Origin: Candidatus Eiseniibacteriota bacterium
GTDB taxonomy: Bacteria > ARS69
Length of the DNA: 40,683 nucleotides
Assembly (NCBI GenBank): GCA_052390515.1
Contig: JBQTGV010000066.1
Location: forward strand, 1 to 40,683
Reading direction: 5' to 3'
Both the position numbers and the translations under genes were made by a program. Position 1 is the stretch's first letter. Each line of letters opens with the position of its first letter. Below the pieces are notes generated by a model, which saw nothing but the letters and a program-made list of their open reading frames with translations, had not been told where the DNA came from and did no database searches. Below, piece after piece: positions 1 to 40,683 of this stretch.

Positions 1-259
1 GGAGAGCGACAACGCTCAGCCCGTCCGTCGTGAGTGAGCCGGAACGAGGGCACGAATGAGTTTCTAGGGCAAGCGGGCAGAGTCTGCCCCGCTCGGACCG
101 GCCACGCCGGGCCGCGACCCTCCATACCTGTTTGGTGCAGGACAAAACCTGCACCCCTGGGAAACGAAGTCGGGACGACCAGCCGATCCGCAGCGGGAGA
201 CGCCCACCAGGCGGACGGAGGGGAACAACTACCTATTGACCACCGCGGGCCTCATACGG
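1..259 (+). mobile_element. Probable non-coding right end of an IS110/IS1111-family element inserted in an attC site (transposase would lie left of the window)
   Basis: No credible ORF. Structured: hairpin GGTGCAGG-ACAAAA-CCTGCACC 134-155, stem 73-92, long-range pairing 21-29/210-218. Outward -35-like TTGACC at 236-241, then ...GGCCTCATA, abutting the attC inverse core. Family assignment is inference. Confidence 0.45.
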
Positions 260-266
260 GTTGGGC
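260..266 (-). other. attC inverse core site (RYYYAAC = GCCCAAC); rest of attC missing or interrupted
   Basis: GCCCAAC lies 3 nt after the cassette stop codon and is the exact complement of GTTGGGC at the cassette start (882-876). No matching GTTRRRY or palindromic right half follows within the window. Confidence 0.75.
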
Positions 267-269
267 CAC

Positions 270-848
270 TCAGCGGACCTGGGCGACATGCTTCTTTGTC
301 GTGGCATCGCGCGCCAGTTTTCCTTCACGCATTAGCAGGCCGATGATGCTGTACGACAGGTAATCTTTAGAGCCACCACCGTAGTCGCTCCGGAGGCCAA
401 GAAGGCTCGCTGCATCCGAATTGGTGATGCCCTTCGCGTTCGCCTTCGCAAACTCGAGGACGGCTTGCTTGAGCAGAGATAGCCCAAGCTGGGCTTGCTC
501 TCTGGCGCCATGTGGCACGACGAGTGAGGGCCTGGTCTTCTTTCCCAGACCAGTTGGTACAACTGCGTTCGTAAGAATGCCACCGGTCTCCTCGGTGCCG
601 AAAGCAGCGATCAACTCGGCCTCCAACTTTATCGCCTGAGCTTCACTCAGCGAGTCGACCATGGGGGACACGAGCACCTTGTGTCCAGCAGCGTGGATTT
701 CGCGGATGCGCCGGCCCTTACGGCTGTCGTCGAGCCGGACGAGATGGTCATAAGCGCGGACGCCAGTCCCCTTGCCGATGTAGAAGGGCATTGCAGGGGA
801 GGAGCGCGGATCCTTAAGCGCGTAGACGTAATAGGAGGTTTCTGCCAC
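270..848 (-). CDS. GIY-YIG nuclease family protein (LEM-3-like), integron gene cassette
   Basis: YYVYALKDPR..PFYIGKG..R...H and EAELIAAFG...LTN motifs. GTG start at 848 with GGGGA RBS. Visibly more AT-rich than flanking genes. Bounded by GTTGGGC/GCCCAAC. Confidence 0.85.
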   Translation of the reverse strand: MAETSYYVYALKDPRSSPAMPFYIGKGTGVRAYDHLVRLDDSRKGRRIREIHAAGHKVLVSPMVDSLSEAQAIKLEAELIAAFGTEETGGILTNAVVPTGLGKKTRPSLVVPHGAREQAQLGLSLLKQAVLEFAKANAKGITNSDAASLLGLRSDYGGGSKDYLSYSIIGLLMREGKLARDATTKKHVAQVR

Positions 849-875
849 GCGCGTATCCCCGGCAGTTATTGAGGG

Positions 876-1064
876 GCCCAACTAAGACTTCAACCGGTCT
901 CCAACGATCACACATCGCGCATCGACCCGGGACAGTATAAGGACCGGCGCCCGGAGTTGCCACCCGCGCAACTGCCAGCGCAGGCACAGGTTCGGCCCCC
1001 GCGCCGGAAGTCGGCGATCGAGGTTAGCGGGTCTGTGTAAGCGGGGCGGCGCCGCCCGTGTAAG
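876..1064 (-). other. attI site region of an inverse-orientation integron; crossover G/TT at 882/881
   Basis: GTTGGGC (GTTRRRY) at 882-876 directly precedes the cassette. Non-coding gap between the intI stop and the cassette contains repeated CTTAYAC motifs (1064-1058, 1041-1035, 941-935). Confidence 0.7.
934..962 (-). promoter_or_regulatory. Candidate Pc-like sigma70 promoter driving the cassette
   Basis: TGGCAA (962-957), 17 nt spacer, TATACT (939-934), pointing toward attI and the cassette. The -35 is weak. Confidence 0.4.
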
Positions 1065-2039
1065 TCACAGCTGATCGACCGGACTCCGCACCCCGAGTCC
1101 GCCGCGGTTCAGCACATGGGTGTACACCATGGTTGTCGCGACGCTGGAGTGACCGAGCAGCTCCTGCACGGTGCGGATGTCGTACCCCTGATCCAGGAGG
1201 TGCGTCGCGAAGGAGTGCCGGAACGTGTGACACGTCGCCCGCTTGAGGATCGCGGTCCGCCTCACCGCCTCCCGCACCGCCCGCTGCACGACCGTCTCGT
1301 GCAGGTGGTGTCGCCTCACCTGACCCGTCTCCGGATACCGGTACGGCCGCGTTCGCCGGAAACACCCACTGCCACGCCCACTCGCGCCCGGCGTTCGGCA
1401 GCTTCGCCCCCAGCGCCTCTGGTAGCTCCACCCAGCCCCAGCCGCGCTGCAGATCCTCGTCGTGCTGCTCCTTCGCCCTCGTGAGTTGCTCACCGAGCGG
1501 CTCGACCAACATCCTCGGCAGCACGGTGCGCCGATCCTTCGCCCCGTTGCCGCGCCGAATGACGATCTCGCCGTGCCCGAAGTCGACACCCTTGACCCGG
1601 AGCGTAAGCGCCTCGAGCAGCCGCATTCCCGTCCCGTAAGGCAGTGTCGCCACGAGCTGCGCCGTGCCGTCCACCATGGCCAGCACCGCGCGCACTTCCT
1701 CGCGGGTCAGCACCAACGACAGTCGTCGCGGCCCCTTCGCCCGCTCGATGCCGTCGAGCCAGCCAGGATCCTGCCCGAGCAGCACCTCCTTATAGAGGAA
1801 TAGAAACGCGGAGAGCTTGTGTCTGCGTTGGACGCACTGACCTTCCGCTCGACGGCCAGGCTCGTGAGGAAGCGGCGAATCTCCTCGCCGCTCATCGCCC
1901 GCGGGTGCTTCATGCCGTGGAATCGCACGAATCGCTTCACCCAGGCGACGTACGCCTTCTCGGTGCGCCGGCTGAAATGCCGGAGCCGGACAGTCTGCCG
2001 CACGACATCGAGCAGGCGGGGCGCGGGTTTCGCCTCCAT
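1065..2039 (-). pseudogene. intI: Integron integrase (tyrosine recombinase), frameshifted
   Basis: N-term RLLDVVRQTVRLRHFSRRTEKAY, IntI-specific patch [29 protein letters not shown] and [32 protein letters not shown] are spread over three frames. Shifts near 1830-1810 and near 1352. GKG is replaced by GNG. Confidence 0.93.
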
Positions 2040-2124
2040 GGCACCGAAGTCGGGAGCGGCCTCTTCCACGCTACCACGCCGCGCGGGATCCGCAAGGCGG
2101 GAGGAGCCACGCTGCGGCGGCAAG

Positions 2125-2500
2125 TCAGGGCTCTCGGATGAAGCCTATTCGCCTCTTCTTCGGAACACTCCTCGGGCTGAGAAGCTGTCGAACTGCTGCC
2201 ACGACCTCAGCTACCTGCGCGTCGCAGGCTCCCAGGCGCCGCTCGAGCTCGAGCAGGCGACGCGCCAGCTCCTTGTGATGAGCCAAGACGTCGCGTAGCT
2301 CTACAAACACCCGTACGATGAAGACGCTCACGCTTACTGCGCGTTCGCTGTTCAACACGCGCTTGCCGCCATGAGGGCGCCGTGCTCCGTGAACGCATGC
2401 GGTAAGGCCCTCGAATACTTGAGCTTGGAGAAGTGGTCGCAAATTGCGACCACCTCCGACTTCTCGGAGGGAGAGAGCCGGAAGACGAAATCCCCGCGGC
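2125..2500 (-). pseudogene. ORF6N (KilA-N-like) DNA-binding protein, 5'-truncated and frameshifted
   Basis: Manual translation DFVFRLSPSEKSEVVAICDHFSKLKYSRALPHAFTEHGALMAAS, then a 2-nt GC duplication near 2360, then VLNSERAVSVSVFIVRVFVELR...KRRIGF. No N-terminus or start found. Confidence 0.85.
2433..2453. repeat. 21-bp palindrome GTGGTCGCAA-A-TTGCGACCAC inside the ORF6N remnant
   Basis: Perfect 10-bp arms with a 1-nt centre, read directly. Confidence 0.9.
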
Positions 2501-2548
2501 CCGGTCGGAGTCCAGAATGATCCGCTCACTGCGGCCTCGCCCGGCCGA

Positions 2549-4861
2549 CTACTCCACCAGCCCCATCTTCCGCAAGAAGGTCATCCACCGCGGATCGCCG
2601 TGCAGTGCGCGCAGGAACGGGTCCGTCATCGCCATCGCCACACCCGAGTCCCGCTGAGCATAGGCGCGCTCCAGCCACTCGAACGCGGAGTCGGACTCTC
2701 CGCGTACGGCGTGCACCTCCGCGACCTGATAGGCCGCGTCGGCTGCCCGCTTGGCTGCGAGCTCCCGGAGCGCGCTGTCCGACTCCGCCGCGCGGCCCGC
2801 TTTGTGATGGAGGATCGCCAGCGTGCACAGCCGCGACCAATCCGCGCCCTCCCGCAGAGCCTCGGCCAGCGCCTCGTCGTGTCGTCCCTGCTCATCGAGA
2901 GCCCACGCCAGCAGCGCCCGCTGCCCCACGCCCTCGGGAGAGATCTCCAGCGCCCTCCGGAAAGCCGACTCGCCTTCCGCCAGCAGCCCCCGCAGCAGAC
3001 AGACGCGACCGAAGAACGCGAGACCCTGGACGCTCAGCGGGTCCTGCTCGACCGCGCGCCGGCAGAGCACGAGCCCCTCCTCCAGGCGGCCGAGGCCCAT
3101 CGCCAGGAGCCCGGCGCCGCGGAGCACATCGGCGCTGCCGGGCGCCAGTTCGAGGGCCTGCCGATACGACGCCTCCGCCCCCTTCCAGTCCCACTCGTAC
3201 CAGTGCTGCACCAGCCCGAGCGCCCAGTGTCCCTCCGCGAGGTCCGGCTCCAGCTCGAGTGCCCTCCGCGCCGCGTCGCGGGCCGCGCGCATCCCCTCCT
3301 CGGCCGCCGCGAATCCGAACCCGCTCTGGAAGGACAGCGCCCAGGACAGGTTGGCCCAGGCCAGCGCGTGCCCGGGGTCCGCCGCGATCGCCTGACGCAG
3401 CAGCTCGACTCCCTTCGCCACTTCCTCTGCCGTCGCCCGATTCACGAAGTACCGTCCCTGCAGGAACAGGCGGTGCGCCTCCGCGTTTGCGCCACGGCCC
3501 TTCGCCGCCGCCGCCACTTCCGCCTTCGCCTGTCCGCTGGCCTTGGAGTCCGGTTCCTCGCCCAGCAGCGTCGTGCGCAGCTCCTTGACCACCGCCAGCG
3601 CGATGTCGTCCTGCACGGCGAAGATGTCCTCCAGCGTGCGGTCGTACGTCTCCGACCACAGATGGAATCCGTCGGCGACCTTCACGACCTGCACGGCGAT
3701 GCGCACGCGGTTCCCCGCCTTGCGCACGCTGCCCTCCAGCAGCGTCGCGACGTTCAGCTTGCGACCGATCGTCGCCGCGTCCTCGCCCCGCTCCTTGAAC
3801 TGGAACGACGAGCTGCGCGCCGCGACGCGCAGCCCGGGAATCTTCACCAGCATGTTGATCAGCTCGTCGGCCAGACCGTCGGCGAAGTACTCGTCGTCCT
3901 CGCTGCGGCTGCGGTTCACGAACGGCAGCACGGCGATCGAGGGAACGTCCCGAGCGCTCGGGGCGACGGCGCCCGCGGTCGACGACGGCCGCCCACCCGA
4001 CTCCACCGCGCGCTGCACTTCCTCCAGCTCGTTGCGAACGTCTCTCGCGGTCTGGATCCTCCGGTTTGGATCCTTCTCCAGACACCGGCCGACGATGCGC
4101 TCCAGGTCCGGCGGACGGTCCGGCCGGCCGCTCGGCCACGGTGCTGGCGGGTCCCGCAAGATGGCCGAGCTCACTTCCGCGGAGGTCGCGCCGCCGAACG
4201 GACGCCGCCCCGTGAGCAGCTCGTAGAGGAGGATCCCGAGGGCGAAGATGTCGGTGCGCGCGTCGGCGCTCTCGCCGCGGAGCTGCTCCGGAGCCATGTA
4301 CGGCACCGTCCCGACGAGACTCCCTGCCGCCGACGCCGGCGCCACCGTCGCCGCATACGTCTCCACCGACGCCGTCTCCACGGCATCGAGCTTTGCGAGT
4401 CCGAAGTCGAGCACCTTCACCCGCCCCTCGCGGGTCAGCATGACGTTCGCGGGCTTCAGGTCCCGGTGCACGACGAAGCGCTCGTGCGCCGCCGCCATCG
4501 CGTCGGCGAGCGGGACGGCGATGTCCAGAACCTGCCGGAGAGGGAGGCCGCCCGGCGTGATCAGGCGGTCGAGGCTCGTTCCCTCCACGAGCTCCATCGT
4601 GAGGAAGCGGACGCCCCCCTCTTCCTCGATGGAGTGGAGCACGACGATGTTGGGGTGGCTGAGCGCCGCGACGACCTTCGCCTCTCGCTCGAAGCGGGCG
4701 ATGCGCTCCGGCTGCAGCGCCACCTCGTCCGGCAGCGCCTTCAGGGCGACGTAGCGGTCCAGCCGCGCATCGCGGGCGCGATACACTTCGCCCATGCCGC
4801 CCGCTCCGATGGGGGCGACGATCTCGTAACGGCCCAGTCGCGTTCCGGCGGAGAGACGCAC
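2549..4861 (-). CDS. Hanks-type Ser/Thr protein kinase with TolB-N-like domain and TPR repeats
   Basis: IGAGGMGEVY, VALK, HRDLKPAN, DFG, YMAPE; SIAVLPFVNRS..EYFADGL; C-terminal TPRs. Confidence 0.95.
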   Translation of the reverse strand: MRLSAGTRLGRYEIVAPIGAGGMGEVYRARDARLDRYVALKALPDEVALQPERIARFEREAKVVAALSHPNIVVLHSIEEEGGVRFLTMELVEGTSLDRLITPGGLPLRQVLDIAVPLADAMAAAHERFVVHRDLKPANVMLTREGRVKVLDFGLAKLDAVETASVETYAATVAPASAAGSLVGTVPYMAPEQLRGESADARTDIFALGILLYELLTGRRPFGGATSAEVSSAILRDPPAPWPSGRPDRPPDLERIVGRCLEKDPNRRIQTARDVRNELEEVQRAVESGGRPSSTAGAVAPSARDVPSIAVLPFVNRSRSEDDEYFADGLADELINMLVKIPGLRVAARSSSFQFKERGEDAATIGRKLNVATLLEGSVRKAGNRVRIAVQVVKVADGFHLWSETYDRTLEDIFAVQDDIALAVVKELRTTLLGEEPDSKASGQAKAEVAAAAKGRGANAEAHRLFLQGRYFVNRATAEEVAKGVELLRQAIAADPGHALAWANLSWALSFQSGFGFAAAEEGMRAARDAARRALELEPDLAEGHWALGLVQHWYEWDWKGAEASYRQALELAPGSADVLRGAGLLAMGLGRLEEGLVLCRRAVEQDPLSVQGLAFFGRVCLLRGLLAEGESAFRRALEISPEGVGQRALLAWALDEQGRHDEALAEALREGADWSRLCTLAILHHKAGRAAESDSALRELAAKRAADAAYQVAEVHAVRGESDSAFEWLERAYAQRDSGVAMAMTDPFLRALHGDPRWMTFLRKMGLVE

Positions 4862-4965
4862 GCGGAGATCATATCCGTCCGCGGGACCGCCTGCCAGAGC
4901 CGAGCGAGACGCGGCCGCGCACGCGTTCCTTCACCTGCACGTTGTCCGCAGCTCGACCCGGTCCG

Positions 4966-5679
4966 CTAACGGTAGAGCGACTTCACCCGGCCCCAGCTCT
5001 CCGGCACGACGGAGATGATGAAAGGACAGCCACCCTGTCCGCCCTGCCAGCGAGCAAAGTTGTGATAGCCGTCCGCCGCTACGAACGTGCTGCCGAGCGA
5101 GTGATGGAGATACATCTCGTCGTTGAGGACGAAGCAGGCCGGGTAGTCGCACCCGGTGCACGGCAGCCGCGATGGTGCGGCGAACGTCAACTGCACCGCA
5201 TAGTACTCGGCGTTCGCTGTCAGGGGCTGCGCCAGCGCCGGATCGATCGAAACGGAGATCTGGATGCGCGCACGCACGCCGCTCATGTACCCGGGGATGA
5301 ACGTGTACAGCACCGTGGCGTTGCCGCCCCACGGATCGAGGTGCGTGCTCGGTCCGTTGCGGAAGTCCGCCGACACGGTCAGCGCGCCATCGCGGCATCC
5401 CCCGAGCAGCTCGAACTACCACCACTCCGGCAGCCAGTACGGCGCCGTGCAGAAGTCGATGTTGAGGTCGACTCCATGGAGGGCGTGGATCCCGGGTGGC
5501 GCGCTGAAGGAGGCGACCAGAGTCGCCTGCGTCGGGCTCGTGCAGTCCATCGACAGGTCCTGCGACGTCCAGGACCCCGTGTCGCCCCAACCGAGACTCC
5601 GCCAAGACTGCGCCGGCCCGGAGCCCGGAGCCGGGAGCGTGAACGGGACGGACACTCCAATGGCGAGCAGCCAGGTCAT
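4966..5679 (-). pseudogene. Secreted hypothetical protein with C-terminal SWGRVKSLYR motif, interrupted by an in-frame TAG at 5418-5416
   Basis: ORFs 5416..5877 and 4966..5376 share a frame and read PEWW*FELLGGCRDGALTVSADF across the stop. Hydrophobic N-terminus from ATG 5679. Start position uncertain. Confidence 0.7.
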
Positions 5680-5743
5680 CCTCGCTCTCCTCGGCCCTTC
5701 AGGGTACACCCCCGAAGTCGACTGGCTCAAGCGACGCTCCTTT

Positions 5744-5777
5744 AAGGGGTCTCCACGTTGAAGGGGTCTCCACGTTG
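5744..5777. repeat. Perfect 17-bp tandem repeat AAGGGGTCTCCACGTTG x2
   Basis: Read directly, in the divergent intergenic region upstream of aconitase. Confidence 0.95.
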
Positions 5778-5854
5778 CCCCCGCTCCAGGAACCCTATAA
5801 ATTCGCCGAGAATCGGCCTGCTCGGCGCCCACGCCGCCCACCGAAAGGACCGCC

Positions 5855-8152
5855 ATGAACGCTCCGCAGGAGACCATCGCGCTCGCGCGGCGGGTCTACG
5901 AGACGCTGCCCTCGCGCATCGCCGAAGCGAAGAAGCGCGTCGGCCGGCCGCTCACGTATGCCGAGAAGGTGCTCTTCGCGCACCTGCATGACCCCGCACG
6001 GCAGACGCTCGACCCGGGGAAGGCGTTCCTCCTGCTGCACCCCGACCGCGTCGCCATGCAGGACGCCACCGCGCAGATGGCGCTCCTCCAGTTCATGATG
6101 GCCGGCCGCGCCACCGCGGCCGCGCCGACCACGGTGCACTGCGACCACCTCATCATGGCCCACGCCGGGGCGCGGGAAGACACCGCGCACGCGCTGGACA
6201 CGAACCACGAGGTCTACCAGTTCCTGGAAGACGTCTGCCGCCGCTACGGCATCGGTTTCTGGAAGCCGGGCGCCGGCATCATCCACCAAGTGGTCCTCGA
6301 GAACTACGCGTTCCCCGGCGGCATGATGATCGGCACGGACTCCCACACGCCGAACGCCGGCGGACTCGGCATGATCGCGGTGGGAGTGGGCGGCGCCGAC
6401 GCCGTCGACGTGATGGCCGGCATGCCCTGGGAGGTGCTGCAGCCGAAGCTCGTCGGCGTGCGCCTCACCGGAGCGCTCTCCGGCTGGACGTCGGCGAAGG
6501 ACGTCATCCTCAAGGACGCCGGCATCCTCACCGTCGAAGGCGGCACGAACCGCATCGTCGAGTACTTCGGTCCCGGCGTCGCCTCCATCTCCTGCACCGG
6601 CAAGGGCACCATCACGAACATGGGTGCGGAGCTCGGCGCCACCACCTCGATCTTCCCGTACGACGCGCGCATGGCGAAGTATCTCCGCGCCACGCGCCGC
6701 GCGGAGGTGGCTGACGCCGCCGACAAGATCGCCGAGCACCTCCGCGCCGACGCCGAGGTGGACAAGGGCCCGGCGAAGTTCTTCGATCAGGTCGTCGAGA
6801 TCGATCTCTCCGCGCTCGAGCCGCACATCGTCGGGCCGCACACGCCGGATCTGGCACGGCCGGTCTCGAAGATGGCCGCCGATGTCGACGCCGAGAAGTA
6901 CCCCGAGGAGATCCGCGTCGCGCTGATCGGGAGCTGCACCAATTCGTCCTATGAAGACATCAGCCGCTCCGCGCACATCGCCCGGCAGGCGGCGGCGCAC
7001 GGCGTCAAGGCGAAGAGCACCTTCATGGTGACGCCGGGCTCCGACCAGATCTTCGCCACCATCCAGCGCGACGGCCAACTCGACGACCTCAACGCCATCG
7101 GCGCGACGGTGCTGGCCAACGCCTGCGGTCCATGCATCGGCCAGTGGAACCGCAAGGACATCCAGCAGGGCGACAAGAACTCCATCCTCACCTCGTACAA
7201 CCGCAACTTCCCGCGCCGCAACGACGGCAATCCGCACACGCTCGCGTTCATCGGCAGTCCCGAGATCGTCACCGCCATGGCGCTCGCCGGCACGATGAAG
7301 TTCGACCCGACGCGGGATGAGCTCACGGCGAAGGACGGGAAGAAGTTCCGCCTCGAGCCGCCGGCCGGCGACGAGCTGCCCTCCAAGGGTTTCATCGCCG
7401 ACGAGAAGGGATTCATCCCGCCGGCTGCCGACACGCGCAAGCAGCCCGACGTGCGCGTCGCTCCGAACAGCGAGCGGCTCCAGATACTCGCGCCCTTCGC
7501 GAAGTGGGACGGCGGCGATTTCTTTCGCCTGCCGCTGCTCATCAAGACCAAGGGCAAGTGCACAACGGATCACATCTCGCCGGCCGGGCCGTGGCTGCGC
7601 TTCCGCGGCCACCTGGACCGCATCTCCGACAACATGTTCCTCGGCGCGAACAACGCGTTTGGCGGCGAGCCCGGCACGGCGAAGAATCTCGAGACCGGCG
7701 AGAAGGGCGTGGCCATCGCCAAGATCGCGCGGGCGTACCAGGCGAAGAGCCTGCGTTGGATCGTCGTCGGCGACGACAACTACGGCGAGGGCTCCAGCCG
7801 CGAGCACGCGGCGATGAGCCCGCGGCACCTCGGGGCCGCCGCGGTCCTGGTGAAGAGCTTCGCCCGCATCCACGAGACCAATCTCAAGAAGCAGGGCGTG
7901 CTGCCGCTCACCTTCGCCGACCCGGCCGACTACGACTCCGTCCGCGAGGACGACCGCATCTCCGTGCTCGGCCTGGCCAAGCTTTCGCCTGGGGCGCCCG
8001 TCTCCGTCGTCCTCCACCACGCCGACGGCAAGGAGCAGCGCGTCGAGGCGCGGCACTCGCTGAACGAAGAGCAGATCGGATGGTTCAAGGCCGGCTCCGC
8101 GCTGAACCTGCTGCGCGCGGCGGGCGGCCGCGAGGTGGCCGCCGGCTCGTGA
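5855..8152 (+). CDS. acnA: Aconitate hydratase (mitochondrial-type AcnA family)
   Basis: [75 protein letters not shown]. Confidence 0.97.
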
Positions 8153-8685
8153 GCGTCACGCCGCCGCGCACCCTGGCCGACATCGACTGGACGACGTGGC
8201 GGGCGAAGGACCCCGCCACGCTCGTCTTCGTAGTGAAGGACCGCCGCATCCTCCTTATAAGGAAGAAGCGCGGGCTCGGCGCCGGCAAGATCAACGGTCC
8301 AGGCGGGCGCCTCGAGAACGGCGAGCGCCCGCTGGAGGGCGCCGTCCGCGAGATGCAGGAGGAGCTCCTGGCCACGCCGCTCGACGTGCGCTACGCCGGC
8401 GAGAACCTCTTCCAGTTCGTGGACGGCTACTCGATCCACGTCTACGTCTTCGTCGCCTCGGACCTCGACGGCGTTCCCACAGAGACCGACGAGGCCGACC
8501 CCGTGTGGACGCCGCTCGACCGCATCCCCTACGAGGAGATGTGGGAGGACGATCCGCTTTGGCTTCCCCACGTGCTCGCCGGCCGCGGCTTCGTCGGACG
8601 CTTCCTCTTCGACGGCGACGTCATGCTCGACCAGCACGTCGACGTGCTCCCGGCACCGCCGCTCGAGCCGCCGCCGCTCTCTTGA
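8149..8685 (+). CDS. NUDIX hydrolase, 8-oxo-dGTP diphosphatase (MTH1/NUDT1-like)
   Basis: [20 protein letters not shown]....GAVREMQEE and [13 protein letters not shown] overlaps the acnA stop (GTGA). Confidence 0.9.
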
Positions 8686-8730
8686 AGCGTGTTGCCGGCA
8701 CCGCCGGCCGAGCCGCCGCCGCTCTCTTGA
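8644..8730. repeat. Imperfect tandem duplication (two 42-bp copies, 45-bp period) of the NUDIX 3' end including its stop
   Basis: GTGCTCCCGGCACCGCCGCTCGAGCCGCCGCCGCTCTCTTGA (8644-8685) vs GTGTTGCCGGCACCGCCGGCCGAGCCGCCGCCGCTCTCTTGA (8689-8730). Confidence 0.9.
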
Positions 8731-8762
8731 CCGGTCCGGTTCGCTGCCTTCAGGATTCGGCC

Positions 8763-9404
8763 ATGGGCAGCCACCCCTCTCCCGAGCTGGAGCAGCGCCT
8801 GGCGCGCCTCGGCGCCGTTTCGGCGAACGGCGGCGGACGCGCGGACGCCGCTCCCTCCACGGACGACCTCGACTGGTTCCTCTACGAGAGCTTCCCGGAG
8901 TGCGCGGTCCCGGCGGAGACCTTCGTCGGGCTCGTCCCTCTGTATGAGCGGGCGCTCCGCACCGGTGCGTCCTTCGACTTCGAGCTGCTCTTCGTGCGCG
9001 TCGTCGAGCTGGCCCATCGGATCGGCAAGGACGGCGTGCTGCGCGTGGCATGGGCGGCGCGCGACCGGCTGCTCGACGGGCGCTTCGAGCCGCAAGAGGG
9101 GATCGCCGCGCTGCGCTTCGCACTGCGCGCGCTGCCCGAGGACGATCCGTTCCTCGACGAGGTTCTGCAGCGGGAGTCGCTGGCGGCGTTCCGGGAGGAA
9201 TGGGCGCTCGACTTCATGCTCGACGAGCGCGGCCCCGCCGAGTACTTCGCCTTGTCGTACCTGCGGGATGACGATCCGGAGACAGCCGAAGTGCTCGCCT
9301 GCTTCCCGGTGCCCGCGTCACGCGCGGCGAAGCTCGCCGCGTTCCTGGACGCGGCGGAGCGCCGGACCCCTCCCGATCAGTCGAACACTTCGCGGAGCAG
9401 GTAG
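8763..9404 (+). CDS. Hypothetical protein (helical, acidic)
   Basis: ATG 8763 in ORF 8196..9404. Protein-like composition and high-GC third positions; no motif recognised. Confidence 0.65.
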   Translation: MGSHPSPELEQRLARLGAVSANGGGRADAAPSTDDLDWFLYESFPECAVPAETFVGLVPLYERALRTGASFDFELLFVRVVELAHRIGKDGVLRVAWAARDRLLDGRFEPQEGIAALRFALRALPEDDPFLDEVLQRESLAAFREEWALDFMLDERGPAEYFALSYLRDDDPETAEVLACFPVPASRAAKLAAFLDAAERRTPPDQSNTSRSR

Positions 9405-9583
9405 CGCCGGTAGGGCCGGCGTTCGATCATTCGCCTCAGGACGACGCCGGTCGGCGGCCGTTGCGTCGTCTCGACGAGGGGCGGGGAAGTCTCCTGCATG
9501 GACCGCGGGCGCGGCGCGCCGTCTCCGGATCGCTCGGAGAATCTCCTCACCGACTTCCATCTCAACCGGCCTGCTCGACTCAC
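9377..9583 (-). CDS. Possible small basic protein (68 aa)
   Basis: GAGGAG-like RBS upstream of GTG 9583; ends RRMIERRPYRRYLLREVFD. No homology recognised. Confidence 0.3.
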   Translation of the reverse strand: MSRAGRLRWKSVRRFSERSGDGAPRPRSMQETSPPLVETTQRPPTGVVLRRMIERRPYRRYLLREVFD

Positions 9584-9720
9584 GCTGCTCTCTCCTCGGG
9601 AGGGGCCGATTCCTTCTTCGTCGTCCGGCGGCGCGCGCTTGATGCCGTCGGACGGCGGACGGCGCCCGATCTTGCGGGGCTTCGACGTTGCTGGCGTCCG
9701 GTGGCACGCTCCAGCGCCGC

Positions 9721-11043
9721 TCAGCTCTCGGGATCGAACTGGCCCATGGCGTGGAACGCCTCGATGATCCGCTCGATCTCGTCCTGGGTCCGGGTGTCGA
9801 TCTGGCCGGGGCCGTAGGGATGTGTCGCGAAGTACGTCTCGAAGAACGCGAGCGGGCCGCCGGGGATGGCGTCGAGGAACGGCTGGCGCCCGGCGAAGTT
9901 GTCGATCCTCTCCGCAATGCGGTAGCCGACGCGGTACAGCGGACCGTCCTTCTCGAACCCCTTGGCGGCCAGGCGATCGATCTCCTCCGGCCCGGCCCCG
10001 TGGGAGAGACGGTCGGTGATGCCGGCAAGATGGGCGAAGTCCTGATTGATCGAAGACATCCAGCGCTCGATCTCGCCGGAATGCGGCCCGCTCGCGGACG
10101 ACCGCATCGGCGCATCCACGTACACCGCCGATCCCTCGTTCTGCAGCCGCGAGAGCATGGCCAGGTAGCGGTCGAGCGCAAGAGGATCCCACTCCGGCGG
10201 CGCGACCCACGCTTGAATGCGCGCGGCGATCCCGGCGCCGTCCCACAGCTCGTCGTGGGACGCCCTCCACACTTCGCCGACGGTCGTGCGGCCGTACTTC
10301 TGCGCGAGCGACTGCCATACCCCGTCCGGCCAGGCCGGCTCGGGCGTCTGACCGCCGGCCGCGCGGAACCCGACGTGGAAGAGCTCGTGGGTGAGCACGG
10401 ACGCGAGCCGCTCCACGTCGATCGCGCCGCCGTCGTGCGGCGACACGAAGTCGTCCAGCCGCAGAGCGATGTCCTCGCGGTCGGAGAAGGCGAGCCCGGC
10501 CACGCCGCCGCCGACGATGATGTGCGCCTTCGCGTCGAAGCTGCTGCGCGGTGGGAGGAACCCGTTCAGCCGATCGGTGATTCGCCAGCGGATCGTCCCG
10601 GCGACGCGCCGGAACTCGGCGAGCGTCGCGCGGTACGCTGCGGGGCGCGCCCGCACCCTCTGGAATCCGAAGCCGGGATCGCCCTGGCCGGCGAGCGCCG
10701 CCTCCAACGCCTTGCCGAGCTCCGTGCGAACCGCCACCGCCTCGCGGCCGTGTTCGAGCGCGACGTGCTCGCAGAGCAGCGAGTAGCCTCTCGTGTCGAG
10801 GATGTCCTCGATCAGCCGCGAGTTCGCCGACTCCCGCTCGAAGGCCAGGATGACGAGGTTCGCGGTCTCGTCGTCGAACTCCACGTTGCACTGCGACGCG
10901 CCGGCCGGATCCAGTCCGGCGAAGAGCAACGTGGCGGCCGTGAGCGCGACGCTGAGCGCCACGACCGGCCTCGACGTTCGCCGGGCCGGCGTCTCTCTGG
11001 TATGCTGCCGCGCGCCTTCAGTTCCGGAGCGACCTGTGTCCAC
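9721..11043 (-). CDS. Exported putative Zn-dependent metalloprotease (HExxH...E; DUF5700-like)
   Basis: LTHELFHVGF and downstream LQNEGSAVYV. Signal-like VALSVALTAATLLFAG. GGAGGAG RBS before GTG 11043; start could be further downstream. Confidence 0.75.
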   Translation of the reverse strand: MDTGRSGTEGARQHTRETPARRTSRPVVALSVALTAATLLFAGLDPAGASQCNVEFDDETANLVILAFERESANSRLIEDILDTRGYSLLCEHVALEHGREAVAVRTELGKALEAALAGQGDPGFGFQRVRARPAAYRATLAEFRRVAGTIRWRITDRLNGFLPPRSSFDAKAHIIVGGGVAGLAFSDREDIALRLDDFVSPHDGGAIDVERLASVLTHELFHVGFRAAGGQTPEPAWPDGVWQSLAQKYGRTTVGEVWRASHDELWDGAGIAARIQAWVAPPEWDPLALDRYLAMLSRLQNEGSAVYVDAPMRSSASGPHSGEIERWMSSINQDFAHLAGITDRLSHGAGPEEIDRLAAKGFEKDGPLYRVGYRIAERIDNFAGRQPFLDAIPGGPLAFFETYFATHPYGPGQIDTRTQDEIERIIEAFHAMGQFDPES

Positions 11044-11581
11044 GCCGTGGCTCCTCCCGGTGATCGCGCTGCTCGTCGCCTCGCCGGGTCCCGCTTTCGA
11101 GGACGAGGCCGTTCGCCTCGATCTCCCGGAGGGCTGGACCATCGAGGGCGAAGCCGGCGAGTACCGCTTGCTCTCCCCCGAGGACGACGCCGGTTCCCTC
11201 CTGCTCCTGCTCGCCGAGTTCGAGGGCACGCTCTCCGAGCGGCTCGCCGAGATCGAGCGGCAGTTCGTCGAGACCGGCATGATCGAGCCGGAGGCCTCCG
11301 AGACCCGGCACGCGGACGGCAGCGAAATCCTGTACCGCAGGTATCGGCTGACGCTGGGGGGCGCCCAAGAGCAGGACGACGGGGCGGCGCTGCTGCTCCA
11401 CCAGTACTCGTTCGAACGGGCGAACATCCCGGTGCTTCTGCAAGTCGAGGCCGATCCTGATCACACGACGCACGAAGAGCTCTTTCGCGTCGTGTTCTCC
11501 AGCCTGGAGATACGCAGGACCCCGGACTGGTTCCTGTTCCTGGATGAGGCCGGCGGCGAGGAGGTCTCGAAGGAACGATGA
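11036..11581 (+). CDS. Exported hypothetical protein (possibly PsbP/DcrB-like fold)
   Basis: Signal-like WLLPVIALLVASPGPA followed by VRLDLPEGW. GGAG RBS before GTG 11036. Confidence 0.65.
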   Translation: MSTPWLLPVIALLVASPGPAFEDEAVRLDLPEGWTIEGEAGEYRLLSPEDDAGSLLLLLAEFEGTLSERLAEIERQFVETGMIEPEASETRHADGSEILYRRYRLTLGGAQEQDDGAALLLHQYSFERANIPVLLQVEADPDHTTHEELFRVVFSSLEIRRTPDWFLFLDEAGGEEVSKER

Positions 11582-11638
11582 GATGGTCGAGCGTCGTCGC
11601 CGCCGTGTCCGGAGCCACGGACGGCGGCGACCGCCGCA

Positions 11639-12394
11639 CTACCCCCCCGCGGGGAAGTTCTCCTCGAGGAACCACATCAAGAGGTCGGCGAGTCCGGTCT
11701 CCGGCACGAGACCGTCGGTTCCCTCCCAGTTGCACGGGTCGTTCTCGTCGATCGGCTCGAACTCGACGTACTGCTGCGCCGGCCCGAGGAACCGCCCCGC
11801 GTAGTTGCGCATGACCATCGAGCCGCGGGAATCGCCCGACGCGGCGATCATCAGGAGCGGGACGTCGGGCCGCTCCATCAGCTCCAGCACCTCTTCTTTC
11901 TGGATCACCCCGGTGAGCAGGATGAGCGCCCGCACCTCCGGCTTGCGCACCGCTGCCTGCACCGCCGCGTTCACCGAGAGCCCCGTTCCCACCAGAGCGA
12001 CGCGCGACGCGTCCACCCCGGGGCGGCCGGACACCGCGTCGATCGCGTCGAGGTAGTCGAGGAAGAGGTTCCCCTTCTGCTCGTTGTCCAGATCCGCGCC
12101 GGAGGCCACCTCGTGCCGGCTCTCGCCGAAGCCGCGATGATCCACGCGAACCACGGCGTACCCCGCTTCGAGCAGCCGCGGGACGAGCGGGTCCCAGGAG
12201 CTCCGGTCGCGGGCGAGCTGATGGCCGAGCACGACGAGCGGCGCCGGCCCCTTCCCCGGCACCAGCAGGTCCGCGGCGATGGTGAAGCCGTCGGTGGTGC
12301 GGAAGCCCTGGAAGGGGGCCGTACCCGCGCAGGAGACGCTCATCAGGGCGAAGACCGGGAGCGCCGGCCGGACCCATTCGTAGATGCGATTCAT
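11639..12394 (-). CDS. Alpha/beta-hydrolase fold lipoprotein with atypical active site
   Basis: Lipobox-like SVSC; TTDG, LVVLGH, GYAVVRVDHRGFGES. The nucleophile elbow reads GTGLS. Confidence 0.85.
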   Translation of the reverse strand: MNRIYEWVRPALPVFALMSVSCAGTAPFQGFRTTDGFTIAADLLVPGKGPAPLVVLGHQLARDRSSWDPLVPRLLEAGYAVVRVDHRGFGESRHEVASGADLDNEQKGNLFLDYLDAIDAVSGRPGVDASRVALVGTGLSVNAAVQAAVRKPEVRALILLTGVIQKEEVLELMERPDVPLLMIAASGDSRGSMVMRNYAGRFLGPAQQYVEFEPIDENDPCNWEGTDGLVPETGLADLLMWFLEENFPAGG

Positions 12395-12423
12395 CGTATG
12401 ATTCCCCCGGAAGGGCCGGGCCG

Positions 12424-12452
12424 TTGACCCCCGCGAAGGTCGCTGATAGCGT
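12424..12452 (+). promoter_or_regulatory. Putative sigma70 promoter
   Basis: TTGACC (12424-12429), 17 nt spacer, TAGCGT (12447-12452) with TG extension, upstream of GTG 12485. Confidence 0.55.
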
Positions 12453-12484
12453 GCCGCGAGCCTCGATAGAGGCGGGGGGCCGTC

Positions 12485-13717
12485 GTGAACGTGCTCGGAC
12501 TCACCGCTGGAAACGGCAACAGCGCTGCCTGCCTCGTTCGTGACGGCCGGGTCGTCGCCCGGGCCGAGGAGTGCCTCTTCACCCGCCGCCTCGACGAGTC
12601 CGACTTCCCGCGTCAGGCCGTGGAGTTCTGTCTCCGGACGGCGAAGATCGGCGCGGGTTCGCTCGAGGCCGCGGTCGTTTCCGGACGGGAACCATACCCC
12701 GGAAGGACTGCCGGTGCCCCTTCTTTGTTCCGCCGCCTCTTCCGGAATCAGGCCGACCCGGCCGAGCGCGCCATCCGCGAGCTCGACCCGGATGTTCCGC
12801 TTCGCCGGATAGCGCGGGACGAGGCGAACGCGGCCGGCGCGTTCCTCGCTTCGCCCTTCGACGATGCCGCGGTGCTCCTGCTGGACGACGATCACGTCTC
12901 GTTCGGGTCCGGCCGCGGCACTGCCGTGCAGATCCTCTCGTCCTCCGCGGGAGCGGCCGCCGATCCGCGGGAAGCTCTGGAGCGCGCCCGCCGCACGTCG
13001 GGGCTCGAGGCCGTCGTCGTCGGGGGGCGCGCCGCCGATCGCAGCATGCTGCGCCGCCTCGGCACCGGGAACGGGAGCCCCTCGCCGATCTGGATCGAGA
13101 CGCAGCCGGGGGCGGAGGCGATGGGGGCGGCGCTGCACGGCACCGCCTCGCGGGAGGAGGCACGGAAGACGGCGCGTTCGCTCGGGCCCGGCTACAACTC
13201 GCACCAGATCCGCACCTTCCTCCGCTGGCGCGAGGCCCCGGCGGAGGAGCTGGCCCGGGACGACGCGGCCGCTGCCGTCGCCGCGTTGCTCGCGGCGGGC
13301 GAGACGCTCGGGTGGTTCGCGGGCCGCGTCGAGTGCGGTCCCGAGACGGCGGCAAGCCGGGCCGTGCTCCGCCTGCCTCCCGCCGCCGATCCGCTCGGAG
13401 CCGCGGGCGACGACGAAGTGCTCGCCGCCCCCGCCGAGCGCGCAGCCGCCCTCTTCGATTTGGACCCGCGCATCCTCTCGCCGCTCGTCGCTTCGGGTCC
13501 CGGATTCGTGCTGCGCGTCGACCGAGAGGAGCAGCGCGCGCTCCACGCGGTGCTCGGAGCGCTCGAGGCCGTGGGCTTTCCCCCTCTCGTTCTGGCGAAG
13601 CCGCTCGCCCGGCCCGGCGAGCCGGTGGCTTGCACGCCGCGCGATGCCTGGGACGCGTTCGAGACGCTCCCGGTCGACGCTATCATCATGGAGCGCCATC
13701 TCGTCCGGCGGCCTTGA
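12485..13717 (+). CDS. Degenerate carbamoyltransferase (NodU/CmcH family) homologue
   Basis: NSAACLVRDG..AEE..FTRR..SDFP..AVEFCL, SPFDDAAVL, LGPGY, LGWFAGRVECGP, GEPVACTPRDA. Shortened, and metal-binding His residues are absent. Confidence 0.8.
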   Translation: MNVLGLTAGNGNSAACLVRDGRVVARAEECLFTRRLDESDFPRQAVEFCLRTAKIGAGSLEAAVVSGREPYPGRTAGAPSLFRRLFRNQADPAERAIRELDPDVPLRRIARDEANAAGAFLASPFDDAAVLLLDDDHVSFGSGRGTAVQILSSSAGAAADPREALERARRTSGLEAVVVGGRAADRSMLRRLGTGNGSPSPIWIETQPGAEAMGAALHGTASREEARKTARSLGPGYNSHQIRTFLRWREAPAEELARDDAAAAVAALLAAGETLGWFAGRVECGPETAASRAVLRLPPAADPLGAAGDDEVLAAPAERAAALFDLDPRILSPLVASGPGFVLRVDREEQRALHAVLGALEAVGFPPLVLAKPLARPGEPVACTPRDAWDAFETLPVDAIIMERHLVRRP

Positions 13718-13748
13718 CGCGCCCCCCTGATAGCTGGGAAATTGCGGT

Positions 13749-14900
13749 ATGGTCCAGCAGGTGACGTCACCTCAGCCCTTCGTGCCCGGCCTCGCCGGCG
13801 TCATCGCCGCGCAATCCCGCGTGGGATTCGTGGACGGGCACAACGGTATCCTCGAGTACCGCGGGATCCCCATCGAACGGCTCGCCGAGCACAGCACGTT
13901 CGAGGAGACCGCCTACCTCCTGCTGCACGGCCATCTGCCCACGCGCAAGGAGCTGGCCGACTTCGACCGCGCGCTGAAGTCGCACCGCGAGGTGCGGCCG
14001 GAGCTGATCGCCTTGATCCGCTCCCTGCCGAAGGGCGGTCACCCCATGGCGGCGCTGCAGACCGCGGTCGCGGCGATGGGCCTGTACTACCCGCGCACCG
14101 GCGCGACGGACGCCACCGAGCGCGTCGTGTCCGCGTACCGCATCATCGCGCAGGTGGCCACGATGCTCGCCGCATTCGCCCGCCACCGCCGCGGGCAGCC
14201 GCCGGTGGCGCCGCGCCAGGACCTGTCCCACGCCGCGAACTTCCTCTACATGATGAACGGGGCCGAGCCGGCACAGGTCGCGGCGAAGACGATGGACGTC
14301 GCCTTCATCCTGCACGCCGAGCACACGCAGAACGCCTCGACGTTCACCTGCCGCGTCGTCGGCTCTTCCGAGGCCGATCCCTACGCGGCCGTGTCGGCGG
14401 GGCTCGGTTCGCTCGGCGGGCCGCTGCACGGCGGCGCCAACGAGGCCGTGCTGGACATGCTCGAGCAGATCGGGGACACGAGCCGCGCGAAGGAATGGTT
14501 CGAGAACGCCGTCGCCCAGAAGAAGAAGATCATGGGGCTCGGTCACCGCGTCTACAAGGTGAAGGACCCTCGCGCCTTCGCGCTGCAGAAGCTGGCGCGC
14601 CAGGTGTTCGACGAGCTGGGCTCCACCAAGCTCTACGACATCGCCCGCGCCATCGAGGATCTGGCCGCCGATCGGCTGGGCCCGAAGGGCATCTACCCGA
14701 ACGTCGACTTCTTCTCCGGCACCGTGTACCTGAAGCTCGGGATCGAGCGCGAGCTCTTCACCGCGATCTTCGGCGTCGCGCGCGTGGCCGGTTATCTGGC
14801 CCACTACCTCGAGCAGATGGAAGACAACCGCATCTTCCGTCCCGAACAGGAGTACCTCGGGCCGCACGACGCTCCGTACGTCCCCATCGACCGGAGATAG
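13749..14900 (+). CDS. gltA: Citrate synthase (citrate/2-methylcitrate synthase family)
   Basis: GLAGVIA, LHAEHTQNASTF, GPLHGGANE, MGLGHRVYKVKDPRA, YPNVDFFSG. Confidence 0.95.
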   Translation: MVQQVTSPQPFVPGLAGVIAAQSRVGFVDGHNGILEYRGIPIERLAEHSTFEETAYLLLHGHLPTRKELADFDRALKSHREVRPELIALIRSLPKGGHPMAALQTAVAAMGLYYPRTGATDATERVVSAYRIIAQVATMLAAFARHRRGQPPVAPRQDLSHAANFLYMMNGAEPAQVAAKTMDVAFILHAEHTQNASTFTCRVVGSSEADPYAAVSAGLGSLGGPLHGGANEAVLDMLEQIGDTSRAKEWFENAVAQKKKIMGLGHRVYKVKDPRAFALQKLARQVFDELGSTKLYDIARAIEDLAADRLGPKGIYPNVDFFSGTVYLKLGIERELFTAIFGVARVAGYLAHYLEQMEDNRIFRPEQEYLGPHDAPYVPIDRR

Positions 14901-14911
14901 AGGGGCGCGCC

Positions 14912-16249
14912 GTGGCCCCGGGCATCTCCGCCATCGTCAAGCGCAACGGCGAGATCGTCCCGTTCCACCGTGAGAAGATCACCGTCGCCATCTACAAGGC
15001 CGCGGCCGCGATCGGCGGGCACGACCGCCCGCTCTCCGAGCGGCTCTCCGCGCAGGTCGTCGAGGCGCTCGAGGCGACGTACGACGACGACACGCCGCCC
15101 ACCGTGGAGGAGATCCAGGACGTCGTCGAGCGCGTGCTCATCAAGAACGGTCACGCGAAGACGGCGAAGACCTACATCCTCTACCGTCACGAGCGGGCGC
15201 GGATGCGCGACGAGCGCCGTACCGGGCGGATCGAGAACATCCCCTACAAGGCGATGTGGCAGTCGCTGGACTGGGCGGTCGCGCACGGCTGCGAGACGGT
15301 GCAGAAGCTCAACGCGGTCATGCGAGAGGGCCGCCTCCCCGGGCTCATCGCCGACGCGGACGCCCGTTACGAGGGGATCCTGGACGCGGCCGCCGCGGCC
15401 ATCCGGGAGCGGGGCCAGTCGCTCCGCTTCATCATCGTGGCGGGGCCCAGCTCGTCGGGCAAAACTACCACCACGCTCAAGCTCAGCGAGAGGCTCGGCG
15501 CGCACGGCATCCCGGTGATCCCGCTGGCCCTCGACAACTACTTCTTCGACCTGGAGCTGCACCCGCAGGACGAGCACGGCGATCACGATTTCGAGACGCC
15601 GGAGGCCATGGATCTCCAGCTCGTCAACCATCACCTGGCCGAGCTCGACGCCGGACGCGGAATCGACGTTCCCAAGTACGACTTCAAGGCGGGGCGGCGG
15701 ACGAGCGTCACCACGCGCTTCGACCCGAAGCCGGGCACGCTCGTGCTCCTGGACACGCTGCACGGCCTCTACCCGGGCCTCACCGAGAGCGTCCCCGCGG
15801 AGCACAAGTTCAAGGTGTACATCGAGACGATCGGGCAGATGAAGGACGCGAACGGCAGGTACATCCGCTGGACCGACGTCCGCATGCTGCGCCGGATGAT
15901 CCGGGACTCCCAGCACCGCGGGTATTCTCCGGAAAGCACCATCCTGCACTGGCACTACGTGCGCCGATCCGAGCTGAAACACATCATCCCGTTCCAGGGG
16001 ATGGCCGATTTCCTGGTGGATTCCGGACTCGCGTACGAGCTGCCGTTCCTGAAGCTGCACCTCTTCGCCCGGTTCGCCGACTTCATCAAGAAGTGGGCGA
16101 ACGACGAGCGGCGGCTCGACGGCTGGATCCGGGCCAAGCGGGTCGACGAGCTGCTCTCGTCCATCGCGGACGTGAAGGACGACTCGGCCGTGCCCGCCCG
16201 TTCGCTGCTGCGCGAGTTCATCGGAGGGAGCGCCTACGATGTCCACTGA
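14912..16249 (+). CDS. ATP-cone domain fused to a uridine/nucleoside kinase-like P-loop domain
   Basis: IVKRNGEIVPFHREKI..VEEIQDVVE..AKTYILYR (ATP cone); AGPSSSGKTT, LDNYF, DFETPEA, RMLRRMIRD. Confidence 0.88.
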   Translation: MAPGISAIVKRNGEIVPFHREKITVAIYKAAAAIGGHDRPLSERLSAQVVEALEATYDDDTPPTVEEIQDVVERVLIKNGHAKTAKTYILYRHERARMRDERRTGRIENIPYKAMWQSLDWAVAHGCETVQKLNAVMREGRLPGLIADADARYEGILDAAAAAIRERGQSLRFIIVAGPSSSGKTTTTLKLSERLGAHGIPVIPLALDNYFFDLELHPQDEHGDHDFETPEAMDLQLVNHHLAELDAGRGIDVPKYDFKAGRRTSVTTRFDPKPGTLVLLDTLHGLYPGLTESVPAEHKFKVYIETIGQMKDANGRYIRWTDVRMLRRMIRDSQHRGYSPESTILHWHYVRRSELKHIIPFQGMADFLVDSGLAYELPFLKLHLFARFADFIKKWANDERRLDGWIRAKRVDELLSSIADVKDDSAVPARSLLREFIGGSAYDVH

Positions 16250-17201
16250 GTCCGGACGGGAAGCCGCGACGGCGATCCGCTCGGTGGAGTGGACGCTGGA
16301 CGCACCCGGGCGCCTGGACCGCACCGTCACCACGCTGCCCGCGCCCACGGCCGAGGAAGTTCTCGTCGCGACGCGGGTGGGCGCGGTCAGCCCGGGCCTC
16401 GAGCGCGCGCTCCTGCACGGCACCTGTCCCGCGGTCACCGCCCGCGCGTATCCACGCCAGCCGGGCGGACTCAACGTGGTCGTCATCCGCGAGTCGCAGG
16501 ACCGCTCGCTCGTCGGAGACCGCGGCATCGCCCTGCTCGGACACCGGGACTTCGCCCTGATCCCGTACAACCGCTTCCTGCGCGTGCCGCCCGGGATCTC
16601 CGACGAGATCGCGCTGCTCGGCGTGCTGGCAGCGGACGCGAGCTACGCCGTGGAAGTGGCCGCGGTGGATCCGGACGAGGACTGCCTGGTGATCGGCGGC
16701 GGCATCCTCGGCGCGCTCATCGCCTGGGAGCTGTGCCGCCGCACGCGCGGGGCGGTGCGCATCGTCGAGGCGGACCGCGACCGTCGCGAGCTGCTGGAAC
16801 GGATCCGCTTCCCCTCCGAGGTGCGCGTCTCCGATCGGCCGGGCCGGTACCTCTTCCACTCCGTGTTCGAGTGCGCGAACTCCGCGGCCGCCTTCGAGCT
16901 CTCGCAGGAGGCGGCGCGGGCGGGCGGCTCCATCGTGGTCGTGGCGGACGGGTGCCACGAGCCGTACCCGCTGGCGGGCGGGTTCTTCGCCAAGGGTCTC
17001 TACCTGGGCAAGCCCGGCAGCCATCCCGATCTTCGCGGCTTCCTGAACGAGTGGTTCTCCCGGCGAGAGGACCGCGCGACGCTCGTCGCCAACGCGTTCC
17101 GCGAGGACATCCGCTTCGACGAGTTCCCCCAGTCCTACCTCAAGGCCGTCCTGGCGCCGATCTCGGAGCGGGCCGGCCTGCTGCCTCGCGTCCTGTACTG
17201 A
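16239..17201 (+). CDS. Medium-chain dehydrogenase/reductase-like protein (Zn-ADH fold), atypical
   Basis: EVLVAT..AVSPGLE, YPRQPG, VIGGGILG Rossmann motif, VFECA. Canonical Zn ligands not seen. Confidence 0.7.
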   Translation: MSTESGREAATAIRSVEWTLDAPGRLDRTVTTLPAPTAEEVLVATRVGAVSPGLERALLHGTCPAVTARAYPRQPGGLNVVVIRESQDRSLVGDRGIALLGHRDFALIPYNRFLRVPPGISDEIALLGVLAADASYAVEVAAVDPDEDCLVIGGGILGALIAWELCRRTRGAVRIVEADRDRRELLERIRFPSEVRVSDRPGRYLFHSVFECANSAAAFELSQEAARAGGSIVVVADGCHEPYPLAGGFFAKGLYLGKPGSHPDLRGFLNEWFSRREDRATLVANAFREDIRFDEFPQSYLKAVLAPISERAGLLPRVLY

Positions 17202-17258
17202 CGGGTCCGCCTGGCCGCCTCACGTCCTGTACTGACGGGTCCGCCAGCCGCCTCGCGT
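17183..17258. repeat. Imperfect tandem duplication (~33-34 bp, 2 copies plus partial) of the dehydrogenase 3' end including its stop
   Basis: GCCTCGCGTCCTGTACTGACGGGTCCGCCTGGCC / GCCTCACGTCCTGTACTGACGGGTCCGCCAGCC / GCCTCGCGT. Confidence 0.9.
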
Positions 17259-17379
17259 GCTGTCCGGGCGGGCCGGTCCTTTCGCGTTTCCTGAGCGATC
17301 CTGACATCCGGAGGGGCGCGTCAACCCTTCCAGCCTGCCGACCGATGAAGAGGGACGCCCTGGCTGCCTGCGCGCGAGA

Positions 17380-20300
17380 ATGCACGGAACTCGGTCACCC
17401 GCTTGGATGCTTCCGACGCTTGTCGCGCTCGCCGCGGCGAGCTCGCCGCCGTCCGCCCGCGCCGCGTCGTACCTGCTCGGCGCGGAGAAGGACGCGTGGA
17501 TCTCGGAAGCTTCCCCCGTCCAGAACCACGGCACCGACACGGAGCTGTACTCGAAGCAGGAGCTCCTCGCCGACGAACGCCCGATGCTGCAGTTCGATCT
17601 CAGCGCGATCCCCGCGGGCTCCGCCGTCAAACAGGCGACGCTCGGGCTGTTCGTGACGCAGGCCGACTCGTCCCGCCCGATCGACGTCCACCGGGTGACG
17701 AGCCCGTGGAACGAGGCCAGCGTCGTCTGGCTCAGCCACGGTCATCAGTACGACCCGTCCACGCGCTGGGGATCGTTCGTGGCCGCGCCGGCGGGACCGG
17801 TCACGGTGGACGTGACCGCGCTGGTGCAGCTCTGGCTGGACGGCAAGAAGGGCGGCAACCAGGGCCTCACGCTTGCCTCCACCGCGATCGGGACGAAGTC
17901 GCACTTCGCCAGCCGGGAGTGGGCCGTGGGCGGCGAGCAGCCCTGGCTCTACATCCTCACGGATCTGCCGACGGCCCGCGTGGCCACGGGCACGTACGTC
18001 GGCGACGGCTCCACCAGCCGCTCCATCACCGGGCTCGGCTTCGCGCCCGATCTCGTCCTGGTGAAGGGCGACCACGGGCTGCAGGCAACGGCCCGCTCCT
18101 CCACGATGCCCGCGGGACTGTCCAAGCCGCTCGGCACGAGCGATGCCCTCGTCTCGTCTCGCGTCGTCTCGCTCGATGCGAACGGCTTCACCATCGACGC
18201 GGACAGCGAGGTCAACGAGCCGGGCACGGACTTCCACTGGACCGCCTTCCGCGAGGGAACCGGACCTCCCTTCGCCGTGGGCACCTACACCGGCGACGGG
18301 CTCGACGACCGCAGCATCGCCGCCGGCTTCCAGCCGGGTTACGTCATCGTGATGGGCGCTTCGAACGAGCAAGCGATGCAGCGCTTCGGTTCGCAGGGCC
18401 TGAACAGCAGCCTGGAGTTCAAGTCCGGCTCGGAGCTCTCCGACCGCATCCAGCGCTTCGAGGCAGCCGGTTTCCAGGTGGGCTCGAACATATCGGTGAA
18501 CGAGATCGACGAGGAGTTCCACTGGGCCGCGTGGGCAGCGATGCCCGGCCAGCTCGCGGAGGGCACGTACACCGGCGACGGGACCGACGACAGATTCATC
18601 CCCGCGGGCTTCCAGCCCGACTGGGCGATGGTCCGCATCCGCACGAACGCGGACGGCTCGGTGCACCGCCCGTCGACGCTCGCCGGCGACGCGACATTGC
18701 CCATCTATCCCGGCGGATCCTTCGCCGACGGGATCCAGGCGCTGGCGCCGGGCGGCTTCGAAGTGGGAACCGACAGCGCGGTGAACCGGTCCGGCGTCGA
18801 TCTCTTCTTCGTAGCCGCCCGGGACTCGGTCGCCACGGCGCCGGCCGACCTGCACGTGGCCAAGGTCGTCGACCTGGCCGCGCCGAACGAGGGAGACACG
18901 GTCGGCTACACCGTCACCCTGCAGAATCTCGGGCCCGGCGACGCGAGCGGCGTGGTCGTCGCGGACTCCCTCCCCGCCGGCGTCACCTGGATCGGCGACT
19001 CGCCGACCCAGGGCGTGTACGACTTCGCAGGCGGTCTCTGGACCGTCGGGGACGTCGCCGCGGGAGACAGCGCGACGCTGTGGGTCTCGGCAACGGTCGA
19101 TCCCGGCACGGGCGGCACGACGATCGTGAACGGTGCGTCGATCGCCGCGTCCTCGTCCCTCGATCCCAGCTCCGGCAACGACGCCGACTCCGCCGCCATC
19201 GACGTGCAGAGCGCAGACCTGGGCGTCGTCAAGACGTCCAACCGGAGCACGGCCTCGGAGAACAGCTCGGTCACGTTCACCGTCTGGCTCCACAACTACG
19301 GACCCGATTCCGCCACCTCCGTCGTGGTGGCCGACACGCTCCCGTCCCAGGTCACGTTCGTCGGCGCGGTCCTCAGTCAGGGCACGTACGACGACGCCAG
19401 CGGTCTGTGGGACCTCGGCGCCCTCGCGGCGGGCGACAGCGCTTCGCTCCGGATCACCGTCCAGGTCGACCCCGGAACGGCCGGCCAGGTCGTGACGAAC
19501 ACGGCGCTCCTGGCCGGGGCCGATCAGGCCGATCCGAACGCGGCGAACGACTCCGACTCCGCGTCGTTCAACGTGCTCTTCATCGTGACGCTCGACGTCG
19601 CCAACCTCTCCGTGATCAAGACCGTGGACATCCCGACCCCGGATGAGGGAGCCACGTTGCACTTCGCCGTCAACCTGACGAACTCCGGTCCGCAGGACGC
19701 GACCGGCGTCGAAGTGACCGACGTGCTCCCCGCGGGTCTCACCTACCTGGCCGACTCCACGAGCGCCGGCAGCTACGACTCCGGTACGGGGACCTGGACC
19801 ATCGGCGACGTGTTCGCCCCGAGCACCGAGACATTGGACCTGTGGGCGACGGTGGATGCGGGCACGGCCGGCGCAACCCTGAGCAACGTGGCTCTCGTGA
19901 CCGCCACCGAGCAGGACGACACGAACCCGGCGAACAACGCGGACACCGCGTCCGTCAGGGTGCTCGCCGCGGACCTTTCCCTGGCGAAGACCGTCGACGT
20001 CGCTCTCCCGAAGGAGGGCGACACCGTGCACTTCACGGTGTGCGTCCGCAACGAAGGCCCGGACTCGGCAGCCGGCGTCGAGGTGACCGATTCCGTGCCG
20101 CCCGGTCTGACCTGGACCGGGGATACGCCGAGCCAGGGCACGTACGACTCCGGGACGGGCGTCTGGGTCGTCGGCGCAGTCGCGGTGGGTGACAGCGCGA
20201 CGCTCGACCTGGCGTGCTCGGTCGACGCCGGTGCCGCGGGATCGTCCATCCAGAACGTCGCGGCGGTCACCGCCTCGTTGCGGGGCGATCCGGACGGCAG

Positions 20301-23300
20301 CGACGATGCCGCCGCGGCCATGCTCTACGTTCCCGCCGTCGATCTCGCGGTGACGAAAGTCGTCGATGCGCCCGCCGCCAACGAAGGAGACGCCGTCGTC
20401 TTCACGATCGGCGTGGCCAACGCCGGGCCGGACTCGGCGAGCGCCGTCCTGGTCGCCGACCTGCTGCCGGTGGGCCTCACCCATCAGTCGGACTCCGCGA
20501 CGCACGGGATCTACGCTCCCGGCGCCGGTCAGTGGGACCTGGGCTCGCTGGCCGCCGGAGACAGCGCGACGCTCTCGATCACCGCCACCGTCGATCCGGG
20601 GACCGGCGGCACGACGCTCTGGAACGCCGCGGCGCTCGCCGCCCTCGATCAGACCGACGTCGCCGCCGCGAACGACGCCGACTCCGTTTCGGTGAGCGTG
20701 CGTCTCGCCGACCTCGCCGTGGCGAAGACTGTGGACGATCCGAACGCGCAGGAGAACGCGACGGTCGTCTTCGGGATCGTGGTGACGAACGCCGGGCCCG
20801 ACTCGGCCGCCGGCATCCAGATCCTGGACGCGCTGCCCGCCGGGGTCACCTACGTGTCGCACGTGGTGACGCTCGGCTCGTGGAACCCGCTGAGCGGCGC
20901 GTGGACCCTCGGGACGCTGGCCGCCTCCGACAGCGCCACGCTGACCGTCACCGCGACGGTCGACCCGGGCACGGCCGGCTCGACGCTCGTGAACGTCGCC
21001 TCGGTGGCCACCTCCGACGTGGCCGACCACCAGCCGGCGAACGACTCCGCGTCCGCCTCGATCGTCGTGCCGGCCGGCATCACCGTCTTCGCCTCCCAGT
21101 CCACCGCGGTAGCGAACCCGGGCGACGCGGACGTGCACCTGCTCACGTTCTCGGTGGCCAACTCGCACCCCTTCCCGGTGACGCTGGACGCGGTCTCGCC
21201 GGCCAACGTGACCGCCGGTCCCGGCACCGTGGCCGAGCGCGACGCCGAGCTGGGCACGCTGACCCTCTGGCAGGACGACGGCGACCTCGTCTTCGAGCCG
21301 GCGGCCGATTCGCCGCTGGCCTCGGCGACGGCGGCAGGCGGCTCGATCCCGTTCGCCCCGCTGTCGTTCGCGCTGCCGTCCGGCGCGCTGGCCTCGTTCC
21401 ACGTCGCCGCGGATCTCGCCCTGACGGCCCGGGACGGCGACACGCTCGATCTCCAGCTCTCGGGGCCCGCAAGCGTCGCGTTCGTGGAGGCCGTGAATCA
21501 CCTGAGCACCTGGCCGCTCGCGCCGGCCGGAGCCGTCACCGTGGACGGCGCGGTCGCCGCGCAGATCACGGCGTCGGCGCTCGCCGACTCGACTCTCGCC
21601 GCGGGGAGCAGCGGTGCCGTCGTGTTCGCCGCCGTCGTTCCCGCGAACGGCTACGCCGCCGACGTGCTGCAGGCGTTCCGCATCGAGAACCAGGGAACCG
21701 CGGTGGCCGGAACGGACGTCGCCGCACTGCGGCTGTGGGTGGACGGCGGCGACGGCGCTCCCGACCTCGGCGCCGGGGACGACGCGGCCGTCGCCGCGCT
21801 GGTCGGGCTCGGCTCCGCGTGGACCGCCTCCGCGCTGTCCGTTCCGGTTCCGCCCGGAGGCGCACGTCTCTTCGTCAGCGCCGACCTCGCCGCCGACGCC
21901 ACGCACGCTTCGACAATTCGCCTCCGGCTGCCGGCCGCTCCGGTCGCGCTGACCGTGGCGAGCGCGAACGACGGGCCGATGGACGCCGCGGTCGTCTGCC
22001 CGGCGTTGTTCACGATTCAGGGCGCTCCGAGCGACATCACCGTGAGCGCGGCGCAAACCGGCGCGACGCTGCTTCCCGGCGCCGCCGCGCTGGAGGTGCT
22101 GCGCCTCATCGTCTCCAACGAGGGCGCCGAGGCCGAGACCCTCTCCACGCTGACGCTCACCAACATGACGACCGGACCGGGCACGCAGTCCGAGCGCGAC
22201 GGCGAGTGGTCGCCGCTGCAGCTGGCCGTGCTCAAGGGTGGGATCGGCGTCGGGGTCGGCGGGCTGCGCGCGGGGTTCTCGAACGGTACCGTCACCTTCG
22301 CGATGAACACGGTCATCGCCGCGGCGGAGTCGGTTACGGTCGTCGTCACGTCGGGCGCGTCGCTCTCCGCGCGGGACGGAGACATGCTCGATCTCGCGGT
22401 AGCCGACTCGACCGACTTCGTCTTCACGCGCCCCGTCTCGCTCGTGCGGACGTGGCCGCTCGCGCCTGCCGGAGCGTTCCCCGTCGACGGCATGTCCGTC
22501 GCGCAGGTGGGCGTCTCGGGGACCGCCCTCCCCATCAACCTGTTGACCGGCTCGACGAACAACCCGTCGCTCGCGGTCACCATCCCCGCGAACGGCTATG
22601 CCGCGGACACGCTGCGGACCCTGAACGTGAAGAACCTGGGGACCGCCGCCGCCGGATCGGACATCGAGCGCGTGGACCTGTGGCTGGACGTGGACGGGGA
22701 CGCCATCCCCGAGCCGGGCGGGGCCGATGCCGCCGGCCGTCTCGGGCCGATGGTCTTCACCGGCGACCGCTGGGAGATCACCGGTCTCGCCGTGCCGGTG
22801 CCAGCCGCGGGCCGCCCCGTCTTCGTCACCACCGACATCGCCGCGCAGGCCACCGTCGGCTCGAGCGTCACCCTGGTGATCCCCGGCTCCCCCGACCTCG
22901 GTGCGTTCATGGCCAGCACGAACGACGGTCCGCTGGACGGCGACGCGCCGGCGGCCACCGCGCGCCAGACGCAGCTCGTCTCCACGTCGGATCGGATCGT
23001 GCTGACCACGTCGGCGGTGGCGCCCGGGACCGTCGCGCCGGGGCAGACCGACGTCGTCCTGCTCTGGGTGCGGGCCAAGAACGACTACACCGTTTCCAAG
23101 ACGATCACCGGGATCACGGTCACGAACGGCACCGCCGGCAGCGGAACGCAGGCGAACCTGGACGCGCAGATGGGCACGCTCCGTCTCCGGACGAGTACCC
23201 CGACCGCCCCGCCGATCGCGCAGGCCATCTTCGCCTCGGGCCGTGCCCCCTTCGGCTCCTTCGCCTTGACCCTCGCTCCCGGCGAGACTCGCGCCCTCTT

Positions 23301-26300
23301 CGTCACCGCGGATCTCTCGCTCGCGCTCGCGTCGGACGGCGACGCGCTCGGCGCTTCGGTCGCCGGTTCGCCGGACGTGACGTTCTCCACGCCGACCACC
23401 GTCGTGGCGGGCTGGCCCCTCGACTCCGGCGCTGCGTGGACCGTCGACGGCATGCTGGCCACCCAGATCGCCAATCATGGCGCCCCGCCGCTGACGCTCG
23501 GCCCTTCGGAGGGCCCGGCGCTCGCGCTGGACGTGACGCTGCCGTCGAACGGGTACGCGGCCGACGTTCTTCGCGGCGTGACCGTGGTCAACGACAGCAC
23601 CGCGACCGCCGCGGACGTCGCCGCGATGCGGCTCTACCGGGACGGCGGCGACAACTTCTTCGACGCCGGCGCGGGGGACGACGTCGACCTCGGACCGATG
23701 AGTCCCCTCGCCGGCGCCTGGACGAGTCCGGCACTCGCCGAGCCGCTGGGACAGAACGGCGCGCGCTGCTTCGTGGCGGTGACGTCCTCGGCTTCGCTGA
23801 CCGACGGGCGAACCGTGCGGCTGGCGATCCCGGTCGGCGGCGTCAACGTCGAGTCGGGCAACGACGGGCCCACCGACGCGCGCATCGCCAACACGAACAC
23901 CATGACGCTCTCCACCGCGGCGCTGCTGGCCACGCTCGACCTCGCGCCGAACGCCAGCACGATCGGCAGCCCGGTGACGGCCACCTTGCTCGTCCGCAAC
24001 GCCGGAGACTCCTCCATCGTGGGCATCACGCCCTCCGCGCTCATCGCCGACAGCGCCGGCGTGCTCGCGCCGGCTGGCGGTCCCGTGCCGTCCTCCTTCT
24101 CGCTGGCCGCCGGCGACTCGGCCGCGTTCACCTGGACGTGGACGGCGGCCGCCGCGGGAATCGTGCGCCTCACCGGATCGGTGTCCGGGACGGAGCTGGG
24201 TACGGGCCTCCCGCGGCAGTCGCTGGACGCCACCTCCGACGCGCACCAGGTGTTCGTGGAGGCGCAGGACATCGAGCTCTTCCCGACGGAGTCGATGCCC
24301 TTCTCCATCAGCCGCGGCCAGACCGGCGTCGTGCCGCTCTCGCTCACGTTCACGAACAACGTGGGCGGCGGCGGCTCGGACGTGGAGATCACGCGCGTGC
24401 GCTTCCGTCTGGTCGACGGGACCGGCGCGGGCATCGTCCCCGCCGATCTCCTGGCCCGTGTCGTCGTCAACGAAGGCACGAACGCCTACGCCACGGTCAC
24501 GTCGCTCCCCGCCGCGGGCGACTCCGTGGACCTCCTGCTCTCGCCCTTCCCGAAAGTCGCTGCCGCAGCCGGGCAGGTGACGCTCTCGCTCTCGCTGGAC
24601 ATCTCCGACACGACGACGGTCCCGGACTTCCGCCTGCAGATCCCCGGCAGCGCGTGGTTCGAGGCCCGGGACGCGACCAGCGGCGCGCCGGTCGCGGTGC
24701 TGCTCGCTCCGACGGAATCGTTCCCGATCGAGTCCGGGCTTGCGCGGGTGGTCGCCGAGGCGACCGAACTGGACGTCTCCGCCGTCCCCGGTCCGCCGGT
24801 CATCGCCGGACGCGGCCAGACCGACGTCCCTCTGCTCTACGTCGGTTTCCTGAACCCGGACCCGGACAGTCTCGCCGCCGACGTCCGTGTCAGCTCCTTC
24901 GAGGTGACGCTGGTCGATTCGCTCGGGGCGGCGATCGCGTCACCGGCGCAGTATCTGCAGCGCATCCGCGTGCTCGCTCCGTTCCAGGTGCTGCTGGCCG
25001 ACCGGCAGATCACCGCCTCGGACGACTCGACGATCGCGCTGGTGCTCTCGCCGCTGCTCTCCGTGCCGATGAACAACCCGCTCGTCGTGAGCCTCCGCGC
25101 GGACATCGCGGCGGCGGCACCGCTCGTGACCGTGCGTCTCGCGCTCGCCGATGCGCAGTCCTTCGACGCCAGGGACGCGAACACGGGGGCCGTGGTCCCG
25201 GTGATCTACGCGCAGACACAGGTCCTGGGCCCGCCCGTCATGCTCGTCCAGCCCGCCGACTCGGTCGCGGTCTCCGCCGTTCGCCGTCTCCCGCCCACGC
25301 TTCCGGTGGGGACCGCGGACGTCGCGGCCGCCGGCATCGTCGTCCGCCACCCCGGCGGCGGCACGGTGGGTCCCGTCGCGGTCCAGTCCATGACGCTGGA
25401 GTGCCGCGACGGATCCGACAGCCCGCTCCTTCCCGCCGCGTACCTCGACCAGGTGCGCGTCCTGCGCCGCGGCGCGCAGGTCGGCCTCGTGTCGAACCTT
25501 CCCGGGTCCGGCGGCTCGTTCACGGTCGTGCTCTCGGGGCCGCAGGTCGCACCCGGCCAGGCCGACACGCTGGAGGTGCGCCTCGACCTGGAGGTGACCG
25601 CACCGGCGACGCTCTTCCGGCTCGCCCTGCCGCAGACCGGCCTCGTCGTCACTGACGCGAGCCTCGGTCTGCCCGTGTCGGTGGTGGCCGACTCCCTCGC
25701 CTCCTTCCCGCTCTCCTCCGGCGTTACGCAGATCGTGTCGCCCGCGCGCCAGCTCGTCGTCGGATTCGAGGACCGGATGCCGCCGGTGCTCGCCGGCGGT
25801 GGCTCCGCGGTCTCCTTCGCCGCCCTCTCGTTCACGAACCCGGCCGCGCCGACCGCCGGACCGATCTTCCTCGACAGCCTCGCCGTGCGCGCCGCGGACG
25901 GCGCCGGCCTCCCGCTCGATCTCGGAGACGCCGCCGTCCGGCTCGAAGCGTGGGAGGGCGATTCCCTGCGGGCGTCGAGCGGCGATCTCGTCGCCGGCGA
26001 TGCGCTCGGAACGCTGCACCTCTCCCCGAGTCTCGCGCTCCCGCCGGGAGTGACGCGGGATCTCGAGCTGCGCGCCGCGTACCGCGCCGGCACCGCCGTC
26101 ACGTCCCTCCGTCTCGGTCTCGAGGCGCAGGACGTCGGCCCGGCGCAGCCGTCGAGCTCGCTGCTGGCCATCGCCGTGCTGGCCCGCGACGGTCAGTCCT
26201 TCCCGTTCTGGACGGAGGCCGGCAACTTCTCCGGCGCGACGCTCGAGGAGAGCTGGTCCAACTTCCCGAACCCGTTCGCCGCGGGCCGTGATCACACCAC

Positions 26301-26547
26301 GTTCGCGTTCTTCCTCGTGCAGCCGGCGAAGGTCACGCTCAAGCTGTGGACCGCGCGCGGCGACGCCGTACGCACCCTCGTCGAAGGCCGGGCGCTGCCG
26401 GCCGGGCTGCACCAGAACCTCGCCTGGGACGGCCGCAACGGCCGCGGCGACACCGTGCTCAACGGGATCTACCTGGCGGAGCTCTCCGTCGACTACGACG
26501 ACGGCGCGAGCGCGCGAGCGGTCCGCAAGGTCGCGGTCGTCCGATGA
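17380..26547 (+). CDS. Giant (3055 aa) secreted surface protein: DNRLRE-like N-domain, 3 GTYxGDG repeats, 6 DUF11 repeats, 3 large PxNGYAAD repeats, C-terminal FlgD-Ig/T9SS-like sorting domain
   Basis: Signal peptide; KDAWISEASP..NHG..LQFDLSAIP; (A/V)(D/N)LxxxK repeats at 18844-21070; C-term SNFPNPF...WDGRNGRG..VLNGIYL. Start may be ATG 17380 or 17407. Confidence 0.92.
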   Translation: MHGTRSPAWMLPTLVALAAASSPPSARAASYLLGAEKDAWISEASPVQNHGTDTELYSKQELLADERPMLQFDLSAIPAGSAVKQATLGLFVTQADSSRPIDVHRVTSPWNEASVVWLSHGHQYDPSTRWGSFVAAPAGPVTVDVTALVQLWLDGKKGGNQGLTLASTAIGTKSHFASREWAVGGEQPWLYILTDLPTARVATGTYVGDGSTSRSITGLGFAPDLVLVKGDHGLQATARSSTMPAGLSKPLGTSDALVSSRVVSLDANGFTIDADSEVNEPGTDFHWTAFREGTGPPFAVGTYTGDGLDDRSIAAGFQPGYVIVMGASNEQAMQRFGSQGLNSSLEFKSGSELSDRIQRFEAAGFQVGSNISVNEIDEEFHWAAWAAMPGQLAEGTYTGDGTDDRFIPAGFQPDWAMVRIRTNADGSVHRPSTLAGDATLPIYPGGSFADGIQALAPGGFEVGTDSAVNRSGVDLFFVAARDSVATAPADLHVAKVVDLAAPNEGDTVGYTVTLQNLGPGDASGVVVADSLPAGVTWIGDSPTQGVYDFAGGLWTVGDVAAGDSATLWVSATVDPGTGGTTIVNGASIAASSSLDPSSGNDADSAAIDVQSADLGVVKTSNRSTASENSSVTFTVWLHNYGPDSATSVVVADTLPSQVTFVGAVLSQGTYDDASGLWDLGALAAGDSASLRITVQVDPGTAGQVVTNTALLAGADQADPNAANDSDSASFNVLFIVTLDVANLSVIKTVDIPTPDEGATLHFAVNLTNSGPQDATGVEVTDVLPAGLTYLADSTSAGSYDSGTGTWTIGDVFAPSTETLDLWATVDAGTAGATLSNVALVTATEQDDTNPANNADTASVRVLAADLSLAKTVDVALPKEGDTVHFTVCVRNEGPDSAAGVEVTDSVPPGLTWTGDTPSQGTYDSGTGVWVVGAVAVGDSATLDLACSVDAGAAGSSIQNVAAVTASLRGDPDGSDDAAAAMLYVPAVDLAVTKVVDAPAANEGDAVVFTIGVANAGPDSASAVLVADLLPVGLTHQSDSATHGIYAPGAGQWDLGSLAAGDSATLSITATVDPGTGGTTLWNAAALAALDQTDVAAANDADSVSVSVRLADLAVAKTVDDPNAQENATVVFGIVVTNAGPDSAAGIQILDALPAGVTYVSHVVTLGSWNPLSGAWTLGTLAASDSATLTVTATVDPGTAGSTLVNVASVATSDVADHQPANDSASASIVVPAGITVFASQSTAVANPGDADVHLLTFSVANSHPFPVTLDAVSPANVTAGPGTVAERDAELGTLTLWQDDGDLVFEPAADSPLASATAAGGSIPFAPLSFALPSGALASFHVAADLALTARDGDTLDLQLSGPASVAFVEAVNHLSTWPLAPAGAVTVDGAVAAQITASALADSTLAAGSSGAVVFAAVVPANGYAADVLQAFRIENQGTAVAGTDVAALRLWVDGGDGAPDLGAGDDAAVAALVGLGSAWTASALSVPVPPGGARLFVSADLAADATHASTIRLRLPAAPVALTVASANDGPMDAAVVCPALFTIQGAPSDITVSAAQTGATLLPGAAALEVLRLIVSNEGAEAETLSTLTLTNMTTGPGTQSERDGEWSPLQLAVLKGGIGVGVGGLRAGFSNGTVTFAMNTVIAAAESVTVVVTSGASLSARDGDMLDLAVADSTDFVFTRPVSLVRTWPLAPAGAFPVDGMSVAQVGVSGTALPINLLTGSTNNPSLAVTIPANGYAADTLRTLNVKNLGTAAAGSDIERVDLWLDVDGDAIPEPGGADAAGRLGPMVFTGDRWEITGLAVPVPAAGRPVFVTTDIAAQATVGSSVTLVIPGSPDLGAFMASTNDGPLDGDAPAATARQTQLVSTSDRIVLTTSAVAPGTVAPGQTDVVLLWVRAKNDYTVSKTITGITVTNGTAGSGTQANLDAQMGTLRLRTSTPTAPPIAQAIFASGRAPFGSFALTLAPGETRALFVTADLSLALASDGDALGASVAGSPDVTFSTPTTVVAGWPLDSGAAWTVDGMLATQIANHGAPPLTLGPSEGPALALDVTLPSNGYAADVLRGVTVVNDSTATAADVAAMRLYRDGGDNFFDAGAGDDVDLGPMSPLAGAWTSPALAEPLGQNGARCFVAVTSSASLTDGRTVRLAIPVGGVNVESGNDGPTDARIANTNTMTLSTAALLATLDLAPNASTIGSPVTATLLVRNAGDSSIVGITPSALIADSAGVLAPAGGPVPSSFSLAAGDSAAFTWTWTAAAAGIVRLTGSVSGTELGTGLPRQSLDATSDAHQVFVEAQDIELFPTESMPFSISRGQTGVVPLSLTFTNNVGGGGSDVEITRVRFRLVDGTGAGIVPADLLARVVVNEGTNAYATVTSLPAAGDSVDLLLSPFPKVAAAAGQVTLSLSLDISDTTTVPDFRLQIPGSAWFEARDATSGAPVAVLLAPTESFPIESGLARVVAEATELDVSAVPGPPVIAGRGQTDVPLLYVGFLNPDPDSLAADVRVSSFEVTLVDSLGAAIASPAQYLQRIRVLAPFQVLLADRQITASDDSTIALVLSPLLSVPMNNPLVVSLRADIAAAAPLVTVRLALADAQSFDARDANTGAVVPVIYAQTQVLGPPVMLVQPADSVAVSAVRRLPPTLPVGTADVAAAGIVVRHPGGGTVGPVAVQSMTLECRDGSDSPLLPAAYLDQVRVLRRGAQVGLVSNLPGSGGSFTVVLSGPQVAPGQADTLEVRLDLEVTAPATLFRLALPQTGLVVTDASLGLPVSVVADSLASFPLSSGVTQIVSPARQLVVGFEDRMPPVLAGGGSAVSFAALSFTNPAAPTAGPIFLDSLAVRAADGAGLPLDLGDAAVRLEAWEGDSLRASSGDLVAGDALGTLHLSPSLALPPGVTRDLELRAAYRAGTAVTSLRLGLEAQDVGPAQPSSSLLAIAVLARDGQSFPFWTEAGNFSGATLEESWSNFPNPFAAGRDHTTFAFFLVQPAKVTLKLWTARGDAVRTLVEGRALPAGLHQNLAWDGRNGRGDTVLNGIYLAELSVDYDDGASARAVRKVAVVR

Positions 26548-28586
26548 TGCGCCACCACGCTCTCCTCGCGGCGCTCCTCGCGCTCGCCGCCGCTCCGGCC
26601 GCGGCGCAGGACGGAGGCACGACTTCGGTCTTCGCCGACGGCGCCGGGAACCGCGCCCTGTCGCTGGGCGGCGCCTACGCCGCCATCGGCGGCGACGCCA
26701 GCTCACCGGTGTGGAACGCGGCCGGGCTGGGCTCGGTGCAGCGCGCCGAGCTGCAGGCCTCCTCGGCCACGCTCTACGGGCTGGACATCTCCGAGCAGTA
26801 CGCGTCCCTCGCGGTGCCGAGCTGGCGCTGGGGGACGGCCGCCTTCGCCTTCCGGCGCTTCGCGGTGAGCGGCGTGGAGCGCCGCAGCGATCGCAACGTG
26901 CTGCTCGAGGAGGACATGTCCGACTCGCAGACCGAGCTCAAGCTGTCCTTCGCACGTCCCATGGGCGAAGGCTGGGACGCTGGCGGTTCGGTCAAGGTGC
27001 ATCGCCAGAGCCTGGCCGGGTACGACGACTTCGGCGTGGGCCTCGACCTGGGCGTGCTCCTGCGGCCCGGCGCCATCCTCGGGCGCGAGGGCGAGTGGAT
27101 GGACCGGCTGCAGCTCGGGCTCGCGCTTCAGAACGTCATCGAGCCGACGCTGCGTCTCGATCAGGACGCCGTCCCCGACCCGACCGCGCTCCGCGCCGGC
27201 TTCGCCTGGCGCCAGCCGTACCGCCTCGGCGGCTTCGGACCGGGTCACGTGCTGGCCGCCTTCGACGTCGTGCACACGCCCGGACTCTCCGGCGAAACCC
27301 ACGCCGGCATCGAGGTGGCTCCGCATCCGCTGCTCGCGCTGCGCTTCGGTCTGGACGACGGCGAGCTCACCGCCGGCACCGGAGTACGCTGGAACCTGTA
27401 CGCGTTCGACTACTCGATGGAGAACGGACCTTTCGACAGCGTGCACCGCTTCGGACTGACGCTGCAGTTCGGTACCACGCTGGACCAGCGACGCGCCGAA
27501 GCCCGCCGCCGGGAGGACGAAGCGTTCCGTGTACGCCTCGCGGAGTCGTTCGCGGAGCGGGAGGCCGAGCGCGTCGCCGAGCTGCTCGAGCAGACACGCG
27601 CGCTGCTCGCCGAGGATCGGGTCGACGAGGCGCTGGAGCGCGTCGCGACGATCGTCGCGCTCGATCCGGATCACGCCGATGCGCGCGCGCTGGAGTCCAA
27701 CGCGCTGCTGGCCAAGGCCGCGCGCCAGGAGGCCACCGGGCAGCTCGCCGACGCGACCGTGCTGTACGCGCGCGTCCTGGCTCTTTCGCCCGAGCACGCG
27801 GACGCCAGGGCCGGGCTCGAGCGCTGCCGCACCGAAGGCGATCTGCGCGCCGCCCGCTCCGCGCGCATCCGCGAGCTGTTCGGGCAGGGCCTGGACGCCT
27901 TCACCGCCGGGCAGCTCGTCGTGGCCAGAGACACGTTCCGCGACATCCTGAATCTCTCTCCCGAGGACGCCGAGGCCCGCGCCATGCTCGAACGCACGCG
28001 CATCGCGATCCGCGGGAGGATCGCCGACTTGGTCGAGCAGTCCGGGCGCTTCCTGGATCGCGGCCTCCTCGACGAGGCCGGCGGGCTGCTGATCGAGGCG
28101 CAATCCCTGGACCCCTACGCGAGAGGCCTGGCCGAGGCGATGGCGCGCCTCGACCGCGAGCGGGCGGCGCGCCAGGAGGGGGCGCGCGGCCAGCAGCTCG
28201 CCGCGGCCAAGCCCACGCCGTCCGGCGTCGCCGCGCAGGGGCCGGCGCTCTCCACCAAGAAGCGCAAGGAGATCGCCGACCTGTACGAGCGCGGCATGGA
28301 GGCGATCGATGAGTCGCGGCCCGACGACGCGCTGCGCTACTGGGAGCTCGTCTGGCTCGCCGATCCCAGCTACCTGAACGTCGCCGACTTCTTGAAGCGC
28401 GAGTACCTGCTGCGCGGCCTCGAGTCCTTCTCGCGGGGCCGGCTGGAGGACGCCGTCGGCCTGTGGGAGAAGGCGCTCAAGGTCGATCCCGAGGACGAGA
28501 AGACGCTCGGCTACCTGCAGCGCGCGCGGGAGCAGCAAATGCGCACGCGGGAGATCCTGGGATCCGAGACGGAGGGCGCGCAGTGA
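26544..28586 (+). CDS. PorV/PorQ-family outer-membrane beta-barrel fused to a C-terminal TPR/coiled-coil region
   Basis: Signal peptide; GAGNRALSLGGAYAAIGGDASSPVWNAAGL; GLDLG; barrel ending HRFGLTLQF, then multiple TPRs. Start overlaps the upstream stop. Confidence 0.88.
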   Translation: MMRHHALLAALLALAAAPAAAQDGGTTSVFADGAGNRALSLGGAYAAIGGDASSPVWNAAGLGSVQRAELQASSATLYGLDISEQYASLAVPSWRWGTAAFAFRRFAVSGVERRSDRNVLLEEDMSDSQTELKLSFARPMGEGWDAGGSVKVHRQSLAGYDDFGVGLDLGVLLRPGAILGREGEWMDRLQLGLALQNVIEPTLRLDQDAVPDPTALRAGFAWRQPYRLGGFGPGHVLAAFDVVHTPGLSGETHAGIEVAPHPLLALRFGLDDGELTAGTGVRWNLYAFDYSMENGPFDSVHRFGLTLQFGTTLDQRRAEARRREDEAFRVRLAESFAEREAERVAELLEQTRALLAEDRVDEALERVATIVALDPDHADARALESNALLAKAARQEATGQLADATVLYARVLALSPEHADARAGLERCRTEGDLRAARSARIRELFGQGLDAFTAGQLVVARDTFRDILNLSPEDAEARAMLERTRIAIRGRIADLVEQSGRFLDRGLLDEAGGLLIEAQSLDPYARGLAEAMARLDRERAARQEGARGQQLAAAKPTPSGVAAQGPALSTKKRKEIADLYERGMEAIDESRPDDALRYWELVWLADPSYLNVADFLKREYLLRGLESFSRGRLEDAVGLWEKALKVDPEDEKTLGYLQRAREQQMRTREILGSETEGAQ

Positions 28587-30634
28587 CGGAGAAGACGAGC
28601 GCGGGCGGGCGGCGCGTCATCAGCATCCGCTGGATCGTGGCCGGCGCGGCGATGGCGCTGACCGCGTTCTCCGTGCTGGGTGTCGGAGCTTTCGCCGAGC
28701 GCAACGCGCGCCGCACCCTGACCCACGAGCTGCAGGCCCGGCTGCTGCTGGAAGTCAGGAACCTCGCCCTGACCAGCTCCGGAGCGCTGCTCAGCGAGTT
28801 CCCGGAGCTGACCCTGTCACCGATCCTCTCCAAGATGCGCGAGGACGAGGACGAGTTCGCGTTCGCCGTGGTGGTCGACAAGTCCGGAGTGATTCGCGGA
28901 CACGCCGATCCGCGGCTGATCGGCGAGAAGTTCGAGCCGGCCGCGCCGCTGCGGCCGATCCAGGTCTCCGCCTCGCTCGGTCCGGGCGAGGTGGTGTTCG
29001 CCGACGAGTCCGTCTTCCTGGCACAGACGCCGGTCAGCCGGCGCGGCGAGCTGGGGAACGAGATCGGCACCGCCTGGGTGGCGCTGCGCCGCGATTACGT
29101 CGAGTCGACCATCGACGAGGCCCGCCGCGGACAGATCCCGCTGGTGGTCGCGCTGATGGCGGCCGCCTCGGGAGCGGCGTTCGTGCTCGTCTCCGTCCTG
29201 CTGCGTCCCGTCGGCGCGCTCCGCGCGGGTCTGGAGCGCATCGGCCGCGGCGACCTGGACACTCCGGTCCGGCTCCGGGACCGCACCGAGCTCGGCCTCC
29301 TGGCCGAGACGATGAACGAGATGTCGGAGCGTCTCAAGCAGGCCCAGGTGGAGCACGTCGAGAAGGAGCGGCTGGCCCGCGAGGTGGAGCTGGCGCGGGA
29401 GATCCAGTCTTCGCTGCTTCCCGCGGGCGACCTGCGCGTCGCGGGCTGCGTCATCGACGGCTCGCATCGTGCGGCCGCGGAGGTCGGCGGCGACTACTGG
29501 GACGTCTTCCCGCTCGCCGACGGACGTATCGGCGTGGCCATCGCCGACGTGTCCGGCAAGGGCTTGGCGGGATGCCTGGTCACGTCGATGCTCGCCGCGC
29601 TGGTGCGCGCGTTCCGGGATACGGAGTCCTCGCCGGCCGCGCTGCTCACCCGTCTGGAGAAGAACCTCGTCGGCTCGTTGCGTCCTGGCACGTTCATCAC
29701 CATGTTCTACGGCATCCTGGATCCGCAGGGACGCGCGTTCCGCTTCGCCTCGGCGGGCCACTGCCCGCTGCTGGTGTGGCGTGCGCGCGAGCGTCGCGTC
29801 GAGTGGCACAAGACGCGCGGCATCCCGCTCGGCGCCGTGCGCGGAGACGCGCTCGCCGCCACGCTGCACGACGAGTGCATCCACCTGGCCCCGGGCGACC
29901 TCGCCTTGCAGTACACCGACGGCATCAACGAGGCCTTCGACGCGAGCGGCCGGAACCAGTTCGGGTTCGAGCGGCTGGAGCACACCGTCGCGGAGTCCGC
30001 ACGGGGCGGCGCGCGCGCGGTGATCGACGCCATCCGGCGGCGCGTCGGCTCGTGGGCAGGGGATCGCCCGCCGCTGGACGACGAGACCCTTCTGGCGGTC
30101 GGAGCGGAGGCGGAGATCGTGGTCGCCTTCGACGGGGCACCCGACCCGGAGGTCGTGCTGGAACGGGCCCGCGCCGTGGGGCGGCGCCTGGCCCTGCGAG
30201 GCCACGTCGACACCCTGGTCGGCTTCGCCGGGTGGATCGCCGAGACGCCGGCCCTCGGCGACCTGCCGCCCCGTGCCGCCAAGGTGCTGGAGATGGTGCT
30301 CTACGAGGTGGCGGCGAACATCGCCGAGCACGGCCTCCGGAATGACGCGGCCCGCATGTTCGAACTCTGGTGGGCGCCCGGGCCGGCCGATGCTCCGGTA
30401 ACGGGCGGGACCTTCGCCTTCGTCGACGACGGCAAGCCCTTCGAGCCGATGGGCGGCCGGATCGACCTGCGCGAGTCGGCGGTTCGCCGGCGAGGGCGGG
30501 GGCTCGGTCTCGAGATCATCCATACGGCGACGAAGGGCGTCGCGTACCACCCGAAGACCCCTGCCGGGAACGTGACGCTCCTGAAGTTCGACCCGGCGAA
30601 GATCCGGACCGAGGAGGAGGTGGCTCATGGGTAA
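28583..30634 (+). CDS. Membrane sensor: extracytoplasmic domain, HAMP, SpoIIE/RsbU PP2C phosphatase and C-terminal RsbW-like HATPase kinase
   Basis: Two TM segments; RPV..L...RIGRGDL...ELGLLAETMNEM; GGDYWD, IADVSGKG, YTDGINEA, DDET; YEVAANIAEHG, DDGKPF, GRGLGL. Confidence 0.92.
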   Translation: MTEKTSAGGRRVISIRWIVAGAAMALTAFSVLGVGAFAERNARRTLTHELQARLLLEVRNLALTSSGALLSEFPELTLSPILSKMREDEDEFAFAVVVDKSGVIRGHADPRLIGEKFEPAAPLRPIQVSASLGPGEVVFADESVFLAQTPVSRRGELGNEIGTAWVALRRDYVESTIDEARRGQIPLVVALMAAASGAAFVLVSVLLRPVGALRAGLERIGRGDLDTPVRLRDRTELGLLAETMNEMSERLKQAQVEHVEKERLAREVELAREIQSSLLPAGDLRVAGCVIDGSHRAAAEVGGDYWDVFPLADGRIGVAIADVSGKGLAGCLVTSMLAALVRAFRDTESSPAALLTRLEKNLVGSLRPGTFITMFYGILDPQGRAFRFASAGHCPLLVWRARERRVEWHKTRGIPLGAVRGDALAATLHDECIHLAPGDLALQYTDGINEAFDASGRNQFGFERLEHTVAESARGGARAVIDAIRRRVGSWAGDRPPLDDETLLAVGAEAEIVVAFDGAPDPEVVLERARAVGRRLALRGHVDTLVGFAGWIAETPALGDLPPRAAKVLEMVLYEVAANIAEHGLRNDAARMFELWWAPGPADAPVTGGTFAFVDDGKPFEPMGGRIDLRESAVRRRGRGLGLEIIHTATKGVAYHPKTPAGNVTLLKFDPAKIRTEEEVAHG

Positions 30635-30980
30635 CGAGTTCTCGATCGAGAAGATCGGGGCGAAGGACACCGTGGCGATGTTCCGCGTGGCCGGCCGCCT
30701 CGACGCGAAGAGCGCGCAGGAGTTGATGCGCGCCTGCCGCGACGCGCGCGCGCACGGCCAGCGGCGGGTCATCGTGAACCTCGCGGGGGTGACGTTCGTC
30801 GCCTCCAGCGGCATCGGAACGTTGCTGGCTCTCACCGAGGAGTTCAAGGAGGCGGCGGGCAGCATCCACTTGGTCGCGCTGTCCGACGCGGTGACGTCCG
30901 TCGTGGACCTGCTGAATCTCGGCCAGTTCCTCAATCTCGGTCAGACGGAGACCGAGGTGCTGCAGGCGATCGGAACGTAG
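30627..30980 (+). CDS. STAS-domain anti-sigma factor antagonist (RsbV/SpoIIAA-like)
   Basis: VAGRLDAKSA, VIVNLAGVTFVASSGIGTLL. Confidence 0.93.
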   Translation: MGNEFSIEKIGAKDTVAMFRVAGRLDAKSAQELMRACRDARAHGQRRVIVNLAGVTFVASSGIGTLLALTEEFKEAAGSIHLVALSDAVTSVVDLLNLGQFLNLGQTETEVLQAIGT

Positions 30981-32306
30981 ATGTTCTCGCTGTGGTCCAG
31001 GAAGGCGAACCCTCCGCCGGCCGAACCGCCGAGGGAACCCGAGCGCGGACCCGAGCCCCATTCGCACCGGGAGCTCGGACTGCTCTCTCTGCTCGAGCTC
31101 TCCAACGAGCTCAACGTGCGGGCCGACGTGTTCGAGATAGCCGACGTCGGGCTGTTCAATCTCATGGGCCACTTCGGGTGCGCGCGCGGAGCACTGTGGC
31201 TCCTGTCCGACGACAACGCCCAGGGCGCGGTGCTGGTCCGCGCGCAGGGAGTGCCCGATTCCGTCGCGCAGGGGCTCGGCACGCTGTGGATGCGGTGGTT
31301 CGCCACGCGCTCGTCGGCGATCTCCGAGCCCGTGCTGGTCGACGACCTGCGCGACCTCGGATCGCTTCCGGGACTCGACCTGGCCGTGCAGGCCAACATC
31401 GGTCTCTTCGCCCCGGTGGCGGTGCGCAGCCGCATGCTCGGACTTCTGGCGCTGGGCCGGCGCGTCGGCGGCGGCGACTTCGGTCTGCTCGAACGCGAGG
31501 TGCTGCAGGCATCGCTGAACCTGGTCGCCGTGGCGATGGACAACACCCACCTGTACAACCGCGCGGTCGAGAACAATCGGCGCCTGCGCCGCGCGAACGA
31601 GCAGCTCACCGAGATGGACCGCATCAAGTCCGAGTTCCTGAGCAACATGAATCACGAGCTGCGCACGCCGCTGACCATCATCTCCGCGTACCTCGACATG
31701 GTCATCGGCGCGGAGCGGGACGACTCGTGCCGCGACCACCTGCGCATCATCAAGGAGCAGACCACGCACCTGCACTCCATGGTCGTGAACGTGCTGGACT
31801 TCTCGAGCCTCTCGCGCGACGACCTGGAGATCCGCACGGCGCGCGGCGACGTGAAGGAGGTCCTGCGCGAGTACTACGTGGACCGGCGGCCGGGCGTCAC
31901 CGCGGAGCTCCGCGAGCTCGTCTTCTCGGGTGCCTCCGACGTGCCTCCGGCGCTCTTCGACCGTCATCGGCTGCTGCAGATCGTCGACTCGCTCGTGGAG
32001 AACGCGGTGAAGTTCACTCCGCCGGGAGCCCGCATCCACGTTCGCGTCGAAGCGGAGCGTGCGCCGGGCCGGGACCGCGTGCGCGTCGACGTGGAGGACA
32101 ACGGTCCGGGGATCCCCCCGGATCGCCTGCCGCACATCTTCGAGTCGTTCCGCCAGGGCGACGGATCGGGCACGCGCGAGCACGGCGGCATGGGGCTCGG
32201 ACTCGCGCTGGCCAAGCAGCTCGCGGAAAAGATGAACGGCGAGCTTTCGGTGGGCACCGAGATCGGCGCCGGGACGATCTTCACGCTGCGGCTGCCGGCG
32301 GCGTAG
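30981..32306 (+). CDS. Cytoplasmic GAF-domain sensor histidine kinase
   Basis: GAF-like N-terminus; KSEFLSNMNHELRTPL, LVENAVKFT, VEDNGPGIP, FESFRQGD, GMGLGLA. Confidence 0.93.
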   Translation: MFSLWSRKANPPPAEPPREPERGPEPHSHRELGLLSLLELSNELNVRADVFEIADVGLFNLMGHFGCARGALWLLSDDNAQGAVLVRAQGVPDSVAQGLGTLWMRWFATRSSAISEPVLVDDLRDLGSLPGLDLAVQANIGLFAPVAVRSRMLGLLALGRRVGGGDFGLLEREVLQASLNLVAVAMDNTHLYNRAVENNRRLRRANEQLTEMDRIKSEFLSNMNHELRTPLTIISAYLDMVIGAERDDSCRDHLRIIKEQTTHLHSMVVNVLDFSSLSRDDLEIRTARGDVKEVLREYYVDRRPGVTAELRELVFSGASDVPPALFDRHRLLQIVDSLVENAVKFTPPGARIHVRVEAERAPGRDRVRVDVEDNGPGIPPDRLPHIFESFRQGDGSGTREHGGMGLGLALAKQLAEKMNGELSVGTEIGAGTIFTLRLPAA

Positions 32307-32324
32307 CCCGTTCGGGACGGAACG

Positions 32325-33131
32325 CTAGCGCATCCGCCACGCCGTCGCGAGAGCGTCCGGCGTCGGCGGCACCGACTCGTCGATCCATCCCGCCGAGCGC
32401 ATCGCGGCCGCGATCACCGGCATCTCCCCACCCCACAGCGCGGGGTCCGACCGCCAGTCCTCGGGGAGAGCCTCGGCGAGAAGCGCCGCTGGTCCATCCC
32501 ACGCGATCCGACCCGCCTCGAGCAACAGCACCCTCTCGCACTCCTCGGCGACGAAGCCGAGGTCGTGGGAGACGATCACGTACGCCCGGCCGGAGCGGCG
32601 GATCTCGCCGAGCAGGTCGTGAAGGCGGTCGACTCCTTCCGCGTCGAGACCCGTGGTCGGCTCGTCGAGCACCACGAGGGACGGGGCGAAGGCCAGGATT
32701 CCGGCGATCGCCGCGCGGCGGGCCTCGCCGCCCGAGAGCGTCTCCGGCATCCGCCCGCCGATCGCGTCGGGATCCAGCCCGACGGTGCGGAGCGCGGCTC
32801 GCGCCTGATCCTTCGCCTGCTCCGGCGTCGCTCCGCGGTTCGCCGCGCCGAACGCGACGTCGGCGAGCACCGTCTCCTCGAAGAAGCCGCGCTCCGCTTC
32901 CTGGAAGACGAGTCCCGCTTCGGCGGCGCCGACGACGCGCCCGGCAGTCGGCGCCAGCAGCCCGGCGAGGATCGTGACGAGCGTCGTCTTTCCCGCGCCG
33001 GAGCGCCCGACGATTCCGATCCGCTCCCCGCGATGCACTTCGAGATCGATCCCACGGAGGACCTCGCGGGGGAACGCCAGGTCCGACGGCGGTGCCCAGC
33101 GTACGCCCTCGACCCGGACCAGCGCGCTCAC
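32325..33131 (-). CDS. ECF transporter ATP-binding subunit (EcfA2/CbiO-like)
   Basis: GRSGAGKTT, VFQEAERGFFEETVLADVAFG, LSGGE, LDEPTTGLD, SHD. GTG 33131 overlaps the upstream stop. Confidence 0.88.
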   Translation of the reverse strand: MSALVRVEGVRWAPPSDLAFPREVLRGIDLEVHRGERIGIVGRSGAGKTTLVTILAGLLAPTAGRVVGAAEAGLVFQEAERGFFEETVLADVAFGAANRGATPEQAKDQARAALRTVGLDPDAIGGRMPETLSGGEARRAAIAGILAFAPSLVVLDEPTTGLDAEGVDRLHDLLGEIRRSGRAYVIVSHDLGFVAEECERVLLLEAGRIAWDGPAALLAEALPEDWRSDPALWGGEMPVIAAAMRSAGWIDESVPPTPDALATAWRMR

Positions 33132-33928
33132 GCGCGGACCGCCGCCACGATCGGTTCGACGCGGTTCCACTCCGGACCGGGTTCGCCCATCGGAACCGCG
33201 CCGCGCTCACGCAGGCGGCGGCGAAGCCGGTGCAGACGCGACCAGAGGATCCCGAGCCGATCGGCGTGCCAGGATCCGAGCAGGTCGGCCGGCGAGCCGT
33301 CGAACACGACCTTGCCGAGGTCGAGGCCGATGACCCGCTCCGCGGCGAGGATCTCCTCCGAGCGGTGCGTCACTTGGACGACCGCCGTCCCCGCATCGCG
33401 TGCGGCTCGGACGGCCGCGAGGAAACGGGCGCGGCCCGGCGGATCGAGCCTCGACGTCGCCTCATCCAGGAGCAGCAGCTTCGGGCGGAGGATGAGCGCC
33501 GATGCCAGCGCGAGCCGCTGCTTCTCCCCTTCGGACAGGAGGTGGGGCGGCCGGCCAGCCAGCTGCTCGAGGCCGCTCCAGGCCAGCGCCTCGTCCACGC
33601 GCTCGCGGATCTGCCAGGACGGGAGCCCTTGGTTCTCGAGCCCGAAGGCCAGGTCTCGTTCGACGGTGCTCCCCACGATCTGGTCGTCCGGGTTCTGGAA
33701 GACGAGGCCCACCGAGTCCGATGAATCCGATTCATCGAATTCGATTGACCCGGCCGTGGGGCGCTGCAGGCCGGCCAGGACGCGCAGCAGCAGCGATTTC
33801 CCTGCCCCGTTGGGGCCCACGAGGCACACGAATTCGTTCGATCGAATCGATAGGGAGACTTGGTCCAAGAGGAGCCGGCCGGCCTCTTCCGGGGGTCCTG
33901 CGAGGCAGACCTCCCGGACCCGAATCAC
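33128..33928 (-). CDS. ECF transporter ATP-binding subunit (EcfA1/CbiO-like)
   Basis: GPNGAGKS, VFQNPDDQIVGSTVERDLAFGLEN, LSEGEKQRLA, LDEATS. Confidence 0.9.
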   Translation of the reverse strand: MIRVREVCLAGPPEEAGRLLLDQVSLSIRSNEFVCLVGPNGAGKSLLLRVLAGLQRPTAGSIEFDESDSSDSVGLVFQNPDDQIVGSTVERDLAFGLENQGLPSWQIRERVDEALAWSGLEQLAGRPPHLLSEGEKQRLALASALILRPKLLLLDEATSRLDPPGRARFLAAVRAARDAGTAVVQVTHRSEEILAAERVIGLDLGKVVFDGSPADLLGSWHADRLGILWSRLHRLRRRLRERGAVPMGEPGPEWNRVEPIVAAVRA

Positions 33929-34710
33929 GAGCGCGGCGCCTCCGCCCCGCGGAGCTCCGAGAGGCTCCGACGGGCGCTCTCCGCGAGAGGGTCCTTCGGG
34001 AAGTCCGCGAGGAACTGCGCCCAGGCCTCGGCCGCCTGGTCCGACCGGCCCAGGTCCTCGAGAGTCTTCGCGCGGGCGAAGGCGGCCTTCGCGTGCCGGG
34101 GGTCGATCCGGCAGGCCGCTTCGAACTCACCGAGGGCGCGCTTGTGCGCGTTCCGCTTGCGGAGCAGGGAGCCGAACGCGTAGCGCGAATCGGCGTCGTC
34201 GGGCCGAGCCTTCGCGATCGATTCCAGGATCTCGGTGGCCTCGGTCAGCTCGCCGGCGTGCATCAGCGCGAGGCCCAGGTTGTAGCGCACGTCCATGCGG
34301 CCCGGCGACCGGCTCAGCGCTTCGCGGAAGTGCTCGGCCGCGGTCCGGTACGAGCCGGCGTCCGCCGCCGCGAGCCCGAGCTCGAAGCTCTTGTCCGAGT
34401 CGGTGGCGACGGTCACGCGTTGCTCGAGCACTTCGCGGATCGGCAGGACCAGCACCGTGCCCCCCGGCACTCGCTCCTCGTATGGCCGATGCGTGAGCCG
34501 GGCGATGCTCGGTCCGAGGCCGGCGTCCCCGTAGACGGACTCGGCGATGTCGTCGAACGACGTGGCCGAGCGAAGGCGCACGATGATCTCGCCGGTGTTG
34601 GTCCGTTCGATAGGCGGTCCGGAGACGGTGGCGCAGCCCAAGCCGGTCGCGGCTGTCACGGCCAGCCCGGCGAGCGCGGTCCGAGCGGCGCGACGGAGCC
34701 TCCCGCTCAC
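33925..34710 (-). CDS. Lipoprotein with LysM-like N-domain and TPRs
   Basis: Lipobox-like GLGC; SFDDIAESVYGDAGL...PGGTVLVLP; TPRs (YNLGLAL, YAFGSLL). GTG 34710. Confidence 0.8.
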   Translation of the reverse strand: MSGRLRRAARTALAGLAVTAATGLGCATVSGPPIERTNTGEIIVRLRSATSFDDIAESVYGDAGLGPSIARLTHRPYEERVPGGTVLVLPIREVLEQRVTVATDSDKSFELGLAAADAGSYRTAAEHFREALSRSPGRMDVRYNLGLALMHAGELTEATEILESIAKARPDDADSRYAFGSLLRKRNAHKRALGEFEAACRIDPRHAKAAFARAKTLEDLGRSDQAAEAWAQFLADFPKDPLAESARRSLSELRGAEAPRS

Positions 34711-35492
34711 GACTCGTCCAGCTCCGCGAGCTGCCGGCGGGCGGTGTCCGCCCATGCGTCCGAAGGGAACGCGTACAGGAAGCGCTGCCAGGCGCGGCGC
34801 GCTTCTTCGGTCCGGCCGAGCTCCTGCAGTGTGCGCGCGCGATCGTACGCCGCGCGGGCATGATGCTCGTCGCGACGGACCGCCTCGTCGAGCTCGGCCA
34901 GCGCCGCCTCCAGCTCACCCCGCTCGCGCAGGACCGCACCGAAGGCGTGCCGGACCTCAGCGTCCTCTGGACGGCGCGCCGCCTCCTCGCGGAGCAGCGC
35001 GAAGGACTCCTCGGTCTCTCCGGTCCGCAGCAGGGCCTCGCCGAGCCGCAGGCGGACGTGCTCCAGCTCCGGCCGGAGGGCCCTCGCCTCCCGCAGCCGC
35101 TCGACCGCCTCGTCCCACTCGCCCTGCCGCCCCGACTCCTCGCCCTCGGCCAGCAGCTGCCGGGCGCGCGCGTCGCCTTCGAGGCGCTTCACCAGATCCC
35201 GCTTCGGAGGCAGGGTGAGCTTCGTGCCCGCCTTCAGGCCCTCCTCGAAGGCGAGTCCCTGGGACTCGGCGAGCGGCCGTGCGAGTCCGGCATCGTCGTA
35301 GACCGACAGAGCGAGGGACCGGAAGGACTGATCTTCGCGTACTTCGACCACGAGGCTCCCGTCCGGCTCGCGGCTGACGTTCGTGGCGGGGAGGGTCGCG
35401 CAGGCGGCGGCGAGGAACGCGGTCAGCCCCGTCGCCGCCGTCGCCAGCACCCACGGCCGTCGAACCGGCAAAGCCGCCCCCGTCAATCGCAT
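34707..35492 (-). CDS. Lipoprotein with LysM-like N-domain and TPRs (paralogue of the downstream gene)
   Basis: Lipobox LAAAC; SFRSLALSVYDDAGL...AGTKLTLP; TPRs. ATG 35492. Confidence 0.8.
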   Translation of the reverse strand: MRLTGAALPVRRPWVLATAATGLTAFLAAACATLPATNVSREPDGSLVVEVREDQSFRSLALSVYDDAGLARPLAESQGLAFEEGLKAGTKLTLPPKRDLVKRLEGDARARQLLAEGEESGRQGEWDEAVERLREARALRPELEHVRLRLGEALLRTGETEESFALLREEAARRPEDAEVRHAFGAVLRERGELEAALAELDEAVRRDEHHARAAYDRARTLQELGRTEEARRAWQRFLYAFPSDAWADTARRQLAELDES

Positions 35493-35497
35493 TCGAA

Positions 35498-36721
35498 TCA
35501 AGGCATGCCTCCGCCCGGTCTCGCCACTTCCAATTCGATGGAGTGAATGATTGTCTCGAGCTTCCGGTAGACCTCGACGAGGGGGATCCCCGTTCGGTCG
35601 GCGACGGCCCGGCAGGACTCGTACTCCGGCGCCACACGGAGCTTCCCTCCCCCGAGGTCTCCGACCTTCACGCGGACCTTGCCCCAGGGCGAGTCGACCT
35701 CGCGGATCTCCCGCGCGAGCTTCCACCGAGGGCAGACGTGTCGGCGAACGCCGAACGTGGTCGTCTCACGGAAGAGCGCGGCGGCCACTTTCTCGGCCGA
35801 CCCCGGTTCGGCCGAGGCGGTCAGCAGGTACCCCGGCCGGCCCTTCTTCATGAGGACCGGGGTCACGAACGCGTCGAGCGCGCCGGCGGCCATCGCCTCT
35901 TCCAGGACCGCGGGCAGCATCTCCGGCGTGAGGTCGTCGAGGTTGGTTTCGAGGACCACCACCTCGTCGTGCTCCCACGGCATGCTGGCCGACAGGCCGC
36001 CCTCTTCCACCCACGTCCCGATCGAGACGCGAAGCAGGTTCGGGCGACCTGGAAGCTCCCGGGATCCGCACGAAACACCGACCATCTCCGCCGCGAACGG
36101 CCGATCGTTCATCGGTCGGCCGAGCGTCACGAGAAGAGCGGCACCTGTCGGGGTCAGGATCTCGCCGGGGATGTCCGTGCGAACGACCGGTAGCCCCTTC
36201 GTCAACTCGACGACCGCCGGGACCGGCACCGGCAGGCGGCCATGCGCGGTCTCCACCTCGCCCGTTCCCGTTCGGAGCGCCGAGAAGGTGACCCGCCGGA
36301 CTCCCAGCAGTTCCAGTGCCTGCAGGGTCCCGGTCACGTCGACGATCGCGTCGAGGGCTCCGACCTCGTGGAAGTGAACTTCCTCGATCGGGATCCCATG
36401 CACGAGCGCCTCCGCCTCCGCCAGCCGATGGAAGACGCGAAGAGCCCCCTCGACGACCGTGGGCGAAAGCGCCCCTCCGCGGACGATTTGCGCCACGTCC
36501 GAGAGGTGCCGATGCCGCTGCTCGTCCGGGACCCGAACGTTCAGTCGGGTGCACCGGAACCCGCGGTGCCGTACCTCGTTCGCCTCGAGGGCGAAGGGCG
36601 GTAGTGGAAGGCTCGCCAGCCGCTCGCGGATCGTGGCGAGCGGAGCACCCGCGTCGATCAGGGCGCCCAGGATCATGTCGCCGGAGGCGCCGGTTACGGG
36701 ATCGAAGTGCGCGACCTTCAA
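35498..36721 (-). CDS. larC: Nickel pincer cofactor biosynthesis protein LarC
   Basis: FDPVTGASGDMILGAL, VHFHEVGALDAIVD, HGRLPVPVPA, EILTPTGAA, LETNLDD, MKKGRPG, ETTTFGVR, PEYESC. TTG start overlaps the larB stop. Confidence 0.95.
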   Translation of the reverse strand: MKVAHFDPVTGASGDMILGALIDAGAPLATIRERLASLPLPPFALEANEVRHRGFRCTRLNVRVPDEQRHRHLSDVAQIVRGGALSPTVVEGALRVFHRLAEAEALVHGIPIEEVHFHEVGALDAIVDVTGTLQALELLGVRRVTFSALRTGTGEVETAHGRLPVPVPAVVELTKGLPVVRTDIPGEILTPTGAALLVTLGRPMNDRPFAAEMVGVSCGSRELPGRPNLLRVSIGTWVEEGGLSASMPWEHDEVVVLETNLDDLTPEMLPAVLEEAMAAGALDAFVTPVLMKKGRPGYLLTASAEPGSAEKVAAALFRETTTFGVRRHVCPRWKLAREIREVDSPWGKVRVKVGDLGGGKLRVAPEYESCRAVADRTGIPLVEVYRKLETIIHSIELEVARPGGGMP

Positions 36722-37518
36722 GCGGCCTCCCCCGCGATCTTCTCGGCGAACGAGCGGTCGTCTGCTCGGCGGGCCATGGATCGATTCACCAGTGTCGCGG
36801 CGCAACCGGCTCCGAAGCCGTTGTCGATGTTCACGACGGTAACCCCCGAGGCGCAGCTGTTCAGCATGGCGAGGAGGGCCGCGAGCCCGCCGAAGCTCGC
36901 GCCGTAGCCGACCGACGTGGGCACCGCGATGACCGGCACGTCGGTGAGCCCGCCCACGACGCTCGGTAGCGCGCCCTCCATTCCCGCAACGACGATGATG
37001 GCCGTGGCCCGGCGCAACTTCTCGCCCTGGCCGAGAAGGCGGTGGAGCCCGGCGACACCCACGTCGTGCATCGTCTCGACGTCGTTGCCGAAGACGCGCG
37101 CCGTCTCGGCCGCTTCCTCCGCGACCGGCAGATCCGAGGTGCCGGCGGACACGACGAGCACCTTGCCGGGGAGTCGAACGGTCTCGTCGCGGCGCCAGGC
37201 CACGGTCCGCGCCAGCGGGTGGTGGCGGCCGCGTGGATACTCGGCGAGCAGGTCCCTCGCCACGTCGTCGGCCACGCGGGTGACGAGCACGTCGTCCCCA
37301 CGTTCGAGCAGCCGACCGACGATCTCGAGGGTCTGCTCGCGGGTCTTGCGCTCGGCGAAGACGACTTCGGGGAGGCCCCGGCGGAGCCCGCGGTGGTGGT
37401 CCAGATTCGCGAAACCCAGGTCCTCGAAGGTCAGGTCCCGGACCCGCCGGACGCCTTCCTCGAGCGGCACGGAGCCATCGCGGATTCCGGCGAGGATCGC
37501 ACGGAGCGTCGCTTCCAT
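36718..37518 (-). CDS. larB: Nickel pincer cofactor biosynthesis protein LarB (AIR-carboxylase-like)
   Basis: FANLDHHR..RRGLPEVV, AGTSDLPVAEEA, DVGVAGLHRL, VAGMEGALPSVV, PTSVGYG, NIDNGFGA. Confidence 0.96.
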   Translation of the reverse strand: MEATLRAILAGIRDGSVPLEEGVRRVRDLTFEDLGFANLDHHRGLRRGLPEVVFAERKTREQTLEIVGRLLERGDDVLVTRVADDVARDLLAEYPRGRHHPLARTVAWRRDETVRLPGKVLVVSAGTSDLPVAEEAAETARVFGNDVETMHDVGVAGLHRLLGQGEKLRRATAIIVVAGMEGALPSVVGGLTDVPVIAVPTSVGYGASFGGLAALLAMLNSCASGVTVVNIDNGFGAGCAATLVNRSMARRADDRSFAEKIAGEAA

Positions 37519-37611
37519 GAGGCCCAATCTACCACCTTCCGAGGGGCCTCGCTTTGCCGGCCCTCGGCGGGCGCGGGCGGACGGCTTCGGCCTACGGGCT
37601 GACGGCGCCGC

Positions 37612-39087
37612 TCAGCCCGGCGCGGGCGGACGGCGCGAGGAGCGATGCCGGCCCCCACGCCCGCCACGTCCCCGACGATGCCCCCGGCGCGGACCGTGGT
37701 GTCGACGCGCGGGCGCGGGCGCGGCCACCGGCGCATCCGGACGCACCGTCACGATCTCGGCGAGCAGCCCGAGCGCGGCGGCGGCCACCAGGACCGCGGG
37801 CAGCCAGCGTCCCACTTCCGGACCGAGCGGTGCGAGCAGGAACGCGGCGACCGGTGCCCATCCGAAGATGCTCACCGCCGTTCGCGCGAGCAGACTCTCC
37901 TCGCTCTCCCACAGCGCCCGGGCCGCACGTCCGGCGAAGAGGAGAAGGACCGGCAGCAACGTCACCGACGCCGCGAGCGCCGCGCCGGGCGTGTGACCGA
38001 TCGGAACGAGCGGGACCAGCAGCACGCTCGAGGCAAGCCACACGAGCGCGAACGTGTACTCCTGCCGCCTCACACGGCCGGGGCGAAGACCGCGGAGCAC
38101 GCACCACCCCACGCCCGCGACCACGAGGGGAGGGAGCGAGAGCGGCACGTCGATCGTGCCGCGCGCCGCCGGGTCGAGCTCCGCAGCGACGACGTAGAGC
38201 CCGAGCAGCAACCACGGGGAGATGCCCGCCGCGCTCCACTGGCGGCCGCCGGTTCGCTCGAGCACGTACACGGCGGCGATCGAGACGCATCCCGCGCCGA
38301 GCACGACGTCCGTCGCGAGGCCGGGTGAGAGCAGCCGGCGCAAGGTCTCGAGCCAGAGCTGGGTCGACGGCGGCGAGAAGTGACCCACGGCGAGCAGCGG
38401 CGGCCACGGCGTCCCGCCGGCGAAGCGCTCCGCCGCCCACATCGCCACGACGAAGCCGAGCAGCAGGACGAGTGCGCCGGCGAGAGAGATCCCCACGACC
38501 TGCCTGCGATCGACGGGAAGCGTCGTCGCCTCTCCGCTCGAACGGCGGAGCCCGATGGACACCCAGGTCAGCAGGACCGCGACGAACGTCGCGAGCAGCG
38601 CCGGAGCGAACCGCACCGCGAGACCGAGCAGGATACCGGTGACGCCGATGCGCAACGCGGTGAGCCCGGCGATGCCGACCTCGCGGTGGCGGCCCTGGAG
38701 ACGGAGCGCCCACCACACACCGAGCAGCCCCACTCCCTCGCCGGCGACGAGCGGGAGCGAGACGCTGCCGGCGCCGATCCACGGCGCGCACGCGCACAGC
38801 AACGCGCTGGAGAGCAGCGCGCCGGCCGGTCCTGCTACGCGTCGCGCCAGCAGGAAGAAGACGAAGGAGGCGGCGAGCGAGACGGCGACGTTGCCCGGCA
38901 CAACCGGCTCCGCGCCGTTGCGGAGCCAGGCCGGCAGCGACAGGGCGACGAGCACGCCGAGCGCGACCCACGTCCACGGCACCCGCGACTCGAGGCGGCT
39001 GATCCCTCCGAGCAGCACGTGCGTCGGGTCGACGACAGCCGCCGCGTCCTCCGGCGGCTCCTCGCGCGGCCGGGAGGGATCGATCAA
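37612..39087 (-). CDS. Polytopic membrane protein (possibly GT-C/ArnT-like), Arg/Gly-rich C-tail
   Basis: Many hydrophobic segments; FLLARRVAGPAGALLSSALL pattern. TTG 39087 overlaps the tmk stop. Confidence 0.7.
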   Translation of the reverse strand: MIDPSRPREEPPEDAAAVVDPTHVLLGGISRLESRVPWTWVALGVLVALSLPAWLRNGAEPVVPGNVAVSLAASFVFFLLARRVAGPAGALLSSALLCACAPWIGAGSVSLPLVAGEGVGLLGVWWALRLQGRHREVGIAGLTALRIGVTGILLGLAVRFAPALLATFVAVLLTWVSIGLRRSSGEATTLPVDRRQVVGISLAGALVLLLGFVVAMWAAERFAGGTPWPPLLAVGHFSPPSTQLWLETLRRLLSPGLATDVVLGAGCVSIAAVYVLERTGGRQWSAAGISPWLLLGLYVVAAELDPAARGTIDVPLSLPPLVVAGVGWCVLRGLRPGRVRRQEYTFALVWLASSVLLVPLVPIGHTPGAALAASVTLLPVLLLFAGRAARALWESEESLLARTAVSIFGWAPVAAFLLAPLGPEVGRWLPAVLVAAAALGLLAEIVTVRPDAPVAAPAPARRHHGPRRGHRRGRGGRGGRHRSSRRPPAPG

Positions 39088-39731
39088 CGGGATTCCACCC
39101 CGGCGAGGTACCGGTCCAGCTCCGATTTCACTCGCGCCCACACCTCCTCCTCTCCCCGTTCGACCGGAATCACGCGGAACCGGCCGGGATGCCTCTTCGC
39201 CGCCATCAGGTACGCGGCGCGCACGCGCTCGTGAAACTCGATCCGTTCGCGTTCCATGCGGTCCAGACCGCCGCCACCGGAGCGCCCCCTCCGCGCCAAC
39301 CCCTCGCGGGGATCGACGTCGAAGTAGAACGTGAGATCGGGCGAAAGCCCCCCCGTCGCCCACTCGTTCATCCGTTCGACGAGCTCCTGCCCGAGGCCCC
39401 GCCCGCCGCCCTGGTACGCTACGGACGAGTCCGCGAAGCGGTCGCAGACGACGTCGCGGCCCGCAGCGAGCGCGGGGCGCACGACCTCTTCGACCAGTTG
39501 CGCGCGGGAGGCGAGGTAGAGAGCAAGCTCCGCCCTGGGGCCGAGCTCGGAGACGCGGTGCAGGAGGATGTCCCGGACGAGCTCGCCGGCGGGCGTGCCG
39601 CCGGGTTCACGGGTCTCGAGCGCGTCGCGCCCCTTCGCCAGGAGATGCGCGACGATCCGCCGACACTGCGTCGTCTTGCCGGAGCCTTCGCCGCCTTCGA
39701 GCGTCACGAAGATCCCCTTCCGGCTTCCCAT
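39084..39731 (-). CDS. tmk: Thymidylate (dTMP) kinase
   Basis: FVTLEGGEGSGKTTQ, TREPGGT, LYLASRAQ, CDRFADSSVAYQG, DRME. Confidence 0.97.
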   Translation of the reverse strand: MGSRKGIFVTLEGGEGSGKTTQCRRIVAHLLAKGRDALETREPGGTPAGELVRDILLHRVSELGPRAELALYLASRAQLVEEVVRPALAAGRDVVCDRFADSSVAYQGGGRGLGQELVERMNEWATGGLSPDLTFYFDVDPREGLARRGRSGGGGLDRMERERIEFHERVRAAYLMAAKRHPGRFRVIPVERGEEEVWARVKSELDRYLAGVESR

Positions 39732-39798
39732 TCCCTCTCCCCGCGGCCTCCCGCGAGCCGGAACTACCGGGGCATCATGGCGCGAAACTTCGCCGCGG

Positions 39799-40464
39799 TC
39801 AAAAGTTTCCGCGCTTCGCTTCGAGATTTTCAGGAGGTGCAGGTGTCCGGCGGGTGGACGAACGAACGTCCGGCCGCTGGTCCGGTCGTGGCGACTTCAT
39901 CGCCCCCGCGACCAGGATCATCCGCTGAACGCTCGTCACGTTGGTGAGGGCGGCCAGGATCCAGAGGACCGCGCGAAGGCCGGATTCGCCGGAGAACGAC
40001 CCCAGGGCGAGCAGGACGATCCGTTCGGGCCGCTGGAGCAGGCCGCCTCGGACCTCCTGGCCGAGGCCCTCTGCCCGGGCCTTCGTGTAGCTCACCATCA
40101 GGCTGCCGGCCACGGCCAGCAGGACCGCGATCTGTGTCCAGGAGTCCCCGCCGAAGCGCAGCAGGATGCCGAGGAAGACGACGATCTCGGCGTACCGGTC
40201 GACGCTGGAATCGAGGAACGCGCCATAGCGGCTCACCCGGCCGCTCTCCCGGGCGACGGCGCCGTCCAGCAGATCGAAGACCCCGGCGAGGAGCACCACG
40301 ATGCCCGCCCGGACCAGGGCCCCGTCGGCGTATGCCCAGGCCGCTCCGCAGGAAAGGGCGAAGCCGGCGAAGGTCAGCGTGTTCGGGTGGATGCGGCTGC
40401 GGATGAGCGCCCGGGTGAACGGGCGCAGCGCGGTGACTGCGGCGGGCTTGATCCGGTCCAGCAT
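39799..40464 (-). CDS. CDP-alcohol phosphatidyltransferase (PgsA/PIP-synthase-like)
   Basis: HPNTLT, DLLDGAVAR..G..S..GAFLDSSVDR, SLMVSYTKARAE, RPER. Confidence 0.93.
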   Translation of the reverse strand: MLDRIKPAAVTALRPFTRALIRSRIHPNTLTFAGFALSCGAAWAYADGALVRAGIVVLLAGVFDLLDGAVARESGRVSRYGAFLDSSVDRYAEIVVFLGILLRFGGDSWTQIAVLLAVAGSLMVSYTKARAEGLGQEVRGGLLQRPERIVLLALGSFSGESGLRAVLWILAALTNVTSVQRMILVAGAMKSPRPDQRPDVRSSTRRTPAPPENLEAKRGNF

Positions 40465-40533
40465 GGAGGCTCGTTTTCCGGGGGCAAGGAAGGGTCGCCC
40501 GGGGACCGGGCTTCGGTCAAGGATGCTCGGAGC

Positions 40534-40683
40534 CTACCCGGCCCCTTCCACCACGACGTCCGACCGGATCGAGTTGGCGATGTAGCACTCCTCGTGGGCG
40601 GAGTGGTGCAGGCTGTGGAGCTCGTCGGCCGGAGGGGCCGCGCGGGAGTAGACGATGACCGGGCGGAGCGTGATGCGCGTGAC
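40534..40683 (-). CDS. OsmC/Ohr family protein, C-terminal part (runs off the window)
   Basis: Manual translation VTRITLRPVIVY...LHHSAHEECYIANSIRSDVVVEGAG*. Confidence 0.85.
   Translation of the reverse strand, partial: VTRITLRPVIVYSRAAPPADELHSLHHSAHEECYIANSIRSDVVVEGAG

Follow-up and report, generated by a model that had tools for sequence, protein, structure and literature searches.

A conserved five-gene block joining a T9SS-type surface protein and a tailed PorV-like barrel to a putative partner-switching module

Analysis of the window, i.e., the whole stretch of DNA of 40,683 nucleotides, revealed a block of five + strand genes at positions 17380-32306. Based on ORF and domain searches, these encode a giant surface protein of 3055 aa (g1, 17380-26547), a PorV-like barrel with a helical/TPR tail of 680 aa in total (g2, 26544..28586, ATG start at 26544), a membrane sensor of 683 aa (g3, 28583..30634, GTG start at 28583), a STAS protein of 117 aa (g4, 30627..30980), and a soluble histidine kinase of 441 aa (g5, 30981..32306). 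The start of g2 overlaps the stop of g1 by 4 bp (ATGA) and the start of g3 overlaps the stop of g2 by 4 bp (GTGA), while g3 and g4 share 8 bp, with the stretch GAGGAGGAGG preceding g4, and g5 follows straight after the g4 stop (0-bp gap). The same junction pattern was found in an orthologous locus (L038), and the GC3 values of the five frames ranged from 0.86 to 0.92. An earlier interpretation made from the letters alone (the sequence-only reading) had described these four junctions, the domain make-up of the five products (CTD cargo, PorV-TPR, HAMP-PP2C-RsbW, STAS, and GAF histidine kinase), and the lack of a sigma factor and a response regulator in the block. All four junctions were found again, profile searches and predicted models agreed with the domain make-up, and a domain scan detected neither a sigma factor nor a receiver domain in g1-g5 or in 32 flanking ORFs. 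A promoter and terminator scan of positions 16000-33500, which is uninformative for this organism, returned no promoter-like and one terminator-like signal (minus strand), not exceeding the shuffle expectation. The upstream gene (16239-17201) was ruled out as a sixth member, since it is retained in three genomes without the block.

The product of g1 starts with a signal-peptide-like N-terminus, followed by a DNRLRE domain (aa 37-191), a DUF7483 domain (aa 202-420), and six DUF11 repeats (about aa 490-1230), and continues with about 1650 aa without family match before a C-terminal sorting domain; a self-BLAST for internal repeats gave the self hit alone. Its last 160 aa (26065..26544, + strand) comprise a pre-CTD stretch and a T9SS-type CTD ending in KVAVVR, as seen from a predicted model, structure matches, and profile comparison. 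At the profile level, the C-terminal 100 aa matched the C-terminal domain of the PorU model with an E value of 6.9e-5, and the match to FlgD_ig reached 16.9 bits, which is under the Pfam cut-off of 27. The model of the tail displays an Ig-like sandwich at aa 80-180 of the modelled piece (pLDDT 85-98) and matches PorU (6za2, rmsd 2.7 A over 106 columns), PorZ (5m11), and FlgD, so that, judged by its predicted fold, g1 appears to end in a sorting domain of the C-terminal Ig-like beta-sandwich kind. Orthologues of g1 were present in all six of the loci fetched from its own family (44-49% identity), while across lineages the last 160 aa are the only portion of the cargo that is kept. Compared with module-linked cargos of other families, the g1 tail scored 85-172 bits, whereas the 57 other CTD hits of its own genome reached 55.8 bits at most. 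Used as queries against this genome, the module cargos of the distant genomes G030 (40 hits) and G050 (49 hits) both retrieved g1 as the best match. Reciprocity was not uniform: with the g1 tail as query, the module cargo was the best match in G030 (21 hits) but came third in G050 and fifth in G097 (26 hits each), and the top hit in G104 was the cargo of a second module.

The sequence-only reading had also proposed a check of the genome for sprA, and the SprA model indeed matched above its cut-off, with 521 bits summed over one frame of 2105 aa. The best PorU-like frame, which is cut by a contig end, reached 340.8 bits (cut-off 420), and about 50 CTD proteins were counted in the genome. Models for GldK, GldL, and GldM gave no match in this 95%-complete genome, the GldL and GldM controls having matched in no genome, so that these genes may still be present.

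The deduced g2 protein possesses a signal peptide ending near AAAQ/D and is similar to the PorV/PorQ family (NF033709, E 1.4e-21), with 77.5 bits in the protein search and 59.9 bits in a six-frame search of the genome, both under the NCBIfam cut-off of 90. Its barrel (aa 68-309; 26745..27470, + strand) revealed 14 beta strands in the predicted model, for which Foldseek ranked the PorV chains 6h3i_F and 8gl6_F highest (target-based TM 0.60 and 0.58), followed by FadL and TodX. Thus modelled, it is a 14-strand FadL-type barrel closest to PorV. A helical/TPR tail of about 360 aa follows (aa 313-671; 27480..28556, + strand; domain search and model), the best-conserved part of which is its tip (aa 569-671), 31% identical to the tip encoded at a distant locus (pairwise E 1e-15). 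In the 14-strand model, both barrel ends lie on one side of the membrane. As a general topology rule, even-stranded barrels have both termini in the periplasm, and it is on this rule that we place the tail in the periplasm. Among about eight PorV paralogues in the genome, only one carries a long TPR tail, and that one adjoins the sensor gene. Adjacency of g1 and g2 and the co-inherited cargo tail further suggest that the g2 barrel may bind the cargo CTD at the cell surface. A search of genome contigs for related loci with g2 only led to just three TPR-only matches.

The g3 sensor revealed two hydrophobic segments (TM1 within aa 12-38 and TM2 within aa 183-213) that bracket a 144-aa domain, the Cache-like periplasmic domain (aa 39-182; 28697..29128, + strand), which contains an invariant stretch at aa 59-82 in the family alignment. 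Its sCache_3_2 hit reached 23.9 bits (cut-off 28.4), and orthologous sensors scored above this cut-off. HAMP (aa 202-253), PP2C/SpoIIE (aa 313-506, 144 bits), and an RsbW-like kinase domain (HATPase_c_2, aa 553-667, 32.5 bits, cut-off 27.4) follow, all above their cut-offs. Residues D304, D322, D446, D499, and D500, which we take to be those of the PP2C metal site, are invariant in 7/7 family sequences, as are E575, N579, D615, G617, G640, and G642 in the N and G boxes of the kinase. By these residues, g3 is predicted to combine a PP2C/SpoIIE phosphatase with an RsbW-like GHKL serine kinase. The g4 product matched STAS with 56 bits and the anti-sigma-factor antagonist family TIGR00377 with 57.5 bits, both above cut-off. 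Its Ser60 (nt 30804-30806), presumably the phospho-serine by analogy, is invariant in all nine STAS proteins compared from three lineages, so that g4 may be regarded as a single-domain STAS protein with a conserved candidate phospho-serine. In the g5 protein, a GAF-like domain (aa 56-188; GAF_3, weak, E 0.0013) precedes HisKA (aa 216-277, 49.8 bits) and HATPase_c (aa 327-440, 114.3 bits). His225 is invariant in 11/11 orthologues, the N-terminal domain aligns throughout, and GAF families match six of these 11 kinases. HisKA with a phospho-accepting His together with HATPase_c points to g5 as a histidine kinase. No receiver domain of a cognate response regulator beside g5 was detected in the window ORFs scanned, nor in the ORFs scanned from L116 and L148-L153.

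Within its own family, barrel and sensor occur together in the same 8 of 11 genomes, while the other three miss the whole block with intact flanks, the upstream gene abutting the downstream ABC gene; the five genes thus come and go as one block, and all six loci fetched hold them in the same order. Conservation of gene order had been set beforehand as a refuting test for the sequence-only reading, and the order was kept far outside the family: cargo tail, barrel, and sensor recur in 21 other GTDB families, with STAS next in most loci reaching far enough. The full five-gene order including the histidine kinase was found in 7/7 closest-type loci (L116, L148-L153) from six other families, with kinases that align over their whole length. 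A sister type of the module has a diguanylate cyclase as its last gene and adjoins polysaccharide export genes. In the phylum of G030, all 12 loci (12 families) display the order cargo tail, barrel, kinase-Cache-HAMP-PP2C, with PorV-TPR identities down to 27%, STAS in nine loci, and GGDEF in seven, and in the phylum of G050 a giant fn3 protein is followed by PorV-TPR, HAMP-PP2C, STAS, and RsbW-like kinase. A sample of 400 other genomes led to 19 outside loci, ten of which hold all three core genes within 1.5 kb. In the other nine, the 1.5-kb flanks revealed no PP2C sensor; the available sequence stops within or at the barrel gene in two of them, and a HAMP/HisKA hit was seen instead in another. 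Barrel and sensor genes overlap or are separated by about 60 bp at most in all 13 loci measured. The kinase domain lies at the C-terminus of the sensor here and at its N-terminus in L062, L154, and L155, while it is fused to STAS in L116 and L153 and separate in L150 and L152.

Since the arrangement recurs across lineages, we do not regard it as a chance association. The shuffled kinase fusions argue for a functional linkage, and conservation over such large distances combined with them is the signature of proteins working together. From the conserved order and from presence or absence as a unit, the five genes likely form one functional module. A literature search found no account of such a module, in line with the earlier supposition that the arrangement was undescribed. 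On the genomic evidence, we thus consider it a real, conserved, and hitherto undescribed variant of partner-switching signalling, for which a mechanism can be proposed.

We suggest, with a confidence just short of even, that the block encodes one envelope-spanning partner-switching pathway leading from the cargo via the barrel tail to a STAS-controlled histidine kinase. The cargo would exit through the T9SS and stay bound to its dedicated barrel via its special C-terminal region, while the barrel tail would span the periplasm, with its conserved tip contacting the periplasmic domain of the sensor. Depending on whether the cargo-barrel pair is loaded, pulled, or lost, the kinase and phosphatase activities of g3 would be balanced differently, and this balance would in turn set phosphorylation of Ser60 in the STAS protein. 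In its unphosphorylated form, the latter would bind to the neighbouring GAF histidine kinase and control it, and the kinase would signal onward to a response regulator encoded elsewhere. The sequence-only reading had proposed a chain of this kind, starting from a surface cue, and is partly borne out, namely in its conserved gene order. The STAS-kinase control step has a parallel in Pseudomonas, where STAS-like proteins control diguanylate cyclases; precedents for such control of an output enzyme are, in the parts of the sources available, SiaC-SiaD (PMC8457831) and HsbA-HsbD (PMC5085249). Extended to FCB-type bacteria in general, the module might be a trans-envelope device in which a tethered cargo and a PorV-TPR arm report to a Cache-HAMP switch and STAS drives interchangeable outputs, a generalisation that we advance tentatively and at somewhat less than an even chance. 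The TPR arm would then physically report contact, tension, or loss of the surface protein, with a GAF histidine kinase as output here and a diguanylate cyclase or DNA-binding output at other loci.

Small molecules are the usual ligands of Cache domains, and the sensor may therefore do entirely without the barrel. In that case, a small molecule bound by the Cache sensor would act via STAS and the histidine kinase on the expression or display of cargo and barrel, the role of the tail would be limited to secretion or anchoring, and the genes would travel together as a regulon; conserved adjacency is equally expected of a regulator beside its target operon. The sCache_3_2-type sensor domains are consistent with this, as is the sister type, whose position beside polysaccharide export genes and terminal diguanylate cyclase represent a typical biofilm regulator layout. 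Complex prediction lent the tail-sensor contact no support, as the combination of g2 aa 312-680 with g3 aa 40-186 scored 0.36 (control 0.24), a value taken neither for nor against binding. Tailed PorV-like barrels located elsewhere beside ExbB/ExbD, a receiver and CHASE2 cyclase, or a FliG-like protein also speak against the proposed pathway, as do the uneven reciprocity of the cargo tails, the nine outside loci in which no PP2C sensor was seen, the lack of a receiver domain among the ORFs scanned, and the negative GldK, GldL, and GldM searches. However, the spacing of barrel and sensor genes is tighter than usual between a regulator and its target, the sole long-tailed PorV paralogue is the one next to the sensor, and it is the tip of the tail that is conserved, so that we rate such a regulator as rather unlikely.

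Two further explanations were considered. The cargo CTD, while still periplasmic, could itself be the sensor ligand in a secretion-load feedback, with the barrel as a dedicated shuttle or anchor only. For Porphyromonas gingivalis, the available part of the source describes how, in the periplasm, the PorA CTD binds to the sensor kinase PorY and activates signalling (PMC12152298), and in our loci the last 160 aa of the cargo are all that is conserved with the module. Yet this region could equally serve binding to the barrel, and the conserved barrel tail of 360 aa is left unexplained, which makes such a feedback quite improbable. Alternatively, g3 and g4 could act as a classical anti-sigma switch, in which a sigma factor from another locus is held by the RsbW-like domain of g3 and freed by the STAS protein, the histidine kinase being an unrelated neighbour or a parallel output. 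The match of g4 to the anti-sigma-factor antagonist superfamily fits, and in L152 (G200) the kinase gene is immediately followed by a second STAS gene and a gene of the sigma-70 family. L152 is the only one of the seven closest-type loci with a sigma factor gene, though; our block and its flanks hold no sigma factor, and the kinase gene lies next to STAS in all seven, so that we regard this switch as very unlikely.

How bacteria sense the state of their own surface proteins is, to our knowledge, largely open outside a few model systems, and we know of no link between the T9SS and Ser/Thr phospho-switches. If the generalised trans-envelope device holds true, it would add a third mode of cell-surface signalling to those of TonB-dependent transducers and Rcs-type lipoprotein sensing, and would provide the first example of histidine kinase control by a STAS protein. 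Provided that the tail-sensor and STAS-kinase contacts are real, there would be a testable route by which many uncultured phyla could sense surface contact or adhesin state, and both partner switching and histidine kinases would gain a new class, of input in the former case and of regulator in the latter. Direct biochemistry is feasible, given the small size of the proteins and the well-defined predicted contacts.

In comparison with known systems, RsbU/RsbV/RsbW and SpoIIE/SpoIIAA/SpoIIAB share three activities with our module, namely those of a PP2C phosphatase, a serine kinase of the GHKL type, and a STAS protein whose serine is conserved, while here the locus is without a sigma factor, kinase and phosphatase are fused, and the genes are linked to envelope genes. 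In FecA-FecR-FecI, a TonB-dependent transducer barrel talks through a periplasmic extension to an inner-membrane regulator, the same logic as proposed here, but the families are unrelated, an anti-sigma/ECF sigma pair takes the place of the phospho-switch, and no secreted cargo takes part. CrsR-CrsA of Shewanella has a layout of PP2C and RsbW-like kinase acting on a STAS protein, which is also that of HsbR-HsbA-HsbD in Pseudomonas aeruginosa (PMC5085249, PMC6482189). As described in the available parts of these sources, PP2C and kinase share one polypeptide in HsbR, and the STAS protein controls a non-sigma signalling enzyme, as proposed for our module. The HsbR/CrsR type takes its input from a cytoplasmic receiver domain fed by a phosphorelay instead of a periplasmic Cache-HAMP, has no outer-membrane partner or cargo as found here, and acts on a diguanylate cyclase, FlgM, or RpoS, where we propose a GAF histidine kinase. 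The T9SS shuttle PorV and its CTD cargo (PDB 6h3i, 8gl6; PMC10994853) resemble our case in the 14-strand PorV-like fold and the Ig-like cargo CTD, with a SprA match and candidate PorU-like genes in the genome, whereas PorV is not known to carry the 360-aa TPR tail, and g2 is one of about eight paralogues, directly follows one cargo, and stays under the family cut-off. PorA-PorXY-SigP likewise uses a T9SS cargo to signal through the periplasm to an inner-membrane sensor, but in the available part of the account (PMC12152298) this is a two-component kinase with the CTD itself as ligand, and no tailed barrel or partner switch is involved. Finally, SiaABCD of Pseudomonas aeruginosa (PMC7647112, PMC8457831; available parts) unites in one operon a kinase and a membrane phosphatase of the HAMP-PP2C type with a small protein acting as phospho-switch and an enzyme for the output, without barrel or cargo and with an output other than the histidine kinase found here. 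Since g3 scored 53.4 bits against the SiaA model (cut-off 700), it is not a SiaA orthologue, and no GGDEF gene lies in the block; the SiaD diguanylate cyclase output, as given in those parts, resembles that of the sister type of the module.

Comparison at the sequence level indicated that the five genes g1 to g5 (positions 17380–32306) belong together as a real module with conservation across phyla, and we grouped it as a variant of partner-switching signalling that has a T9SS-type cargo and a tailed barrel as input and a histidine kinase as output. The region is filled by five forward-strand frames with a GC3 of 0.86–0.92 (G+C content of the window 65–74%). Rechecking of the coordinates returned the four junctions exactly as described in the sequence-only reading: g1 (stop at 26547) and g2 (ATG start at 26544) share an ATGA, g2 (stop at 28586) and g3 (GTG start at 28583) a GTGA, g3 (stop at 30634) and g4 (30627–30980) overlap by 8 bp, and g5 directly abuts g4 with its start at 30981. 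The start of g4 at 30627 is preceded by a GAGGAGGAGG stretch. Upstream, the block is flanked by genes for a citrate synthase and a 320-aa protein, followed by a gap of 179 bp, and downstream by converging genes for two ABC ATPases, TPR proteins, LarC, and LarB. Three direct repeats of 33–37 nt, spaced by 34 and 33 and with 78–81% identity of the later copies to the first, were found at 17169–17272. They reach from the end of the upstream gene into the intergenic region that precedes g1, and may represent a putative regulatory site for the block.

The first gene, g1, encodes a protein of 3055 aa with DNRLRE, DUF7483, and six DUF11 repeats, followed by about 1650 aa without family match and a C-terminal sorting domain (CTD). 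In the family-model search, its tail matched the C-terminal domain of the PorU model, and modelling of the last 180 aa from 18 sequences revealed an Ig-like sandwich (pLDDT 85–98), which in structure comparison matched PorU (6za2), PorZ (5m11), and FlgD domains. The product of g2 (680 aa) showed similarity to the PorV/PorQ family with an E value of 1.4e-21, yet its 77.5 bits stayed below the cut-off of 90, followed by TPR repeats. Its model (mean pLDDT 79.9) displayed 14 strands at aa 68–309 and paired helices at aa 313–671, and its two best solved matches were PorV chains of the Flavobacterium translocon (6h3i_F and 8gl6_F), with FadL-type channels next. For g3 (683 aa), a domain of 144 aa between two hydrophobic segments is followed by HAMP, SpoIIE, and HATPase_c_2, all matched above cut-off; the periplasmic domain contains an invariant stretch (aa 59–82), and the PP2C aspartates as well as the N and G boxes of the kinase were invariant in all seven family sequences. 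Ser60 of the STAS protein g4 was invariant in 9/9 STAS proteins from three lineages. The soluble kinase g5 harbors HisKA and HATPase_c domains, and its His225 is invariant across all 11 orthologues, in which the domain at the N-terminus could also be aligned throughout, with matches to GAF families in six of the 11.

The own phylum is represented in the genome collection by 12 genomes of one family. Full-length g2 and g3 were both present in the same eight of the 11 other genomes, and all six loci retrieved from the family carried the five genes in order. Locus L038 shows the same pattern of overlap, overlap, and 0-bp gap as the window. Since the flanks are conserved as well, gene order within the family alone is weak evidence. 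In the three family genomes without the genes, the upstream gene directly adjoins the ABC gene; gain or loss thus concerns the five genes as one block.

Modules most similar to that of the window (closest type) were found at seven loci, namely L116, the second module of genome G104, and L148–L153 (G336, G354, G505, G361, G200, and G485). All seven harbored the cargo tail, the barrel, and the Cache-HAMP-PP2C sensor, together with an RsbW-like kinase in varying contexts. G336 and G354 have this kinase joined to PP2C, and G104 and G485 have it joined to STAS; G505 and G200 encode it separately, while in G361 it precedes STAS within one frame of 312 aa. A STAS protein was detected in six of them, L150 giving no detection with this query. 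A histidine kinase alignable to g5 was present in 7/7, over nearly the whole length in six and over the N-terminal domain and the ATPase domain in L116, so that the histidine kinase has to be regarded as part of the module. The terminal enzyme thus sets the subtype: here it is a histidine kinase, in the sister type a GGDEF protein with or without GAF. Both subtypes occur in the single genome G104, where one module (L098) has a GGDEF end and the other (L116) combines a STAS-RsbW fusion with a further STAS and a histidine kinase. In G200 (L152, 1633–2901), a second STAS gene and a gene of the sigma-70 family come after the kinase gene of the module, a hint at a sigma factor as an additional target in some versions.

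Beyond these loci, two genomes labelled only as belonging to the same domain, G030 and G050, revealed the same core. G030 displayed the order CTD protein, PorV-TPR, HATPase_c_2-Cache-HAMP-SpoIIE, STAS, and GGDEF, with genes for polysaccharide export next to it, and G050 a 3262-aa fn3 protein with CTD, PorV-TPR, HAMP-SpoIIE, STAS, an RsbW-like kinase, SpoIIE-HATPase_c_2, and STAS. The G030 barrel was matched in 113 of 121 sampled genomes of its phylum (E up to 1e-25), where the order of cargo tail, barrel, and sensor was kept in all 12 loci from 12 families, with STAS in nine and GGDEF in seven of them (two loci stop at contig ends). In the phylum of G050 (four genomes), the barrel adjoins the sensor in two of the three others, the third locus being too short to tell. 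A profile search of 400 further genomes, in which two candidates were scored per genome so that counts are lower bounds, added at least 19 outside loci. Ten of these 19 carried cargo tail, barrel, and PP2C sensor within 1.5 kb; two end at or inside the barrel gene, one has HAMP/HisKA instead, three consist of cargo and barrel only, and three of the barrel only. Altogether, the gene order proved to be conserved, with the core of cargo tail, barrel, and sensor in at least 21 families besides the window's own and the order including the histidine kinase in the closest-type loci. Locus L155 (G289, 887–6426) harbors a kinase-Cache-HAMP-PP2C sensor with C-terminal helix-turn-helix domains; the genes behind it encode a ParA-like ATPase, a STAS protein, and a protein with GAF-GGDEF. 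C-terminally extended PorV-like barrels were also seen after large CTD proteins in L065 (9219–13606, with MotA/ExbB and ExbD), L064 (8725–13949, with a receiver, a TPR protein, and a CHASE2 cyclase), and L063 (6894–10516, with a FliG-like TPR protein); such coupling of tailed barrels with machines of the inner membrane may be more widespread.

The cargos of the modules have in common the last approximately 160 aa and no other domain, most of them ending in K[VI]AV[VL][RK]. Against the cargos of six closest-type loci, the g1 tail scored 156, 172, 89.7, 85.1, 107, and 105 bits, compared with 55.8 bits for the best of 57 other hits in its own genome. Searching the own genome with the cargo tails of G030 and G050 returned g1 first in both cases (60.1 vs. 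45.4 bits and 60.8 vs. 45.8 bits, respectively). The reverse test with the g1 tail was mixed: the module cargo came first among 21 hits in G030, and among 26 hits each it took third place in G050 and fifth place in G097; the top match in G104 was the cargo of the second, closest-type module. On balance, cargo tail and barrel look to be co-inherited as a dedicated pair.

Searches of the own genome (4.27-Mb assembly, 95% complete) revealed a SprA-like frame of 2105 aa, two PorU-like frames, both below cut-off, and about eight PorV-family frames, among which only g2 carries a long TPR tail. The PorU model gave 51 matches, about 47 of them restricted to the C-terminal domain. As to sprA and porKLMN, which the sequence-only reading had named for checking, the former thus has a candidate; the models for GldK, GldL, and GldM found no match in this 95%-complete genome, the GldL and GldM controls likewise being silent, so that the genes may nevertheless be present. 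With SprA- and PorU-like frames, about eight PorV frames, and about 50 CTD proteins but no match to GldK, GldL, or GldM, the genome may rely on T9SS-like export driven by a motor that is of another kind or has diverged strongly. A second pair, a 1125-aa FlgD_ig-type CTD protein and a PorV-like barrel, is located on another contig (L061 on C161, 8898–13810); no signalling genes adjoin it, and it is followed by genes for a cytidylyltransferase-like protein and RNase E/G.

The trans-envelope signalling proposed in the sequence-only reading builds on parts, intact catalytic and acceptor residues, a barrel fold, and co-inheritance of genes that were all observed; with putative contacts, it appears plausible and partly supported by the comparative evidence. 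As the N- and C-termini of a barrel with an even number of strands both face the periplasm, the g2 tail would be periplasmic. Its conserved tip (aa 569–671), which shares 31% identity with that of L116 and holds most of the near-invariant columns of the tail, may touch the periplasmic domain of g3. Such a contact would shift the kinase/phosphatase balance on Ser60 of the STAS protein, which in turn would control the GAF kinase; for this last step, SiaC-SiaD and HsbA-HsbD offer a precedent of a STAS protein acting on an output enzyme. Other explanations remain beside this one: the Cache sensor could regulate the adjoining adhesin operon, the CTD itself could be the sensor ligand in a loop like that of PorA and PorY (PMC12152298), or the genes could act as a classical anti-sigma switch on a sigma factor encoded far away.

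Full-text searches of the literature outside subscription journals revealed no paper linking PorV with partner-switching, none tying type IX secretion to an anti-sigma antagonist, SpoIIE, STAS, or PP2C in this context, and none joining PorV with tetratricopeptide or HAMP in such a system, while partner-switching, STAS, histidine kinase, and outer membrane together led only to an unrelated review. Within the literature searched, the arrangement appears undescribed.

At the start of the window, two reverse-strand ORFs, one for a LEM-3-like GIY-YIG nuclease and one with a partial phage-integrase match (270–881 and 1024–1785), may be the remnant of a mobile element. The same strand also carries a gene for a Ser/Thr protein kinase of 770 aa (2549–4861), the C-terminal half of which is rich in TPRs.
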